NCBI GenBank assembly: GCA_964291215.2
Contig: OZ219791.1
Location: forward strand, 2,048,001 to 2,112,000
DNA: 64,000 bases
Direction: 5' to 3'
DNA from: Alphaproteobacteria bacterium
Lineage (GTDB): Bacteria > Pseudomonadota > Alphaproteobacteria > MPNO01 > UBA830
Shown here: in pieces, positions 1 to 64,000 of the stretch
How the letters are laid out: every line of letters begins with the position of its first letter
How positions within the stretch are numbered: the first letter of the stretch is position 1
Made by a program: the position numbers and the translations under genes
Notes under the pieces: generated by a model
Databases searched by the model: none
What the model was told of the DNA's origin: nothing
Seen by the model: only the letters and a program-made list of their open reading frames with translations

Positions 1-725
1 CCCCGATCTTGCGAACCGGGATCTCGTTTCGTCCCCAGCAGCTTGCACGGTTCAGCATTAGGACAGGCCATGACGAAGAAGAAAACCCGAAAGTCGCTGG
101 CGGGTCTGCCGTCCCATGAGCTTGCAATCTTCGCGAGCGCGCACAAGGTCCCGCACCGCTTCCTGCTCTTGGTCGGGAACCCGCACCGCTGTCAGCATCC
201 CGGCACGATTCCCACTTGCCAAGCCTTCCGAATGACGGCGATCGGTCTTGACGCGCAACCCCGACTTCACCGGAATCAGACTCGGCGCGACCACCGCACA
301 GTCGTGGCCGAAGCCAGTGACCTGAAGATGAAGCCCGTAGCGGCACGGACCCGCCTCGTAACAGACACTCAAAGCCTCACCATCCGGCGTCAGCTTCTTC
401 AGAAGACGATCCACCGATACCAAGTCATTGCGAATCTCACCCCACGGCGATCCCACGCTGCTAATCCGGCGACGACTGGCGAGATTTTCTCAGTTTGCGT
501 CGCGCTGCAATCGTGCCGCCAAGGCTCGATGGGGCCTTCTCGGCACGAAAATTGCGATCAAGGAGGCGATCTGTGATGAGCCCCAACGCATTCGGATTTC
601 GCGTTTCCGAATTAGCGTGGGATCGTCGTGATCTCACCCAGATACTCCGGAACCTCCTGCCCCGGACGCGCTACCGCAATCCTGTCCTGGTGGACATCAA
701 ACCCCACATATGCGCTATACTCCAT
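1..725 (-). pseudogene. IS110-family transposase, interrupted by a MITE and running off the window edge
   Basis: ATG at 725 reads MEYSAYVGFDVHQDRIAVA...GEI and resumes after the insertion as GEIRNDL...CYEAGPC...VAPSLIP...VKTDRR, typical IS110 DEDD-domain motifs. Confidence 0.85.
443..630. mobile_element. 188-bp MITE with terminal inverted repeats and 9-bp target duplication
   Basis: TIRs CACGGCGATCCCACGCT and AGCGTGGGATCGTCGTG; ATCTCACCC is duplicated at 434-442 and 631-639. Confidence 0.85.
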
Positions 726-1043
726 GCGATCTGTCCTCCTCTCCTAGGTGGCGGCTCTGTACCGAAGGTAACGCGCTATTTCTTCTGGCGCACAAGCCGC
801 GAATCACAAGATCCGACAGGACAGGTCAATACATATAGTCTAGCGGCGTCGGCGAAAATTGGCAAGAACAATTCGGCCGGGCTGCCGCTTCCGGGCCCCC
901 GAAATTGTCGCCGCCGGCAGACAGGCGCGCGGGATGTCCGCTCTCCGTTCGGTGCCGCGAATGCTCGCACGCGAACGCGACGGACACCCCGTATCCACCG
1001 GGACCTCTGGCCGGCGAATGCCCGCGGACTTGCGGCCGTCCGG

Positions 1044-2345
1044 TCATGTCTTTTCGTGAATCTTGCGGCCGCCGGCGTAGGTGGCCCGGACCGCGCGGTC
1101 GTCGGCCAGCACCATCTGCGCGAACAGGAGGTCCCGAAGGTTCTCCGCCCGTTCGACCCTCTGGCGGATGATCGGAGTCGATTCCGGATCCAGCACCGTC
1201 ATGTCGGCCTCGAAACCCGGCGCTATGCGGCCGATCTGGTCGCCGAGCGAGAGCGCATCCGCGGCGCCCGCCGTCGACAGCCAGAACGCCTCTTCGGGCG
1301 CAAGCGTCCGCCCGTTCAGTTGCGCGATTTCGTAGGCGGCCTTCATGGTGGCAAATGGCGATAGCGATGAACCGCCGCCGACATCGCTGCCGAGCAGTAC
1401 CGGGATCCCGGCCCCTCTGGTCCGGGCGATGTCGAACAGGCCGCTCCCCATGAACAGGTTTGAGGTCGGGCAATGGACGAACCGCGAACCGCTCGATGCG
1501 GCGAGGCCGAGATCGTCCTCGTCCATGTGAATCGCGTGTCCGAACAGTGATCGCGGGCCGAGCAGCCCGAAACCGTGATAGATGTCGAGATAGGATCTCG
1601 CTTTCGGAAACAGTTCACGGACCCAGCGGATCTCGTCGAGATTTTCCGACAGGTGGGTCTGCATGTACACGTCAGGAAACTCGCCGAGCAGGGCGGCGCA
1701 GGCTTCGAGCTGGGCCGGCGTGCTCGTGGGCGCGAATCTCGGCGTGACGGCATAGAGGCTGCGTTCGCGCCCATGCCAGGTCTCGATCAGCGAGCGGCTG
1801 TGGTCGTAACCGCTCTCGGCGCTGTCGCGCACCGCGTCAGGCGCATTGCGGTCCATGAGTACCTTTCCGGCAATCATGCGGAGTCCGCGCGCCTCGGACT
1901 CCTCGAAAAACGCTGTGACCGATTCGGGGTGAACCGTGCAATAGACCGCGGCGGTCGTCGTGCCGGCGGCGAGCAGCAGGTCAAGAAACAGGCGCGCCAT
2001 CGAGGCGGCATGGTCAGGATCCGTGAACCTTGCCTCCTCGGGAAAGGTGTAGGCCTCCAGCCATTCCAGAAGCTGGGCTCCATAAGAGGCGACCACCCCG
2101 ATCTGGGGGTAGTGGACGTGGGCATCGATGAATCCCGGGAGAATTATTTCGCGGCCGTAGGCGTGCGTGGAAGCGCCGGCCGCCAGGTGTCCGGGCAGTT
2201 CTGGCCGCCGTCCGACCCAGGTGATCTTTCCGTCCTCGACCAGCACCGCGCCGCTCTCGATCCAGGTGACGGCGTCCGGGTTGGCGGCCGGATCGTCGTC
2301 GAACGACAGCACGTTGCCGGTCAGGAGAAGGCGGTCTTCGGCCAT
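1044..2345 (-). CDS. guaD: guanine deaminase
   Basis: PGFIDAHVHYPQ, QLLEWL, YAVTPRFAPTS, QTHLSEN, HCPTSNLF, GSDVGGG motifs; lies downstream of xdhAB. Confidence 0.95.
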   Translation of the reverse strand: MAEDRLLLTGNVLSFDDDPAANPDAVTWIESGAVLVEDGKITWVGRRPELPGHLAAGASTHAYGREIILPGFIDAHVHYPQIGVVASYGAQLLEWLEAYTFPEEARFTDPDHAASMARLFLDLLLAAGTTTAAVYCTVHPESVTAFFEESEARGLRMIAGKVLMDRNAPDAVRDSAESGYDHSRSLIETWHGRERSLYAVTPRFAPTSTPAQLEACAALLGEFPDVYMQTHLSENLDEIRWVRELFPKARSYLDIYHGFGLLGPRSLFGHAIHMDEDDLGLAASSGSRFVHCPTSNLFMGSGLFDIARTRGAGIPVLLGSDVGGGSSLSPFATMKAAYEIAQLNGRTLAPEEAFWLSTAGAADALSLGDQIGRIAPGFEADMTVLDPESTPIIRQRVERAENLRDLLFAQMVLADDRAVRATYAGGRKIHEKT

Positions 2346-2369
2346 GCCGGGATTTCCGCACCACCCGGC

Positions 2370-4700
2370 TCAGGCGTCCGCGCGGCGACGGATGTCGTCG
2401 ACGGCCATGAGGATCGCTTCCGGCGTGGCCGGCGCGTCGAGGCGTGGCAGCAGCCGGTGGCCGGCCAGGCTGCTGACGGCGTCGCGGATCGCGAGCCATA
2501 CCGCGATGGCCAGCATCAGCGGAGGCTCGCCCACCGCCTTGGACCGGAAGATGGTCGGCACGCGGTTCGGCGCGTCTTCGAGGATGTGGGACACGAAGTG
2601 GGCCGGCACGTCCCGGCTTCCCGGAATCTTGTAGGTCGACGGCCCGTGGGTGGCGAGGCGACCCCTGTCGTCCCAGACCAACTCTTCCGAGGTGAGCCAG
2701 CCCATGCCCTGGACGAACGCGCCCTCGATCTGGCCGAGGTCGATGGTCGGGTTCAGGGACGCGCCGCAGTCCTGGAGAATATCGACGCGGAGCGTGCGCG
2801 ACTCGCCGGTCAGCGTGTCGATCGCCACCTCGGCGGCGCAGGCGCCGTAGGTGAAATAGTAGAACGGGTTTCCCGTCATGGTTTCGGGATCCCAGTGGAT
2901 TTCCGGAGTCCGGTAATGGCCGGTGGCCGACAGCAAGATCCGGTCCTTCCAGGCCAGTTCCGCGACTTCCGCGAAGGACAGGCTCTCGTTGCCGGCATAG
3001 ACGCGGTTCTGGCGGAACCGGATCGATTCCACCGGTGCCTGCAGATGCCTGGCCGCGACCTTCGCCATTCTCCCCCTGATCTCCTTCGCCGCGTTGAAGG
3101 CGGCCATCCCGTTGAGGTCGGAGCCGGCTGAAGCCGCGGTCGCCGACGTGTTGGGCACCTTGTCGGTCCGCGTGGCCGACACGCCGACATGGGAAATGTC
3201 GATCTGGAAAGTCGAGGCGACCACCTGGGCGACCTTGGTGAAAAGCCCCTGGCCCATCTCCGTGCCGCCGTGGTTGAGATGGACGCTGCCGTCGGTGTAG
3301 ACATGCACCAGTGCGCCGCCTTGGTTGAGGGTGGGCAGGTTGAACGAGATGCCGAACTTGACCGGCATCAGGGCAAGCCCCTTCTTCAGGGTTGCATTGT
3401 CCCGGTTGAAGGCCGAGACCGAACGCCGCAGCCTCCGATAGTCGATTTCCCGGGTGAGCCGGCCCATGAGTTCGGGCATGATGTTGTCGCGGACCTTCTG
3501 GCCGTACGGGGTGAGGTTGCGCTTGCGCTTTCCGTACCAGTTGACGGCGCGGATCCGCTCGATGCTCTTGCCGAGCTGTCGCGCCACATGCTCGAGCGCG
3601 GTTTCGATCGCCAGCATGGCCTGTGGCCCCCCGAAACCGCGGAAAGCGGTGTTGGACACGGTGTTCGTCCGGCACGGCCAGCCGCGAAATAGCGCGTTCG
3701 GGATGTAATAGGCGTTGTCGAGATGGCACAGGGTGCGGCCGAGAACCCCGGCCGTGAGGTCCGTGAAATTCCCGGCGCGGGCGGCGCAGTCGAAGACGGC
3801 GCCCTGGATGCGCCCGTCATCGTCGACGCCGAGGCGGTAGCGGAACAGGAAGTCATGGCGCTTGCCGGTGGCGACCATGTCGTCATCGCGGCGCAGCCGG
3901 AGCTTGACCGGCCGTCCGCCGGCGCGGGCAAGAAGCGCCGCGATCGCCGCAATCCCCGTCGCCTGGCTTTCCTTGCCGCCGAACCCGCCTCCCATGCGCC
4001 GCACCTCGACGGTGACGGTGCCCAGCGGCTGGCCCAGTACATGGGCCACCCCGTGCTGTACCTCGGTCGGATGCTGGGTCGACGAGTACACCGTCATTTC
4101 GCGTTCCTCGCCGGGAACTGCGAGCGCCGCCTGCGATTCGAGATAGAAGTGATCCTGGCCGCCGCAGCGGATCTCGCCCGAGATCTCGTTGGCCGAAGCG
4201 GCAATCGCCGCCTCGGCGTCCCCGCGCACGATCCGCGGTGGCGAATAGGTGTAGAGGCCGCGCTCCCAGGCCTCCTCTATGGACAGTACCGGTTCGAGTT
4301 CCCGGTAGGCGATTACGACAAGGCGCGCAGCCGCGAGCGCCTCGTCCCAGCTGTTGGCGGCGACTGCGGCGATGGGCTGGCCGGCGCAGGTCGCGACGCT
4401 TTCCGCCAGCACCTGTTCGCCGTCGAACACGGGTGCGACATCGTTGATGCCCGGAATGTCGGCGGCGGTGATCACGGCGGACACGGCGGGAGCCGTGGCG
4501 GCGGCGGCGGTATCGATCGACAGTATCTCGGCGTGCGCGTGCGGGCTCAGGACCAGTGCTGCCTCCTGCATGCCCGCGGGCAGCGGCATGTCGTCGATGA
4601 AGAGCGCTGCCCCCGTCACATGCCTGAGCGCGCTGTCGTGGGAGGTGGCGGTGTGAACGGCGCCGTCGACATCCCCGATCGCAGTGGCCGGCCGCCCCAT
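2370..4700 (-). CDS. xdhB: xanthine dehydrogenase molybdopterin-binding subunit
   Basis: HDSALRHVTG, GGQDHFYLE, RRMGGGFGGKESQ, AFRGFGGPQ, SKAVGEPP; start placed at ATG 4700 overlapping the xdhA stop. Confidence 0.95.
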   Translation of the reverse strand: MGRPATAIGDVDGAVHTATSHDSALRHVTGAALFIDDMPLPAGMQEAALVLSPHAHAEILSIDTAAAATAPAVSAVITAADIPGINDVAPVFDGEQVLAESVATCAGQPIAAVAANSWDEALAAARLVVIAYRELEPVLSIEEAWERGLYTYSPPRIVRGDAEAAIAASANEISGEIRCGGQDHFYLESQAALAVPGEEREMTVYSSTQHPTEVQHGVAHVLGQPLGTVTVEVRRMGGGFGGKESQATGIAAIAALLARAGGRPVKLRLRRDDDMVATGKRHDFLFRYRLGVDDDGRIQGAVFDCAARAGNFTDLTAGVLGRTLCHLDNAYYIPNALFRGWPCRTNTVSNTAFRGFGGPQAMLAIETALEHVARQLGKSIERIRAVNWYGKRKRNLTPYGQKVRDNIMPELMGRLTREIDYRRLRRSVSAFNRDNATLKKGLALMPVKFGISFNLPTLNQGGALVHVYTDGSVHLNHGGTEMGQGLFTKVAQVVASTFQIDISHVGVSATRTDKVPNTSATAASAGSDLNGMAAFNAAKEIRGRMAKVAARHLQAPVESIRFRQNRVYAGNESLSFAEVAELAWKDRILLSATGHYRTPEIHWDPETMTGNPFYYFTYGACAAEVAIDTLTGESRTLRVDILQDCGASLNPTIDLGQIEGAFVQGMGWLTSEELVWDDRGRLATHGPSTYKIPGSRDVPAHFVSHILEDAPNRVPTIFRSKAVGEPPLMLAIAVWLAIRDAVSSLAGHRLLPRLDAPATPEAILMAVDDIRRRADA

Positions 4701-6109
4701 TACTGCCGCTCCGCTGCGCCGAGCGCCATGATGTCGATCTCGCCGTCGGGCGCGGCGGTGTCGCGCCACAGGCGGATCAGCAGGTTGGTAGCCACCCGCA
4801 TCCGGTAAACGGCGCTGCCGCGATGATCGGTGATCGGGCGGAAGTCCTCGGCCAGCGCGGCGCCGGCGCCGAGCGCCGCGGCTTCGGACCACGCCATGCC
4901 GCCGAGCGCGTCCTCAGCCTGGCGCGCGCGCGCCGGAACCGCATCCATGCCGCCATAGGCGATGCGCGCGGCGGCGACCGCACCCCCACTGAGGGTGATG
5001 CGGTAGGCCCCGATGACCGTCGAGATGTCCTGGTCGTAGCGCTTGGATACCTTGTAGGCGCGGAAGATCTCGCCGGGTGCCGGCTTCGGCAGGCGGATCG
5101 CGCGAATGACCTCATTGTGTTCGAGCGTTGTCCTGCGGTAGCCGACGAAGAAGTCTTCGATTGGGATCTCGCGTTCGCCGCCCGGAGATGACAGGACCAG
5201 GGTCGCGTCGAGTGCGATCAGGCAGGGCGGGGTGTCGCCGATCGGTGACGCGTTGCCGATATTGCCTCCGATGGTGCCGAGATTGCGGATCTGCCGCGAG
5301 CCGAGCCGACGCACGATATGCCCGAACGAGGGGTAGAGAGCCTCGAGCGCCGGCAGGGCCTCCGTGTAGGTCACCGCGGCGCCGAGGGTCACGGAATCCG
5401 GAGCCTCCTCGATGGCGCACAGCTCGCGCACACGGGCGGTGTGCAGCACCGAAGGCGGCTGCCGCCGCGCCTTGCTTACTTCCAGGCCCAGATCGGTGCC
5501 GCCGGCGAGCAGCATCGCGTCCGGATGTTCGGCGCGCAGCGCGAGCAGTTCGGGCAGGCTTGTCGGGGCGAAGAACACGTGTCCGTCATGACGCTGCGCC
5601 GGCGTCGATTCCGGCGACCGGGCAGGGCGGTGAAAGGGGGAGAGCCCGGCCTCGCGCGCCGCGTCCACTATGGGGCGATAACCGGTGCAGCGGCAGAGGT
5701 TGCCGGCAAGGGCTTCGTGGATCGTGTCGTCGGTGAGCGGTCCGGTCTCATGGCCCAAGGCGACCAGGGCCGAGATGAATCCCGGGGTGCAGAATCCGCA
5801 TTGCGTGCCTCCGAGGCGCGCCATCGCCTCCTGGATCGGCGTGATGCGGCCGCCATTGGCGAGCTCGAGGCCCTCGATCGTCAGGATCTCGGTGCCGTCA
5901 GCCTGGCCGACCAGCATGAGGCAGGCATTGACCGCTTCGTGCCGTCCGCCGCTGCCGATGCGGATGATCGTACAGGCGCCGCAGTCGCCCTCGGCGCAGC
6001 CCTCTTTGGCGGCGGTGAGATGGAGCCGGGTCCGCAGGTAGTCGAGCATCGTCATCGAACCGGGTGCCTCGGCCCGGTGGAGGGCCCCGTTCAGGACGAA
6101 ATGGCTCAT
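4700..6109 (-). CDS. xdhA: xanthine dehydrogenase small (2Fe-2S/FAD) subunit
   Basis: KEGCAEGDCGACT, QCGFCTPG, GNLCRCTGY, AGGTDL, GNASPIGD motifs. Confidence 0.95.
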   Translation of the reverse strand: MSHFVLNGALHRAEAPGSMTMLDYLRTRLHLTAAKEGCAEGDCGACTIIRIGSGGRHEAVNACLMLVGQADGTEILTIEGLELANGGRITPIQEAMARLGGTQCGFCTPGFISALVALGHETGPLTDDTIHEALAGNLCRCTGYRPIVDAAREAGLSPFHRPARSPESTPAQRHDGHVFFAPTSLPELLALRAEHPDAMLLAGGTDLGLEVSKARRQPPSVLHTARVRELCAIEEAPDSVTLGAAVTYTEALPALEALYPSFGHIVRRLGSRQIRNLGTIGGNIGNASPIGDTPPCLIALDATLVLSSPGGEREIPIEDFFVGYRRTTLEHNEVIRAIRLPKPAPGEIFRAYKVSKRYDQDISTVIGAYRITLSGGAVAAARIAYGGMDAVPARARQAEDALGGMAWSEAAALGAGAALAEDFRPITDHRGSAVYRMRVATNLLIRLWRDTAAPDGEIDIMALGAAERQ

Positions 6110-6601
6110 CACGCGCAGCCTCGCAGCGCCCCGCATTCCGAGGGGCGGTTGCCGGTCCGTTGCTGCCAGCTGGCGTGACGGCCGGGCCCGCCGCGTTCAC
6201 GACGCAGGAGCGAAGGCAGAGCGGTGCCGGAACGGCGGGTTCCGTTGATCGGCTCCGGTTCCGCGGGCGCCTGATTTACGGTGTGCATACTGTCCCTGCC
6301 CCTGTCGTTCGCGGAGGCTAATCCACGAACCGGCCGATGGCAACGGTGAATGCGGCCCGAACCGTCCGGGTCGGGAATCCCGCGGGTTCCGGCTCAGTCC
6401 GGCGGGCGGGACAGCGATGCTGGGGGCCGGTTCCTGCGCGCGGTTTGACAGGCGGAGGCGATTTACCCAGATCATGAAGGAGGCGCTAGCTGCCAATTTC
6501 CGTGCGGAGTTCGGTCGTGGTTGCGCGGCCACGCAGACCGCCTCCTTGATGTCGCGCTTGCTGGAGGGCGTCTGAGAGATGATACGACGGTTCACGATCA
6601 A

Positions 6602-6785
6602 GCAGGGCTCTTCTTTTGTCCGGTTCCGTCCGACGAAGGGCGTTGTAGGTAGATCTGGAGGTCCATTCGGGGGCGGATTTCGTTGTCGATATGCCGGTTC
6701 CGACCTTGAGACGGTGCCACCAACTTCAAGAACGGTCACTCTGACACGGTTGTCCGCCGCCGATCGCGACGACAGAATGGTCCTG
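6602..6785. repeat. ~180-bp dispersed repeat, inverted relative to 15332-15513; probably mobile-element derived
   Basis: The reverse complement aligns by eye to 15332-15513 with scattered substitutions. Confidence 0.8.
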
Positions 6786-7493
6786 CACGATCAAGCACTT
6801 CAAGCGCTTTCGTGAGCAGGCGTTCGATCGTAAGCGTTCGTCCGTGCGGTGAGGTGTTGTTGTTTTCGTCCGTTTGACAGGCTTTTGTCAGGAAGTTCCA
6901 GCGTCACCCGGAGCGGTTTCGTGCACCGGGATGCGCGGTGAGGGGCACTGGCGTCATGCCGTGTTTTCCGCATTGGTCGCGGTTTTGTCCCGGCGCTGCG
7001 GAGGAGGAGCTGAGCGCCATCCCGTGCCGGTTGCAGAATTCAGCGATTGAGGGCCCGCTTCCAGTCCTTGCGGAGCGGGCCAGATGTCCTTCTTCGGCTT
7101 CTGTCATGTCGGTCGTAGCGGCCGCTGGTTGTTCCGACGCGGCCGGCAGACGCCGCGGCGCGGGACCTCGACCAAGGTCTCGCAGGGCATGGGCGCGGTG
7201 TTGCAGCGCGCGGTCCATGCGGCGTTCGAGAAGCAGCGGCTCGCCGCATGGTAGCGCATCTGCGGCGCCGCCAGGCGCGTGTATCCGAGGCAGTGTCAGC
7301 GGACGGAGCTCGTCGAGGGTCTTCGGGGCGGCGGTGTCCGACGTGATCAGCTTCGGGGCCGGCGGCGGCAGAAGGCGCGGGCGATGGGGTCCGCTCCGTG
7401 ATCGTCGCAGCACTGCGCGACCATGAAGTCGCGCCCTCGCCGCTCACGGCGGCGCTGCGAATCTCCACCGCCTCTCCGGGCTCACGGCAATTA

Positions 7494-8598
7494 GTGTCTT
7501 GTCATTAGTCAAATGTCGGATAAAGGCGTTTGAGTTTCACGCGGGCATCGTCGGTGGTGAACTGCCAATCCACCTTGGCCTGGATGCGGTCGCCTGCCAA
7601 GCGGCAACTTCCCGGCGTAGCACCTCGGTCGATGCGGCGGTTCAGGCGGATCATGACGTTGAGTTCCACCACGTTCAGCCAACTGCCATGCTTGGGGGTG
7701 TAGACGAACTCGAAGCGGTCCCACAGGGCCTTGGCCTCGTCCGGCGGGTAGGCCTCGTAGAGGGCGCCGGGGAGTGTTGAGATTGTCCATCACCAGGGTG
7801 ATGGTGGTGGCATCCTGGTAGCGCCCGGCGATGTCGGCCAGGAACTGCGCCCAATCGATCTTGCGCTCGGTTACCTTGGTCATGCGCTTGCCGGCCAGGG
7901 GTTCCGTGAAGACGTTGCAGGTACCGCAACGTCGATACTCGTAGTCGTTACGCCCGTCCCGGCGCCATGGCGATCGGTTGCCGTGTCTCGCCGGTCGGGG
8001 CGTTTCGTCCATGCAGACCACGGGGAAAGCGGCGGGGCGGCGATCGAGCACCTTCGCTGCGGCGAAGTCGGCGTTCCCTTGAGGAGGAATCACCCACCCG
8101 CTGCCATGGCTTGAGGCAGTTTTTTTTAGAACACGCCGCACCGTCTCGTGTGACACGGTGTAACCAAGCTCGACAACGCGGTCGGCCAGCAGCCGCAACG
8201 ACCATTGCGCGTAACCCTCAGGCGGTTCACCACAACTCAGGGCCACGCGCCTCGAAGACGCCGTCGGCTTTTCGCATATAGGTAGGACGGCGTCCTTGCC
8301 GGCCACCCAATGCCGCCTCCAACCCCTCGAAACGCTTCTTTACTCGGTCTACTTTGCGCATGCTGATGCGCAGAATCTCGGCAATGACCTTCCCGGTCAT
8401 CTGGCATTCATTGAACGCGCCCTCGTCGCAGTTAAGCAGGGCGTTGATTACCTTTTGCGACAGGTGCGAGCCCTTGATCTCCGAAAGTTCTGCCCGTTCG
8501 TCCAAGGTCACCACGTAGCGTTTCATACTCCGACCTCCATCCCGAATGGACGGACAGTCTAGCACCAAATGTACGACATATCATTGCTGACATAACAC
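7494..8598 (-). mobile_element. IS630-family element with degenerate transposase
   Basis: Inverted ends GTGTCTTGTCA and TGACATAACAC flanked by TA; fragments WSLRLLADRVVEL, VVCMDE, LVMDNLNT; many frameshifts. Confidence 0.9.
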
Positions 8599-8823
8599 TA
8601 GCGTGGGATCGCCGTGCGTTCCCACATGACGGGGTTGCACTCGGCTGCTGTGCGAGCTATACGTACATGCGATATGGCAGGATTGTGGTCGGCGCATGTG
8701 GCCGCAAACCTGTTGTACGGGAGGTTGAAGGCATGACCGAGACATCAGGGGATGTTGTGATGCGCGGACTGCCGTGGTCGTTCGGCTACAACGTGAGTGC
8801 CTCACGCGCGCGCGACCTTCGTA

Positions 8824-8847
8824 CCCCCCCCCCCCCCCCCCCCCCCC
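8824..8847. repeat. C24 homopolymer
   Basis: 24 consecutive C residues. Confidence 0.9.
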
Positions 8848-9181
8848 GATTCGGACGCTGGACTGTATCGGCGGATGACCTTGGGAAGATATCCCGTCGC
8901 CTGAGCGCAAACCTCTCGGTCAGGGAGCCGGCCACGCAGGCGCACCACTTCCCTGACCTGCTTCGACGGGAACACGGCGGCTCACGCCACGCCGTCGGGT
9001 GCCGTTGCTTCAGGACCGAAGCTCTTTCACCTCAGACAACCGGGGTCGCACGGCCCTCGGCGAGCATTCGTTCCCTGGCATTCAAGCCTATGGAGCGGGA
9101 TGGTTCACGCCCGCGCTGCGTCGGAAGCCACTCCATGGCAAGCCCCCCCCCCCGGCGGGTTCTGACACCCCCCTCATCCAT

Positions 9182-9327
9182 CGTCTAAAAACACATGGTC
9201 ACAGCCCATCATGTGTTGCACTTCACTATGGAACGGGGGTGGGAAACCGAAACCAAGGCATACATCAAATGAACAGCTCGATGACTGAGAGATTCACGAC
9301 AATTTCCAGACATCAGGTTGCGTAATC
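9182..9327. mobile_element. IS30 left end (inverted copy of 11721-11776) abutting an IS256 right end
   Basis: 9182-9237 is the reverse complement of the IS30 end at 11721; 9240-9327 is the reverse complement of the IS256 end at 40291. Confidence 0.8.
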
Positions 9328-9380
9328 GTCCACAACCTAAGGCCCCACTTCACTATAAAACGGGGGAGGAGAAAAGTTCG

Positions 9381-11132
9381 ATGAGAACTATGAAATATGT
9401 GACCTTGGCGGCGCTGGCCGCTGCGGGTCTGGCGCTCGCGGGCTGCGGTGGCGGGTCGAAGAAGCCGGTCGCGATGGGCAACCAGCAGATGGAGATGACG
9501 GACGCCCAGAAGGCGCAGGCGGCCTACGACGCCGCCGCGGCAGCCGAAAAGGCGGCGATGGCGGCCGAGCAAGTGGCCAAAATGCAGCGTGATGCGGCCA
9601 AGAAGGCGTCCCCGACTGAGCGCATCTACTCCACAGGCGGCGACAGCTCGATGGTCAGGGCCAACGCCGAGGCCATAAAAGCCGCGAAGGCGGCGGCCGA
9701 GAAGGCGCTGGCGGACGCCAGGGCGGAGAAGATGAAGATCGATGAGGCGCTGAAGGCGCTGAATGCCCTGCCGGCCGGCACGACCGGCCTTGCGGCGCAG
9801 AAGAAGGTGGTCGATCAGCAGAGCAAGGATGTGGCCGCGCAGATCAAGCTCATCGAGGGGTATCTGACCGGGGCCGGCTCGATCGCAGCCTATCTCTCGA
9901 GTGTCGATACCGAGGCGAAAATCAAGAACCGCGCCGGCGAAACCCCCGCTGGCCTCCTCAGGGAGTCGACAAGGCCCGCGAGGCGGATGCTCTATGCCTT
10001 TCAGCTTGCGGAAACAGCTCGCGCCAGCGGCGCTTACGAAAGCAGAATCATGGGTTCCTACGTTCGGCGTCCGACAGGGGACCTCGCCGCCGGCAGAGGC
10101 AGCGCCATGCCGCCGACGAAGGCCATCACCACCGGGGAGAACGACGATCGGAAATCCATGTTCTATCACAGGTATGACGACGGCGAACTCCCGGCCGGCG
10201 TCATGACCTGGGAGCAGATTGCCGCCAAGGATGGGATGCTCGTGAAGAAGGCCTTCGGCACCGGCAACATGGATGTCGATGTCCTGCCCCTTGCCGGGAT
10301 GCCCCTGTCCGCACTCACCGGCTCGGATGGAACGGCCCTGACGGCGTATCCCACGCTCACCGGCGGCATGCTCGCCGACCAGTATTACAAGGGGGTCAAG
10401 GGGACGCTGTATTGCCAGGGCACATGCAATGCCGAGGGCGGCAAGCTGACCGGCAAGCTGTTCTTCAAGGCGGCCGACGAATTCGACGATGGCTACGCGG
10501 GCTCGTATCGCTACTACTGGATGACGCCGAGGAACTCCCACTACACGACGTGGAATGCCTATGTCCGCTACGGGTACTGGCTGTATGGAACCGGCGGCAG
10601 CGCAAACGCAAACGACACCGGGATCATTGTCCTCGCAAACAGCCCTGCCCTTTATCAAGGGAATGTTGCTGCCAGCACCACTCTCCCGAACACTGCCACC
10701 TACAAGGGCGAAGCCTTTGGCCTGTCGGCGCTGAAGCTCTACACCGCCGGCGAGCACACGGGGCAAAGGTCCGCACGGTTCACGGCGGATGTGACGCTCA
10801 AGGCCACGTTCAGCGCCGCCCCCAAACTGGGAGGTACGATCGACAACTTCATGGGGAATGCCGTCGACGAGGACTGGAGCGTCAAGCTCGCGGAGATCGC
10901 CACCAGTTTCCACGCTCCCAGTAGTACTGGCGGCGATGTCGACGAAGGCGTTGCCACGGGTTCCATAGGCGGCACCGACTTCGACAAGATCGGCAGGTGG
11001 CGGGCTAGATCCTTCAGCCAGGACGGCGAGGGGCGCCCGGCCGGCTTCCTGGGCATATTCAACGCCCACTTCTCGAACGGGCACGCTGTCGGCGCATACT
11101 CGACGAGGATGGAGACGGAGACGGCGGAGTAG
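9381..11132 (+). CDS. surface lipoprotein with Ala/Lys-rich helical stalk and C-terminal TbpB-like beta-barrel (likely Slam/T11SS cargo)
   Basis: RBS GGAGGAG; lipobox LAGC followed by GGGS; C-terminal TATYKGEAFG, ARFTADVTLKATF, LGGTIDNF, GIFNAHFSNGHAVGAY; adjacent Slam gene. Confidence 0.75.
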   Translation: MRTMKYVTLAALAAAGLALAGCGGGSKKPVAMGNQQMEMTDAQKAQAAYDAAAAAEKAAMAAEQVAKMQRDAAKKASPTERIYSTGGDSSMVRANAEAIKAAKAAAEKALADARAEKMKIDEALKALNALPAGTTGLAAQKKVVDQQSKDVAAQIKLIEGYLTGAGSIAAYLSSVDTEAKIKNRAGETPAGLLRESTRPARRMLYAFQLAETARASGAYESRIMGSYVRRPTGDLAAGRGSAMPPTKAITTGENDDRKSMFYHRYDDGELPAGVMTWEQIAAKDGMLVKKAFGTGNMDVDVLPLAGMPLSALTGSDGTALTAYPTLTGGMLADQYYKGVKGTLYCQGTCNAEGGKLTGKLFFKAADEFDDGYAGSYRYYWMTPRNSHYTTWNAYVRYGYWLYGTGGSANANDTGIIVLANSPALYQGNVAASTTLPNTATYKGEAFGLSALKLYTAGEHTGQRSARFTADVTLKATFSAAPKLGGTIDNFMGNAVDEDWSVKLAEIATSFHAPSSTGGDVDEGVATGSIGGTDFDKIGRWRARSFSQDGEGRPAGFLGIFNAHFSNGHAVGAYSTRMETETAE

Positions 11133-11155
11133 CCTGCTCCCGAGCATCGGCGTTC

Positions 11156-11191
11156 AGGCCCCGGCCGCTTCGCGCGGCCGGGGCCTTCTTT
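11156..11191 (+). terminator. intrinsic terminator-like hairpin
   Basis: AGGCCCCGGCCGC-TTCGC-GCGGCCGGGGCCT followed by TCTTT. Confidence 0.6.
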
Positions 11192-11245
11192 CCTCCGGCG
11201 CCCTCCGGGCGGCCGGAGGTTCCCTTTGCACGGACAGGGGTTTTC

Positions 11246-11635
11246 ATGCGCATACCCGCTCTCGTCATTGCCGCCGGGCTGTGCCTGTTCGCCGCCGCCG
11301 CCCACGGCCAGGACGCGACCGGCCCGCGGTTCCAGGCGGGCATGGAGGCGCTCGCCGCCGCGCAGGCCGCCGCGGACCGGGACGCCCGCGACGGGAGGCT
11401 CGACGAGGCCATTGCGGCGTTCCGGGCCATCCTGGTGGACCGCCCGGACCTGGTGCGGGTGCGTCTGGAACTCGCACACGCCTTCTTCCTGAAGAAGGAG
11501 GACAGCCTGGCGCGGCGGCATTTCGAACAGGTGCTGGCGGGGACGCCGGCGGTGGTCGCCAACATCCGGCGCTTCCTCGACATCATGCGCGCGCGGCGGC
11601 GCTGGGAGGTGCATTTCGGCCTGGCGGCAGGGTAG
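11246..11635 (+). pseudogene. Slam (surface lipoprotein assembly modulator) N-terminal TPR region, truncated by an IS end
   Basis: Signal peptide, then RPDLVRVRLELAHAFF...ARRHFEQVLAG...NIRRFL...RRRW; stops at the IS-type end CAGGGTAGTCTTACGCTAAAT (11628) before the barrel. Confidence 0.75.
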
Positions 11636-11720
11636 TCTTACGCTAAATTCTGTCTGATTTTTCAAGACAGTACCTGGGCTTTGCGAGGTTGCGGGTTGGT
11701 GCGGGAGATTTTTTTACACC

Positions 11721-12911
11721 CCCGTTCCATAGTGAAGTGCAACACATGATGGGCTGTGGCCATGTGTTTTTAGACGCATGATGTTGCGGAGCTGTCCAGC
11801 AGCGGCGAAAGTTCCTGTACAAGATGGAGGGAGCTTGTTCATGTCCAAAGGCTACCGTCACCTACGAAGAGCGATGCCAGATTGAGGCAGAAAAGCGGTC
11901 TTTCACAAGGTGCGATTGCTCGGCAGCTGGGCCGATCAACAATTTTCCGGGAGATCAAGCGCAACACCGGGGGACGGGGTTACCGTCACAAGCAGGCGCA
12001 AAGGATGGCAGAGACGCGCCGCAGGGCCGCCTCGTCTGTTTCCTGGCGGTTGACGCCTCGGGTTGAAGCTCAGAAAAAGCTGCGGGAGGGCCCCGAGCAG
12101 CGGCCGTTTTCGACTGGAAGGCCGTGAACGGATCCATGATCGCCGAAGATCGGAGAGCTGGGGGCGTCTTGAAGCTTCGGCGGCGCGGCAAGAAGCCGAA
12201 CTGGAAGGGCGGATGCCATTCCGGCCGGGTGGACATTTCTGGCCGAGTGGACATTTCCGAGCGCCCTGCGGAGGCAAAGGAACGGATCGGCGACTGGGAG
12301 CCATCATCGGCAAAGCTCACAGTGGAGCTGTCGTGTCGCTCGTGCCACGAAATACACCTTGCTGGGTGGACAGAAAGACACGGTCGGTATGATCCGCCTG
12401 CTCGGCTCTGGTGCGCTATTGGTCCACACAATCACAACGGCAAAGAGTTCGCAGACCACAGGCGTGTCGCACTTGACGCAGATTTCTTCTTCGCCTTTCC
12501 ATTCCTGGGAGCGCGGCTTGAATGAGCACACCAACGGCCTGGTGCGGGAGTACTTCCCGAAGGGCACGGACTTTCGCGCGACATGCAACGAAGATGTTCA
12601 GAAGGATCGGCTCAACACTCGGAAAGTCCCGGGATCGCCGACGGAGGTAATCTTGAAGTGAAACCGCCCTGACCATCTGCGTTCCAAAGCCGCAACGTGC
12701 AGCAGGGTCCATGCCGCGCGACGGCGGAATAGTGGCTTGAAGCCGACAAAGGCGTTGCATAAGCTTGATGTTGAAGGAACTGAAGCTGTTTCCAGGCGGA
12801 ATCGAGAGGGGCAGAGGGGAAAGATTTGCGCAACACCCGGCCCTCATCTCCGTTCGGGCTACGCCCTCACTGCGATGAGGGCCGGGTGTTGCACTTCAGA
12901 CTGGAAGTGGG
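11721..12911 (+). mobile_element. IS30-family element, degenerate
   Basis: TIRs CCCGTTCCATAGTGAAGTGCAACAC and GTGTTGCACTTCAGACTGGAAGTGGG; fragments IARQLGRSTIFREIKRN, RIGDWE, NGKEFADH, WERGLNEHTNGLVREYFPKGTDF. Confidence 0.9.
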
Positions 12912-13106
12912 GCATTCATTGAACGCGCCCTCGTCGCAGTTAAGCAGGGCGTTGATTACCTTTTGCGACAGGTGCGAGCCCTTGATCTCCGAAAGTTCTG
13001 CCCGTTCGTCCAGGGTCACCACGTAGCGTTTCATACTCCGACCTCCATCCCGAATGGACGGACAGTCTAGCACTAAATGTACGACATATCATTGCTGACA
13101 TAACAC
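12912..13106 (-). mobile_element. IS630 left-end fragment (copy of ~8403-8598), cut by IS30
   Basis: Near-identical to 8403-8598, including the TIR and flanking TA. Confidence 0.85.
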
Positions 13107-13109
13107 TAG

Positions 13110-13395
13110 GGCGACAGATCGCCGGGCCGCCATTCTCCGCGCAGGCATCAAGCCAGCGCAGAACGTCGAGGCCGCTCCTCGCGACCGTGTCGTGTACATG
13201 ACCGCCGACAGCTGTCCATGCTGTCGGAACCGAAGCCGGGCTTCCGCCCGTTGACCGGGCCCCTGAGAGCCCTTTCCCCGAAATTGTTGTCCATGGTCGA
13301 CGAACACGCGATGGTTGAGCGCAGCGGCCTGCCTTCCGGCGCCGCTTTAGGAAGCCTCGGCGCTTCCGCAAACAGCGCGGCGACCGCAGTCTCCG
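13110..13395 (-). pseudogene. IS66-like transposase C-terminal fragment
   Basis: Degenerate reading frames resembling an IS66 C-terminus (AERALRGPV.GRK..FG, then SAVMYT). Confidence 0.5.
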
Positions 13396-13399
13396 GCCT

Positions 13400-15315
13400 T
13401 TGAATGGTACACTGTAAACTCGATGTTGGCGTAGTCGCCCCGGTAGTTTTCAGTGAACAAGATCAGGTATCCTTCCCGGAGTTTGTGGGTGCCCGGCTGG
13501 TGCTTCGACGGGATGAATCCGGCGAGGCGCGCGGTGTTGACGGCGAACTCCGCGATCGCCTGATCCGGGTCGGGTGGACCGCGTTGCCTGCGGTGGTTCG
13601 GTATGTGGACGGCGAGGACATGGATCTCGTGGACGATCGTGCGTGCCGGCATGGCGCTCCGCGCGAGGATGACGGTGCATGCGGCAATGGCAGGCGAGGC
13701 ACTTCCTCAGGTCGTCGGCGGCGTTGAGCCCCTTGATCCGCGTTCCGGTCTTGACGGCCGCGAACCACTCTCAGCCAGCGTTTCCAGGCGCGGATCGCGT
13801 TCTCCTGCGTGGGCTCACCTTCGGTGGTCAAGAGCAACCAGCCGGTCCTGTCGGCGGCGTCTTCTCCAGGACGCGCACTGCGAGCATGGTGAGTGGGGCC
13901 GTGCCCAGGGCGGGACAAAGGGACCCGCAGCTTGTTGCGCCCCTTGCGCGTCCGGGGGCCGCCACAGGTCGATCGTCTTCTCCGCGACGATGTCCAATTC
14001 GGCCGCGAACAGGTCCCTGGCCTTGCCGTCCGCCGTGATGGCCCGCCCGAACGGCTGGCGCGGACCAGAAGCCGCCGGGCGCGGGGGCGCAGGCCTCCGA
14101 CAGGAGAGACCACATGTCGCCCTCACGGTCGCAGACGGGCGGGTTCGCGGACAGGCCGTCTCGGCAGACTTGGCGAAGGCGTCCGTCCGCTTTCCTCGCC
14201 CGCCGTCGCCTTGTCCTCCGCGCGGAATCAAGGCTGAATACCCCCGGTGCGCAGCCGCTGAACGCAACGCCGACATGAGCCCCTTGCTTCCGGAACCGCC
14301 AATGTCGACAAGGCCCTGCGTCGCCTCGCTGTAGTTCAGCATCCCTGAACCGCAACAGACTGGCTGCGGCAACGCATCGCCTCCTGATGCGGCTCAAGGA
14401 TGTCTTGCATGCCGATCCTCGGGTTCGACAGGAACCTGCAAGCTGCTCCGCCTCGCCGGGAAAGATCACCGGTGCACCCGGACGACCGCACCAGGCCTCG
14501 CCCATCGTGACAAGGCGCTGTGCGCGCTCCGTCCGTACTCCGCCATCCTCCCTTGACGCGGGCCTGAACTGATCACCCGGCCCGCTCGAGAGACCAGTCC
14601 GCCGACAGCGGCTTCACGTACACCCGCAACCCCTTGTCCGGCAGCACGCCGCCGCATGGCAGCCCGTATGCTCCGCACCCACGTAGCTGTACGCCAAGCG
14701 AACACCGTAGCGCTCCTCCCAGTCACGCGACCATGGAACAGCGCCACGGACGCAAGCCCGCGGACGCCGGGAAGAAACCTGTCATTATTGACAACCCGCT
14801 CGATGTTGGCGTCCCGCGCCGCCAGCCGATGTGGAGGTCCCGCGCTTTGTGATGCCAGGACGCAGCGCCAGGCCGCCGAGGACGCCGTGCAGGGACGAGA
14901 ATCCAGTAGCGGATGCCCGGGACAGGCCGCATCGGGATGATACGATGCCATCATCGACCGCGCCAGCGACTTGTCCTCGTCGGCAACCGGAATCACGCCA
15001 AGATCGCCGAGACGGCACGACAGGTGTCTGTCGGGATAATCCGGCGACGGGGCCAGGGACTCCGGGGTCACCGAGCCTCCGGCAGACCGAGTGCGGCGGA
15101 GAACTTCGGAAGCACGGCCGAGGCATAGTTCTCCCTTCGCGTTCTGCCAGTCCTCGCGCTCGCAGAGCTCACGTGCCAGGAAGGTCCGCGTGCAATCCCC
15201 GGCGCCAAGCCGTGCCTTCAGCCAGTCAACCGTCTCGCCACCATAATGTCGCAGGCCGATTCTCATGGAACCGTATATACGGCGTCAGTTGCTTCGAGTT
15301 AATAGTGATAAGTTG
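13400..15315 (-). mobile_element. IS4-family (IS50/Tn5-like) transposase fused to an N-terminal DUF4338 (DruA-like) domain, degenerate
   Basis: MRIGLRHYGGETVDWL...LARELCEREDW, SWHHKARD, VVNNDRFL, WLLLTTEG, AVNTARLAGFIPSK; end sequence TTAATAGTGATAAGTTG. Confidence 0.8.
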
Positions 15316-15331
15316 AAAGCCCCCCCCCCGT

Positions 15332-15513
15332 CAGGACTTCTGTTGTCGCGATCGGCGGCGGACAACCGTGTCAGAGTGGCCGTTCTTGAAGTTGGTGGCA
15401 CCGTCTCAAGGTCGGAACCGGCATATCGACAACGAAATCCGCTCCCGAATGGCCCTTCAGATCTGCCTACAACGCCCCTCGTCGGACGAAACCGGACAAA
15501 AGAAGAGCCCTGC
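15332..15513. repeat. second copy of the 6602-6785 repeat
   Basis: Reverse-complement alignment to 6602-6785. Confidence 0.8.
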
Positions 15514-15580
15514 CCCTCCCCCAGTAAAACGCCTCAAAGCGCAAACCTCAAACAAATTTCCAGACATCAAGTTACAGTAC
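15514..15580 (-). mobile_element. IS256 left-end fragment
   Basis: Matches ~41445-41509 (...AATTTCCAGACATCAAGTTACAGTACC). Confidence 0.8.
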
Positions 15581-15819
15581 CAACCGGAACCGGATGCTCG
15601 ACGCCGGGCGCGGCGAGGAACTCGACGACCTCGTCGCCGCAGCCCGCAGGACGATGATCGAAGCGATGAACAAAGGCCCGGCGTGAGGTGATTTCAGGGG
15701 CGGAACATGCGCACCGCCTATCGTTGCAGGCTGATTTCTCTGCTGGTCCCGAGCTGCTCACTGATGAACCACACCATCGTTATGGCGCGGCAGCGGCATC
15801 ATCGTGAGGTCGTGAGAAG

Positions 15820-15940
15820 CGAAAAGCCCCCGCTTTGAGGCGGGGGCTTGAGACACCGGTGGATGATCCTGGGACACCGAGCCCGCACGAAGGATCGATT
15901 TGCTGCGAAAAGGAAACCGACCGCTTCTCGATTTGCTACG
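15820..15940 (-). ncRNA. tracrRNA
   Basis: Anti-repeat GTAGCAAATCGAGAAGCGGTCG (15939-15918); 3' terminator AAGCCCCCGC-CTCAAA-GCGGGGGCTT-TT; upstream extended -10-like TGCTAACAT; resembles the P. lavamentivorans tracrRNA as recalled. Confidence 0.9.
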
Positions 15941-15980
15941 GGCACGATGTTAGCATGCGGCGCGAGTAAAGCAATGGGGA

Positions 15981-18900
15981 ATGACCTGCATGCCGCTCGT
16001 ATTCGGCCTCGACATCGGCACCACCTCGGTCGGGTTCGCCGTGATCGAACACGATGCCGCGCTCGCCACGGGAAAAATCCACCGTCTCGGCGTCCGGATC
16101 TTTCCCGAGGCGCGCGATCCGAAAGGCGTGCCGTTTAACCAGGAACGCCGTCAGGCACGCCTTCGTCGCCGTCAACTGCGCCGTCGGCGAGAGCGCCGGC
16201 GGTTGCTCGGCGATCAACTGTGCACGGCCGGATTGCTCCCATTGCGCAACTCGCCCGACTGGGGTCGGGCAATGAAGCGTGATCCCTACGAGCTACGGAG
16301 GCGCGCTTTCGAAGGGGAGGCCCTGTCTCCGCATGAAATCGGCCGCGCCATATATCATCTTGCGCAGCGCCGCCACTTCAGGGGCCGCGACATCGACGAG
16401 GTTTCCGACACTGCCGACGATGCAGCCGACGACGCGGACGAGAAGACCGCGACATCGGCGCGAGAGCAAACAGTTCAGGCATTGAAGCGCGAGGGCAAGA
16501 CGCTAGGCGCCTGGCTCGCCGCGCGTGGACCGCATGAACGCAAGCGAGGCGAGCATGCCACGCGCGATATCGTCGAGGACGAGTTCGACGCGGTGTGGAT
16601 GCCGCTCGTTCCGGAGCCATTCCGCTCCTCGGTGCGGGACGCGATCTTCGTCCAGCGGCCCGTCTTCTGGCGGCTGAACACGCTTGGCAAGTGCCGGTTC
16701 GTCCCCGACGCGCGTCTTTGTCCGAAGGGATCCTGGCTCTCGCAGCAGCGGCGCATGCTCGAGAAGCTGAACAACCTTGCGCTTGTCGGCGGCAATCAGC
16801 GTCCTCTCGACCCCGAAGAGCGCCAGGCGATCCTCTCCAGACTGCAAACGCAGGCCTCGATGACGTGGAGAGGCGTTCGGAGGGCGCTCGCACCACTTTA
16901 TCGGGCCCGAGGCGAGCCCGGCGAAGAGAGGGCGCTCAAGTTCAACCTGCAGGAAGGCGGAGAGAAGAAACTGCTCGGCAATCCGGTCGAAGCGAAGCTG
17001 GCGGATATCTTCGGCGACGACTGGCCAGAGCATCCACGCAAGCAGGAAGTCCGGGATTCACTTCCCCAACGGATTTGGCAGGCCGACTACGAACAAGTGG
17101 GCGAGGAGCGCGTGGTAATTCTTCCCAGGGCCGAGCGTGCGGCTCGCAGGGCGGAGCTCGTGCAGAATTTCGTCTCGGAATTCGGCCTGTCGGACGATCA
17201 GGCGACCAAGATCGAGACATTGAAGCTCCCGTCAGGCTGGGAGCCCTACTCCGTTGAGGCGCTGCAGGCAATGTTGCCGCATCTCGAAGACGGGGTCAGG
17301 TTCGGAGAACTGGTCATCGGTCCGGATTGGGAGGGCTGGCGCGCTGAGACATTTCCCGGTCGGGATCAGCCAACCGGAGAAGTGTTCGACCGCCTTCCGA
17401 GTCCGGCCGAACGCGAAGAAAGGCAACACGTCGCCAGCCTGCGCAATCCGACGGTCGCACGGACGCGCAACGAGTTGCGCAAGGTGGTCAACAACCTGAT
17501 CGACCTGTACGGCAAGCCCGACCTGATTCACGTCGAAGTCGCGCGCGACGTTGGCAACTCCAAGCGCCAGCGCGATGAAAAGGCGTCCGGCATTCGCCGC
17601 CAGGAACGGCGCCGGAAGGCGGCCCGCGAAGCGCTCCAGCAAAACGGGATTGCGGAACCAGCGCGCGCGGATGTCGAAAAGTGGATGCTCTGGGAGGAGT
17701 GCGGCCACCGCTGTCCGTACACCGGGGACACGATTTCATTCGACGCCCTGTTCCGCACCGGGGACTTCGAGGTGGAGCACATCTGGCCGAGATCCCGCTC
17801 GCTCGACAACAGCTTCAGGAACAAGACCCTCTGCCGCAAGGACGTGAACCTCCGAAAGGGCAACCAGACCCCTTACGAGCTCTTCCGAAGCAACGAGGAA
17901 GAGTGGGATGCGCTTGCGAACCGGCTGGCCGGCATGAAGGCCGCCAAGGGCGGAACGGGCATGTCTCCCGGCAAGATCAGGCGGTTCCTGGCACCGTCCA
18001 TCCCCGAGGATTTCGCCTCCCGGCAGTTGAACGACACCGGTTATGCCGCCCGCGATGCGGTCGCCTATCTCAAGAAGCTGTGGCCGGACCAGGGACCGGA
18101 AGCGCCGGTGAAGGTCTTCGCCGTATCAGGACGGGTAACGGGCCACCTTCGCCGGTTGTGGCGCCTGAACAACATCCTGGCTGATGACGGCGAGAAGACC
18201 CGCGCCGATCACCGCCATCACGCGATCGATGCGCTGACGGTCGCCTGCTGCCACCCGGGGATGACGCAAAAGCTCTCGCGTTATTGGCAGGAAGAGGACG
18301 ATCCCCGCGCGCCGCAGCCGCACCTTCCTCCGCCCTGGAAAACGATCCGAAGCGACGCCGAGAGGGCGGTTGCGGCCATCGTCGTGTCCCATCGCGTCCG
18401 CAGGAAGGTCTCCGGACAGCTCCACAAGGAGACGATCTACCGCGATACCGGCGAGGAAATCGCCGGCGCGCGCGGAACGACCTACCGCTATTTCGTCCGC
18501 CGCAAGGCCGTCGAAGAACTGAAGAACTCGGAGTCCGAGCGCTTCAACGGGACCAGAATCATCGACATCGTCGATGACGGCGTGCGTGACATCGTCCGCG
18601 GCTGGGTCGACAAGCATGGTGGAGATCCCAGCGCGGCGTTCGTGCACGGCTATCCCAAACGGGGCAGGAAAGGCCCGGAAATCCGCAAGGTCCGTCTGCG
18701 CGTAAAGCGGCAGATCGAACTGATGACGAAAGCCTCCACGGGCTATGCCGACCTGGGCAACAATCATCACATCGCGATCTACCGGCTGGCCGATGGAACC
18801 GTCGATTACGATGTGGTCAGCCTGCTGGAGGCATCGCGGCGCAAGGCGCGGCGCGAGCCCGTCGTCAGGAGAGATCGCGGCGACGGCACGCAGTTCGTGA

Positions 18901-19121
18901 TGTCGCTGGCTCCCGGCGACACATTGCAGACCAGCGAGAACGGCGAGGCGAAGCTACGCGTTGTCACGGGAGTATGGAGCAACGGCCAGATAGTCATGTG
19001 TGACAACGTCGATGCAGCCAAGGCGACTGAGACTCGCCCCGGCGCCAAGACGATCGTCTCGAGCGGCGGCAAGAAGGTCTCTGTCGATCCGATCGGTCGA
19101 ATCCGTCTGGCGAACGACTAA
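15981..19121 (+). CDS. cas9: type II-C Cas9, 1046 aa (start may be 15990)
   Basis: RuvC-I GLDIGTTSVG, Arg-rich bridge helix, RuvC-II HVEVARD, HNH VEHIWPRS, RuvC-III HHAIDA; strongly resembles P. lavamentivorans Cas9. Confidence 0.98.
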   Translation: MTCMPLVFGLDIGTTSVGFAVIEHDAALATGKIHRLGVRIFPEARDPKGVPFNQERRQARLRRRQLRRRRERRRLLGDQLCTAGLLPLRNSPDWGRAMKRDPYELRRRAFEGEALSPHEIGRAIYHLAQRRHFRGRDIDEVSDTADDAADDADEKTATSAREQTVQALKREGKTLGAWLAARGPHERKRGEHATRDIVEDEFDAVWMPLVPEPFRSSVRDAIFVQRPVFWRLNTLGKCRFVPDARLCPKGSWLSQQRRMLEKLNNLALVGGNQRPLDPEERQAILSRLQTQASMTWRGVRRALAPLYRARGEPGEERALKFNLQEGGEKKLLGNPVEAKLADIFGDDWPEHPRKQEVRDSLPQRIWQADYEQVGEERVVILPRAERAARRAELVQNFVSEFGLSDDQATKIETLKLPSGWEPYSVEALQAMLPHLEDGVRFGELVIGPDWEGWRAETFPGRDQPTGEVFDRLPSPAEREERQHVASLRNPTVARTRNELRKVVNNLIDLYGKPDLIHVEVARDVGNSKRQRDEKASGIRRQERRRKAAREALQQNGIAEPARADVEKWMLWEECGHRCPYTGDTISFDALFRTGDFEVEHIWPRSRSLDNSFRNKTLCRKDVNLRKGNQTPYELFRSNEEEWDALANRLAGMKAAKGGTGMSPGKIRRFLAPSIPEDFASRQLNDTGYAARDAVAYLKKLWPDQGPEAPVKVFAVSGRVTGHLRRLWRLNNILADDGEKTRADHRHHAIDALTVACCHPGMTQKLSRYWQEEDDPRAPQPHLPPPWKTIRSDAERAVAAIVVSHRVRRKVSGQLHKETIYRDTGEEIAGARGTTYRYFVRRKAVEELKNSESERFNGTRIIDIVDDGVRDIVRGWVDKHGGDPSAAFVHGYPKRGRKGPEIRKVRLRVKRQIELMTKASTGYADLGNNHHIAIYRLADGTVDYDVVSLLEASRRKARREPVVRRDRGDGTQFVMSLAPGDTLQTSENGEAKLRVVTGVWSNGQIVMCDNVDAAKATETRPGAKTIVSSGGKKVSVDPIGRIRLAND

Positions 19122-19133
19122 ACTAGCCCGGCG

Positions 19134-20069
19134 ATGATCCGCAAGACCATCGAGTTTTCGACGCCCGGCACCCGCCTCTCGGTTGCACACCGGCAGCTCG
19201 TGGTCGAGCGGCCCGACCTGCCGAAGGCGACCCTTCCGATCGAGGATCTCGGCGTGGTCATCGTGGACGACACTCGGGCGACCTACACGCAGTCCGTCTT
19301 TCTGTCGCTTCTGGAAGCCGGTGCAACCGTGCTGGTCACCGGCCGCGATCATCTCCCCGCCGGAATGATGCTTCCGCTCGACGCGCATCACGTTCAGACG
19401 GAACGTCACCGGGCCCAGGTCGAGACCAGCGCGCCGGTCCGCAAGCGCGCCTGGCAGACGATCGTGCGGGCCAAGATCGTTCAGCAGGCCACCGTGCTCT
19501 CCCATTTCACCGGAAATCACGGCGGCCTCGTTCCAATGGCTCGCCGGGTTCGCTCGGGCGATCCCGACAATCTTGAGGCCCAGGCTGCGCAGAGATACTG
19601 GCCGCGCCTGTTCGGCAAGACCTTCCGCCGCGACCGCGAAGCCGAGGGTGTCAACGCGCTCCTGAACTACGGCTATGCCGTCGTCCGGGCGGCGGTGGCC
19701 CGTGCGGTGGTCGCGGCCGGCTTGATTCCCTCTCTCGGAGTTCACCATCGGCATCGCAATAATCCGTTCTGTCTTGCGGATGATCTGTTGGAGCCGTACC
19801 GCCCCTACGTCGACTGGCGGGTCCGTCAAATGGCCGGCGACCATGCCGAGGCCGCGCCCGATCTGTCCGAACGGAAGACCCGCGCCGAACTTCTCTCCTT
19901 GCTCAACGAAACCGTGCACGTCGGCGGGCGCCGCGAACCCTTGATGCTCGCTTTCCATGCCAGTGCAGCCTCTCTGTGCCGAACGCTCACTGGCGGCGAC
20001 CGCACTCTGGCGCTTCCGGAAGGACTCCCCGTGGAGCCCGATCTGGTCGATGCCGCTGAGATCGGTTGA
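19134..20069 (+). CDS. cas1: type II Cas1
   Basis: SGDPDNLEAQAAQRYW, NALLNYGYAVVR, LADDLLEPYRP motifs. Confidence 0.97.
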   Translation: MIRKTIEFSTPGTRLSVAHRQLVVERPDLPKATLPIEDLGVVIVDDTRATYTQSVFLSLLEAGATVLVTGRDHLPAGMMLPLDAHHVQTERHRAQVETSAPVRKRAWQTIVRAKIVQQATVLSHFTGNHGGLVPMARRVRSGDPDNLEAQAAQRYWPRLFGKTFRRDREAEGVNALLNYGYAVVRAAVARAVVAAGLIPSLGVHHRHRNNPFCLADDLLEPYRPYVDWRVRQMAGDHAEAAPDLSERKTRAELLSLLNETVHVGGRREPLMLAFHASAASLCRTLTGGDRTLALPEGLPVEPDLVDAAEIG

Positions 20070-20078
20070 GCCTGCCGC

Positions 20079-20102
20079 GGGGGGGGGGGGGGGGGGGGGG
20101 GG
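20079..20102. repeat. G24 homopolymer between cas1 and cas2
   Basis: 24 consecutive G, the last being the G of the GTG start of cas2. Confidence 0.9.
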
Positions 20103-20437
20103 TGAAAACAATTCCGTGGGGCTGGCGCACCATGTGGGTAATCGCGATGTTTGACCTGCCCACCGACACGCCGAAGGCGCGCAGGGCCTATACGAGATTC
20201 CGCAAGAATCTGCTCAACGACGGCTTCACGATGATTCAGTACTCGGTTTACATTCGGCACTGTGCATCGATCGAGAACGCCAAGGTTCACGCGACCAGAA
20301 TGGGTCGTCGGGTGCCCTCGGCCGGAGAGGTCCGATTCCTGACGATCACCGACAAGCAGTTCGGCCGCATGGAAACCTATGTCGGGAAAACCCGCGAGGC
20401 ACCGCCGAATCCGCCCGCCCAGCTGGAATTTTTCTGA
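20102..20437 (+). CDS. cas2: Cas2
   Basis: MWVIAMFDLPT, FRKNLLNDGFTMIQYSVYIR, ITDKQF, QLEFF; GTG start at 20102. Confidence 0.95.
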   Translation: MKTIPWGWRTMWVIAMFDLPTDTPKARRAYTRFRKNLLNDGFTMIQYSVYIRHCASIENAKVHATRMGRRVPSAGEVRFLTITDKQFGRMETYVGKTREAPPNPPAQLEFF

Positions 20438-20487
20438 CCAGTGGGCGGACGAAAACGACGTTTATTCAATGCCCTACGTCGAGGGCA

Positions 20488-21571
20488 ACTGTAGCAAATC
20501 GAGAAGCGGCCGCAATCCGCAGCGAGCTCGACGTCGGACCGGCGGCCGTGCGCACTGTAGCAAATCGAGAAGCGGCCGCAATCCGCAGCATGAAGAATAG
20601 CGACAAACCCCGCAGCGTCACTGTAGCAAATCGAGAAGCGGCCGCAATCCGCAGCGTTAGCTATGTACTCGGCGCAACCATCAGTACTGTAGCAAATCGA
20701 GAAGCGGCCGCAATCCGCAGCCTGATCCTCATAGGAGATGCTCTTACCTGCACTGTAGCAAATCGAGAAGCGGCCGCAATCCGCAGCGCGCGACGCCGAC
20801 GCCGGGCTTGCCTTCGAACTGTAGCAAATCGAGAAGCGGCCGCAATCCGCAGCCAGAACCGGCTTCGCAACGTCCGGCCCTGCACTGTAGCAAATCGAGA
20901 AGCGGCCGCAATCCGCAGCGTCCGTAATGCCAAGTCCCGAGTCAACAGAACTGTAGCAAATCGAGAAGCGGCCGCAATCCGCAGCAGTAATCGAGGAAGA
21001 CGTGGGATTTTTGACACTGTAGCAAATCGAGAAGCGGCCGCAATCCGCAGCCTCTCAGGATCTACAATGAGTACTTCAAATACTGTAGCAAATCGAGAAG
21101 CGGCCGCAATCCGCAGCGGCCTCGCCCGTCAGGAGGCGGACGCCGACACTGTAGCAAATCGAGAAGCGGCCGCAATCCGCAGCTCGCGCAGAGCTCCAGT
21201 CGCCACCGGCACCACTGTAGCAAATCGAGAAGCGGCCGCAATCCGCAGCGCAAGCGTCTCAGGGTCCTTGAGCACCGCGACTGTAGCAAATCGAGAAGCG
21301 GCCGCAATCCGCAGCAATCACCCACGGCAAAGCCAATGCCTGTCAACTGTAGCAAATCGAGAAGCGGCCGCAATCCGCAGCGATGCCCCTTGATGACCTG
21401 CCCGCCCGCGCACTGTAGCAAATCGAGAAGCGGCCGCAATCCGCAGCGCCCTCCGCGAACGGAACACCACGTCGGTGACTGTAGCAAATCGAGAAGCGGC
21501 CGCAATCCGCAGCATATACCGCCCGGCATCGTCCAGCCATCCGACTGTAGCAAATCGAGAAGCGGCCGCAA
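20488..21571 (-). CRISPR. type II-C array: 16 full 36-bp repeats, one truncated 28-bp repeat, 16 spacers of 30 bp
   Basis: ACTGTAGCAAATCGAGAAGCGGCCGCAATCCGCAGC recurs every 66 bp. Minus-strand orientation is inferred from tracrRNA complementarity and the TGCTACAGT extended -10 at the repeat 3' end. Confidence 0.98.
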
Positions 21572-21967
21572 GCCGCGTGCAGGCCGCAGCCGAGGACATC
21601 GTCAACAAGCTCAGGGCCCGGAGGTTCCGCGCCGACGCTCTGGAGGAAGACGCACGCAAATTGCGACCGTCAACCTCGACAGCCTCGAGCACGAGAACCC
21701 GCGCCCGGTCGGCTGCCTGTGCCTCGAGGCGCGATCCCGGCTTCACGACCTCGGCATCACGGGCCGCGAGTGTGCTGATCGTCGCCAGGATGATCCGCCA
21801 GCGAGCGCTGGCTGCGCGATGACAGCGCGACCGCGGAGCTTCCGGATCCGGAGGGCAAGTCGCTGTACCGCATCGGCGACCTGCGCCACCGGGCCGCCAT
21901 CCGGAAGGAGCTGTTCAACCGCGAGCGCGCGCTGCATCCCCGACACCATCGCCTTTTACGATCTCAC

Positions 21968-23529
21968 GTAACTGCTCACCCCCTGGTTCCGGCTTGGCGT
22001 CGGGGTAGAGCAACGAACGGGTTTTCGTGGAGATTTGACATTGCAGGCCGATTCGCTTAGTGGTGGTCATCGAGAACGACGAGGATCGCCAGTGGGCTAC
22101 TTTGGATCGAAGGCAACGAGCGGGCTGCGCCAGCTACTTCCGGGGCTCCAGCCTCCGCATGATCTGTATGTGGAAACGCATCTCGGAGGCGGCGCGTTGA
22201 TGAAGCGCAAGGCCGGGTGATGGCGACGGTCAACGCGGCGCGCGAGGAGTTCGAAGCGGCCAAGACCGCGGCGCTGCGTGCGGCCGGCAAGGTGGCGGAA
22301 GAGGCCGTGATCCGCGTCTTCGTCATCCTGCTCGACATCATCATCGTCGTCCTTCTGGAGAAGACCACGCACGAGCCGGAACTCCGGTCTGCCGCCGTCA
22401 CAGACGGACAAGGACGAGAGCGTGCCGGGAGCAACGGCAAGGGCCCGAAGCCGAACCGGCAGATGGGCGACAACCTGCGCAAGATCATCGTCGAGGAAAC
22501 GGTCGCGGCCTGCGACGCCTGCGGCGCCGACATCGACGGCCCCGTCGATCGGGATCGTCGCGTCCTCTACGACATCGTGTTCGAGGTCGTCGAGCGCCGC
22601 GTCGACATCGAGATCAAGGAATGCCCGAAGTGCAAGGCCCGAACCAAGGGCCGGTTCCCCGACAACATCCCGTGCAGTACGGCATCGGCATCCAAGCCCT
22701 CGTCATCAACCTGCTGGTCGCCCAGATGCTGTCCCTGCGCCGTGCCGTCGCGCTCGTGCAGGCGGTCTCCGGCATCAAGCTCTCCGAGGCCTCGGCTATG
22801 CTTTCACGATGCGTCATGGGAGGAGGCCGCCGTGACGCACCTCCTGCAACGCCCGATGTCGATGATTTCGGATCAACAGTAAGTGGCTCCATGTCGTGGG
22901 ACCCTGACGTGCAAGTTCCCGCACCGCAAGCGCGGCCGGGAGGCAAGAGATCGGCCCGTGCTACAAGGGCGTCCTGGGCCTCGTACATGGGCCAGTGTAG
23001 CCATCAGTTGTGCGGCAGCCACCTGCTGCGCGAACTGACCTTTGTCGTCGAGGCTACCGCGCGACTGATGAAGAGCCTGCTCCGCGAGGTCTGCCACAAG
23101 GTCAACAAGAGCGCATCCAAAACCCTGAACGACGCCGGGCCGTGCACAAGCGCTACCGCACCATCCTCACGCAGGGCGCCAGGGAACTGCCCGACATCCC
23201 GACGAAAGGAAAACGTGGACGCAAGTCCGACGCGCACAACCTGCACGAACGTCTCATGAAACACGAAAACCTGCGCTTCACAGACGACCCCGACGTCAGC
23301 TTCACCAACAATGCCGGAGAACAGAAGATCAGGATGGCAAAGGTCAAGGTGTCCTGATGCTTCCGCTCCACGCAAAAGCATGGTGCCGGGGCTCAAGCTA
23401 CCTCACCTCCATGGCCGCACTCGGCTACAATCATCACGTCGCAACCCAGATCGCCCTCGACGGAAAAGCCGCAGACATCATCAACGAGCACTACGACCAA
23501 TCAGAACCCAACTAGGGGTGAGTAGATAC
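21968..23529 (+). mobile_element. IS66-family element with 8-bp TSD
   Basis: Ends GTAACTGCTCACCCC and GGGGTGAGTAGATAC; GATCTCAC is duplicated at 21960-21967 and 23530-23537; HQLCGSHLLREL and FTNNAGEQKIRMAKVK; the empty site is present in IS1634 copy 2 at ~37270. Confidence 0.9.
22092..22220 (+). pseudogene. N-terminal remnant of a D12-class DNA adenine methylase inside the IS66
   Basis: MGYFGSKATSGL...PPHDLYVETHLGGGALMKRK, covering motif X/I of Dam-like methylases. Confidence 0.65.
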
Positions 23530-24143
23530 GATCTCACCAATGTTCACGGCCGCGCCGACGGCAAGCTGCCCCGCTTCGGGCGCTCGAAGCAGAAGCGCAA
23601 TGATTGCCCCACGCTTGCGCGGCGCAGGCTTTCGGCGCAGTTGCGAGGTCTTGCGGGGCAACGTGGCCGGGCACGGATGCGCTGTCGAGGCTGGAGGCGG
23701 GCCCGGCAGCGAAGCCGACGGCAGTCATGGACGCCGGTACCGAGGCGAACATCGCGTGGCGGGCACGGCTGGATCGCGGGCGGCGCCGTCCGAGGGTGGG
23801 CCCGAGGCTGATCATCAGCACCAACCACGAGGTGCAGGCGCCTTGCCAGTGAGGATGGCGCGGCGTGGTCAGCGAGAGCAGGAAGAGGGCCGAGGACGCC
23901 ATTCCTGACCGCAGGGCTTCGAGGCGGCGCTGGAAAAGCTTCATGACGGCCTCTCGGCCAAGGGCCGGCTCAAGCGCCACGACAAGGTGCTGGATAGCGG
24001 TCTCAGGCAGCGCTTCTCCACCGTCGTCCGGCACTACGAGATCACCGTCGAGAAGGCCGGCGCCAACGCAACTGCCGTGCGCTTCAGCCACAGACGACAA
24101 GACAACGCGGGCGCCTGCGCACCAGCGACCGGGAGACCGTCCT

Positions 24144-25484
24144 TATATGACCAGGTTTTGTCCCCTTGATGATGAAATCATCCACAGCAGTTGGGGGCGG
24201 GAAAATGTGGATAACCTCGACTATGGGAGAGCTATGGTTGCAGAGAGATTCCGCTCCCCTGTGTGAGAACGTACAGGGGATCAAACGATCTTCGCGGAGG
24301 TTGCCGTTCCGTCCTTGGCTTTATAGAGCCGTTCCCGAGCGTGGCAACCTCCTTTGGCGTCCCTTGCGTCCTGAATGGATGCTTGGGTTTGAACCGTATC
24401 ATCATAAGGCGAGGAACGATGGTCAAGGTAGTAGCAGGGGTCAGCCAGTCTGGACATCTGGGGCGTCGTTTTACGAACGACGCCACGGGCACGTGGCTTC
24501 GCAGCCTCGAGGTAACCCGTGTGGTGGGCGACAGGTCGCTATCACCGCAAGGAGTGTCTTCATGACCGGGGCTTCGAGGTTGTCCTGCCCGTTGAGGGCT
24601 TCGCCGAGGCTTTGGGCCAACCGCGTTGACGCCAAGATCGGCACGGTGCGATCTCGAGCCTGTGGCCCCTCAGGAAGCCTTCCTCAACTGCCTGGGGGAT
24701 CTCCTGGTGCCGCGCTTGTCGACGTGCGCACCAAGCTGAGGCAAGTGGCAGATGAGGTGGATGGCGAGACCGTCACAAGGGCTTCGGCGGCCGATCTCGA
24801 TGATTGCCAAGCTGGATGCAGTGATCAAAGCGGTGATCCCGAGCAGAGGTACCCTGACCTCGATCCAGTGACCGCCGCAGCCCTTCTTTGTTGGATGCCC
24901 GAACTCGGCAGCGTCGGCAGCCTTGATCGGGGTGGCGCCGATGGCCACGGTACTCGGCATATCCGAGGCGGGCGCCGGAGGCCACGTGATCTCCTGTTCA
25001 TGGCCGCGACCTCGGCAGCACGCTTCAACGCGGATCTGGTGCGCCACAAGGCCCACAAAGTCGCCATTGTCGCCGTGATGCGCAAGCTCTGGCGAACACC
25101 TTGCTGCGACAGCAGCGTTGCTGGTCGACCGAAGCACCGGTGAGTGAGCGAAGGAGACACGGCCCTGCCGAGAGCGCGATCGGGACTGTATCGACAGTCT
25201 CCCTCTACGACACGACTTGGGGAGAATGTCTGCAGATCATCGTCGAGGCCGACATCGAGGAGACGCCGTGCGGCTTGTGGACGGGACACCTGGAACCCGG
25301 ACGGTCACGTGCCCGGGGACGGCAAGGTAGCCGCGTTCACGTGACCAATGGACGGCAACCCGCCGCCGGGACCACAAGCTTCATGTCGCCTCGCTCGCAG
25401 GGCAAATCCCACACCGCTTGTGGACAACCACAGAAAACATCACCGCAGACACCCGCAAAAATCTTGCCAAGAAACATGGATGCT
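24144..25484 (+). mobile_element. IS110-family element copy 1, flanked by duplicated CT core
   Basis: CT at 24142-43 and 25483-84; recombinase remnants from ATG 24419 (RVDAKI, VTAAALLCWMPELG, RHIRGGR, KVAIVAVMRKL). Confidence 0.9.
24251..24418 (+). ncRNA. IS110 bridge RNA, copy 1
   Basis: Partly deleted 5' hairpin, target-binding loop 24296-24352 and donor-binding loop 24358-24418; guides match the flanks and the circle junction. Confidence 0.8.
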
Positions 25485-26209
25485 CGGGACATGGATATCG
25501 AGGCCACCTTCCGTTCATTGAAATCCGAGCCCGGATTGCGCCCGGCCAGCGCATCGCCGCCCACCTGTTGATCGCCGTGCTTGCCGCGGTGCATCTAATC
25601 CCCGCGCGGGGCATCGACAAGTGCTGGACATCAATCCGCGAGAGCATGCGGAACCAGGGTCACCACGCACCTGCGCCAGGCGCGTTGATTGTCAACCGAC
25701 AGGACACGCACCGCCGAGGTTGCCGAAATCTCCTCGGCGGCTGGTGTCGAACCCGCCGCACGAGGAGCCGCCTTACAAGCTGACAGAATTCAACAGGATG
25801 TAGTGCCATGTTGAAATCGGCCGACAAAAAAAATCACGCAACGTGATAAAAATTCCAGGCCGCAAAAAGTGCCAACTTGGGACAAGGCCCCGCTGACTGC
25901 ACCTCTCGCCCCGACAGAAACCGCAACCATCCGGGCGCGGCAACCAAACCCGGCAGGGCTCTCGCTCGCCCCGGACACGCCGAAGCCGACCAATCGCGCC
26001 CCGCTTGGTGCTGCAACAGGGCATCAGACGTCAGCAAATCTCAAAATCGCAGACTCGAACGCGTCGACCCGCGCCGCGATCAAGACTCCGATCACATCAA
26101 CAAGCACGGGATCATCGTGCGATGCTTTTTCAGCCGCGTTGTGCAATACAGCGCGAGAGGCTAGGATCACTGATCCGTTTCTGGACCAGTAATTACAGGG
26201 AGAGAAGAC

Positions 26210-27196
26210 ATGAAGACAGTACTTACGGCCGGCGTTGCCGCCGGAGCGTTGCTGGCTGCATCAGTGACGGGGGCCGCTGCAACCAACATCAAGCTACTCA
26301 CGAGCTGGAACAAGGACAACTGGCCGACCTACGCCGTGCTCGATCAATTCGTCAAGAATGTCGGGGCAATCGGCGGCGGCAAGGTCAAGATCGTGATTTC
26401 CGGCAAGGAGGTTGTGCCGCCCTTCGAGCAGCTTCAGCCGGTATCGTCGGGCGTGTTCGACATGCTGTTTTCGCACGGCATCTACCATTCGGGCAGCAAG
26501 GGACTGGCGTTCACGTTCGATGCCATCGATCCCAAGCCCGCCGAGCGCCGCGCCTCGGGGTTGATCGATTTCATCGACAAGTACTATCAGAAGCACAACA
26601 ACCTGAAGGTCATCGGCATTGTGGCGGCCAGCAACCAAGGCTATCACCTCTTCGCCAAGGAACCGCTGTCGGCGGCGGGTGATCTCAAGGGACGCAAGAT
26701 CCGCGGCACGCTCAGCTATCACGGCGTCATCCGGCTCCTCGGCGCGTCTCCGGTGGTGCTCCCGGGCGGGCAGATCTATACCTCGCTCGAGAAGGGGGTC
26801 ATCGACGGCGCCGCATGGCCGGCTGCCGGCATGCTCTCGATGAAACATTACGAGGTCGCCAAGTACAAGCTGCGCCCGACCTTCGGTTCGAGCAATCTCG
26901 GTTTCTGGGTCAATCTTGACAAGTGGAACAAGCTGTCCGAGGCTGACCGCAAGATTCTCGTTGATGCGGCCAAGAAAACTGAGGTCGAGATGCCGGCGAT
27001 CGGCGACAAAATTCTCGCCGAGGAATCGGCTGCGCTCGAAAAGCATGGCGTCAAGGTGACCCAGATGTCCCCGGATATGGCCAAGAAGGTCAAGGCGACG
27101 TTCGCGGCAAGCATGTGGGAGATCGCCAAGAAATGCTGCGCTGATGGCGGTGACGACCTGCGCCAGCTCGCCAAGAAGGCCGGGCTGACCAACTGA
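26210..27196 (+). CDS. dctP: TRAP transporter solute-binding protein
   Basis: Signal peptide; VVPPFEQLQPVSSGVFDM, DLKGRKIRG, YTSLEKGVIDGA. Confidence 0.92.
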   Translation: MKTVLTAGVAAGALLAASVTGAAATNIKLLTSWNKDNWPTYAVLDQFVKNVGAIGGGKVKIVISGKEVVPPFEQLQPVSSGVFDMLFSHGIYHSGSKGLAFTFDAIDPKPAERRASGLIDFIDKYYQKHNNLKVIGIVAASNQGYHLFAKEPLSAAGDLKGRKIRGTLSYHGVIRLLGASPVVLPGGQIYTSLEKGVIDGAAWPAAGMLSMKHYEVAKYKLRPTFGSSNLGFWVNLDKWNKLSEADRKILVDAAKKTEVEMPAIGDKILAEESAALEKHGVKVTQMSPDMAKKVKATFAASMWEIAKKCCADGGDDLRQLAKKAGLTN

Positions 27197-27230
27197 TTGC
27201 CGCGGAAATCGCAGGATCGCGAGGCGGGCC

Positions 27231-27740
27231 GTGTTCAGGCCGATATTCTGGGTTCACGACCGGCTGACAGACGTGAGCTTCGAGCTGGGCAAGATCTGCC
27301 TCGCGATCATCCTCTTTTCTTACTGCTTCGAGGTCGCTGCGCGCTATTTCTTCAACGCGCCGACCTGGTGGGCCGATGAGGCGGTTTCCTATTCGCTCTG
27401 TATCGGCTGCTTTCTCGTGATGCCGGGAGTAACCCGCGACAAGGGACATGTCGCGGTGACGTTTCTCGTGGACATGCTGGCGCCTGCGAAGGCGAAGCCC
27501 GCCTACTGGGTGATCTACCTCCTGTGCTTCTTCGCCTGCGTGCTCGGCTTCTGGATCAATCTTGACGAGAACATCCGTCAGATCGTCAAGGATGTTCACC
27601 TGATGAAGGTCAAGCCGATTCCCAAATACTGGATCTCCGTCTTCATTACCTACGGGTTCGGGATGTCGGCGCTCCACTTCCTGCGCATGCTCGACTACCG
27701 GACGATCAAGGTCGGCCACGGCCGCGAGGAGCAGTACTGA
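27231..27740 (+). CDS. dctQ: TRAP small permease
   Basis: Four hydrophobic helices; EVAARYFFNAPTWWADE, GHVAV. Confidence 0.9.
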   Translation: MFRPIFWVHDRLTDVSFELGKICLAIILFSYCFEVAARYFFNAPTWWADEAVSYSLCIGCFLVMPGVTRDKGHVAVTFLVDMLAPAKAKPAYWVIYLLCFFACVLGFWINLDENIRQIVKDVHLMKVKPIPKYWISVFITYGFGMSALHFLRMLDYRTIKVGHGREEQY

Positions 27741-27742
27741 CC

Positions 27743-29053
27743 ATGGAATGGTGGGCAATCCTCGCAGCCGGTCTGACGCTGCTGTTGGCGGTGTTCATGA
27801 CAGGGGTGCCGATTTTCGTTGCATTCCTCCTCATCAACATCACCGGCGTTCTCCTCATCCTCGGCCAGCCCGGTTTCGGTCTCGTTGCCAATTCGATCTT
27901 CGAGACCACCAATATCGCGGCGCTGTCGGCCATTCCCCTTTTCATCCTGATGGGCGAACTCCTGTTCCGGTCGGGTTCGATCGACATCCTCTTCGATGCC
28001 GTCGACAAGCTCGTCGGGCGGGTGCGGGGACGGCAGTACGTCCTGTGCATCACCCTGTCTACGATCTTCGGCGCGCTGTCCGGCGCGGCGATGGGCGTGG
28101 CGGCGATGATGGCGCGGACGCTTTTTCCCGGGATGCTTGATCGCGGCTACGATCCCAAGCTCTCCACCGGCGCCATACTCGCGGGGGCGTCGCTCGCGCC
28201 GATCATTCCGCCGAGCGTGCTGGTCATCATCATCGGCACGCTTGCCAACGTATCGATCGCCGGCCTCCTGATCGCCGGAATCCTGCCCGGGCTGATGCTT
28301 GCCGGGCTGTTCTTCATCTACACCCTGGGGCGCGTGCGCCTGAACCCGGTGCTTGCCAACGAGGATGTCCAGGCTTCGTCAGTTGATGTCAGCGTCGGCG
28401 AGAAGATCCGCGCCATTCTCAGGGTGCTGCCGTTCGTCCTGATCATCTTCTGCGTCATGGGCTTCATCCTGCTCGGTGTGGCGACACCCTCTGAATCAGC
28501 GGCCACCGGCGTGGCGGGCGCCATCCTCACTGCGGCCTACTACCGCAAGCTGAACTGGAAGATGTTCTCGGAGTCGCTGGCCTCCGCAGCCTTCATCACC
28601 AGCATGATCCTGGTGATCATGGCAAGTTCCAAGATGTTCAGCCAGTTGCTGGCGTTCACGGGATCCACAAGGGCGCTTACCGAGGTCGTCGTCGGGCTCG
28701 ATTTTCCGGCCTACCTGATGCTCTTCATCATGATGCTCATCCCCTTCATCCTGTGCATGTTCATCGACCAGATCGCACTGATGCTTGTCGTCATTCCGAT
28801 CTATCAGCCCCTGATCAAGACCCTTGAATTCGATCCGATCTGGTTCTGGCTCCTGATGCTGCTCAACGTCACTGTCGGAGGCATCACCCCCCCGTTTGGC
28901 TACACGATCTTCGCGTTCAAGGGGGCTACGGACAGGGTGAATCTGCAACAGGTGTTCAGTGCTACCTGGCCGTTCGTGCTCATATTCCTGGTAGGCATGG
29001 TCCTGATCGCGATGTTCCCGCCGATCGCCACGGTGCTGCCTCGCCTTCTGTGA
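27743..29053 (+). CDS. dctM: TRAP large permease
   Basis: AIPLFILMGEL, LAPIIPPS, ATPSESAA, GGITPPFG. Confidence 0.93.
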   Translation: MEWWAILAAGLTLLLAVFMTGVPIFVAFLLINITGVLLILGQPGFGLVANSIFETTNIAALSAIPLFILMGELLFRSGSIDILFDAVDKLVGRVRGRQYVLCITLSTIFGALSGAAMGVAAMMARTLFPGMLDRGYDPKLSTGAILAGASLAPIIPPSVLVIIIGTLANVSIAGLLIAGILPGLMLAGLFFIYTLGRVRLNPVLANEDVQASSVDVSVGEKIRAILRVLPFVLIIFCVMGFILLGVATPSESAATGVAGAILTAAYYRKLNWKMFSESLASAAFITSMILVIMASSKMFSQLLAFTGSTRALTEVVVGLDFPAYLMLFIMMLIPFILCMFIDQIALMLVVIPIYQPLIKTLEFDPIWFWLLMLLNVTVGGITPPFGYTIFAFKGATDRVNLQQVFSATWPFVLIFLVGMVLIAMFPPIATVLPRLL

Positions 29054-29134
29054 CGGACGGTGGCGGTCGGAATTTCAGTTTCCGCCGGTTTTCGATTACA
29101 ATCGCGCCGGGATCATCAGGCTGGCCAGGGAAAC

Positions 29135-30376
29135 ATGGAACTCCCCACCGGAAACGAGCGCTATTTCCGCATGAGTGTCGAGGAGTTTGACACCGAAAAG
29201 CTCCTGCGTAACGCCGCCCGGCAACGCAACCAGCGCGGTTTCGACGATGTGCTGATCATCGATGTCGACGCCCATCACTACGAAACCGAATCGATGGGAG
29301 AGATCGTCGACTACATCGAGGATCCGGTGATGCGCCAGCTTGCGCGGTCGGCCCAGCAGATCGCCCATCGCGGTTCCATGTTCTCGCTCGGGCGCGTCGG
29401 CTATCAGGACATGGGCGGGCGGGTCACCCGCTATCCGCTGCGCAGGCTTGAGAAGACTCCCGACGACGGCGTGCATCGCGATGTCCATCTGACGAACCGG
29501 TGGATGGATGCGATGGGGGTCGATTTCGCCTGCGTCTTTCCGACGCCGATGCTGGGACTTGCGATGCATCCGCAGGCCGATGTCGAGGTCGTGCTGGCGC
29601 GCGCCTACAACCGGTGGCTGGTGGAACGGATCCTGCCGGGTTCGCCGCGCATGAAGTCCATGCTCTACCTCCCGTTCAACGATCCTGAGGCGGCGCTCCG
29701 GATTGTGGAGGATTTCGGCGATGCGGACGGCGTGATTGGCTTCATGGTTACGTCGGTACGGCATCGCCCGGTTCATCACAACGACTACATGAAGGTCTAT
29801 GCGGCGATCGAAAGGCGGGGGCTGCCGATCGGTTTCCATTCCGGATTTAACTGGGACGATCCCATGTTCCGGACCTGCAACCGTTTCCTCGCCGTCCATG
29901 CGCTGGGCTTCACCTGGTACAATGTCGTCCACTGCACCAACTGGGTGCTGAACGGCATGAACGAACGTTTCCCGGGGCTTCCGGTGATCTGGATCGAGTC
30001 GGGTATCTCCTGGGTGCCGTTTCTCGCGCAGCGTCTCGACACGCTCTACCGGATGCGGTCTTCGGAATGTCCGAATCTGCGCAAGCTGCCGAGTGACTAC
30101 ATCCGCGACATGTATTACAGCACCCAGCCCATGGAGATGCCCGATGACATGGAAATGCTGGAAGCCACGTTCCGCTGCATCAACGCCGAAACGCAGCTTC
30201 TCTGGGCGTCGGACTATCCCCACTGGGATATGGACCTGCCCAGTGTGATCTGGGATCTACCCTTCATCGACGAGGACGCCAAGCGCAACATTCTCGGCAG
30301 GACAGCGCAGAAGCTGTTCCGGCTCGATGTCGGCGAGGGGGTTCCCGGACGCGCGATGGCGACGGCGGCCGAATAG
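29135..30376 (+). CDS. amidohydrolase_2 family protein (decarboxylase/hydratase-like)
   Basis: IIDVDAHHYE, RAYNRWL, PIGFHS, WIESG, LLWASDYPHWD. Confidence 0.85.
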   Translation: MELPTGNERYFRMSVEEFDTEKLLRNAARQRNQRGFDDVLIIDVDAHHYETESMGEIVDYIEDPVMRQLARSAQQIAHRGSMFSLGRVGYQDMGGRVTRYPLRRLEKTPDDGVHRDVHLTNRWMDAMGVDFACVFPTPMLGLAMHPQADVEVVLARAYNRWLVERILPGSPRMKSMLYLPFNDPEAALRIVEDFGDADGVIGFMVTSVRHRPVHHNDYMKVYAAIERRGLPIGFHSGFNWDDPMFRTCNRFLAVHALGFTWYNVVHCTNWVLNGMNERFPGLPVIWIESGISWVPFLAQRLDTLYRMRSSECPNLRKLPSDYIRDMYYSTQPMEMPDDMEMLEATFRCINAETQLLWASDYPHWDMDLPSVIWDLPFIDEDAKRNILGRTAQKLFRLDVGEGVPGRAMATAAE

Positions 30377-30504
30377 CGGGATCGCAGCCTCTTCATGGAC
30401 GTTCCACCCGGGTGATTGCGGCCCGGCGTTCGCCGGCCGCGCGGCCGAACACGGACATGGTCGAGAGGAGCAGCCGGGACGAACGGGTCTGACGGGAGTA
30501 ATTC

Positions 30505-32640
30505 ATGGAATTCGACATGCTGGCCAATGCCATTCAGGCGGCCCAGAATATGGCCAGCTTGGAACGGCTGGGTTTTCTTGCATTCGGAGTGCTTATCGGC
30601 CTCGTGCTGGGCGTGATTCCCGGCCTCGGCGGCCTCGTCGGCCTGTCGCTTCTGCTGCCCTTCACCTTCAACATGGACCCCTACACCGCGCTTGCCTTCA
30701 TGATGGGGCTGCAGGCGGTGGTGGTGACGTCCGACACCATACCGGCGGTGCTGTTCGGCGTGCCGGGGACGGTCGGGTCGGCAGCGACGATTCTCGACGG
30801 CTACCCCATGGCGCGCAAGGGCGAGGCGGGCCGCGCCTTCGGGGCGGCGTTTTCCGCATCCGTCATCGGTGGCCTCTTCGGTGCGTTCTTGCTCGCGATA
30901 AGCGTGCCCGTGCTGAGGCCGATCGTCCTGGCCATCGGCTCCCCGGAACTGCTCGCGATCTGCGTTTTCGGGCTGTCGCTCGTCGCCGTGCTGTCCGGCG
31001 GTTCGCCGCTCAAGGGGCTCGCCGGCGCCTGCGTAGGCCTGATGGTCGCCACGGCGGGGGATGATCCGCAAACCGGCACCCTCAGATGGACATTCGATTC
31101 GCTCTATCTCTGGGACGGACTACCGGTGGTGCCGCTGGCCCTCGGTCTGTTCGCCATTCCCGAGCTCGCCGACATGGCGATCACCAAGCAGTCGATCGCC
31201 GTCGACGGCAAGACGCAGGATGCCCGCTTCGGACAGATGCGGGGAATTCGGGACACGCTGCGCAACTGGTTCCTGGTGCTCCGTTGTTCGTCCATCGGCT
31301 CCTCGCTTGGCGCGGTCCCCGGCATCGGCGCCTCGGTGATCGACTGGATCGCCTATGGCCACGCGGCGCGCTCGGAGAAGGGGGCGGCGGAGAACTTCGG
31401 CAAGGGCGATGTGCGCGGCGTCATCGCGTCCGAATCCTCCAACAACGCCAAGGAAGGCGGCGCGCTTGTGCCGACGATCGCCTTCGGCGTTCCGGGCTCG
31501 GCTTCGATGGCGCTCATTCTCGGCGCCTTCCTCATCCATGGCCTCGTGCCCGGCCCCGACATGCTGACCAAGAACCTCGACGTGACCTACACGCTGGTCT
31601 GGTCAGTGGCGATCGCCAACATCATCGGCGCCGGAATATGCTTCGCCTTCGCCAATCAGCTCGCGAAGGTGGCTCTGGTGCGCATCGGGATTCTTGCTCC
31701 GGTTGTGCTTGCGATCACCTATGTTGGCGCCTTCCAGGGATCCCGGCAATGGGGTGACATCTACGCGCTCCTCCTCTTCGGCCTGCTCGGATGGGTGATG
31801 AAGCGCTTGCGCTGGCCGCGCCCGCCGCTGATCCTCGGATTCGTGCTCGGCGCCCTTATCGAACGCTATATGTTCATTTCGATCGAGCGCTATGGCGCGG
31901 AATGGCTCTGGATATGGCGCGACATGGGCAATGGCGACGTGATTTTCACACCCTATGTGCCGATCATATTCGCGGTCACGCTGTACGGCGTCCTGATGCC
32001 GATCTTCCGCGGCTACCGCGCACGAGCCAAGGTTACCCGCGACGATCGGAAATTCGGGTTCCAGCGCGAAGCGCTCAATCCCGATCTGGCCTTCGCCGTG
32101 CTGCTGTTCGTGCTGTTTGCGACGGCGCTCGGGATCTCCTCGGGCTGGGAATTTGGCGCACGGCTGATTCCCTTTGTCGTATCGATTGCGGCGATGATCT
32201 TCCTTGTCTGGCTTATCCTCTCGGCACTGTTCATCGCGCCGGGGGAACCGGTTCCGGTCGAGCAGGAGGGCGTTCCCGGCCGCGGCGAAGGCGGCACGGC
32301 GCCGGTACAGAGCGATGTGCATTTCGACATCAGCGCCGATTACGGCGATCTGCCGCCGGCCGAGATCACGCGGCGGGTTGTCCGTTACTTTGCTTGGCTG
32401 CTGTTCTTTTTCGGATCGGCTTCGCTTGTCGGGCTGCTGCCTGCGATGATGCTGTTTCTCGTCTGCTACATCCGCTTCGAGGGTCGTGAACGCTGGCTGA
32501 CGACGTTTGTCATCTCGGTGCCGATCTGGGTGATCAGCTATCTGCTGTTCCACAAGCTCCTGATCATTCCTTGGCCGCAGACGGTACTGGGCGACATCTA
32601 TCCCGTATTGCGGACGATCCCGGAACTCAACATGTTCTGA
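30505..32640 (+). CDS. tctA: tripartite tricarboxylate transporter TctA with fused TctB-like C-terminus
   Basis: GVPGT, LDGYPMARKGEAGRA, ESSNNAKEGG, PPLILGFVLG, plus ~200 aa of extra membrane region. Confidence 0.85.
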   Translation: MEFDMLANAIQAAQNMASLERLGFLAFGVLIGLVLGVIPGLGGLVGLSLLLPFTFNMDPYTALAFMMGLQAVVVTSDTIPAVLFGVPGTVGSAATILDGYPMARKGEAGRAFGAAFSASVIGGLFGAFLLAISVPVLRPIVLAIGSPELLAICVFGLSLVAVLSGGSPLKGLAGACVGLMVATAGDDPQTGTLRWTFDSLYLWDGLPVVPLALGLFAIPELADMAITKQSIAVDGKTQDARFGQMRGIRDTLRNWFLVLRCSSIGSSLGAVPGIGASVIDWIAYGHAARSEKGAAENFGKGDVRGVIASESSNNAKEGGALVPTIAFGVPGSASMALILGAFLIHGLVPGPDMLTKNLDVTYTLVWSVAIANIIGAGICFAFANQLAKVALVRIGILAPVVLAITYVGAFQGSRQWGDIYALLLFGLLGWVMKRLRWPRPPLILGFVLGALIERYMFISIERYGAEWLWIWRDMGNGDVIFTPYVPIIFAVTLYGVLMPIFRGYRARAKVTRDDRKFGFQREALNPDLAFAVLLFVLFATALGISSGWEFGARLIPFVVSIAAMIFLVWLILSALFIAPGEPVPVEQEGVPGRGEGGTAPVQSDVHFDISADYGDLPPAEITRRVVRYFAWLLFFFGSASLVGLLPAMMLFLVCYIRFEGRERWLTTFVISVPIWVISYLLFHKLLIIPWPQTVLGDIYPVLRTIPELNMF

Positions 32641-32729
32641 TGCCGGGGCGGCGACACGGGAACGAAAGGGGCAGGACCGTCCCTTCCTCCGACCCGGCGG
32701 CCGGTGGATCGTGTGGGAAGGGCTGCACT

Positions 32730-33311
32730 ATGTTCGAGTCTGTCTCGTCGTTTCGTGCCGGTCTCGGCATGTGCCGGGTAGCGATGCTCCTGGCTGTGGG
32801 TGCGGTGCTTGCCGCCACATGCTCCCTTGCTGAGGAAAGCGGGTCCGTTCTGGTCCGCACCGTGGCGCCGCTCGATGAACCGCGCGGCCTCTGCATCGAC
32901 ATTCCAGGTCATCGCGACCGCGTCAGGGTCAGCGCGGCCCTCGTGGTCCATAGCTGCAAGTGGGGGATGTGGAATTTCGACGAACGGTTCGACCGCGCCG
33001 CGCTGGAGCGGGGGCGTCTTCGCATGCCCGAATACGGCCTCTGCGCCAGCGCGGCGGAAGCGGCCGCAGGTGCCCGCGTCATGCTGGCGGAATGCGGCAG
33101 TTCGCAGCTCCTGGCGTGGAAATTCTCAGGCGGGCTTCTGCGCCTCGGCGCCGAACCCGGGCTCTGCATCACGGTCGGGCCGGAGGCTTCCGAACTCACG
33201 CCGGGCGGCCAGCGCCTGCCGTCGCGGCATGTTGCGCGCTCGCTTGGTCTCGAACCTTGCGGAGATGCGGCGCGGGACCGGCAGCGATGGACGCTCGCCC
33301 CGCCCGGATAG
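32730..33311 (+). CDS. secreted ricin-B/beta-trefoil lectin-like protein
   Basis: Signal-like N-terminus; PLDEPRGLCIDIPG, YGLCASA, GLCITVG, QRW Cys/Trp repeats. Start uncertain. Confidence 0.6.
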   Translation: MFESVSSFRAGLGMCRVAMLLAVGAVLAATCSLAEESGSVLVRTVAPLDEPRGLCIDIPGHRDRVRVSAALVVHSCKWGMWNFDERFDRAALERGRLRMPEYGLCASAAEAAAGARVMLAECGSSQLLAWKFSGGLLRLGAEPGLCITVGPEASELTPGGQRLPSRHVARSLGLEPCGDAARDRQRWTLAPPG

Positions 33312-33393
33312 TGCATTCGACGGACGGAGGGGGGTGGTCCCGGAAGACTCCCCGGCGCAGTCCGTTATCGGCGCGTGTTCCCCCGGTGCGAAT

Positions 33394-34341
33394 TCAGGCG
33401 GTTCTACCGACCGGCCACGGCTTGTCGTCGTGGATTGCAGGGCGGGTTGTGATCTCCTCGCCGATATTGATCACCATCAGGTCGTAGCCGATTTCGACTG
33501 CGCCCCGGTAGCCTTCCCGAATCTGGTCGAGCGCCGGGCCGACGACGTCATTGTTGTTGTACATGTGGTAGATGACGCCCAGGCGCGGACGGGTCGCGGC
33601 GAAGACTTCTCCGGCCTCGCGTGGCGAGGTGTGATAGATCTCGGAGATCTTCCTTGCAATCTCGATCGGACGGTTCGATTTTTCGGCGTAGAGTTCGGCC
33701 GGTGGAAAGGCCTCGTGGATGAGGAGGTCGCAGCCGGCGGCATGTTCGATCAGTGCGTCGCATTTCTTGGTATCGCCGGAGAAGACGAAGACGCGCTCTC
33801 CGTATTCGATCTTCATGCCATAGGTATTCTGCGGTTCGGTGTGGATGACCTTGAAGGCGGTGATGCGAACGCCCCCCTGGTCGAAGCCGTCGTAGATCAC
33901 CCCGTCGCGGTCGAATTCGACACAGGTTACCTCGTGGCCGCCGGGTGGCAGCGCGTCGAGACGCGTTTCGATGTCCCAGGCATAGATGCGGCGCAGCCCG
34001 TCGACAATGTTTGCCGTACCCGGCGGTCCCCATACCTTGAGCGGCGTGCGGCGGCCGTAGGTCCATCCGCCAATCCAGAAGTGATCCAGGCCGCCGATAT
34101 GGTCGACATGGTGATGGGTCACGAAGACCTTGTCGACCGCCGTGAACGGGGTCTCCAGCGAGGTGAAGTTCTGCGGAACGCCGGGGCCGCAATCGAGCAG
34201 GAATTTCTCGTCTCCGGCTTCGACAAACACGCCAGCGCAAGCTTGGCCCCGCCGTGGAAACGGTGTACCGGTGCCGAGGAGGGTGACGCGGATCTCGTCA
34301 TCGGCCAGCGCCTCGCCGGGCGAAAAGGCATTGTCGCTCAT
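33394..34341 (-). CDS. MBL-fold metallo-hydrolase (RNase Z/AtsA-like)
   Basis: TLLGTGTP, LLDCGPG, THHHVDHIGG, FSGDT, LLIHE, YHTSP. Confidence 0.88.
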   Translation of the reverse strand: MSDNAFSPGEALADDEIRVTLLGTGTPFPRRGQACAGVFVEAGDEKFLLDCGPGVPQNFTSLETPFTAVDKVFVTHHHVDHIGGLDHFWIGGWTYGRRTPLKVWGPPGTANIVDGLRRIYAWDIETRLDALPPGGHEVTCVEFDRDGVIYDGFDQGGVRITAFKVIHTEPQNTYGMKIEYGERVFVFSGDTKKCDALIEHAAGCDLLIHEAFPPAELYAEKSNRPIEIARKISEIYHTSPREAGEVFAATRPRLGVIYHMYNNNDVVGPALDQIREGYRGAVEIGYDLMVINIGEEITTRPAIHDDKPWPVGRTA

Positions 34342-34473
34342 GTTCGTTCCTCCGGTATTTGTTCAGCGGATATCGCCGCTGGTGGCCACAGGACTCGTGA
34401 TGGCGCACAGGCGGGAACGGACATCTGCGGCCCATGTCGGGCATAGTGGCCGCGTATCCCGGCGCACCGGCCA

Positions 34474-35613
34474 TCAGAAAAGCAGATGCCCGCTCTTTTC
34501 TGCCTTGACGGCCAGATAACGTTCATTGTGCGTGTTCGAAGGAAAGGTGTGGCTCACGCGTTCGGTGATTTCGACGCCGCATTGCTCCAGTTGGGCGACC
34601 TTGCGCGGGTTGTTGGTCAGCAGCCTGATGCTGCCGAACCCGAGCTGGCGCAACATTTCTGCGGCGGCAGCGAACTCCCTTTCGTCGTCCTCGAAACCGA
34701 GCCGCTGATTGGCTTCGACGGTATCGAATCCCTGGCTCTGCAGCGCATAGGCTCGGAGCTTGTTGGTCAGCCCGATCCCGCGGCCCTCCTGCGCCAGGTA
34801 GAGGAGGATACCGGAGCCCTCCTTCGCAAACAGTTCGAGCGCGCCGCGAAGCTGGTCGCCGCAATCGCACTTGAGCGAGCCCAGCAGATCGCCCGTGAAG
34901 CACTGTGAATGGAGCCGTACCAGCACCTCGTCGGGCGGCGAAGGGTTGCCGACGATGATGGCCAAGTGCTCGACGCCGCCGTCTCCGGGACGAAAGACCA
35001 TGATACGGGTGTTCTCGGAACAGGAAAGAGGTACCTGTGCTGCCGCGATGCGTTTGAGAGCGGTTGCTGTGTCGACATCATAACGGCCGATATCGGCTGC
35101 GGCGACGCTGAGGAAGTCAGCTGTCGCCTCTGGTTCCCCGCTTTCCGAATCGAGGCTTACGCACAACGTGGACGGCAGGAGGCGCGCAAGCTTTGCTAGC
35201 CGGATGCTGGCAAGAGCGGCGTCGGAAAGCGATGCGCGTTCCGCGAGAAACGGGCCCCGCATCGGGTCTGCGAGATCGAACTGCGGGTCGGCGAGCTGGC
35301 GGATCTGGCCTGCGGTCAGCCAGTCGGGATAGGGCAGGGAGACTGCTCCCTCCGTGTAGAGCCGTATCTTGAGCGTTTCTGCCCGGTGATGGGTCAGTAA
35401 AACCCGTGGATCGGACTCATCTCCAAGGGCGCGGAGCGCGTCAATCCGATCCTGAGTCGCAAGCTCGCTTGCCAAGACAAGCACGGTCCGGCCTTCGGCG
35501 TCGCCGACGCGGACGATCCGGCCGCACCGAAGCTCGAAGACGGCGCGTTCGACCTGCACGAGAGACGAATCCTGTCCGTGCAGGGTGCGGCCGGGATCTG
35601 TGTCTCGAATCAT
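34474..35613 (-). CDS. ribA: GTP cyclohydrolase II
   Basis: VRLHSQCFTGDLLGSLKCDCGDQL, QEGRGIGL, LLTNNPRK, KSGHL; start set at MIRDTD. Confidence 0.93.
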   Translation of the reverse strand: MIRDTDPGRTLHGQDSSLVQVERAVFELRCGRIVRVGDAEGRTVLVLASELATQDRIDALRALGDESDPRVLLTHHRAETLKIRLYTEGAVSLPYPDWLTAGQIRQLADPQFDLADPMRGPFLAERASLSDAALASIRLAKLARLLPSTLCVSLDSESGEPEATADFLSVAAADIGRYDVDTATALKRIAAAQVPLSCSENTRIMVFRPGDGGVEHLAIIVGNPSPPDEVLVRLHSQCFTGDLLGSLKCDCGDQLRGALELFAKEGSGILLYLAQEGRGIGLTNKLRAYALQSQGFDTVEANQRLGFEDDEREFAAAAEMLRQLGFGSIRLLTNNPRKVAQLEQCGVEITERVSHTFPSNTHNERYLAVKAEKSGHLLF

Positions 35614-35829
35614 GGGCGCGGCGCCGGGGCGAAGCCTGAAAAACGTTTCTGATACTGACAACCACTCTTCGCCAGATCCGGGCCGACGATGACGATGTCT
35701 TTTCGGCGGAAATCGGCAGACATGGCGGAAGGTCGAGTGGCTCGATAGTACGGCACCCTCCGCACGGGCGCAATGTCGAGCGCCGGCCCGGGCAGGTGTT
35801 TCCCACGCTGCATTCAATTTTGCTGTCTT

Positions 35830-36420
35830 CTGCTGTCCGGAGGTTTCACAGCGTGCCGGGTTTTCTGGCTTCGGGGCCGTCCGCGGTCGTCGCCGGCGGC
35901 GTTGCCGGCGCGTGGGCGGGTTGTTTTCGGGATGTAGGCGGGTTGTGGGCGGCGTCCGGGAATCAGCCGGACACCATTGGCGCTCAGGGCTGCGACGGCT
36001 TCCCGGCGGTCGAGCCGCCGCCGTGTTTCGGCGAGGCCCTCGCGTCGGTTGGCGAAGATCACCGCGAGCGCGATGTTGTCGAGGCTGGCGCGGTTTGCGG
36101 GTCAGGCAGGCGTCCTCGCCGAAGACGCAGTCTCGGTGGTTCATGTTTTCCACAGCCCGCGGCCGCAGCAGTTTCTCTGGCGACGCGTGTTGCGCATCGA
36201 GCGAGGTGATGATGTACCGGTGTGGTCGTTGCCGCTCGCTGCGCCGCTGGCGCTCTTTCCCGGCGGCTCGCGGTAGCATGCGGGCGATCTGCCGGGGTAG
36301 TTGATCAGGTCCTCGAGCGGCACGTATCGAGCGCTGCTCGAGGCGTCCGTGGGTCTTGTCGAACTCCTCCTTGAAGCGGCCGGTCGGCGGAAATCCGGAA
36401 GTGGCAACACAAAACCGGAC
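35830..36420 (-). pseudogene. ISAs1-family transposase remnant
   Basis: DKTHGRLEQR, YIITSL...SPEKLL, AVENMNHR...FGEDAC. Confidence 0.75.
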
Positions 36421-36462
36421 GGACGGCCGAAACCGGCGCCCCGGACGAGATGGCGATCGCGA

Positions 36463-36512
36463 GTACGCATCGTCGCCTGGAACTGCGGCGGCGCGTTTCA
36501 TAGGAGGCTTGA
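36463..36512 (+). pseudogene. N-terminal stub of an endonuclease/exonuclease/phosphatase (EEP) gene
   Basis: VRIVAWNCGGAFHRR ends at the IS1634 left TIR. Confidence 0.55.
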
Positions 36513-37860
36513 CCCAAGTTGGCATTTTTTGCGTCAGTTGAAGCCAAAATTTATGCAGCAGCCTCACTCGATATACTATATGTTATTATTTTTTTTATAT
36601 TTTATACTATATTTGTGATTTCCTGTCCGGGGTGGCCGATGTAGTGCCAGAATATTGCCGCTTCGCTCGACCCCGCCGCCAAACCCGGTATATCCGGAGC
36701 CTCATCAACACAAAAGGCTCCAGACAACATGTTCATCAGGACAACCAAAACCCGCAGCACCGCAGACGGCAAACCCGTCCACCGGCTCGTGCTTTCTCAG
36801 CGCATCGGCGACAAGGTCAGGCAGCGCACGCTGCCTCGGTACCGACCATCCGGTGGCGCGCAAGAACCGGAAGGAGGTTGCCGCCGAAGCGCTGGCCGCC
36901 CGCCGCTGTTCGAAGCCGCGTGCAGGCCGCAGGACATCGTCAACAGGGGCCCGGAGGTTCCGCGCCGACGCTCTGGAGGGAGACGCACGCAAATTGCGAC
37001 CGTCAACCTCGACAGCCTCGAGAACCCGCGCTCGGTCGGCTGCCTGTGCCTCGAGGCGCGATCTCGGCTTCACGACCTCGGCATCACGAGTGCGCTGATC
37101 GTCGCCAGGATGATCCGCCAGCGAGCGCTGACTGCGCGATGACAGCGCGGAGCTTCTGGAGCGCAAGTCGCGCAAGACGCTGTACCGCATCGGCGACCTG
37201 CGTCACCGGGCCGCCAGGAACTGTTCAACCGCGAGCGCGCGCTGCATCCCCGACACCATCGCCTTTTACGACCTCACCAATGTTCACGGCCGCGCCGACG
37301 GCAAGCTCCCCTGCTTCGGGCGCTCGAAGCGCAATGATTGCCCCACGCTGGCGCGGCGCGGGCTTTCGGCGCAGTTGCGAGGTCTTGCGGGGCAACGTGA
37401 CCGGGCACGGATGCGCTGCCGAGGCTGGAGGCGGGCGGCGAAGCCGACGGCAGTCATGGACGCCGGCACCGAGGCGAACATCGCGTGGCGAGCACGGCTG
37501 AATCGCGGTCAGCGCCGCCCGAGGGTGGGTCCGAGGCTGATCACCAACCACGAGGTGCAGGCGCCTTGCCAGCGAGGATGGCGCGGCGTGGAGAGCAGGA
37601 AGAGGGCCGAGGACGCCATTCCTGACCGCAGGGCTTCGAGGCGGCGCTGGAAAAGCTTCATGACGGCCTCTCGGCCAAGGGCCGGCTCAAGCGCCACGAC
37701 AAGGTGCTGGATAGCGGTCTCAGGCAGCGCTTCTCCACCGTCGTCCGGCACTACGAGATCACCGTCGAGAAGGCCGGCGCCAACGCAACTGCCGTGCGCT
37801 TCAGCCACAGACGACAAGACAACGCGGGCGCCTGCGCACCAGCGACCGGGAGACCGTCCT

Positions 37861-39209
37861 TATATGACCAGGTTTTGTCCCCTTGATGATGAAATCATCC
37901 ACAGCAGTTGGGGGCGGGAAAATGTGGATAACCTCGACTATGGGAGAGCTATGGTTGCAGAGAGATTCCGCTCCCCTGTGTGAGAACGTACAGGGGAGCG
38001 GGGATCAAACGATCTCCGCGGAGGTTGCCGTTCCGTCCTTGGCTTTATAGAGCCGTTCCCGAGCGTGGCAACCTCCTTTGGCGTCCCTCGCATGGATGCT
38101 TGGGTTTGAACCGTATCATCATAAGGCGAGGAACGATGGTCAAGGTAGTAGCAGGGGTCAGCCAGTCTGGACATCTGGGGCGTCGTTTTACGAACGACGC
38201 CACGGGCACGTGGCTTCGCAGCCTCGAGGTAACCCGTGTGGTGGGCGACAGGTCGCTATCACCGCAAGGAGTGTCTTCATGACCGGGGCTTCGAGGTTGT
38301 CCTGCCCGTTGAGGGCTTCGCCGAGGCTTTGGGCCAACCGCGTTGACGCCAAGATCGGCACGGTGCGATCTCGAGCCTGTGGCCCCTCAGGAAGCCTTCC
38401 TCAACTGCCTGGGGGATCTCCTGGTGCCGCGCTTGTCGACGTGCGCACCAAGCTGAGGCAAGTGGCAGATGAGGTGGATGGCGAGACCGTCACAAGGGCT
38501 TCGGCGGCCGATCTCGATGATTGCCAAGCTGGATGCAGTGATCAAAGCGGTGATCCCGAGCAGAGGTACCCTGACCTCGATCCAGTGACCGCCGCAGCCC
38601 TTCTTTGTTGGATGCCCGAACTCGGCAGTCTCGACCGTCGTCAGGCGGCAGCCTTGATCGGGGTGGCGCCGATGGCCACGGTACTCGGCATATCCGAGGC
38701 GGGCGCCGGAGGCCGCGTGATCTCCTGTTCATGGCCGCGACCTCGGCAGCACGCTTCAACGCGGATCTGGTGCGCCACAAGGCCCACAAAGTCGCCATTG
38801 TCGCCGTGATGCGCAAGCTCTGGCGAACACCTTGCTGCGACAGCAGCGTTGCTGGTCGACCGAAGCACCGGTGAGTGAGCGAAGGAGACACGGTCCTGCC
38901 GAGAGCGCGATCGGGACTGTCTCGACAGTCTCCCTACTACGACACGACTTGAGGAGAATGTCTGCAGATCATCGTCGAGGCCGACATCGAGGAGATCGAA
39001 CCGCCTTGGGACACCTGGAACCCGGACGGTCACGTGCCCGGGGACGGCAAGGTAGCCGCGTTCACGTGACCAATGGACGGCAACCCGCCGCCGGGACCAC
39101 AAGCTTCATGTCGCCTCGCTCGCAGGGCAAATCCCACACCGCTTGTGGACAACCACAGAAAACATCACCGCAGACACCCGCAAAAACCTTGCCAGGAAAC
39201 ATGGATGCT
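37861..39209 (+). mobile_element. IS110-family element copy 2, flanked by duplicated CT core
   Basis: CT at 37859-60 and 39208-09; recombinase remnant from ATG 38136. Confidence 0.9.
37968..38135 (+). ncRNA. IS110 bridge RNA, copy 2
   Basis: 5' hairpin 37968-38001; TBL 38020-38076 (guides TTCCGTCCT and TCCCGAG); DBL 38082-38135 (guides ATGGATGCT and ATAAG). Confidence 0.85.
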
Positions 39210-39557
39210 CGGGACATGGATATCGAGGCCACCTTCCGTTCATTGAAATCCGAGCCCGGATTGCGCCCGGCCAGCGCATCGCCGCCCACCTGTTGATCGC
39301 CGTGCTCGTCGCGGTGCATCTAATCCCCGCGCGGGGCATCGACAAGTGCTGGACATCAATCCGCGAGAGCATGCGGAACCAGGGTCACCACGCGCCTGCG
39401 CGCATTGATCGTCAACCGACAGGACACGCACCGCCGGGGTCGCCGAAATCTCCTCGGCGGCTGGCGTCGAACCCACCGCACAAGGAGCCGCCTCACAAGC
39501 TGACAGAATTCAACAGAATGTAGTGCCATGTTGCAATCGGCCGACAAAAAAATCGTG

Positions 39558-42283
39558 TTATATCAACTCCGCACTTTGCGTCAGCGGCCGGAAGAAGCCG
39601 GCGATCCGGCGCAGCGCCGCCATCACCGTCTTGCGACGCCCGTGATGGGAGGTCACCGTCAGCCGGGTCTGGCCGGCGTGGTGGGTCTGGCGGGCAACCC
39701 CGTGCAGGAGCAGCGGCCGGCTGGTGATCGCCTCGCGGTGATGGTCGGGGTCGGCGAGGTGCACGAACAGGCTCCACCAGTTGTAGATGAGCGCGATCAG
39801 CCGGGCCATGTGCCGGCAGCGCGTCAGGTCCCGGGTGGTAAAACCGCCCCACTGGTTCTTCAACTCGTCGAAGCCGTTCTCCGCGTCGGCCCGGTCGCGG
39901 TAGAGCTGGGCCAGCGAGCGTATCTCCAGATCCAGCGAGGTCGCCAGCACCGCGAACTCCCATACCCCGGTGCCGGGCTGCGCCTCGGTCCAGAACAGCT
40001 CGCCCTGGGCCTTGTCGCCACGCGTCAGCGCCAGCGTCGCAGGAAGCCGCCGGCGCAGCACCACAACCCGGCGCGTTCGGCTCCAGCCCTGCAGACGCAG
40101 ATCGGCCCCGACCAGCCCTGGCCCGCATCCTCCCAGCCGTCCCGCGCCATCAGCCGCTCGGCAAGCCGGCGCGCCCCCTTCGTCAGGCGCAGCTTGAACA
40201 GATAGTCCAGACCCGCAGCCTCGCACGACGCCATGTTGGCCTCGCTGCCCCAGTCCTTGTCGCCCCGCACCAGACGCGGCCAGCGATCCCGATTACGCAA
40301 CCTGATGTCTGGAAATTGTCGTGAAGCTCTCAGTCATCGAGCTGTTCCCATTTGATCTTGGTTTCGGTTTCCCATTTTTCGTCGATGAGGACCGCGGTTG
40401 AGAGGCGCTCCAACGAGGCGAGGTTCGGAAAGACCCTGGCTTTGGAGGTGCGCCGCTTGAGATCTTGCTGGATCGGTCGCTCGATGCCGTTCGAGGTTCG
40501 CATACGCTTGTGGTGAGCATCGGGCAAGGTGAAGACAGCGAGCCCCGCATTGTTTTCCAGCCAGGAAGCCTGGATGCTTGTCGCGATAGCTGGCCACGAG
40601 GGCGCCCAGTTCAGCCTCGGCGGTTTGGAGTGAGGACGCATGGCTCCGAGCTGTTTTCCAATACGTTTCCTGATGTCGTTGTTCGGTGCACGGCGTTTTG
40701 TGCCAGGTGGAACTGGCAGCGCTGCCACGTCGCCGCGCCCAGCACCGTGCCGCTTTCAGCCCGGCATGGTCATCCGAGACGATGAAGGTCGTACCATGCA
40801 GGGCTAGCAAGCTTTCCAGGAAGGCTCTCCAATGGACCTCGGCCTCGGAGAGCGCCACAGAGAGCCCCAGAACGTGCCTGCAGCCCCTATTCCGATGGCC
40901 GAGAGCACTGCGACATCGCGCACAACGCCGTCATGGCGGGCTTTTTCGTAGCGCGCATCCAGGTATTCCATCAGGGGCCGGTTGCGCGGCGAGTTCTTCA
41001 TCGAGCAACCTGGTGGCCCGGCTGACCTGAGAAGAGGACAGGCTCCCGAACTCGCGCATTACATCCTGCCGCGTGGAAACACCCTTGATGTACATCTCGG
41101 CTACGGCGCGAGAAGATCGCTGGCCTCGTTCAAGCGACTGGGGACGGGTCGTCCCCGTGACCGTTTGGCACCTGAACGGTAACAGTGGGGGTGTCGATCC
41201 GCTTGTAGTCGTTGGCCCTGTCGCTCCGGTGGCCTGCTTTCAAGTACTGCTCGCGCTCGATTTGCATCGCAAGCTCGAAGAGCTGACCAAAGACCCGCCC
41301 CAGATCCGTTGCTCCGTTTGCGATCAGATGTTCCAAAACAGTCCCGATCGTCGTAGTGTGTCGCAGGTCCATTCGCTTCCTCCATGAAGGTTTTACAACT
41401 CCATGGGATAGCACGATGGCGCCGCGTTTCACTGGGGGGGCTAGCCCCCCAGTGAAACGCCTCAAAGCGCAAACCTCAGACAAATTTCCAGACATCAAGT
41501 TACAGTACCGCGATCCCCCGCCCGAGACGGTCGAGCAACGCCCACAAGGACGGCGCCGCGCGCCTCGAATGGTGATGGTTGCCCGGCGCTACCTCGACAT
41601 CAAGAACAAGCCGCGTGCCCGCCATCACAAACGCATGGCAGGCATGCGAGGGGCGGCCCGGCTTCTTGGGGTTGTAGCTCACAACCGCCCCCTCCTGACG
41701 ACCGTAAAGCGGCTTGATCGTCGTGTCGCAGTCCAGAACCCACGGCTCCCTCAGCAGCGGACGGACCACCTCGTCCAGATGGCCCTGAAGCCACGATGTG
41801 CCGGCCTCCGCACCGATCCGCTCCAGACCGCGCCGCACCGAAATCCTCGCTCGCAACCTTGTCCATTCCCAACAGCGCAGGGTTCACTCCGTCGCCGCGC
41901 AGCGACGTGATGTGCGCATACCGCGATTGCCCCGCCAGAACCGACAGAAGAACCGTCCCCAGAACGTCCCGCTTCGACGGCGCGTTCGGGCTCGTGTAGT
42001 GCAGCGGGCAGTCCGCAACCAAAGCGTCAAAGCGACCGCTCACCTTCAGATACTCCGCGAAAAACGCCAGATGCCCCAGCGGCGTCACCGCCGCATCAGG
42101 GTCCCATTCCACATGAACCGCGCCGCCGAAGGGTCCACCTTCACGAACGCTCGGGTGACATCCCGCACAGCGCCAGGATAGTCACCCAAAGGGTGAGCCT
42201 CTTCGGCCCCTGAAAAGCCGCTCATAACCCCAGACTACAAGGAATTCGGCAAGGCCCCGCCATCCTCAACTGCCGGATTTAGG
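39558..42283 (-). mobile_element. IS1380-family element interrupted by IS256
   Basis: End CCTAAATCCGGCAGTT; EWDPDAAVTPLG, YTSPNAPSKRDVLG, LDCDTTIKPLYG, RADAENGFDELKNQW. Confidence 0.85.
40291..41509 (-). mobile_element. IS256-family element with 8-bp TSD, degenerate
   Basis: TIRs GATTACGCAACCTGATGTCTGGAAATT and AATTTCCAGACATCAAGTTACAGTACC; GCGATCCC duplicated; LDARYEK, IVSDDHAGLKAA, RTSNGIER. Confidence 0.9.
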
Positions 42284-42854
42284 ATGAACCCCGAGGCAGC
42301 GGAAAACTACGCCAGCAACCGGCTCACCATTACGCGCCAGATCACCTTCACCTCGGCCCTGAAGGGAGCCGACGGCAAGAACCGCCGCTGCGTCATCGAC
42401 GTGACGCTGGCCGTCAACGGCATCCTGGTGGTGACCGCCGAACTCAAGAACCTGCTGACCAAACAGCGTGCCGCCGATGCGATTCGCCAATACCGGAATG
42501 ATCACGACGGGCGCGATCTACTCTTCGCTTTCAAGAAACGTGCGCTGATTCACTTTGCCGTGGACCCGGACGAAGCGTGGATGACAACCCGGCTGGAAGG
42601 CAAGGAGACCCGTTTCCTGTCCTTCAACCGGGGGAACGACCACGGAGCGGACAACCCGCCAGTCGAAGGCGACTGGAAGACCCATTACCTGTGGGACGAA
42701 GTACTGCAGGCCGGCAACCTGCTGGAAATCCTGCAACGCTTCATGCACTTGGAAGTGAAGAAAACGCAGGTCAAGACCGACAAGGGCGCGCGCACCGTGC
42801 GATAGGAGACGATGACCTTTCCGCGCTATCACCAACTCGACGCGGTGCAGAAAC
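42284..42854 (+). pseudogene. hsdR: type I restriction enzyme HsdR internal fragment
   Basis: IDVTLAVNG...[35 protein letters not shown]; cut by IS1380 and IS630. Confidence 0.85.
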
Positions 42855-43559
42855 TTGTCGCACACGACGATCCGGCGCATCTGGGGCGCGTTCGGCCTGC
42901 AGCCGCACCGCTGCAAGACCTTCAAGCTCTCCAGCGACCCGCACTTCGTGGACAAGGTACGGGACATCGTCGGGCTCTATCTGTCGCCGCCGGACCGCGC
43001 GCTGGTGCTGTGTGTCGACGAGAAAAGCCAGGCCCTCGACCGCACCCAGCCGATGCTGCCGGCTGAGCGGCGCACCCACGATTGCAAACGCAACGGCACC
43101 ACCTCGCTGTTTGCCGCGCTCGCCACCGGCGCGGTCATCGGCAAGTGCTATCGCCGCCACCGGGCCAGGTAGTTCCTCGACTTCCTCAAGCAGATCGACC
43201 GCTCCGTCCTCGAGGATCCATATCGTCATGGACAACTATGCCACCCACAAAACCGCGGCGGTCAAAGCCTGGCTGGCCCGGCAACCGTACTGGCACGTCC
43301 ACTTCATGCCGACACCCGACCCCTGGCTCAACCAGGTCGAGCGCTGGTTCGCCGAGTTGACCCGCAAGCAGTTGCAGCGGGGCGTCCAACGCTCGACCCT
43401 GCAACTCGAAACCGACATCCGGGCCTTCATCGAAACCCACAACGAAAATCCCAAGCCCTTCAAGTGGACCAGATCAGCCGACGAAATCCTCGCCGCCGTC
43501 AAGCACTTCTGTTTCCACGTCGGACAAAATTTATGCCACGAACTTTAGATTCAGGTGAC
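42855..43559 (+). mobile_element. IS630-family element, 5' truncated and degenerate
   Basis: [51 protein letters not shown]; end GATTCAGGTGAC followed by TA. Confidence 0.88.
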
Positions 43560-43734
43560 TAGGACTGCAGGGTCGGTAGATCCGGATTGTCGTTCTTTTA
43601 CTGGCTGTCGAGCTTGTTGCGCAGCGGTGCCCAACTTCGTCGGCGCGCTTCTTCCACGGCCTGGACCAGCGCCTCGGGCGGCGCACGGGCTGCGTGGAAG
43701 CGCTTCAGGTAGTGCGCCGGGCGGTAGATGTAGA

Positions 43735-44412
43735 GCGGCCTCACACTCGTCCAGCCGGGCAAGCAGGTCGTGCTGCGCTGGAAGGCGATCAAGGCCGGCC
43801 CCTTCATCTACCACTGCGCGCCGGGCGGAATCATGATTCCCTACCATGCGCATGAACGGCGCGGTCATGGTGCTGCCGAGGGGTGGGCTGACGGACCGGC
43901 ATGACAATCCCGTCCACTAAGACAAGGTCTATTATGTCGGCGAGCAGGACTTCTACGTGCCGCGGAACGCCGAAGGCGATTATATACAGCACGAGTCTCA
44001 CAGCGACGCGATGGCCGACATGCTGGACGTGACGCTCACCCATGTCGTGATGAACGGCAAGGTCGGCGATCTCACCGGCGACAATGCGCTGACGGCCACG
44101 GTAGGCCAATCGGTACTGTTCGTCCACTCCCAGGCCAACCGCGATTCGAGGCCGCATCTCATCGGCGACCATGTCTGGAAGGAGGGCTCGTTCATCGATC
44201 CGCCGATGGAAGGCCTCGAGACCTGGTTCATCCGGGGCGGCTCGGCAGGCGCCGCACTCTACACCTTCCGGCAGCCGGGGGTGTATGTTTACCTCTCGCA
44301 CAACCTCATCGAGGCCGTGCAGCTGGGGGCGCTCGTCCATGTCGTGGTCGATGGCGACTGGGACGACGACCTGATGGCGCAGGTCCAGGCCCCCGGACTG
44401 ATTCTGGCATAG
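43735..44412 (+). pseudogene. nirK: copper nitrite reductase C-terminal remnant
   Basis: FIYHCAPGG...[52 protein letters not shown]; in-frame stop and frameshift. Confidence 0.85.
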
Positions 44413-44446
44413 GCGGGTCTGATGCGTCCTCCGCACTCACAGCGCT

Positions 44447-45579
44447 TCACCCTCGGCGAAGGCTCGAGTCGGCGACGGCAAAGTGGTTGTCCCAGCGGCG
44501 AGACACCGGAAAACCGGTCGGGAACGGACGGAACTTGCGTGCGTGCGCGTCCAGCAGGAACACTCCGCCCTGCCCGCTGCTCACGAGGAACGCCCCGGCT
44601 CTTGTCGCCGGCGCCAGGCCGCAGCCGTCGGCCAGCCGGGCCGAATAGAGGAATCCGCCGTCAACGCCGTCCCAGACGGTCACGATATGGCCGCGCGGGG
44701 CGGAGACGGCGAAGGTGCGGCCCGCCCTGTCGAAACAGACATCGCCGCAATACTGCCGCATGGCGCGGAGGACCGAAGGCGGCGCCTCCAGCGGTCGGAG
44801 CGGGCCCCCGGCCCGGCAAAGCGCGACGAGCGGCACGCGGTCCCCTCTCGGCCCTTCATATTGCATTGCGACCGCAACCCGGCCTTCCCTGCCGACAGAC
44901 AGATGGCGGATGCTCAACTGGCGAAGACCGGCCCCGAGACGCTGCTTTCGCAGCAACTCGCCCGTCTTGCGGTCGATGAAGCAGAGCGACGGCTCCATCG
45001 CCGGCAGATTGAGCTTCGCCCTCGGATAGTCGGGATGGGTGTGGATACCGCCATTGGCGACAACCAGCGTCCGTCCGTCCGCCAGCAGTCGGATGTCATG
45101 GGGCCCCAGGCCGCCGGAAGGGAGTTCGCCCAGCCGCCGGAAGCCGCTCCGGGCGCCATATATGCCGACGACGCCGCGACCCGCATCGAAGTCGTTCTCG
45201 GTGACGTATAACAGCCGCCCGGAAGGGTCGAAGATACCGTGGCCCTGGAAGCGCCGGTCCTGCGGGGGCGCGAACAGGCGGGACACCGCACCTCGGTCGA
45301 TATCCAGAACCAGTGCGAATTCCCCCGGACGGCGGGCGAAATGCACCGCCAGACGGCCGTCCGGGCGCACGGCGAAGGCGTGCCCGCGGGCCGGCAGCTT
45401 GGAGTCCAGCAGCATGTCTCCGGCTTGCGAAAAGCCGCCGACCCGATACCCACCGGGCGCCACCGCGCCGGCGGAGAGGTAGCAGCGTTCCATCCGTGCC
45501 GCGCGGGCGCCACCCGGCCAGAAGCCGCCCCCAGGTTGCCGGCGAGCAACCGGAGCGCGCAGCGGCGGTCAATCGCCAT
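44447..45579 (-). CDS. DUF1513 family beta-propeller protein; twin-arginine-like leader out of frame with the body (ORF 44447-45493)
   Basis: RGHA, FARRPG, FQGHG, YVTEND, GPHD, VANGGIHTHP, LSIRHL, WDNH. Confidence 0.8.
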
Positions 45580-46660
45580 CGAGCGCGTTGAAGCCGATCG
45601 GCAGGCCGAGGGCCTTGGCCAGGCGGTTCCGCACGATCTGCCGGAGCGCCTGCACCTGGATCCGCAGCTTGTCCACCTTCTTGCGCTGCGCCGGGTCGGC
45701 CGCGGCGGCCTCCAGCGGCCCGTCGATCGACTTCGCCGTCGCCACGGTCGCGCGGAACCCCTTGTGAAGCAGCCTCTCCAGCTTGCGCCCGGAATTCGGG
45801 ATGAGTGCAGCGATACCCGGCTCGCCGCCACCGCCATACAGGTCCTGCAGCGCCTCGAGGTTCAGGACGACGTTTCGGAGCGACCGGCCGCTCAGGCGCG
45901 ACTCCGCCAGATGCTCGCGGACCTTATCCGCGCCCTTGCCGATGACGGGTGCGACTTTCAGATCGACGATGCGCTGCAGCCCGTCATGGAGGCTCTTGAG
46001 GAAGGCCCGCGACGCTTCACCGTGGCTCTCGAAATACGAGTTCTCGGGGTTGGTGAAGAGCGCGATGAACGGGCGTTCGCCCGTCCACCAGTCCCTGTCC
46101 ATCCCCTCCGCCATGTCCCGCATGTTGCCTGCAATGGCCTGGAGCAGGCGGCATCCTTCCGCCGACCCGCCCGGCCGGATTTTGGAGGACTCCGGACCCA
46201 AAAGCAGCGCTTCGGCCGCCATCAGGCCCTGGCCGGCCACGCTCCCCCTGCTGACGCGGGCTGGCGAGACGGTCTCCTCCGTCAGCAGCCGCGCGACAGC
46301 CTTGTCCACCTTCCCGCGCGCATCGGGCCAGAAATGGAACCGGTGGATGCGCATGAACAACTCAGCCGGACCGAACCGCAGATGCTCGACGGCCATCCAG
46401 GCGTCCATAAGGTCGTGGAACGCGGTTTCGGCCCGGGCAAAGGTCCCGGCTCCCGGCTTGGCGCAAAGTGCCCCGGCGGCGGCCTTGAAGTCCCTGGCCG
46501 CGGCCGCCAGCCGCACGTAACGGGGCCGCACATGGTTTTCAGCCAGCGCGGCATTGACCCGCTCGAAGGCCTCGGGTGGCGGCCTGTCGCCGGCGGCGGC
46601 AGGCACGCCAAATGCGAGAATCGCCAGAACCAGCGCCGGCAGAGCGATCACAGGCGGCAT
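45569..46660 (-). CDS. imelysin family protein
   Basis: FGPA, FWPDARG, VAGQGLMAAEALL, AESRLSG, C-terminal GFNALDGD. Confidence 0.9.
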   Translation of the reverse strand: MPPVIALPALVLAILAFGVPAAAGDRPPPEAFERVNAALAENHVRPRYVRLAAAARDFKAAAGALCAKPGAGTFARAETAFHDLMDAWMAVEHLRFGPAELFMRIHRFHFWPDARGKVDKAVARLLTEETVSPARVSRGSVAGQGLMAAEALLLGPESSKIRPGGSAEGCRLLQAIAGNMRDMAEGMDRDWWTGERPFIALFTNPENSYFESHGEASRAFLKSLHDGLQRIVDLKVAPVIGKGADKVREHLAESRLSGRSLRNVVLNLEALQDLYGGGGEPGIAALIPNSGRKLERLLHKGFRATVATAKSIDGPLEAAAADPAQRKKVDKLRIQVQALRQIVRNRLAKALGLPIGFNALDGD

Positions 46661-46683
46661 GGCGCACCTTCGTTTCCGTTACG

Positions 46684-48141
46684 TCAGAGCGAACGTAGAA
46701 ACGCGAGCAGCGCGTCCCGCTCTTCTTCGGTCATGTCTGCAACGCGCTGCTTCGCGGCCTCCGCCTCACCCCCGTGCCAGAGCACGGCCTCAAGGAGGCC
46801 GCGCGCGCGCCCGTCATGCAGGAAGAAGCTGTGGCCGTTCACGACTTCGGTAAGCCCGATGCCCCAGAGCGGCGCAGTGCGCCATTCGCGGCCCGTCGCT
46901 TCGCCTTCGGGCCGGTCGTCCGCCAGTCCCGGCCCCATGTCGTGCAGGAGCATGTCGGTATAGGGCCAGATCAGCTGGAAGGATTGCTCCGCTCCGATGG
47001 AATCACGGCGCGTCACGAATTTGGGTGTGTGGCAGGCCGTGCAGCCGGAGTCGTAGAACAGGCGCTTGCCCCGAAGCACCTGCGGGTCGTCCAGGTCGCG
47101 CCGGGCCGGCACGGCGAGGTTCCGGGAATAGAACATCAGCAGGTCGAACAGGGCATCCCCCGCCTCGACGCCCGGAACATCCTTGTCGCCGTGAGGAGCG
47201 TTGCGGCAGGCTTCCTGCCTCTGCGTACAATCGCCCCAGGGAACCGGATAGAGCGGCGTCGAGATACCAATGTCGCCGCGAAACGCCGCCGCGGCCTGCT
47301 GGACGAGCGTGGGCTGCCCGGCCTTCCAGCCGAACCGGCCCAGCATGAGTCTGTCGTGCTCGTCGCTCCACACTCGGTTCGGCCGCCCCGAAACACCGTC
47401 GCCGTCCCGGTCGTCCGGGTCCGCGCGGGCAAGGATGGCGTCTTCCGGTACCGCCTCCAGCAGGCCGACGCCGATCATCGGCGGGGCGGTGCGCGGAGAT
47501 ATCCGCAAATCCGGCGCGAGCGGGCCGTAGCGCAAGCCGGTCAGGCCGTATCGGGGCCGGCGCAGCGACACCGAGCCGCCATCGGCCAGTCTCACCGGGA
47601 TTTCCTCCCAGGCGGTCGTCATCCTGCCCTCGGCGGGCACGCCCTGCACGGAGTGGTTCTGGAGCTGGCCTCCATAGGACGGGTCCGGTTCCCTGCCGTC
47701 GGGTCCCGTGGACAGACGGAGCACCATCGATACCGCCCGATCGCCGGGCACGGGCGGACGACCACGTCCGTCCTTGACGTGGCAGCTCTGGCAGGAGCGC
47801 GCGTTGAACAACGGACCCAGCCCGTCGGACGACCGGGTCGAGCTCGGAGACGACACCCAGATCTTCACGAAGACGCCGTCGCCGACCTCGAAATCGAGCT
47901 TGCGCTCGAAGGACATATTCGCCGACGGGTGCGAAAAAGCGTCACGGTTCGGCGTCGCAAAGGAAGTCGCCGCGCCGCCGGGCCGCCGCTCATAGCGCTC
48001 GGGGGCGGTGAAATCGGTCGCAGGTCGTGTCACAGCCTCGATGCGCGCCCGCTCCGCGTCTCCACCGGACGATACCCCGGCGATTCCCGCGAACGGCAGG
48101 AGGATCGCAGCCGTCGCAACGGTATGACTGAACCTGTTCAT
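46684..48141 (-). CDS. di-heme oxidoreductase (DUF1111) family protein
   Basis: DGLGPLFNARSCQSCH, GRFGWKA, GCTACHTP, WRTAPLWG, LHDGRAR. Confidence 0.92.
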   Translation of the reverse strand: MNRFSHTVATAAILLPFAGIAGVSSGGDAERARIEAVTRPATDFTAPERYERRPGGAATSFATPNRDAFSHPSANMSFERKLDFEVGDGVFVKIWVSSPSSTRSSDGLGPLFNARSCQSCHVKDGRGRPPVPGDRAVSMVLRLSTGPDGREPDPSYGGQLQNHSVQGVPAEGRMTTAWEEIPVRLADGGSVSLRRPRYGLTGLRYGPLAPDLRISPRTAPPMIGVGLLEAVPEDAILARADPDDRDGDGVSGRPNRVWSDEHDRLMLGRFGWKAGQPTLVQQAAAAFRGDIGISTPLYPVPWGDCTQRQEACRNAPHGDKDVPGVEAGDALFDLLMFYSRNLAVPARRDLDDPQVLRGKRLFYDSGCTACHTPKFVTRRDSIGAEQSFQLIWPYTDMLLHDMGPGLADDRPEGEATGREWRTAPLWGIGLTEVVNGHSFFLHDGRARGLLEAVLWHGGEAEAAKQRVADMTEEERDALLAFLRSL

Positions 48142-48176
48142 CAAAAAATTTCCACACGGGGGTTGACAGTTTTAAT

Positions 48177-48195
48177 GATAATGATAATCATTAGC
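48177..48195. promoter_or_regulatory. Fur box in a divergent promoter
   Basis: GATAATGATAATCATTAGC matches 18/19 of the canonical box GATAATGATAATCATTATC; TTGACA at 48163-48168. Confidence 0.88.
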
Positions 48196-48225
48196 ACTTG
48201 CAACTAACGAGATTGGAGGGAGTTC

Positions 48226-49524
48226 ATGAAAAAGCGCGGAATGCTGGCTGCAACGTTCGGGGCCTGCCTTCTGGGATCGAGCCTGATCGCCGCGGTCGGC
48301 GGGCAAAGCAAGGCCGCGGCGGATGCCGGATCGCCCGAGGGCAAGGTGCTCGCGCACTATGCGGCGCTGGCGCATGCCGTCTATGAGGATTCGCTCATTA
48401 CCGCTCAGGCACTTCAGGCAGCGGTAGACAAGCTGATCGCCGCCCCGTCCGAAGACACGCTCGCCGCGGCGCGTGACGCCTGGCTCGTTTCCCGCGTGCC
48501 TTATCAGCAGAGCGAGGTCTATCGCTTCGGCAACGCCGTGGTGGACGACTGGGAAGGCAAGGTCAACGCCTGGCCGCTCGACGAAGGCCTGATCGACTAT
48601 GTCGATGCCGGCTACGGCGACTCGTCCGAGGAGAACCCCGGCTACACAGCGAATGTCGTTGCCAATGCGATGTTCACTTTCTCGGGCAAGCAAATCGACG
48701 CCTCTTTCATCGACGCCGCGTTGCTGGCCGACAGGCTTCATGAACTCGGCGGCGTCGAGGCGAATGTTGCGACCGGCTACCACGCCATCGAGTTCCTTCT
48801 CTGGGGCCAGGACCTGAACGGCACCGGGCCGGGCGCGCGGCCGGCGACGGATTTCGACACATCCGACTGCACCGGAGGCAATTGCGACCGCCGCGCCGCC
48901 TATCTCAAGGCTGCCGCCGACCTGCTGGTGCACGACCTCGCCTGGATGACGGCGCAGTGGACGGCCTACGGGCCCGCCACCAAGGCGCTTGTCGGCGGCG
49001 ACGCCGCAGAGGGTCTGGCGACCATCGTCACCGGCATGGGCAGCCTCTCCTACGGCGAGCTCGCCGGCGAGCGCATGAAGCTCGGCCTGTTGCTGCACGA
49101 TCCGGAAGAGGAGCATGACTGCTTCAGCGACAACACGCATAACTCGCATTACTACAACGCGCTGGGCATCCGGAACATCTATCTCGGCGAATACAGGCGG
49201 ATCGACAGCAGCGTGATGTCGGGCCCCGGCCTGTCCTCGCTAGTCGCGGCGGTTTCGCCCGAAGCCGACATGGCGCTGCGCGATCGTCTCGACGCCACGA
49301 TGGCGGCGATGGCCGAGCTGGTGAAGTCAGCCGAGAGCGGCGAGGCCTACGACCAGATGATCGGCGAGGACAATGCGGCCGGCAACAAACGGGTGCAGGC
49401 CGCCATAGACGGGCTCACCGCGCAGACCGACGCGATCACGAAAGCCGCATCGGCGCTCGGGCTCGCAAGCATTGAGTTCGAGGGTTCCGACAGTCTCGAC
49501 GACCCGGAGGCGGTCTTCCAGTGA
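48226..49524 (+). CDS. imelysin / iron-regulated protein A
   Basis: VNAWPLDEGLIDYV, ATGYHAIEFLLWGQD, EEEHDCFSDNTH. Confidence 0.92.
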   Translation: MKKRGMLAATFGACLLGSSLIAAVGGQSKAAADAGSPEGKVLAHYAALAHAVYEDSLITAQALQAAVDKLIAAPSEDTLAAARDAWLVSRVPYQQSEVYRFGNAVVDDWEGKVNAWPLDEGLIDYVDAGYGDSSEENPGYTANVVANAMFTFSGKQIDASFIDAALLADRLHELGGVEANVATGYHAIEFLLWGQDLNGTGPGARPATDFDTSDCTGGNCDRRAAYLKAAADLLVHDLAWMTAQWTAYGPATKALVGGDAAEGLATIVTGMGSLSYGELAGERMKLGLLLHDPEEEHDCFSDNTHNSHYYNALGIRNIYLGEYRRIDSSVMSGPGLSSLVAAVSPEADMALRDRLDATMAAMAELVKSAESGEAYDQMIGEDNAAGNKRVQAAIDGLTAQTDAITKAASALGLASIEFEGSDSLDDPEAVFQ

Positions 49525-49753
49525 TTCTCCGGCAGGGAAACGGCAGGGAAGACGCTCCTCCAGCCCACCTTGCCGCTGCATGGGCGGCGCAACCGCGCAG
49601 CGCCGCCCATGCACTTTCTATCTCAGAAGCGGCGCGCCTGTCGCCCGCATATCGGACCGTCGAACAGGAAAAGGGCAAAATCCGACCCTTGGCAGGGATA
49701 TTGCTCGTTATCCGAGTGTATCCGAAGAAAACGTGATGAAGGAGATACAACGC

Positions 49754-51001
49754 ATGAGAATGCACAGAATATTGGCAGCGGCGGCGCTCGGCACCTGTTT
49801 GCTGTCCGGCAGCGCTTGGGCCCAGAACGCGACCGACGCCCGCCTCGAAACGCTTGAAAAGCGCATCTACCAGCTTGAGGAGCGCCTCGCCGAACGCGAC
49901 GCGGCCATGATGGAGAAGGAGCAGGCGCTCGCGAAGCTGAAGGCAAAGGTGGCGGTGCAGGAGCAGACCGCAGCCAACATCCACACTCAGGCGGAGAAAG
50001 CAGTCGCCGACGGCGGCATAGGCGGTGCCATAGAGGTCGAGATCGTCCAGGACAGTCCTTATGAGGGTAAGTCCACATCTGCCAGCGAAACGGCTACTGT
50101 CGATGTCGCCATCGAGGCTGAAATCAGCGACGCCGCCAGCGCCGAAGTCGTCCTGACGATGGGCGACGAAAGCGAGATCGAGGTCGATACCGCGGCCTTC
50201 ACGATCGGCGTGGGGGACACGCCCGTTTCGTTCACCGCCGGCCTGTTCACCCTGCCCTTTGCCGACTTCGGCACGGAACTCATCTCCGACCCGATGGGGC
50301 TCGAAATGGGCGAGGCCGGCGAGAGCGCGCTGCAGCTCTCCTTCGAGTCTGAAGCGGGCCTCGCCGCTTCGGCTTACGTCTTCAACGGCGATGTCGATTA
50401 CAAGGAAAAGGACCGTATCGGCGATTTCGGCGTCCAGCTGGACTATGGGATCGAGCTCGGCGGCATAGCCTTCAACGCCGGCGTCGGCTGGATCAACGAT
50501 GTCGCCGAGGCGAACGCGCTGGAAGGGACGACGGAGGACGGCAAGAAAGCGGCCGGCCTCGCGATTTCCGGCGGCCTGGGCTTCGGCCCCGTCTCTTTCA
50601 CCGGCCACTACATGACCGTGCGCGACAGGCTCAACGGGCTCGAATGGAACGTCAAGCCGGATGCGACGGAATCGGGCAGTGGGGAGGCAGCCCAGCCTTC
50701 GGCCTATGGCGTAGAAGCGGCTTACGCCTTGGGGATGGGCGACCGGGAAGTCGTATTCGCCGCCGGCTGGCAGCGTACCCGAGAAGCGATCGGCCTGGAA
50801 ATGCCCGAGAGCCGCATCCTGTTCGGTTTCTCCACCGAACTCGTCGAGGGCGTCGGCGTCGCGCTCGAATATGCTCGCCACAACGATTACGGTGCGAGCG
50901 CCTGCACAGGCAGGGAAGACGATGAGGGAGGATATGCTCCGGCCTGCGGCACCGGCAAGAGCGGCAGCACCGTCACCCTGCAGCTCGCCGCCGAGTTCTA
51001 G
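49754..51001 (+). CDS. LbtU-like outer-membrane porin
   Basis: Signal peptide, coiled-coil, then beta-barrel (GAIEVE, LISDPMGLEMGE) ending in QLAAEF; lies in the iron module. Confidence 0.75.
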   Translation: MRMHRILAAAALGTCLLSGSAWAQNATDARLETLEKRIYQLEERLAERDAAMMEKEQALAKLKAKVAVQEQTAANIHTQAEKAVADGGIGGAIEVEIVQDSPYEGKSTSASETATVDVAIEAEISDAASAEVVLTMGDESEIEVDTAAFTIGVGDTPVSFTAGLFTLPFADFGTELISDPMGLEMGEAGESALQLSFESEAGLAASAYVFNGDVDYKEKDRIGDFGVQLDYGIELGGIAFNAGVGWINDVAEANALEGTTEDGKKAAGLAISGGLGFGPVSFTGHYMTVRDRLNGLEWNVKPDATESGSGEAAQPSAYGVEAAYALGMGDREVVFAAGWQRTREAIGLEMPESRILFGFSTELVEGVGVALEYARHNDYGASACTGREDDEGGYAPACGTGKSGSTVTLQLAAEF

Positions 51002-51602
51002 GGAGGGGCCGCCGGCTCCGATCTGTAGGCCCCGCCATGTTCACCTTGAGAAATATCGACTCGAAGACCCTCGCCGCCTTGGTCGTCTCCGCGTCGCGCT
51101 CCTACCGGACGCAGTCCTCGTCGAAACAAGACCCGCCTTCCGAAAGCACTGCCGTGGATGCGGACCGTCCGCGCCTAATGCACCGACAGCGGCCCGCCGG
51201 CGCGACTGCGTCGCTAGCGGGACGGAATGGGGTGACGGAGCCGCCTCCTACCTAGCCGCGAATATGTGGCCGAGCGCATGCGACGGGGCCAGAAGGTCCT
51301 CACGCGTGTGCCGGTCGAAGACCTCCAGGAAGGCTTGCAGGGCCTCGTCGAGAACCCGGCTCAACACGCAGAGCCCCGCGATCGGGCAGCCGAGGGCGGC
51401 CATGTCGTGCTCACCTTCAGCGGCGACATGATCTCGCTCTCCGCGCTCTCGGGCACCGACAATGGCGCGCATATAATCGACCTTGCCAACGCAATTAGGG
51501 CGCGTGAGTTTGGCATGGCGATGTTGGGATCGCTCGGCTGATCCCGTTTATGCGGCGCGCCTGGAGGCGTAGTCGGTGCAGTTGTTGTCGTTGGCCGGGG
51601 TA

Positions 51603-51880
51603 TCAGCATCGCTCATGAGGCCTGCCCATGCGCGGTCGAAGCGTCCGGATTTGATGAGGGCGCGTACGGTAAGGACGGCCTGCCCGCCGGCGATGCGCCA
51701 TCGCATGCCGGAGCGCTTCATCCTCTGTGTGACGAGGGTTTTGTTTGCGGCCTCGACGACGCCGGAACCGATGGCGATGCCCCGGTCGCTGAGGTGGCGG
51801 TATCACATGCGCTTGCGGTGCTTGCGGAAGAAGGCGAGTTCGCGCTCGATGGCGGCGCGCGCGGTGCGGTTCCGCCCTTT
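51603..51880 (-). pseudogene. ISKra4-family transposase C-terminal fragment
   Basis: FFRKHRKRM.YR...IGSGVVEAANKTLVTQRMKRSGMRW. Confidence 0.8.
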
Positions 51881-53184
51881 CAACCAACCATGATTAACTC
51901 GTCGTTCATGAGGCCTTATATAGTGGCCTATGAGAATTGGTTTTCGACATCTGTCCACGACGACGGTTGATTGGCTGAAGGCGGCGTCGGTTGCCGAGAG
52001 CAGCACGCCCTGGCGCAGGGATTGTGCGAGCGCGAGGACTGGCGCAACGCGAAGGGCGAGCTGTGTCTTGCCGCGTGCGGCCCTGCCTGATCTTGCCTCG
52101 GCGCTCGGCATCGTCCTTCCTGCACCAGGGCCTCATGGCCTCGACACCCTTGAGCGGGACTGTCCCGACAAGCCACTCGCATGTTCTCCGGAGGAGCTTG
52201 GAGAGGTCACCGTGGAGCCGGTCGGCGAGGACAGGCGCCTGGCGATGATGGCGACCTGGCATCCCGAGGGCGAGGCGCCCGGATGAGCTACCGGATCACC
52301 TCGTCGCGCTACGGCCGCCTCGGCGGCCTGGTGTTCCGTGCGGCCAATTGGCATCAGAAGGCGCGCGACGACTTCTGGTCCCGGGGAGCGCGTGACGTCC
52401 ACCTCGGCAAGGTCGTCAACAACGCTCGCTTGCTGATACTTCCGTCGGTGAATGTTCCGGAGCTGGCCTTCCACGTCCTGGCCTGCCGGCGGCTTGCTGC
52501 GGACTGAGAAGTGACGCCGGTTCTGGCCTGCGCCCATGTGAGCCCCGAAGACACCGGCACGAGCTACAGGGCGGCAGGCCGGGAGCGTTGTGAGAAGATG
52601 ACCTCGGGTCGACCTCCCGGGGCCACCGGCCAGGGCGCACCGTGTGGATGAAGCCCCTGGCTTGGCAAGACGTGTTGTGGCGGGAGCGTGTCATGGGCCA
52701 GGCCGCACCCCTTGTCGATGATGGCGACCGGGCGATGAGGGAGTACAGCCGCAGCAACCACGGTGACGTGCGCATCCGCGACCGCCTTGTCACCATGGGC
52801 GTGGAACGATCGTCCCGGAGAGATCCTGCCGATGATCTTCCCCGGCGAGGCGGAACAGAAGGCGGCCTGCCGCCTGTTGTCGAACCCCAAGGTGACGATG
52901 GACCATATCCTCGAGGGGCATCAGGAAGCGATGATAGAGCGCTGCCGTCCGCAGCGCCGGGTCCTTGCCATCCAGGACACGACGTTCCTGAATTGCAATG
53001 GCCTGGAGGCGGGTCTTGTCGACATCGGCGGCTCGGGTGCCCTTGGCATTGCGGCCCATGCCGGGGTCGCCTTCACCGAAGGCGGCTGTGCCCTCGGCCT
53101 GTTCCATCTCGACGCCGACTTCCGTCTCGATCCGGATCACGAGAAGGGCGAGGAGAACGACAAGGAGAGCCGGCGCTGGCCTTT
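51881..53184 (+). mobile_element. DUF4338-IS4 transposase fusion, 5' part, degenerate
   Basis: MRIGFRHL...VDWLK, WHQKARD, VVNNARLLILP, GDVRIRDRL, VLAIQDTTFLN. Confidence 0.8.
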
Positions 53185-54050
53185 CAACCTGACACTATTA
53201 AGTCCATTGATTTCTGCATATCGTGTTCCCGCATTTTTCTGTGATGCTCGACGAAGTAGAGGAGGAGTTGGTATCCCTGCCAGAGTTTCTCGGTTCCCGG
53301 CAGGGGTTGGCGTTTGCCGGGGATGAAGCCTGCCACGCGTGCGACCTTGATGGCGAAGACTTCGATGGTCGGTTCGGGATCGGGAGGTCCACGAGGTTGG
53401 TGCTGTTTAGCGATCTTGTAGTTGTTCAGGGCCGTGATCTCGTCGCGGTGGACGATGCGGCTGGCCGGCGTGCGAGACGCTCGACGGTCATGACGCGGCA
53501 TGCGGTGATCGCGTCGAAGGCCGGACACTTCCTCAGGTCGTCGGCCTGGCCGGTCCTCGATCCGTGTGCCGACCTTCAGGGCCTTGAAGTATTCTTCAAT
53601 CAGCCATCGCCTTTCGTGGAAGGAGACGGTGTCGAGGGCAGCGGTGACGTCGCCTTCGGTGGTGAGCAGCATCCAGTCGAGAGGATCTGCCGGTAGGTCG
53701 GGTTCCGTGACGTGTACGGCCATCGTGGAGAGCGGCGGCGTTCCCCGGGGCTTCCGGTCCGGCGGCGCAAGGTCGACCCTTGCCGTGCGGCCTTCGAGGC
53801 CCTTGCGCTCCTTGCGGCGGCGCGGCCCTCCGCAGGCTGCGATGTCGATCGGCCTGGTCGCGATGCACGGCTCATCGGCCATGTGGTCCCGAAGGTCCCG
53901 TTGCGCGCCCGTTGCGGTGACCACGCGGCGGCATGTCGAGCGCCTGACGCGCACCAGCAGACCAGCTCCGGGCCAGCAGGTCCCGGATGTCGCCTTCACG
54001 GATCATCAGCACTTTTGTCGAGGGACAGGCCAGTTCCACGGCCCTGTCGT
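53185..54050 (-). mobile_element. IS4-family transposase, 3' part
   Basis: LDWMLLTTE, RRWLIEEYFKALKVG, VARVAGF...PGTEKLWQG; end CAACCTGACACTATTAAG. Confidence 0.85.
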
Positions 54051-54059
54051 ACCCGCCAG

Positions 54060-54900
54060 CGCCGCGCGCAGAAGCGGGAAAGCGGGTTACAGGCGGCCGA
54101 GCGCATACGACAGATCAGCGTCTTGTCGTCAGGACCTGAGGGAGGAGCCGGATGCGAACAGCGCTCGTCCGGATCTGGTGTGCCAGGCGAACTGGCAGAA
54201 GGCAGGGGGTGGAAGTCCCCCGGAACAAAGGAGTAACCAAACCGCGTTTCTCCGCGAGCCGTGCGTCGGTTCCCGCGAGGGGGCAGGCGAAGCGTCGGTA
54301 GCGGGGCTGATGGGCACCGAAAAGACGATGATCCGGGGTGCCGAGGTTTTCGGATCGGTCGAAGGCAACATCGCAGGCATCGATTTGGTGAGATGCCGGC
54401 GCGCCTCGCGGTGTCAGAGAATCCGTCCGTACTTCTTCTGTCGGGACCCTGGGAGATCTTCAAGCTGTCCCGCCTGTCGGGACCGCGCAGGGAAAGGAGA
54501 AAGCCGAAGCCTGTGATGAACGGTTTGAAGAAGGGGCCCTGTGAAGGCGGCGAACAAGGGAGCTTCTGCAAAGTTGGCGGAGGAAAGGGCCTCGACCAAG
54601 GGGAATTCGGGACACCAAAGCACGCGCCGAACGCAGTGTCGGGTGCCACAGGCGGCGGACCGGATACGGAAAGCCGCAGAGGTTCGACTGGAAGCGACTG
54701 GAGCGCATGACCGAGATTCTTTGGCCGCGCGCAACAATCCGCCACCCATGGCCGGACCAGCGGTTTGCCGTCAAGCACCCGAGGTAGGAGCCGGATGGAC
54801 TGGCGTCCATGTCCGGATCTGTGCGGGGAGTGTGCAGTAATGCGCATTCCTACCGTAACGGCGGGGGGGGGGGGGGGGGAACCCGGTTCCCTACCGCGAT
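54060..54900 (+). mobile_element. group II intron A (3' part, ORF deleted), host of a nested intron
   Basis: IEP stubs QAAERIRQ and DQRLVVRT*; DV GAGCCGGATGCG...CGCTCGTCCGGATC (54145-54175); DVI resumes at 54860 and ends CCCTACCGCGAT. Confidence 0.8.
54178..54859 (+). mobile_element. group II intron B, ORF-less, 682 nt, class E-like
   Basis: 5' GTGTG; GGTGCCGA...GAAGGCAACA; GGGAAAGG; DV GAGCCGGATGGAC...TCCATGTCCGGATC; DVI ending CCTACCGTAAC; IEP stubs VPQAADRIRKAA and HPWPDQRFAVKHPR*. Confidence 0.88.
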
Positions 54901-55231
54901 AGAGGCGGTGCTTGCCGGCGACTTCAACCACAACGTGCGATGGGACAAGCCCGTCTGGGCCAGCAATTTCCGGGAAACGGTGGAGATCCTCGAAGGCCTG
55001 GGACTGGTCAGCGCCGATCATGCGGCGAACGGCGAAGAGTTCGGAAAGGAGAGTTCTTACACGTACTACCATGCCCCGCAGAACCGTGCGCCGTATCACA
55101 TCGACTACATCTTCGCGCCCCGTGCCTGGACGGAGGCGTGTTTCGGGCTCGATGTCGGCTCCCGCGAAGACTGGATCGATTCGGGCTGGAGCGGCCACGT
55201 GCCGATCGTGCTCGACATCACCGACGCCTGA
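54901..55231 (+). pseudogene. EEP-family nuclease/phosphatase C-terminal half
   Basis: VLAGDFNHN...WDKP, YHIDYIF, WSGHVP. Confidence 0.8.
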
Positions 55232-55311
55232 TCCGCGTCGGCGTTCGGCTCCTTCGGCCGCCGCAGCCGTGGATTGCAACAGTTCGGCGCCTGTGACAGA
55301 TTGGAACCGCC

Positions 55312-56364
55312 ATGCAGTTCGACCTCGAAGCGGATTTGGTCAAGGAGAAGGCGAAAGCTCTGGGCGCAGATCTGGTTGGCATAGTTGGCGCCGACACGCT
55401 GAACGAGTTTCCGCCCGATCCCAAGTGGCCTCAGACTCCGGAGCGAATTTCACCCTTCGCGCGGAGCGTTGTCGTGGTTGCAAAGAGGATTCCGATCGGC
55501 GCCTTCAGGGCGAAGACCAATGTCCCGGTCCAGTATATCGACATGCTTGTCCTGCGCGCCATGGACAGGGCTGCCTACCGGCTCTCGCGCTGGATGGAGG
55601 ATCAGGGGTTCCCCTCGTTCGTGACGGCTGCGCAGGAGACCGACTGGAGCTACAAGAAGGCGAGTTACGGCCGCCTCAGCACCAGGCATCTCGGAATCGA
55701 GGCCGGTCTCGGGACCTTCGGGCTTGAGGTCAACATCCTTACCCCTGAATTCGGCCCGCGTATCTATCTCACCGGCATTCTGACGGAGGCGCGCATCGCG
55801 GCTGACGAGCGTATTACCGAACAGGTCTGCATCGGCGAGTCCTGCAGCCGCTGCCTGTATTCCTGTCCGCCCGATGCAGTGCGCCATTTCGGGATTGACA
55901 AGCGGGGCTGCGCCACCGAGGCGCAGGAATTCGGGTTTTCGACGATCATGAAATTCTGGCAGCACTTCATTGGAGAGCCGCCGGAACGTCGCCGGGAACT
56001 CCTCCGGGACCGGGAGATATTCGGTTTCTGGCAGGGCCTGCTGCGCGTCGTCGGTTCCTTCGGCGACTGCCCGAGATGCCTAGCCGTGTGTCCCGTCGGC
56101 AACGACTATCATGCGCATCTCGCCGACATCCAGAAGCGGATTCCCGAAAAGACGCCGGAGAAGGTTGTCAAGGCCAAGGCCTTCAAGGAGGCGCGCAAGA
56201 GCGGAGATCCGGTCGACGGGCTGAACGACTGGAATGTGAGGTGGGTGGGGCCCGACGGGTACAAGGGAATTGTCGCCCGTCAGCTGCAGGCGTTCAAGCG
56301 AACGCAGCAGGAAAAGGAACACGAGGCTGAGCAGCGCCGGCAGCTCGAGACAACCGGAGAGTAG
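55312..56364 (+). CDS. QueG/reductive-dehalogenase-like 4Fe-4S protein 1
   Basis: AKALGADLVGI, STRHLGIEAGLGTFG, TPEFGPR, CIGESCSRCLYSCP, CPRCLAVCPVG. Confidence 0.8.
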   Translation: MQFDLEADLVKEKAKALGADLVGIVGADTLNEFPPDPKWPQTPERISPFARSVVVVAKRIPIGAFRAKTNVPVQYIDMLVLRAMDRAAYRLSRWMEDQGFPSFVTAAQETDWSYKKASYGRLSTRHLGIEAGLGTFGLEVNILTPEFGPRIYLTGILTEARIAADERITEQVCIGESCSRCLYSCPPDAVRHFGIDKRGCATEAQEFGFSTIMKFWQHFIGEPPERRRELLRDREIFGFWQGLLRVVGSFGDCPRCLAVCPVGNDYHAHLADIQKRIPEKTPEKVVKAKAFKEARKSGDPVDGLNDWNVRWVGPDGYKGIVARQLQAFKRTQQEKEHEAEQRRQLETTGE

Positions 56365-56370
56365 TTCGAC

Positions 56371-57369
56371 ATGGTAGCCGTATTCCGGGAACCGGTTTCT
56401 GCGGAAGAGATCAAGCAGCAGGCAAGGGACTTCGGCGCCGACCTTGTTGGCATTGCCGACGGGGCAGCACTGGATGACAACCCTGCGCCCGGGTTCGCCA
56501 ACCGGCCCTCGGACATCACCGAGCATGACAACGGGCGCATCATCGTCCTGGCCAAGCATTACGGGAGCGGAACGACGAGGATCGCCCGCTGGGACGAGCG
56601 CCACAAGTATTACAATGACGAGCTGACGCTGACGATGCTGGAAGAGGCGTCGCTCAATCTCGTCTACTGGCTTGAAGACAGGGGGTATCCGGCAATCATC
56701 GTTCCGCCTACCCACACCGACCCCTGGGCCTATCAGAACGATCCGGGCGAACATCTCACGACCCTGCTGTCGCTAAATCACGCCGCGGTCGAGGCCGGCC
56801 TCGGTTCCTTGGGCCTGAACCTGCAGCTTCTCACTCCCGAATTCGGTCCGAGGGTCATGCTTTCGGCAGTAATGTCCAGCATCGATTGTGAGGTCGACGG
56901 CATTGTTCCAGACAGGCTGTGCCGGGGTCCGGAATGCGGGCGCTGCCTCAGCGCCTGTCCGGGCGATGTCGTTGGCCATTGGGATCGCGACTGGCCGGCG
57001 TGCGACCGTTATCGCTCTCCTCACGGTTTCGCCCAGTTGACCGACCACCTTCAGAACATCTTCGACGAACCCGACTCGGGGCGCAAACTCGAACTACTCC
57101 GCTCCGAACATTCGTTCAACCTGTGGCAGAGCATATTGCGTGGCGCAGGCGTCATAACCGGTTGTCGCCGCTGTCAGGATGTGTGTCCGGTCGGCGAGGA
57201 CTACGCGCGTTTCCTGCAGGACGCTCTCGAAGAGATTCCGGAAGACACACCGGAAAAGGCGTTTCGTCTCGCAGCGATGTGCCGGGCCGAGGCTGCAGGC
57301 GACATGCCGCCCGCCCACGACGCCCAGCGCCGCTGGCTCGGCATCTCGGCCGGCGGATCGGCGGGATGA
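56371..57369 (+). CDS. QueG/reductive-dehalogenase-like 4Fe-4S protein 2
   Basis: ARDFGADLVGIAD, SLNHAAVEAGLG, TPEFGPR, CRGPECGRCLSACP, CRRCQDVCPVG. Confidence 0.8.
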   Translation: MVAVFREPVSAEEIKQQARDFGADLVGIADGAALDDNPAPGFANRPSDITEHDNGRIIVLAKHYGSGTTRIARWDERHKYYNDELTLTMLEEASLNLVYWLEDRGYPAIIVPPTHTDPWAYQNDPGEHLTTLLSLNHAAVEAGLGSLGLNLQLLTPEFGPRVMLSAVMSSIDCEVDGIVPDRLCRGPECGRCLSACPGDVVGHWDRDWPACDRYRSPHGFAQLTDHLQNIFDEPDSGRKLELLRSEHSFNLWQSILRGAGVITGCRRCQDVCPVGEDYARFLQDALEEIPEDTPEKAFRLAAMCRAEAAGDMPPAHDAQRRWLGISAGGSAG

Positions 57370-58676
57370 TTGCGGGCAGAGCCGAACTCCCTCTCGGGTT
57401 GCCGCGCTCGCACGGGGAGATCGAGGAGATCCAGAGGGCGCGGAAACCTGTCGCCTTCGAGAACGCCAGACGTTCCGTTTTCTGGAAGCACAGGCTCGAA
57501 GGAATCAATCCGGCCAAGCTCGACGATCCCGAAGAGTGGGCCAAGATCCCGATCCTCGACAAGGATCAGTTGCGCGGCCTGTCGACCGAGCGGTTCTACA
57601 GCGAGTTCTGCACCACGCCGCAGAACGAGATCTGCGAATACTGGCGTTCGGGCGGCAGCACAGGCAGACCCCTCTTCTATCCCAAGACATACGAGGATAT
57701 CCGCTACAACATGGTCGGGTTCACGCGTACGTTCGAGTGCAGCGGAACCGGTATGGGCAATCTCGCCCATATCTCATTTCCGCTTGGCATTCATCCGGCG
57801 GGCCACATGTGGGCGCGGGCCGCCCGCATCATGGGTATCGGGGTGGTCTGGGCTGGTTCCGGTGTCGCCTTGCCGTCGGCCACGCAGCTGGAGCTGATTC
57901 GCAGCATGAAACCGACCCTGTGGATGGGCATGTCGAGCTACGGCCTCCATCTCGCCAACCTTGCGGCCGCCGAAGGCGCCGGCCTCCAGGACAACTCGGT
58001 GGACCGAATAATGTGCACCGCGGAACCCGTCTCGGCGGCCAAGCGCGCCAAGCTGGAGCGGGACTGGGGCGCTGATGTCTTCGACTGCTTCGGGATGACC
58101 GAATGCAGCATGCTTGGGGCCGAGAGCGACAAGCGGGACGGTTTCCACGTCTGGACCGATCTGGCCCTGATCGAGATACTCGACGAGAAGACGCTGAAAC
58201 CGGTGGACGAAGGCAAACCCGGCCTTTTGGTGATGACGCCGCTGTTCAGCAACAATGGTGCCGCATTCCTGCGCTGGAATTCCGGTGACGTGGTGACATG
58301 GAAACGCGAAGGCGCAACCGGATCCGATTTCGCGGTCTTCCCCGTGATCCGCCATACCCATCGCACAGCCGGGTTCTTCAAGATCCGGGGGGTGAACATC
58401 AATCACCAGGAATTCGAGGATTTCCTGTTCGAGATCGAGGAAGTCAACGACTTCAAGGCCGAGCTTGTCACGGCAACTGAAGGAACCGACAGCTTTGCCC
58501 TGTCGGTCGAGATCCGGCCCGGCGTTGATCGCGAGGCCATAGCCGCAAGGGTCGCGCAACAGACCAAGGCGACTTTCGAGGTGACGCCGGAAATCAGCAT
58601 CCTGGCTCCAGGGGCGCTTGCGGCGGAATTCGAGAACAGCGTAAAGGCCCCGCGTTTCGCCGACCGGCGCAAATAG
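57366..58676 (+). CDS. phenylacetate-CoA ligase (PaaK) family protein
   Basis: IPILDKDQLR, RSGGSTGRP, CTAEP, FGMTE, KIRGVNI; ATG 57366 overlaps the upstream stop. Confidence 0.85.
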   Translation: MIAGRAELPLGLPRSHGEIEEIQRARKPVAFENARRSVFWKHRLEGINPAKLDDPEEWAKIPILDKDQLRGLSTERFYSEFCTTPQNEICEYWRSGGSTGRPLFYPKTYEDIRYNMVGFTRTFECSGTGMGNLAHISFPLGIHPAGHMWARAARIMGIGVVWAGSGVALPSATQLELIRSMKPTLWMGMSSYGLHLANLAAAEGAGLQDNSVDRIMCTAEPVSAAKRAKLERDWGADVFDCFGMTECSMLGAESDKRDGFHVWTDLALIEILDEKTLKPVDEGKPGLLVMTPLFSNNGAAFLRWNSGDVVTWKREGATGSDFAVFPVIRHTHRTAGFFKIRGVNINHQEFEDFLFEIEEVNDFKAELVTATEGTDSFALSVEIRPGVDREAIAARVAQQTKATFEVTPEISILAPGALAAEFENSVKAPRFADRRK

Positions 58677-58988
58677 CCGGGCTCCGCCGTCCCTCAATTC
58701 CCGACCGCAGCGGATGGCACTCAGTCGATAGACTCGAATTGCATTGAAAATAAACGGCTTTTTGTAGAATTGGTCGATGTGCAGCTTGCTGGAGAATCGG
58801 GACCGGCGCATGCTGCACCGCTCCGTTCCCGGCGTGGGCATGAAGGGAGAACCGTCTTCGACTGCGGTTCTCCCGGGGCCGGGCCACCGCGGTTCTTGGG
58901 AGTGCGCGTGGGCGGCTGCCAATAAATCCGAGGTGATTCGCTCAAAGTCGAAAAAAATCACCGCCAACGGTTATAATGGCTCCAATGG

Positions 58989-59004
58989 GCACTACATATA
59001 GTGT
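58989..59004. promoter_or_regulatory. NrdR-box-like palindrome
   Basis: GCACTACATATAGTGT matches 14/16 of acaCwAtATaTwGtgt; no nrd gene is adjacent. Confidence 0.35.
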
Positions 59005-59232
59005 TCAACGATCCTGCGTTTGTCCCTTGTCGCAGGGCCGTCACGCCGCAGAGGGGGTCCAATTGGTTGTCCCATCATGCCTCCCTGTACTCCTTTGCGT
59101 TTGGCGGAGCCGAAATAGCTAGCGTGGGCGTTGGCTCCGCCCTTTTCCTGCCCGGACGAGCTGTCTCTAGTAACAGCGTGTCGACAGTCGGGAGTTCTTC
59201 CTGACGCGGACAGAACTCGGTACGAATTCGCT

Positions 59233-59661
59233 TCAGATTCCAGCCTGCAGTCCGGCGGCCTCGATTCCGGCCACGGCTGCCGCCTCGTCGTTGTCCGAAG
59301 TGTCGCCGCTGATGCCAACGGCGCCGACCACCTCGTCCCCGTCCTTGATCAGGACGCCGCCGGGAACCGGCACAAGACGTCCGTTGGATGCGCCTACCAG
59401 CGCTACACCGAAATGCGGTCGCTCCAGGACCCGATCATTGAGGGCGCGGGAGGATATTCCCATGCCGACGGCGCCAAACGCCTTGCCGGTCGCAATCTGC
59501 GGCCGCAGCGCGGCCCCCGGCCCGTCTTCGCGGGCAAATGCCTTGAGGTTGCCACCGTCGTCGACGACAGCGACAGTTAGCGGCTTGAGGTCCATTTCCC
59601 TGCCCCTCACCAGCGCCTGCCTGACGATCGTGTCCGCCTGATCGAGCGTGAGTCCTGCCAT
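59233..59661 (-). CDS. GlcG/HbpS (PduO-C) heme/cobalamin-binding protein
   Basis: VAVVDDGG, IATGKA, PGGVLI, GAVGISG. Confidence 0.9.
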   Translation of the reverse strand: MAGLTLDQADTIVRQALVRGREMDLKPLTVAVVDDGGNLKAFAREDGPGAALRPQIATGKAFGAVGMGISSRALNDRVLERPHFGVALVGASNGRLVPVPGGVLIKDGDEVVGAVGISGDTSDNDEAAAVAGIEAAGLQAGI

Positions 59662-59953
59662 TTGTTCGTTTCCTGCTTTTAATCCTTGTCACAGCTTAGC
59701 GGGTTGTCGGTCCCGGTGAAAGGCGGCGCCCGGCACGATGTTCCACAGATGGTCCCGCCGCCCAGGAAGTGTCGGCCGCGCCGCATTGGCCGGCTTCTGG
59801 TAGCTCCGCGTGTCCCGCGCATGGGCAGCCATGCTGGCTCGAACCGGCAGCCCTCGCCGACCGGATCCAAACCCCGATTCACGGTTGCATGCTGCCCCTA
59901 AACGGAATATGTTGGCCCAACGATAGCTGACGCCTTTTCAAGGGAGATTATAC

Positions 59954-60694
59954 GTGGAATACCGGAACCCGAATGAGGTCTCGGGCGACTACAAGGAAAT
60001 GCTTGTCCGCCTGATGACCCGCCAGATCTACGCCGAGACGGCGACCGCCGAGGTCTTCGGACGGGCCATATCGTCGGCGCCGAACTGGCGCGAAAAGGAA
60101 CTGGCAGCCGAGTTTGCAGCCGAAGAGGCGCGCCACAGCCGCGGATTGTTCAATCTGTTGACCGATCTCGACGAAGATCCCGAGGCAATCATCGCAGGAC
60201 GTCCGGACGCCGGCGATTTCTGGGGCATTGATCTCGACAACTGGCTTGACATCGCGGTGTTCAATTTCACCGTGGACCGCGCCGGAAGCCATCAGATCAT
60301 GGAATACCGCGAGTCGAGCTATGTTCCTTGGGCCGACAGCCAGGAAGAGGTGCTGGCGGACGAGGAGGACCACTACGACAACGGCGTCGAGAACCTCAAG
60401 GAGTTCGCCAAGGACCCCGAAAAGCTGGCTGAATTCCAGGCGGTGTTTGATCGTGTGCTGCCGAACTGCATCAAGCGTGCCTTCGGCCGTCTCGAAGGGC
60501 CCGACAACGATTTCTGCCTTGAGCACGGCCTCAAGCGCAACAAGACCGAGGCCATCGTCAACCGGTATCTTGAGGAAATGCGCGGTCATATGGACGGAAC
60601 TGGTCTGACATTTCCGCCGCTGACAGCGTTCGACGCCATCAAGTGCGAGCTCGCCGACAGCACCCGGGACATCCTTCTGTCGCTGCAGCGCTGA
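59954..60694 (+). CDS. PaaA/PaaC-family ferritin-like di-iron protein
   Basis: AP..REK, EEARH, VDRAG, SSYVPWA, DEEDHY, GLKR motifs. Confidence 0.75.
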   Translation: MEYRNPNEVSGDYKEMLVRLMTRQIYAETATAEVFGRAISSAPNWREKELAAEFAAEEARHSRGLFNLLTDLDEDPEAIIAGRPDAGDFWGIDLDNWLDIAVFNFTVDRAGSHQIMEYRESSYVPWADSQEEVLADEEDHYDNGVENLKEFAKDPEKLAEFQAVFDRVLPNCIKRAFGRLEGPDNDFCLEHGLKRNKTEAIVNRYLEEMRGHMDGTGLTFPPLTAFDAIKCELADSTRDILLSLQR

Positions 60695-60817
60695 ATCCCG
60701 TTCCAATTCCCGTACGCATGCGCGGCAGGGCCGTCCGCATGTGTACGCGGTCTTTCCGACCGGCCATAGCCGCCGCGCCTGCTGCCCTTTCCGGAAAATC
60801 TCTACGGAGCACCGAAG

Positions 60818-61636
60818 ATGATTACCGAGTCGAACGACGTGATCCTCGACCACGATTTCAAGGCCGTGAAAGTCGGGATCGCCGGGCAGATATTGACGAT
60901 GACCCTCAACCGGCCCGAGCGGCTGAACACCTTCAATGAGGACATGAAGGAGGATTTCCGCTGGCTCGAGCGCCGCATCGAGGCAAATGACGACATTCGG
61001 GTCATGATCATCAATGCCGAGGGGGAAAAGGCGTTCGGCGCTGGCGCCGATGTCTCCTGGTTCGAGCAGGATTTCCTTACCGAGCGGTTTCGCATCGAAT
61101 ATCGGTGGATTCACGACTTCTTCGACCGCCTTGAGCGCATCGAGATACCGGTCATCGCCGCGATTCAGGGCATCTGCGCCTGCGGCGGGCTGGAACTTGC
61201 GATGTCGTGTGACTTCCGGGTCGCGACCTCCGACGCTCGTTTCGGGTTCACCGAGGGCAATATCAATCTCATACCCGGCTCGGGCGGCTGCTCGCGGCTT
61301 GTCGGAATGATCGGGCCGGGCTGGGCCAAGGAACTGGTCCTAGCCGGCGAGTTCATCGATGCGGAGAGGGCGCAGCAGATCGGTCTCGTGACACGTATCG
61401 TTTCGCGTGAGGAACTGCAGTCCGAAGCGCGGGCGCTCGCCGAGAATCTGGTGGCCAAGGCGCCTGGTGCGCTTGGTCTCGCCAAGGCGATTCTCAACAC
61501 CTGCCAGAATATCGACAGCGCCTCGGGGCGGGTTCTCGAGCGCATCGGCCAGTCAGTGCTGATCAGGTCCGACGACCACAAGGAGGGCGTGCGAGCATTC
61601 CGCGAGAAACGTCGGCCAAACTACAGTGGCCGCTGA
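60818..61636 (+). CDS. enoyl-CoA hydratase/isomerase family protein
   Basis: LNRPERLN, AFGAGAD, GGLELAMSCDFR, PGSGG, EGVRAFREKR. Confidence 0.92.
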   Translation: MITESNDVILDHDFKAVKVGIAGQILTMTLNRPERLNTFNEDMKEDFRWLERRIEANDDIRVMIINAEGEKAFGAGADVSWFEQDFLTERFRIEYRWIHDFFDRLERIEIPVIAAIQGICACGGLELAMSCDFRVATSDARFGFTEGNINLIPGSGGCSRLVGMIGPGWAKELVLAGEFIDAERAQQIGLVTRIVSREELQSEARALAENLVAKAPGALGLAKAILNTCQNIDSASGRVLERIGQSVLIRSDDHKEGVRAFREKRRPNYSGR

Positions 61637-61691
61637 TCTGGACGAAACGCCGTATTTCGCTACATTTGCGGATGAAGCGGGATGCGGCGAC

Positions 61692-61877
61692 ATGTTCCAT
61701 CATCTTCTGCCCGGCATGTTTGTGCGCCATTCCGGCCGTCCGGACTGGGGCCTTGGCCAGATCCAGTCGGTCGACGGCTTCCGGATCACGGTGAACTTCA
61801 CCAACGCCGGAAAACAGTTGATCAACGGCGAGATCATTGAACTCGAGACTGCGGACGCCGCGGACGAAGATGACTGA
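61692..61877 (+). CDS. DUF3553 family protein
   Basis: PGMFVRH...PDWGLGQIQS...TVNFTNAGK. Confidence 0.85.
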   Translation: MFHHLLPGMFVRHSGRPDWGLGQIQSVDGFRITVNFTNAGKQLINGEIIELETADAADEDD

Positions 61878-63588
61878 CCGGAGCGGATCCGGCCGCATGC
61901 CATCGGATTCCGCTGGCAGCAGGAGCAGGAAGGGTGGACGCCTTCCGAAGGGGCGCCGGACCGATTCAGCGGCGCTTGAAGGCGTCCGGAAGCTGCTCGG
62001 TAGCATGCCGCGCAGCCGCGACATGCTGATCGAGGCGATGCATCTCGTGCAGGACGCGCTCCGCTGCCTGCCGCCCGATCATCTGGCCGCGCTTGCACAG
62101 GAGTTTCAGCTCTCGCTGGCCGAAGTCTACGAGACCGCGACCTTCTATCACCACTTCGATGTTCTTGCCGACGGCGAGGAGTTACCTCCCGAGATCACGG
62201 TGCGGGTCTGCAGTTCGATCGCCTGCGAACTCGCGGGTTCGGCGCAGCTCCTTGCTGGGCTGCGAGATCGCTTCGGCACCGCTGTCCGCATCCTGCCTGC
62301 GCCCTGTATGGGGGCCTGCGACCACGCGCCTGTGGTGGCAGTCGGACGCAACCAGGTGGCCAATGCCGATGTCGCGGGCGTCGGCGAAGCCGTCCGGGCC
62401 GGTGCCACGGCCCCGGTCCTTCCCGAGAGCAGGGGGTACGCCGCCTACGCCGCCGAAGGGGGCTACCGCCTCGCCAGAGACTGCTTTGGCGGACGCCGCA
62501 CCCGCGAAGACGTGATGGATGCGCTTGCCGGGTCGGGCCTGCGCGGCCTCGGAGGTGCAGGGTTCCCGACCGGCCGCAAGTGGCAGATCGTTGCCGGCTT
62601 TCCCGGACCGAGGATGATGGCCGTCAACGCGGACGAGGGAGAGCCGGGAACCTTCAAGGACCGGCATTTCATGGAGACCGATCCGCACCGCTTTCTCGAG
62701 GGCGTCCTCGTCGGCATGTGGGCTGTCGAGGCCGAGGCCTGCTACATCTACCTGCGCGACGAATATCCGGCAGTGCGCGAGATCCTGCTTCACGCGATGG
62801 CGGAGCTGGAGCGCGCGGGGCTGTGCGCACCGCATGCGCTTCATCTCCGCCGGGGCGCCGGCGCCTATATCTGCGGCGAGGAATCGGCGATGCTCGAGAG
62901 CATCGAGGGCAAGCGCGGCCTGCCGCGGCACAGACCGCCCTTTGCGGCCGAGGTCGGCCTCTTCGGCCGTCCGACCCTCGTGAACAATGTCGAGACCCTG
63001 TTCTGGGTACGGGACATACTGGAAAAGGGGACGGGATGGTTCGCCGGCCACGGCCGCCACGGCCGCAGCGGGATCAGGACGTTTTCGGTGTCGGGACGAG
63101 TGCGCGAGCCTGGCGTGAAGATCGCCGAGGCCGGGATTACCGCCGCCGAACTGATTGAGGAACATTGCGGCGGCATGGCTGATGGGCACCGCTTCAAAGG
63201 CTATCTGCCGGGCGGCGCATCGGGCGGCATCATGCCGGCTGCCAAGGCTGATGTTCCGCTTGATTTCGGAACGCTTGAGGAACATGGTTGCCTGATCGGA
63301 TCCGCGGCCGTTGTAGTGCTGTCGGACCAGGACAGCGCGGCAGACGCCGCTCTCAACCTGATGCGTTTCTTTGCAGACGAATCCTGCGGACAGTGCACGC
63401 CGTGCCGTGCGGGGTGCGAAAAGGCGGTTGACCTGATGGAAAGCGCCGACTGGGACCGGCCGCTCCTCGAAGAACTTGGCCGGGTGATGACGGATGCCTC
63501 GATCTGCGGTCTCGGGCAGGCGGCGCCCAACGGCATGCTGTCGGTCTTCCGGGACTTTCCCGAGGACGTGCCGCGGGTGTCGGAATGA
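61870..63588 (+). CDS. NAD-dependent formate dehydrogenase diaphorase subunit (NuoE-NuoF-like fusion)
   Basis: ATFYHHF, GLRGLGGAGFPTG, NADEGEPG, GAYICGEE, ESCGQCTPCRAG. Confidence 0.9.
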   Translation: MTDRSGSGRMPSDSAGSRSRKGGRLPKGRRTDSAALEGVRKLLGSMPRSRDMLIEAMHLVQDALRCLPPDHLAALAQEFQLSLAEVYETATFYHHFDVLADGEELPPEITVRVCSSIACELAGSAQLLAGLRDRFGTAVRILPAPCMGACDHAPVVAVGRNQVANADVAGVGEAVRAGATAPVLPESRGYAAYAAEGGYRLARDCFGGRRTREDVMDALAGSGLRGLGGAGFPTGRKWQIVAGFPGPRMMAVNADEGEPGTFKDRHFMETDPHRFLEGVLVGMWAVEAEACYIYLRDEYPAVREILLHAMAELERAGLCAPHALHLRRGAGAYICGEESAMLESIEGKRGLPRHRPPFAAEVGLFGRPTLVNNVETLFWVRDILEKGTGWFAGHGRHGRSGIRTFSVSGRVREPGVKIAEAGITAAELIEEHCGGMADGHRFKGYLPGGASGGIMPAAKADVPLDFGTLEEHGCLIGSAAVVVLSDQDSAADAALNLMRFFADESCGQCTPCRAGCEKAVDLMESADWDRPLLEELGRVMTDASICGLGQAAPNGMLSVFRDFPEDVPRVSE

Positions 63589-64000
63589 CGGCGCAGATGA
63601 CCCGGGAACCGGACTCCGCCGCCGGCGCGAACACGGTCGCGTTCACGCTGGACGGGTGTCAGGTTCTCGCCGGACCCGACGAGACCATCTGGGAGGCGGC
63701 ACGGCGTAGCGGGGTCGAGATACCGCATCTCTGCCACGCGCCGGAGCCCGGCTACCGGCCGGACGGCAACTGCCGCGCCTGCATGGTTGAGATCGAGGGC
63801 GAGCGCGTCCTTGCTGCGTCCTGCATCCGCCGCCCGGCGGAAGACATGGTCGTCAGCACCGAGAGTGCGCGCGCGTCGTTCTCTCGTCGGATGGTATTCG
63901 AACTTCTCGTCGCTGATCAACCGCCGCGTGAGCGCGCGCATGACGCCGGATCGAGATTCTGGGACTGGGCAGACAGGATCGGCGTACGAGACAGTCGGTT
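63585..64000 (+). CDS. fdhF: formate dehydrogenase alpha subunit, N-terminal part (runs off the window)
   Basis: FTLDG...ETIWEAA...IPHLCH...GNCRACMVEIEGERVLAASC. Confidence 0.85.
   Translation, partial: MTAQMTREPDSAAGANTVAFTLDGCQVLAGPDETIWEAARRSGVEIPHLCHAPEPGYRPDGNCRACMVEIEGERVLAASCIRRPAEDMVVSTESARASFSRRMVFELLVADQPPRERAHDAGSRFWDWADRIGVRDSR

Follow-up and report, generated by a model that had tools for sequence, protein, structure and literature searches.

An eroded alphaproteobacterial IS110-group element with an IS621-type left-end RNA, very probably moved by RNA-guided recombination at a CT core

The closest described systems to the element analysed here are IS621 and ISCro4/IS622 of the IS110 family (PMC11208160, PMC11208158, PMC13626964; PDB 8wt6, 9t56). 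As far as these sources describe them, they have in common with the present family a recombinase with DEDD and Ser catalytic residues (retained here in intact relatives), a CT core, a promoter at the junction of the joined ends, a left-end RNA with a target and a donor loop, a discontinuous right donor guide (RDG), handshake bases, and a short CAT/ATG inverted repeat around the donor. Measured against the same descriptions, the present family differs in its donor, ATGGATG-CT-T(A/G)TATG, in a left target guide (LTG) that mostly has 8 nt rather than 9, in a natural right target guide (RTG) of 7 nt, in two 5' hairpins, in a left end of about 317 nt compared with 191, in a right end that exceeds the left because it carries a passenger ORF, and in DnaA-box-like motifs; in addition, the copy in the window (the whole stretch of 64,000 nucleotides that was analysed) is dead. 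ISEc21, also of the IS110 group (PMC11187229), likewise has an upstream non-coding guide RNA and likewise inserts into a conserved part of another IS family's transposase, close to a catalytic residue; its insertions into IS3 family genes reportedly produce no duplication, whereas the target here is IS1634 and CT stands at both ends. For the DnaA-like motifs the precedent is the outside end of Tn5/IS50, in which a host DnaA box lies within a transposon end (PMC3347997). That element, of the DDE cut-and-paste type, has one box inside its 19-bp end, where it competes with the transposase, whereas here three to six boxes flank the core, on both sides and at distances of 35-90 nt.

The element and its surroundings in the window are as follows, the targets having been delimited from the sequence, the empty site and the host copies.
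37859..39209, + strand: eroded IS110-group element of 1351 nt, with the core CT at either boundary
37852..37860, + strand: left target GACCGTC plus core CT
39208..39215, + strand: core CT plus right target CGGGAC
36605..37858, + strand: host IS1634-family element, left part, eroded (from sequence and host copies)
39210..39560, + strand: host IS1634-family element, right part, with the DIEATFRSLKSE motif (from sequence and host copies)
24142..25484, + strand: copy 1 of the element, inserted at the identical site in a sister host copy (from sequence and host-flank tree)

A first-pass annotation of this DNA had described a CT duplication bounding the element, flanks of the form GACCGTC, CT...CT, CGGGAC, and joined ends that predict the junction ACATGGATG-CT-TATATG; the duplication lies at 37859-37860 and 39208-39209, and the flanks and the predicted junction are as described. 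The uninterrupted target, GAGACCGTC-CT-CGGGAC, exists at C2:3461096 of the source genome (G000). A short CT core at either end, a single core at the empty site and the lack of terminal inverted repeats place the element in the IS110 family. The IS1111 group, which is defined by subterminal inverted repeats of 7-17 bp and a guide RNA downstream of the ORF, was ruled out, as the guide RNA here lies upstream of the ORF and the terminal repeat is just the 3-5-bp CAT/ATG. The intact relative L026 is 1968 nt long, compared with 1351 nt for the window copy. In the passenger-bearing subclade the left end measures 308-377 nt and the right end 515-715 nt, the reverse of the typical arrangement, because a 96-aa passenger ORF sits in the right end; relatives without the passenger keep the longer left end (316-341 versus 108-113 nt). 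The circle joint is absent from the contigs of four sequencing runs, a kind of data that drops rare forms, and the junction 15-mers are absent from the G000 assembly. As a side observation, in several G000 copies (e.g., C2:178906, C2:686703, C1:1705009) the initial 8-11 nt have given way to other sequence, of at least three kinds, exactly at a CTAG variant of position 9-12, as if other ISs insert there.

The left end encodes an RNA in which both loops can be read.
37968..38017, + strand: two 5' hairpins of the bridge RNA (from fold and alignment), the second shortened by a 7-nt deletion
38020..38076, + strand: target-binding loop, with LTG at 38032-38039 (7/8 match), RTG at 38057-38063 (7/7) and handshake at 38064-38065
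38082..38135, + strand: donor-binding loop, with left donor guide (LDG) at 38092-38100 (9/9), RDG at 38116-38125 (5 + 4, one bulge) and handshake GC at 38126-38127

The region 37960-38140 folds with z = -5.3, and none of 200 shuffles was equally stable; no Rfam family covers the element. The earlier description of a 12-bp hairpin at 37968-38001 is right in position but not in length, which is 15 bp when G-U pairs are counted. The target-loop stem 38020-38029/38067-38076 and all four guides are present as it gave them (LTG TTCCGTCCT at 38031-38039, RTG TCCCGAG at 38057-38063, LDG ATGGATGCT at 38092-38100 and RDG ATAAG at 38121-38125), and the RDG match runs 4 nt further past a one-base bulge, TCAT-C-ATAAG against CTTAT-ATGA. 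The outer stem of the target-binding loop has been shortened by deletions of 6 and 5 nt. Erosion also created the donor-loop stem CGTCCCTCGC/GCGAGGAACG, which had been proposed as part of the architecture: it is present in the window copy but in no other copy, being the product of two 7-nt deletions. Fuller copies and intact relatives have 7 nt more on each side and form a different 14-bp donor-loop stem, and copy 1, which lacks one of the two 7-nt pieces, does not fold the quoted donor loop. The left targets of L038-L050 (from one other MAG) and of G000:C2:2356347 show two registers of match to the LTG, offset by a single base, which suggests a slipping guide of 8/9 nt. The target differs from that of IS621, as had been pointed out; this is the ordinary state of IS110 bridge RNAs according to PMC11208160, so that presenting it as a distinguishing property overstated the case. 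Because the loops are complementary both to the insertion site and to the element's own joined ends, movement guided by RNA at the CT core is likely.

Covariation between guides and targets among homologues, the check that the first-pass annotation had asked for, is found both in other genomes and within G000. In other genomes 36 of 52 loci have both ends and a readable target loop, giving 13 guide pairs and 28 guide-target combinations; left guides match their own targets at 3.77 of 6 positions compared with 1.95 after permutation, and right guides at 4.53 of 5 compared with 1.79, values reached in 0 of 20,000 permutations on either side, although the guides are related by descent, so that permutation values overstate the contrast and kinship inflates every covariation test reported here. 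Within G000, where 36 of 66 copies were usable (23 have damaged left ends, 6 lack a right end and 3 gave no parsed loop), 15 guide pairs score 3.98 on the left against 3.14 permuted (1/20,000) and 4.08 on the right against 3.12 (0/20,000), under the same reservation. Judged from the sequences, many unrelated guide words match their own flanks, and this is plain by eye. Eight right-guide variants occur among 57 G000 copies, with an exact match to the copy's own right site in 36. Nine copies with guide CGGAC occupy CGGTC sites, which needs either an RNA acting in trans or conversion of the loop after insertion; action in trans is allowed for in the account of PMC13626964.

The donor is nearly fixed. 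The RDG tracks the CTTAT/CTTGT left end in all 17 genome-guide combinations, G:T pairs being allowed, and it reads GAG in the G001 element, whose start is CTCG. In 24 of 30 combinations the base at target position 7 is complementary to the donor-loop handshake base. A bridge-type structure imposed on 22 aligned RNAs pairs 86.8% of cells, compared with 41-48% in slid controls, and shows two-sided changes in 25 of its 61 pairs (0/500 shuffles), the scored structure having been drawn from those same 22 sequences; the consensus that RNAalifold finds by itself has another donor-loop fold, with the LDG paired. The family thus carries a left-end RNA whose loops covary with target and donor, as in the IS110 group.

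The coding part of the element comprises two remnants.
38136..38870, + strand: recombinase pseudogene with 735/948 nt remaining and 15 frame-breaking deletions; the codons for D9 and S232 are lost and those for E51 and D93 cut
38895..39009, + strand: remnant of the 96-aa passenger ORF, 115/290 nt (from homologues and alignment to L026)

The open frame of a fuller copy matches 315-aa homologues at about 75-83% identity, and the closest genome records for these are Alphaproteobacteria MAGs. Intact relatives match PF01548 and PF02371, reach 206.8 against a cut-off of 140 with NF033542, and match the IS621 structure (8wt6, E 2.6e-28) as well as that of ISCro4. They carry D9, E51, D93, D96 and S232, with the region of the E/S column at 231-232 conserved, and so combine the RuvC-like DEDD domain with the Tnp domain and catalytic serine of IS110 recombinases. 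In profile searches the window copy yields sub-cut-off fragments alone. Its ORF had been called frameshifted as assembled; the frame is indeed broken, but by erosion rather than mis-assembly, with 43 deletions in the element, 15 of them frame-breaking. None of the 59 full G000 copies has an intact recombinase ORF. A DNA search of 60 relatives gave no real copy, the single match covering 40 nt, and a protein profile search found an intact distant family member in G001. A consensus recombinase, which had been suggested as a reagent, need not be rebuilt because intact natural relatives exist. Separately, G000 has two intact IS110-family recombinases of 427-431 aa at C1:883760 (L012) and C1:481582 (L013), which are unrelated to this family at the DNA level.

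The covariation and the family matches uphold the assignment to IS110, the IS621-type RNA layout and the guide-target logic, and the window element itself is a dead relic, unable to move on its own. We consider it very probable that this relic of the IS110 group, with its IS621-type left-end RNA, was moved by RNA-guided recombination at CT, and we hold an IS621-like mechanism for the family as a whole with equally high confidence. By analogy with IS621 (PMC11208160, PMC11208158, PMC13626964), the excised circle would form a TTGCCA-17-TATGAC promoter and express the RNA, whose loops would be bound by a tetramer of the DEDD and Ser recombinase, built of two dimers. LTG and RTG would read CCGTC-CT-CGGGA, LDG and RDG would read ATGGATG-CT-TAT, a handshake G would pair with the C at target position 7, and strands would be exchanged at CT. 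In G000 the family reached about 65 copies, and its target loop came to have several different specificities; the class with CGGGA sites probably entered IS1634 transposase genes several times, and all copies afterwards decayed through deletions of 5-8 nt common to copies in mosaic fashion.

Both sides of the predicted junction carry promoter-like hexamers and DnaA-box-like 9-mers.
37863..37868, + strand: -10-like TATGAC of the predicted junction promoter
37895..37903, + strand: DnaA-box-like 9-mer TCATCCACA, 1 mismatch (TTATCCACA in most close relatives), left end +36
37923..37931, - strand: perfect DnaA-box 9-mer TTATCCACA, left end +64, about 63 nt right of the core
37950..37955, + strand: second -10-like hexamer TATGGT (TATGAT in L030), from alignment, 12 nt before the first hairpin
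39144..39152, - strand: DnaA-box-like 9-mer TTGTCCACA, 66 nt left of the right end
39189..39194, + strand: -35-like TTGCCA, 17 nt ahead of TATGAC in the predicted junction, TTG fixed in 8/8 representatives

The spacing between a TTG-type -35 and a -10-like hexamer is 17 nt in all eight representatives, which predicts the junction promoter from sequence; TATGGT is a weak candidate for an internal promoter. The DnaA-box consensus is TTATCCACA (PMC8203912), and 9-mers of this type are both enriched and positionally conserved in the clade. They occur in the left end of 20 of 20 clade elements and in the right end of 16 of 17, and the eight representatives, which were mostly picked after the boxes had been seen, hold 34 of them within about 100 nt of the junction compared with 1.79 in base shuffles. 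Between the representatives, nt 10-100 of the left end are 46-77% alike, and extra boxes recur on the same strand about 11 nt apart. This IS110 family contains 25 of the 70 perfect DnaA boxes in G000, and the reading frame of that genome's own dnaA is open. The boxes were rejected as a trait of IS110 elements in general: 53 mostly distant loci hold 11 against 9.8 expected, and six of those 11 fall in four loci of the present donor clade. Another repeated element of G000 (e.g., C2:2084146, window 36146) has a perfect TTTTCCACA in at least eight copies.

On balance we favour the reading that the 9-mers about 65 nt on either side of the junction are DnaA sites. That DnaA binding affects transposition is a more doubtful proposal; if it did, DnaA would regulate the junction promoter or help the replicative resolution of the circle. 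A substantial minority possibility is that the TTATCCACA-like motifs form an RNA leader hairpin or serve as binding sites of the recombinase or of some other host protein. Being inverted, the two left-end motifs could pair as RNA, and no box cluster was found at the dnaA locus of G000 nor any clear origin-like cluster elsewhere in that genome. However, the right end has a box too, located upstream of the promoter prediction; in most relatives the inverted pair contains mismatches; boxes on one and the same strand at a spacing of about 11 nt, which are unable to pair, are found in the Rhodobacter-type, L037/L047 and G001 elements; boxes occur in elements without the passenger gene as well; and enzymes of the IS621 type need no such sites. 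For the favoured reading, that the motifs are DnaA sites, we found no literature linking DnaA to IS110 or bridge RNA in titles and abstract openings, nor the word "DnaA" in the main text of the IS110 papers examined; the supplementary data of PMC11208160, which cover thousands of elements, may already include the clade.

G000 comprises 6.15 Mb at 64% GC and holds 66 left and 70 right ends of the family, 59 of them paired as full copies, or about 65 copies in all. The window copy and copy 1 share one position in an IS1634-family transposase gene, and the site of this guide class lies just ahead of the DIEATFRSLK motif in such genes. Of 28 host copies with the site 14 are occupied, all 14 with CT-CGGGA on the right; the perfect 12-mer CCGTC-CT-CGGGA is present in one of the 14 others. 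In the host-flank tree, which is poorly resolved and takes in truncated flanks, the occupied hosts are not grouped in a single clade (8 label changes, of which supported branches force at least 3), which makes several independent insertions likely, with gene conversion as a rival cause. All four guides had been noted as conserved in copy 1, and they are identical there; since copy 1 occupies the identical position in that host IS and groups as sister to the window copy (100/96), this identity lends no independent support, and copy 1 is probably not an independent insertion.

These relationships raise the question of whether the guide-target match reflects one ancient insertion into one IS1634 copy followed by spread of the composite, in which case it would say nothing about repeated targeting. 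The sister position of copy 1 and the window copy, one more such pair, and the failure of 1054 of 1267 indel pairs (83%) in the four-gamete test, by which they are incompatible with a tree, speak for this history, and the four-gamete failures make conversion between copies likely, which could scramble trees. Yet occupied hosts are interspersed with empty ones, with the forced changes already given; the mean divergence among the IS110 inserts is 1.4%, below the 2.4-2.8% of the most similar host pair; and the same guide class also occupies the unrelated sites TGTCGTC/CGGGAA, GACGTCC/CGGGAA and CTCCGTC/CGGGTT, so we regard a single insertion with composite spread as unlikely and retain repeated RNA-guided targeting. 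In a contig of sequencing run X3 the right end of the element (39209) is fused to the opposite strand at 37794, which points to a further IS110 target within that IS1634 in another strain.

Aligned to L026, the 59 full copies have 26-52 deletions each (43 in the window copy), amounting to 2481 deletion events and 130 insertions. By size, 1519 of the events span 5-8 nt and 6 span 2-3 nt; among distinct deletions 102 of 192 are of 5-8 nt, some long ones possibly being lineage differences. The deletions are common to copies in mosaic fashion and show modest microhomology (at least 2 nt in 35% versus 19%). Other G000 repeats have the same 5-7-nt bump in deletion sizes, and genome-wide, including the IS remnants at window 35800-43550, multi-copy mobile elements are eroded by deletions of 5-8 nt, with single-copy genes left intact; of the 500-nt tiles of G000, about a third (4340/12308) are repeated. 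That the element is intact in the cell and its ORF broken by assembly or polishing of the long-read genome, as a two-contig assembly, the breakage of 59/59 full copies and the large repeated fraction might suggest, is extremely improbable and largely refuted, since deep contigs of three runs (X1-X3, of which X1 may be the source data) carry the deletion alleles, SNPs in a single-copy stretch of 9.7 kb set X2 and X3 apart, 361 G003 ORFs yielded 160 single-copy orthologues of which 151 are intact and 9 were flagged, an unrelated IS110 keeps an open 427-aa frame, and deletions of 5-8 nt at shared sites are unlike homopolymer slips. For real deletions, Ku, as a sign of an NHEJ source, was not found in G000, and MutS has an open frame there. 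The loop-size limit of MutS is about 4 nt. Our best guess, given the open mutS and the failure to find Ku, is that slippage loops too large for MutS, spread by conversion, made the deletions; nothing specific on such a pattern was found in the literature at the level of titles and listings.

The 96-aa passenger ORF follows the recombinase in the close subclade and has 763 unnamed homologues. It matches no Pfam or NCBIfam family, just unnamed Atlas clusters with a low recognition score, and no plasmid match was obtained. A 98-aa ORF 53% identical to it directly follows istB of an IS21-family element (L174, genome G057), so that a small ORF is likewise carried there, although after istB and not after an IS110 recombinase.

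Recombination by bridge RNA is already established and new specificities are expected; the variant features here are the DnaA-like boxes, the cargo gene and the diversification of guides within one genome. We offer, as a tentative and rather speculative combination, that an alphaproteobacterial clade of bridge recombinases recruited DnaA, its boxes gating transcription of the RNA or loading replication on the excision intermediate, that a subclade moves captured IS21-associated cargo, and that a repeat-wide process of 5-8-nt deletions, passed from copy to copy, killed all of the family in this host. If true, recruitment of DnaA would be the first host-factor control of an RNA-guided recombinase, and if the boxes bind DnaA, jumping would be tied to the cell cycle. 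The candidate sites at the circle junction make the copying and regulation of IS110 circles directly testable. The compact 315-aa clade has intact members, a donor that is fixed, right guides of 7 nt and no fewer than 13 natural target programmes, and would be usable as an orthogonal editor. The single genome also records the diversification of a target loop across about 65 copies; the locus further adds natural cargo in an IS110 right end, and an unusual deletion spectrum confined to mobile repeats.

Several further features were seen in the surroundings. Right of the host IS1634, window 39558-43548 contains nested IS1380-like, IS630 and probably IS256-like remnants, and 33394-34341 (- strand) holds an intact RNase Z-like MBL-fold hydrolase whose best model, GntH, scores 281 bits, below the cut-off of 333. 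A group II intron fragment lies at 54212-54423 (+ strand; Rfam RF02005, 129 bits), and group II intron reverse transcriptases adjoin or sit inside the related elements L017, L035 and L042. Finally, a CRISPR array at 20488-21576 has about 17 repeats of 36 nt with 30-nt spacers and a period of 66, and an anti-repeat at 15918-15954, 4.6 kb away, suggests a type II locus with a tracrRNA.

Follow-up and report, generated by a model that had tools for sequence, protein, structure and literature searches.

In the 64,000-nucleotide stretch of DNA that was analysed (hereafter the window), an ORF-less group II intron, B, is nested exactly at the junction between domains V and VI (DV|DVI) of a second group II intron, A. 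Group II introns retrohome via reverse splicing, and we consider it likely, at a probability of about 0.8, that B reached this junction by ordinary retrohoming, since both of its targeting loops, EBS1 and EBS2, can pair with the conserved 3' strand of domain V. As far as can be judged from sequence, specialisation on domain V is a property of the EBS1/EBS2 state and not of the whole family to which B belongs, and the sub-lineage of B is likely to use other introns as landing pads. The clearest case of such specialisation comes from a different genome, G041; the pair of A and B in the window is itself most likely a relic.

A twintron at the DV|DVI junction

The remnant of A starts with the end of its domain IV (54055-54142) and continues with domain V and a linker (54143-54177), which form the 5' exon of B and end in CGTCCGGATCTG; A, B and the 3' exon of A all lie on the plus strand. 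Domain V of A has its AGC triad at 54146-54148 and is a two-helix hairpin with a 2-nt bulge and a 5-nt loop. Positions 54055-54177 correspond to positions 465-587 of a 624-nt ORF-less A-family copy in G000, the genome that carries the window (G000:C2:2115538-2116161), with 96% identity. B follows directly (54178-54859, 682 nt); it begins with GTGTG at 54178, finishes with AC at 54858-54859, and its end reads CCTACCGTAAC. These boundaries are fixed by the 13 5' ends and 17 3' ends of the B family, with differing flanks, that a blast search with B recovered in G000. Downstream come an altered domain VI of A ending in AT (54860-54900; compared with 26 intact A-type junctions and present in a read-derived contig) and the 3' exon of A, the C-terminal part of an endonuclease/exonuclease/phosphatase gene (54901-55231; Pfam PF03372, E = 4e-5, just under the cut-off), a segment that is single copy in G000. 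A reading of the window from its sequence alone had already described this order within 54145-54900, with domain V of A followed directly by GTGTG and the 682-nt B and then by domain VI of A, and its coordinates all hold.

The decisive check that the nesting is real was the comparison of empty and filled junctions. Among the 27 A-type domain V ends listed for G000, 26 run straight into domain VI and one, that of the window, into B, which bears out the twintron first proposed by the sequence-only reading. An 8.1-kb read-derived contig of run X1 covers 54770-55400 with no differences and no gaps, so that reads contain both the junction of B with DVI and the adjacent G run; X1 is possibly the source sample, and its agreement is therefore not independent. 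The empty DV-DVI join is present in read-derived contigs of X1, X3 and X4, and junctions between a host domain V and B occur in deep contigs of X1-X3. Elsewhere the twintron is intact, as in a G041 example with host domain I, RT, domain V, B and domain VI.

Over the window segment 54178-54859, the summed depths of B-family pieces in X1-X3 range from thousands to 200,000, compared with a depth of 13-55 for unique flanking DNA, and in one X1 contig the 3' end of one B runs into the 5' start of another. These samples thus hold the family in high abundance and in stacks. X4, labelled as a sponge metagenome, holds only diverged relatives, and a metagenome scan with a 34-nt pattern recovered a single locus, which is truncated and lies at a GATCTG site outside domain V.

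The Rfam model RF02005 (group-II-D1D4-6) matches B at 54212-54423 with 129.4 bits (cut-off 49), and RF00029 (DV/DVI) aligns over its full length at 54786-54859 with 32.6 bits (E = 2.7e-4), under its cut-off of 40. Two DV/DVI units had been expected in such a scan; that of B was recovered in this way, and the second domain V-type match, to RF04357 at 54142-54178, is weak (E = 0.11). The RF00029 alignment places domain V of B at 54787-54821, with the 3' strand CATGTCCGGATCTG, and domain VI, which has a bulged A and ends in AC, at 54822-54859. The domain V loop comprises 5 nt in A and 4 nt in the predicted fold of the window B, a loop of 5 nt being the class E trait. A putative alpha motif, ACCAAA (54236-54241), labelled after known group II structure at loop positions of RF02005, is complementary to alpha-prime, TTTGGT, in a terminal loop (54384-54389). 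An alpha-prime in this place, at the tip of the DId3 stem-loop, is described as a IIE/IIF trait (PMC3753933). The minimum free energy fold of the whole of B was uninformative (z -1.64), and EBS positions were taken from the Rfam alignment together with co-variation.

By the available tests, B appears to derive from a 1.92-kb class E intron by loss of the ORF. Full-length relatives of this size in other genomes encode an RT with YADD and without an endonuclease, and the homologue in G029 (443 aa) has RVT_1 and a weak GIIM only and ends just before domain V. Alignment with full-length and 730-nt relatives places the join left by loss of ~1.2 kb of the RT ORF at 54682-54683. The 730-nt ORF-less form of G041, to which the window B is 85% identical, is broken at the same point to within 1-2 nt; in a DNA tree, the window B and the G041 copies are not sisters with strong support. 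An RT tree, built without the B RTs of G041 and with one class E reference and none of class F or g1-g6, joins the B relatives to the disrupted intron of S. meliloti pRmeGR4b (presumed S.me.I4) with support 98/97; the class D and class C introns from this strain fall outside the group. The disrupted pRmeGR4b intron corresponds by its description to the class E intron S.me.I4 (PMC5894124).

Target recognition and occupancy

The sequence-only reading had tentatively paired CGGATC (54351-54356) with the exon end GATCTG. This hexamer lies in the loop of a hairpin of RF02005 and co-varies in relatives with the six nucleotides that close the 5' exon, as expected of EBS1; with IBS1 (GATCTG, 54172-54177, the end of domain V of A and the linker) it forms five Watson-Crick pairs and one G-U pair. 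The search for EBS loops also yielded EBS2, GACGA at 54324-54328, which forms five pairs with IBS2 (TCGTC, 54165-54169) within the 3' strand of domain V of A. EBS1 and the six bases at the exon end change together, giving at least five states (CGGATC or CAGATC with GATCTG, CGGAAC with GTTCCG, CAGAGT with ACTCTG, CGCATC with GATGCG, CAGAGC with GCTCTG). Likewise, EBS2 co-varies with target positions -13 to -9 in five states (GACG with CGTC, AGCG with CGC, AGTCC with GGACT, GGTACT with AGTACC, AGCTC with GAGCT). Among 27 distinct non-DV sites of G043-G045, which with few exceptions belong to the AGCG sub-lineage, 20 have a CGY whose first base lies at -13 to -11, against a background of 0.185 taken from the GATCTG sites of G000 (p = 5e-10); seven control windows further upstream gave CGY at 1 to 7 of the 27 sites. 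This count excludes duplicate flanks and the locus L215, which is non-DV upstream and DVI downstream and is apparently rearranged. Position +1 is relaxed (T 13, G 5, C 2 and A 1 at 21 non-DV sites). The combined target predicted for B, CGTC-NN-GATCTG, is the 3' strand of many class E-type domain Vs.

Members of the family are found at DV|DVI junctions in at least 11 genomes (G000, G029, G041, G043, G044, G045, those of the loci L053, L057, L075 and L117, and G001, the last by its 3' junction only), and their hosts comprise at least eight domain V types in addition to the family itself. In G029, a full-length RT-bearing homologue occupies the same junction. The genome scan gave at least 119 stretches with at least 96 distinct 5' ends and was not used to draw family-wide fractions; counts are complete for G041, G043, G044 and G045, and those for G042 cover a subset of its 27 copies.

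The clearest pattern is that of G041, where 41 of the 66 copies follow a host domain V, one a truncated domain V and 24 the 3' end of another B; none of the 66 lies at an unrelated site. Their EBS2 is nearly always GACG or TACG. By size, 36 are of ~730 nt, 21 are full length and nine are undetermined, and 37 arrays, with 25 distinct flanks, end in a host domain VI. Exact CGTC-NN-GATCTG sites are filled in 33 of 44 cases when they belong to a domain V and in none of 12 when they do not (Fisher p = 2.4e-6), a contrast between copies that are not independent, in which targeting is not separable from selection against insertions in genes. The exact pattern missed sites ending in A, and two of the 12 other sites may be domain V remnants.

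It could be argued that B has no real preference, but enters any GATCTG-like site, and that insertions in domain V survive since their hosts are dispensable and numerous. In agreement with this, 19 of 20 copies in G043 and eight of 10 in G044 lie at non-DV sites (one and two, respectively, follow a domain V), 30 B-type DV|DVI junctions stand empty in G043, which shows no self-nesting, and only four of the 32 exact CGTC-NN-GATCTG sites of G000 are in a domain V. However, the copies of G043-G045 mostly carry EBS2 AGCG, which mismatches CGTC. The many non-intron insertions of G043 also indicate that such insertions are not forbidden by selection, whereas G041 has none in 66 copies. Moreover, GATCTG occurs 5069 times in G000, so that targeting by the hexamer alone would rarely reach a domain V. 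We consider this alternative unlikely.

In G045, which has the AGCG loop as in G043, 11 of 13 copies follow a domain V, eight of these their own. None of the nine G042 copies whose EBS1 was read (CGCATC/T) follows a domain V, and 16 empty DV|DVI junctions of that genome match the searched pattern. As for G000, one of 13 family 5' ends follows a domain V and three of 17 3' ends precede a domain VI. Only one of its three readable GACG/CGGATC 5' ends follows a domain V, the other two, the closest siblings of B, being antisense in an IS66 transposase gene at CGTC-NNN-GATCYG. At G000:C1:700089 and C1:265834 (minus strand), B-family 3' ends are followed by a foreign domain VI, and their 5' parts have been lost to other repeats. 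Other B sub-families, with EBS1 CAGAGT and CGGAAC, apparently target fixed sites in IS4-type transposase genes resembling that of the window, one per strand (G000:C2:493653, 759751; C1:1512387, 250710; C2:1105048; labelled IS4 by resemblance to window positions 53184-53999).

The sequence-only reading had suggested that B aims at a conserved catalytic domain, and it took insertion of homologues at unrelated sites as evidence to the contrary. The first part is supported by the DV|DVI junctions of at least eight other intron types. Family-wide, many homologues do lie at unrelated sites, including 12 of the 13 5' ends of G000 besides the G043 and G044 copies, so that the claim fails by its own terms for the family as a whole; use of domain V depends on the EBS1/EBS2 state. 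The family can thus be regarded as a natural experiment in which near-identical introns, a few EBS bases apart, switch between domain V specialist and generalist.

Less probable still is that B reads the domain V hairpin as a structure, as class C introns do with terminator stems, base pairing being secondary. All domain V sites do fold as DNA, at -8.4 to -13.9 kcal/mol over 40 nt, and the use in G041 of host domain Vs, but of no exact non-DV match and not of B's own domain V, suggests that more than 10 base pairs may be read. Nevertheless, the median of the 27 non-DV sites is -5.6 versus -5.9 for matched background (p = 0.65), with z below -2 at one of 27. The hairpin is not needed at non-DV sites, almost all of which belong in this test to the AGCG sub-lineage, B's own type lying outside it. 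Besides, IBS1 and IBS2 are both inside the domain V stem, so that a formed hairpin would mask them. Finally, it is highly improbable that the nesting arose through misassembly or as a recombination chimera of the similar domain V ends of A and B: about one third of G000 is repeats, both domain Vs end in CCGGATCTG and none of the contigs listed bridges the 5' junction of the window by 31 nt on each side, but B starts precisely at GTGTG and ends precisely at AC, as recombination at domain V would not produce, its 3' junction is found without differences in a read-derived contig, and host-DV|B junctions recur in the deep X1-X3 contigs and in other genomes.

Stacking, possible self-avoidance and decay

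Under the preferred reading, retrohoming guided by EBS1 and EBS2, the RT of a full-length family member would have mobilised the ORF-less B RNA in trans, as in the precedent of TeI3, and this RNA would have reverse-spliced into DNA after CGTC-NN-GATCTG. Since nearly all of the recognised sequence is in the 5' exon, a filled site would remain a target and gather head-to-tail copies. In the GACG/CRGATC state, the family would land mainly at DV|DVI in genomes rich in matching host introns, such as G041, and other EBS states would direct it to IS elements and genes. Landing at DV|DVI should force strict inner-first splicing, an intact host needing B to be spliced out before domains V and VI rejoin, and should make ORF-less hosts usable too. 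In the window, A would later have been truncated beside the IS4 element and B would have lost ~50 nt of structure.

Loci L246 (G045:C38:555903-562085), L240 and L244 carry B in its own DV|DVI junction up to three deep with a spacing of 1881 nt, and these Russian-doll arrays are closed by repeated domain VI units. A-family introns end directly on the GTGCG start of another intron at G000:C2:736215, 2501535 and 153841, so that stacking is not limited to the B family. Head-to-tail stacks appear to fit re-insertion at an occupied site, a process demonstrated experimentally for another intron (PMC12584367).

It had been suggested from the sequence that B could nest in itself or in relatives. This is true of other introns and, in the sister sub-lineage of G045, of the family's own copies; it does not extend to B's own type, which is never nested in itself in G041 (0 of 66). 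The domain V of B in that genome reads ATGTCC in 47 of the 59 copies read and GAACTG in six, and none is invaded. EBS pairing alone fails to account for this unused domain V, which is one G-T wobble away. It is tempting, if doubtful, to see the GACG/CRGATC sub-lineage as a hyperparasite of group II introns, with a target that is hard to change. The host copy would be silent until B splices itself out, ORF-less satellites would stack in the same site, and self-avoidance would come from changes in B's own domain V strand (CACG to CATG or CAAG, GATCTG to GAACTG). If true, this would provide a natural brake on intron blooms and an arms race within the catalytic domain of a ribozyme. Many T-to-G and A-to-C changes separate the B copies at loci L174-L207 of G041, a pattern unlike that of G000; these changes reach EBS1 (CAGATC to CCGATC) and filled targets (GATCTG to GATCGG).

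Both introns of the window pair are damaged. A is without its 5' 464 nt and adjoins the remnant of an IS4-family transposase (53184-54060, minus strand; NCBIfam NF033590, E = 1.2e-30, below the curated cut-off), with a repeat boundary near the contact at ~54055-54060; that the 5' part of A is missing beside an IS4 insertion had been correctly noted. The further claim that A could splice once B is removed does not apply to this copy, as A lacks domains I-III in the window. Compared with intact copies, its domain VI begins with G instead of T and has an extended G run in place of ACC; the rejoined DV-DVI folds at -36.2 kcal/mol versus -41.6 for an intact copy. B has seven deletions of 5-13 nt relative to an intact relative and misses ~50 nt relative to intact ORF-less relatives. 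A single predicted helix of domain I is hit in its strands by two of these deletions, and two more lie close to the boundary of DI and DII; splicing of the window B is unlikely, given the seven deletions and in particular the two in this helix. Read-derived contigs also carry deleted forms of B (one in X1, one in X3). An intact family RT frame was found in none of the 17 G000 copies translated, which suggests that a helper is not on hand today.

Small deletions are a wider feature of G000 and possibly of more interest than the twintron. Its repeat copies contain 645, 1516 and 827 distinct clean gaps of 5, 6 and 7 nt, versus 71 of 4 nt (an example lies at 54302-54643), and full B-family copies have ~40 deletions apiece, whereas insertions of at least 3 nt are absent from them. 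The deletions recur at the same places, with a jitter of 1-3 nt, across different EBS sub-families, and microhomology of at least 2 nt is enriched (~48% vs 20%). The 5-7-nt peak is absent in the G041 and G042 loci. Hairpins and fixed motifs were tested as a cause, and no hairpin or strong motif was found. The pattern resembles what would be left if mobile DNA were cut and end-joined again and again, or were subject to slippage at hot spots. Furthermore, G000 has 48 runs of at least 15 G or C and never such runs of A or T; several lie in the G-tracts of intron domain VI, and the run of the window (54863-54879) is present in a read-derived contig. Upstream of the twintron (52181-53326), a Druantia DruA-like fragment (PF14236, E = 1.8e-9) precedes a second, oppositely oriented IS4 transposase fragment and is probably the N-terminal region of a decayed IS.

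Comparison with known intron-homing systems

In bacteria, the cases of intron homing that we found in the accessible literature concern the RT gene or domain I of the host, whereas the B family lands between domains V and VI. A bacterial lineage homing to DV|DVI was not found in the open literature; closed-access papers and intron-database entries may record cases. The accessible parts of PMC3552965, PMC3534033 and PMC5572947 hold no information on such landing. Among related arrangements, an inner intron in domain I is reported in Trichodesmium (PMC4649490), nested arrays in Methanosarcina (PMC4424553) and self-invasion in plant mitochondria (PMC7049729), and the commonest neighbours of group II introns are said to be other group II introns (PMC7306698). 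At least one published pipeline is described as dropping twintrons and another as missing the outer intron (PMC4028801; PMC8919778), and such nests are thus probably under-counted.

Domain V itself is interrupted in the Euglena psbF twintron, in which, according to a review (PMC8393795), one group II intron is inserted within domain V. This is described as one fixed chloroplast insertion of degenerate introns, whereas the B family is mobile and bacterial, with matching EBS loops and dozens of independent insertions. Stacking has a counterpart in E. coli EcKTE56.groEL (Gomes et al., 2025; PMC12584367), reported, like the B family, to place a second copy head-to-tail at an occupied homing site; its target, unlike that of B, is the groEL stop codon, and the tandems there rest on an EBS3 U-G wobble.

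The class E introns Cl.be.I2 and S.me.I4 resemble the B family in their endonuclease-less RT, an alpha-prime in the terminal loop and the same Rfam domain I model; the accessible text of their descriptions mentions no targeting of intron cores (PMC3753933; PMC5894124). EBS2 of class E is reported to be dispensable for splicing in vitro and was proposed to act in homing (PMC3753933). The EBS2 co-variation described here fits this role and provides genomic evidence for it.

The closest precedent for an intron homing into introns is TeI3 of Thermosynechococcus elongatus, an ORF-less intron of family F3 inserted in TeI4 (Mohr et al., 2010; PMC2882425). Like B, TeI3 is described as having lost its ORF by a deletion whose break point is shared, and, as proposed for B, as being mobilised in trans; the TeI families, like that of B, are set by diverged EBS, one homing to related introns and others to IS elements (PMC2882425). 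However, the insertion point of TeI3 is between two ATGs in the domain IV ORF of its host, whose ribozyme stays whole (PMC2882425), whereas B separates domain V from domain VI and belongs to the endonuclease-less class E. M.a.I5, UA.I3, P.l.I2 and B.th.I3 are reported to home into the RYADD codons of RT genes (PMC2504315). Similar to B, their EBS are tuned to a highly conserved part of introns, and they form nested arrays in lasting, harmless sites. Their targets are the codons of a protein active site; that of B is the catalytic domain of the ribozyme, which is present in ORF-less hosts too. B thus appears to work in the manner of TeI3 and M.a.I5, by standard chemistry at an unusual address.

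What the first reader, a model, noticed from the sequence alone, without database searches (positions are those of the whole stretch)
55312..58676. Candidate undescribed cobalamin pathway: tandem QueG/RdhA-like paralogues coupled to an aryl-CoA ligase
Two divergent paralogues with the QueG/RdhA-type H...AGLG...TPEFGPR segment and two Cys clusters are 6 bp apart, and the second overlaps a PaaK-like ligase. I see no TAT leader, no rdhB anchor and no tRNA-modification context. QueG reduces an epoxide and RdhA removes halogens, both using cobalamin. Inference: a cytoplasmic, possibly heterodimeric enzyme acting on a CoA-activated (halo)aromatic or epoxide substrate. The nearby GlcG/HbpS protein may bind the cofactor and the formate dehydrogenase may supply electrons.
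Basis: partly seen in the sequence, partly recalled or inferred. Interest (0 to 1): 0.75.

Follow-up and report, generated by a model that had tools for sequence, protein, structure and literature searches.

The report
Two-subunit B12-type reductase with acid ligase
Three tightly linked genes encode two related iron-sulfur proteins, predicted to have the fold of vitamin-B12 reductases and fused into one chain in some other bacteria, plus an acid-activating ligase; they likely form an undescribed two-subunit enzyme that probably strips a halogen from a CoA-activated aromatic acid.

Summary
Observation confirmed. Genes A (55312-56364), B (56371-57369) and PaaK-like ligase L (57366-58676) are intact; A and B are 35% identical. 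Neither is QueG or RdhA: both score far below the family cut-offs, form their own branch, and the genome has a true queG elsewhere. B follows A in 47 of 47 informative loci, L follows B in 43 of 47, and 17 protein clusters are A-B fusions. The halves differ: A always keeps all eight cluster cysteines and QueG's cobalt-shielding arginine (127/127). B never has that arginine (0/66), and four fused B halves lost three cysteines of the cobalamin-proximal cluster. So A is likely catalytic and B accessory. In an even class sample, 8 of 11 AB genomes carry RdhA-type genes against 21 of 239 others, and some loci adjoin 4-chlorobenzoyl-CoA genes. Best reading (0.45): reductive dehalogenation of an aroyl-CoA. 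Cobalamin binding, substrate and dimer are untested; RdhA's catalytic lysine is missing. GlcG and formate dehydrogenase are not part of the module. No paper found; this scan reported the trio on at least eight other genomes.

The parts
55312..56364 (+). Subunit A, 350 aa: QueG/RdhA-superfamily fold, two predicted [4Fe-4S] clusters, keeps the QueG-Arg141 equivalent (R125); likely the cobalamin-binding catalytic half
56371..57369 (+). Subunit B, 332 aa: paralogue of A (35%), eight Cys here, no Arg at the Arg141 site; likely accessory (structural, substrate-binding or electron-relay) half
57366..58676 (+). Ligase L, 436 aa: PaaK-like adenylate-forming enzyme of its own subfamily, start overlapping B's stop (ATGA); likely an aryl-CoA ligase

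Best explanation
A, B and L likely form one catabolic module: L is predicted to activate a halogenated aromatic or heteroaromatic acid as its CoA thioester, and an A-B pair, likely a heterodimer with cobalamin probably bound in A, would remove the halogen reductively in the cytoplasm. Shown: gene order, conservation, fusions, clade position and the residue asymmetry. Predicted: the shared fold with QueG, PceA and NpRdhA, and packing of the two halves. Inferred: electrons pass through A's two [4Fe-4S] clusters to make cob(I)alamin, shielded below by Arg125 as Arg141 does in QueG; B supplies the partner surface, as the cobalamin-free vestigial domain does in NpRdhA, and may bind CoA or relay electrons; the thioester activates the ring in place of the ortho-phenol that NpRdhA-type enzymes need; the proton comes from a residue other than RdhA's Tyr-Lys pair (candidates A Tyr75, Asp77, Glu109, Tyr152). 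The electron donor is not encoded in the module.
For: Fold: model of A (pLDDT 84) hits QueG E 6.5e-10, RdhAs E 1e-8 to 1e-5, then MMACHC; fusion model aligns to QueG and PceA at Z 16-17.5, rmsd 2.4-3.6 A in most rows, over about 210 residues. One unit: A-B adjacent 47/47, L next 43/47; 17 fusion clusters; fusion state changes 6-7 times on the tree; fusion model pTM 0.81. Asymmetry. Ligase link survives replacement: three divergent extra AB pairs lie beside a different AMP-ligase and an acyl-CoA dehydrogenase. Halogen context: RdhA-type match in 8 of 11 AB genomes vs 21 of 239 others and 14 of 19 vs 4 of 22 in a hand-picked set; 4-chlorobenzoyl-CoA dehalogenase and ligase homologues in the same co-directional cluster in L026 and L030; an RdhA directly behind B in G261:C92. 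Other neighbours are aromatic-acid genes (Rieske oxygenase, indolepyruvate oxidoreductase, kynureninase, BenE). CobN is in the window's genome and 15 of 19 AB genomes.
Against: NpRdhA Lys488, needed for activity (PMC7565698), is Tyr in A and variable in B; the Tyr426 position is Leu by ungapped count, ambiguous by HHalign. 5 of 19 AB genomes have no RdhA match, and 21 of 29 RdhA genomes lack AB. An FcbB homologue was found in only 2 of 401 genomes, both AB-positive. No halogen gene lies near the trio in this window. Co-occurrence is confounded by kinship and habitat. In 3 of 4 ligase-less AB genomes no L homologue was found elsewhere. The fusion model matches NpRdhA's two domains only at about 13 A rmsd, and its five models range from pLDDT 58 to 74. 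CobN is not clearly enriched (15/19 vs 12/22).
Confidence: 0.45

Rival explanations
1. Same architecture, but the leaving group is not a halide: AB deoxygenates or reductively eliminates an epoxide (arene oxide), N-oxide, hydroxyl or amino group on a CoA-activated acid, closer to QueG chemistry.
For: A resembles QueG rather than RdhA at Arg141 and Tyr168; QueG is the top fold hit. A PaaA/BoxB-like ferritin gene and a crotonase follow in this window (59954-61636), the ferritin gene also in 6 of 30 loci. Anthranilate- and tryptophan-type neighbours do not require halogens.
Against: QueG's His106 and Asp134 are not kept in register. The ferritin gene is absent from all 20 regions L065-L084. It does not explain the RdhA and 4-chlorobenzoate links.
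Confidence: 0.25
2. L does not make a CoA ester. It adenylates a hydroxyl or forms an amide (as F390 synthetase and some PaaK-like biosynthetic ligases do), and AB reduces the adenylated or ligated product in a biosynthetic or cofactor-modifying route.
For: L is far below every PaaK cut-off and also hits F390 synthetase, BagE/FevW and FlxY models. Its hinge reads HRTAGFFKxRG rather than GRxDD in all L-type rows shown. A ribA-like gene sits divergently in 14 of 30 loci.
Against: Closest solved structures are mostly CoA ligases; the RGxN motif and catalytic Lys are kept; replacement ligases come with acyl-CoA dehydrogenase; ribA linkage is absent from L065-L084.
Confidence: 0.15
3. AB is not a substrate reductase: it is a cobalamin-free Fe-S protein or a cobalamin-processing pair like MMACHC/MMADHC.
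For: MMACHC shares the fold (Z about 10); the vestigial NpRdhA domain shows the fold can lose cobalamin (PMC10463259); neither QueG nor RdhA acid-base residues are cleanly kept.
Against: No cobalamin synthesis or uptake genes among recurring neighbours; invariant Ser123, Arg125 and both clusters in A; the tie to acid-activating ligases is unexplained.
Confidence: 0.1
4. A and B are redundant QueG isoenzymes, as many database labels say.
For: JGI and NCBI labels such as 'epoxyqueuosine reductase QueG'; QueG is the best sequence hit in the PDB.
Against: 44 and 30 bits vs cut-off 200; a true queG (432 bits) beside tgt/queA-like genes in this genome and in 17 of 19 AB genomes; separate branch; QueG's C-terminal region is not matched.
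Confidence: 0.02

Closest known systems
Epoxyqueuosine reductase QueG (TIGR00276; PDB 5d08, 5t8y, 5d6s)
   Same: Fold (Foldseek E 6.5e-10; Z 17), eight-Cys two-cluster scheme, Ser-x-Arg under the corrin in A, no TAT signal.
   Different: About 21-25% identity; His106/Asp134 not in register; RNA-binding C-terminal region not matched; about 52 residues between Cys200 and Cys253 against 25 in QueG; paired or fused paralogues; ligase context; true queG present separately.
Catabolic reductive dehalogenase NpRdhA / JtRdhA / BhbA (PDB 4ras, 6zxu)
   Same: Cytoplasmic, no TAT or RdhB; two copies of the core fold with unequal roles (inferred here); found in the same genomes and sometimes the same clusters.
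   Different: TIGR02486 22 and 16 bits vs 160; Lys488 missing; both halves usually keep clusters; predicted arrangement of the halves differs (13 A rmsd); described substrates are free ortho-halophenols with no CoA step (PMC10463259).
Respiratory RdhA (PceA; PDB 4uqu, 8q4h)
   Same: Core fold (Z 16-17.5), AGLG...PEFGP segment, dimeric precedent.
   Different: No TAT leader, no anchor gene, no Arg305 equivalent.
CoA-dependent dehalogenation: 4-chlorobenzoyl-CoA ligase/dehalogenase FcbAB, and class I benzoyl-CoA reductase acting on halobenzoyl-CoA (PMC6922536)
   Same: Logic of activating a halo-acid as a CoA ester before halide removal; fcbAB homologues adjoin the module in two loci.
   Different: Those are a crotonase-fold hydrolase and an ATP-driven reductase, unrelated to A and B.
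PaaK family (TIGR02155; PDB 2y27, 6hdw, 6siw)
   Same: P-loop, FGMTE, adenine-binding Asp, RGxN and catalytic Lys motifs.
   Different: Far below cut-off; distinct PLGIHPxG and HRTAGFFK motifs; no paaABCDE operon among neighbours.

Membership tests
QueG | TIGR00276 above 200 bits | tested here: not met
   44 and 30.1 bits, only model positions 129-207
QueG | Eight-Cys motif for two [4Fe-4S] clusters | tested here: met
   A 127/127; B 59 of 66 rows complete (4 substituted, 3 fragments or frameshifted); first motif is CX4CX2CX3CP
QueG | Arg141 under the corrin | tested here: met
   Met in A only (R125, 127/127); B 0/66
QueG | His106-Asp134 proton relay | tested here: not met
   HHalign to B. thuringiensis QueG: no His; the Asp134 loop is replaced by a longer loop; register there is uncertain
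QueG | Groups with QueG; is the genome's queG | tested here: not met
   Separate branch, SH-aLRT 97, quick tree; true queG elsewhere
QueG | Reduces oQ-tRNA | not testable with these tools
   Needs complementation
Reductive dehalogenase RdhA | TIGR02486 above 160 bits | tested here: not met
   21.6 and 16.4 bits
Reductive dehalogenase RdhA | Lys488/Arg305 after GPR | tested here: not met
   A Tyr152 (122/127); B Met/Ile/Leu/Val
Reductive dehalogenase RdhA | Proton-donor Tyr426/Tyr246 | tested here: inconclusive
   Ungapped count gives Leu81/Leu87; HHalign gives B Tyr81; the A-to-RdhA alignment failed to print
Respiratory RdhA | TAT leader and RdhB anchor | tested here: not met
   0 of 110 A and 0 of 49 B rows with a TAT-like motif; no anchor gene
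QueG/RdhA/MMACHC cobalamin superfamily | Nitroreductase-like corrinoid fold with ferredoxin insert | tested here: met
   On predicted models
QueG/RdhA/MMACHC cobalamin superfamily | Binds a corrinoid | not testable with these tools
   Inferred from fold and Ser123/Arg125
PaaK phenylacetate-CoA ligase | TIGR02155 above 646 bits | tested here: not met
   116.5 bits
ANL adenylate-forming superfamily | AMP-binding domains and core motifs | tested here: met
   PF00501 and PF14535 above cut-off; motifs

The most novel reading that the evidence does not exclude
A third kind of cobalamin/Fe-S reductase beside QueG and RdhA: an asymmetric, often fused heterodimer that works on CoA-activated acids, using thioester activation instead of an ortho-phenol and a new proton donor. 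It would let uncultured marine and soil bacteria dehalogenate non-phenolic aromatic acids, and could be the enzyme type behind aerobic halobenzoyl-CoA reduction. The sister paralogue C, always teamed with its own ligase, would be a second step of the same metabolism.
Probability: 0.3. Interest if true: 0.85.

Novelty: new variant of a known kind. Interest (0 to 1): 0.62.

Why it matters
Only tRNA deoxygenation, dehalogenation of free substrates and cobalamin trimming are described for this fold. A version tied to acid activation would be new cobalamin chemistry. The module is in about 5% of an even sample of Alphaproteobacteria and usually 60-85% identical across families, so it does something selected for in uncultured bacteria rich in dehalogenase genes; it may be a missing step in natural organohalogen turnover. 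It is widely mislabelled as QueG. It is directly testable: the ligase can be screened alone to name the substrate, and three named Rhizobiales strains (GAS191, GAS113, GAS188) carry A.

Tried and rejected
Complex prediction for A with B was not available, so there is no controlled binding verdict; the fusion model is only a stand-in. VIA-align on the A model was not available; it ran on the fusion model. The careful tree did not finish: supports are SH-aLRT from the quick tree, midpoint-rooted, no AU test. A mixed fusion-plus-single alignment misaligned and was dropped. GlcG and formate dehydrogenase as partners: rejected on linkage. Cobalamin riboswitch: none found in the genome, 150 of 542 candidates scored, uninformative. 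Promoter and terminator scan: at chance level. Expression: no RNA holder listed. Plasmids: only two QueG hits. Phylum sample: 0 of 400 other genomes; the listed rows are very complete genomes of well-sampled families, so this shows patchiness, not absence. The metagenome scan with a fusion query gave two split-gene loci and one spurious hit, so no DNA context for any fused gene was seen. ESM Atlas: nearest clusters are 'hypothetical' or Fer4 only. Literature: searches found no description of the module; most subscription papers are not in the library and no supplements were opened. A recalled 1996 report of NADPH-dependent 2,4-dichlorobenzoyl-CoA reduction in Corynebacterium KZ-4 could not be retrieved and is not used as evidence.

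Full report
Observation. Each has eight cysteines that map onto QueG's two-cluster motif (passages of PMC5175355). No TAT motif or membrane segment was found.

Not QueG, not RdhA. A and B score 44 and 30 bits on TIGR00276 (cut-off 200) and 22 and 16 bits on TIGR02486 (cut-off 160). The genome has a true queG at C2:2347245 (432 bits), beside genes I read as tgt and queA from their sequence, and 17 of 19 other AB genomes have one too. In a 79-row tree, A, B, a third paralogue C, QueG and RdhA are each one group; A and B with one unassigned row form a branch of SH-aLRT 97, apart from QueG plus RdhA (quick tree, midpoint root). The fold is shared: the A model (pLDDT 84) hits QueG, PceA, NpRdhA and then MMACHC.

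One conserved unit. A word scan of GTDB genomes gave 30 loci. An even sample of 400 Alphaproteobacteria gave 19 more genomes in 13 families, with no 95% nucleotide overlap between the sets. One locus in each set ends before B. In the other 47, B follows A every time; L follows B in 43, once after an 890-nt gap. Of the four genomes where L does not follow, one has an L homologue elsewhere. One of two metagenome loci also has AB without L; the other is cut short. Two genomes hold three further, divergent AB pairs, each beside a different AMP-ligase and an acyl-CoA dehydrogenase, one with an RdhA in between. So the tie is to acid activation rather than to one ligase. GlcG occurs in 10 of the 30 loci and formate dehydrogenase in 2, and neither in the 20 regions from the class sample.

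Two subunits, unequal. Seventeen clusters at 90% identity are single chains with an A half then a B half, and fusion state changes 6-7 times on the tree (the context of some unfused rows is unknown). Both halves align in order with NpRdhA's two domains but at about 13 A rmsd, so the arrangement is not shown to be the same. Across 127 A rows all eight cysteines, Ser123 and Arg125 are invariant. Arg125 aligns with QueG Arg141, which blocks the lower face of cobalamin. Across 66 B rows that position is never Arg, and four fused B halves have lost three of the four cysteines of the cobalamin-proximal cluster while keeping the distal four; three other rows are fragments or frameshifted. Asp replaces some of those cysteines and could still bind iron. 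The simplest reading is a catalytic A and an accessory B, recalling the cobalamin-free vestigial domain of NpRdhA (passages of PMC10463259).

Chemistry. The RdhA lysine after GPR, required in NpRdhA (passages of PMC7565698), is Tyr in A and variable in B. The Tyr426 position is Leu by ungapped count and Tyr81 in B by HHalign, so unresolved. QueG's His106-Asp134 pair is not kept in register. The active site is therefore of a new type. L has the adenylation motifs and its own signature motifs; its nearest structures are PaaK-type ligases.

Substrate clues. In the 250-genome class sample (taken to be G001-G250 from the handles listed), 8 of 11 AB genomes have an RdhA-type match against 21 of 239 others; in a hand-picked set 14 of 19 against 4 of 22. 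Kinship and habitat inflate such counts. Homologues of 4-chlorobenzoyl-CoA dehalogenase (E 2e-93) and its ligase (E 3e-126) sit in the same co-directional cluster in L026 and L030 (L030 proteins searched). This genome has an FcbB-like gene directly before an NpRdhA-like gene elsewhere. Paralogue C occurs in 15 of 401 genomes, 13 of them AB genomes; it is followed by a 110-residue domain that is usually fused to or followed by an AMP-ligase, and in G073 and G369 follows RdhA and FcbA-like genes. Other neighbours point to benzoate, anthranilate and indole metabolism. Against: FcbB is in only 2 of 401 genomes, five AB genomes lack RdhA, most RdhA genomes lack AB, and a PaaA-like ferritin near this window keeps an epoxide reading open for this lineage.

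Mechanism, committed. L likely makes an aroyl-CoA; A likely holds cobalamin, reduced through its clusters, and removes a halide; B likely completes the site. I put this at 0.45, a non-halogen leaving group at 0.25, a non-CoA ligase route at 0.15, a non-catalytic or cobalamin-handling role at 0.10 and QueG redundancy at 0.02. CoA-dependent dehalogenation is known from unrelated folds (passages of PMC6922536).

Novelty. Eight library searches found no description (listings and abstract starts, plus passages of PMC13101508); subscription papers and supplements were not seen. Databases call these proteins QueG, ferredoxin or hypothetical. This scan's earlier agents reported the same trio on eight other genomes; I had reached the reading before that look-up and tested it here. 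I class it as a new variant of a known superfamily, interest 0.62.

Noticed in passing
window 15981-19118 and 20488-21576: A 1046-aa Cas9 (RuvC III, HNH, alpha lobe) with an array of 36-nt repeats at 66-nt spacing, about 17 repeats: a type II CRISPR locus.
   Followed up: partly
G000:C1:1362690-1365547 (L031:9679-12581): Third paralogue C with a 110-aa domain of unknown family (HTH-like lead only) and a cyclohexanecarboxylate-type AMP-ligase; co-occurs with AB in 13 of 15 genomes and lies beside A-B-L in several Rhodospirillales loci.
   Followed up: partly
L087:6597-10273 (G369:C16): A second kind of tandem pair, both from the C branch, with a 110-aa protein and a divergent L-type ligase: pairing with a ligase recurs in a sister branch.
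   Followed up: partly
G000:C2:2812980-2815150 (L100:8980-11149): 4-chlorobenzoyl-CoA dehalogenase-like gene directly upstream of a single-domain 446-aa NpRdhA-like dehalogenase; two more RdhA-like genes elsewhere in the genome.
   Followed up: partly
window 59954-61636: Stand-alone PaaA/BoxB-like di-iron ferritin gene and a crotonase, without paaBCDE; the ferritin gene is linked to the trio in 6 of 30 loci only.
   Followed up: partly
window 35600-54800: About 19 kb that a 97%-identical relative (L001) lacks between the ribA-like gene and the nuclease gene; it holds an imelysin/di-haem/DUF1513 iron-uptake-type cluster, a multicopper oxidase fragment and transposase-like remnants.
   Followed up: no
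window 54863-54879: A run of 17 G inside the upstream endonuclease/exonuclease/phosphatase gene, which is 140 aa here against 238 aa in L001; possibly a homopolymer error or a broken gene.
   Followed up: no
proteins P0161, P0177, P0202 and about 20 others: A family of 725-835-aa proteins with several QueG-like repeats in one chain, labelled QueG or unnamed; those in the tree form their own branch.
   Followed up: no
G000:C1:1059700 and C2:2204262 (L032, L033): Two further L-type ligases (50% and 46% identical) without AB; one is divergent from a FAD-monooxygenase/flavin-oxidoreductase fusion of the 2-aminobenzoyl-CoA type (label recalled).
   Followed up: no
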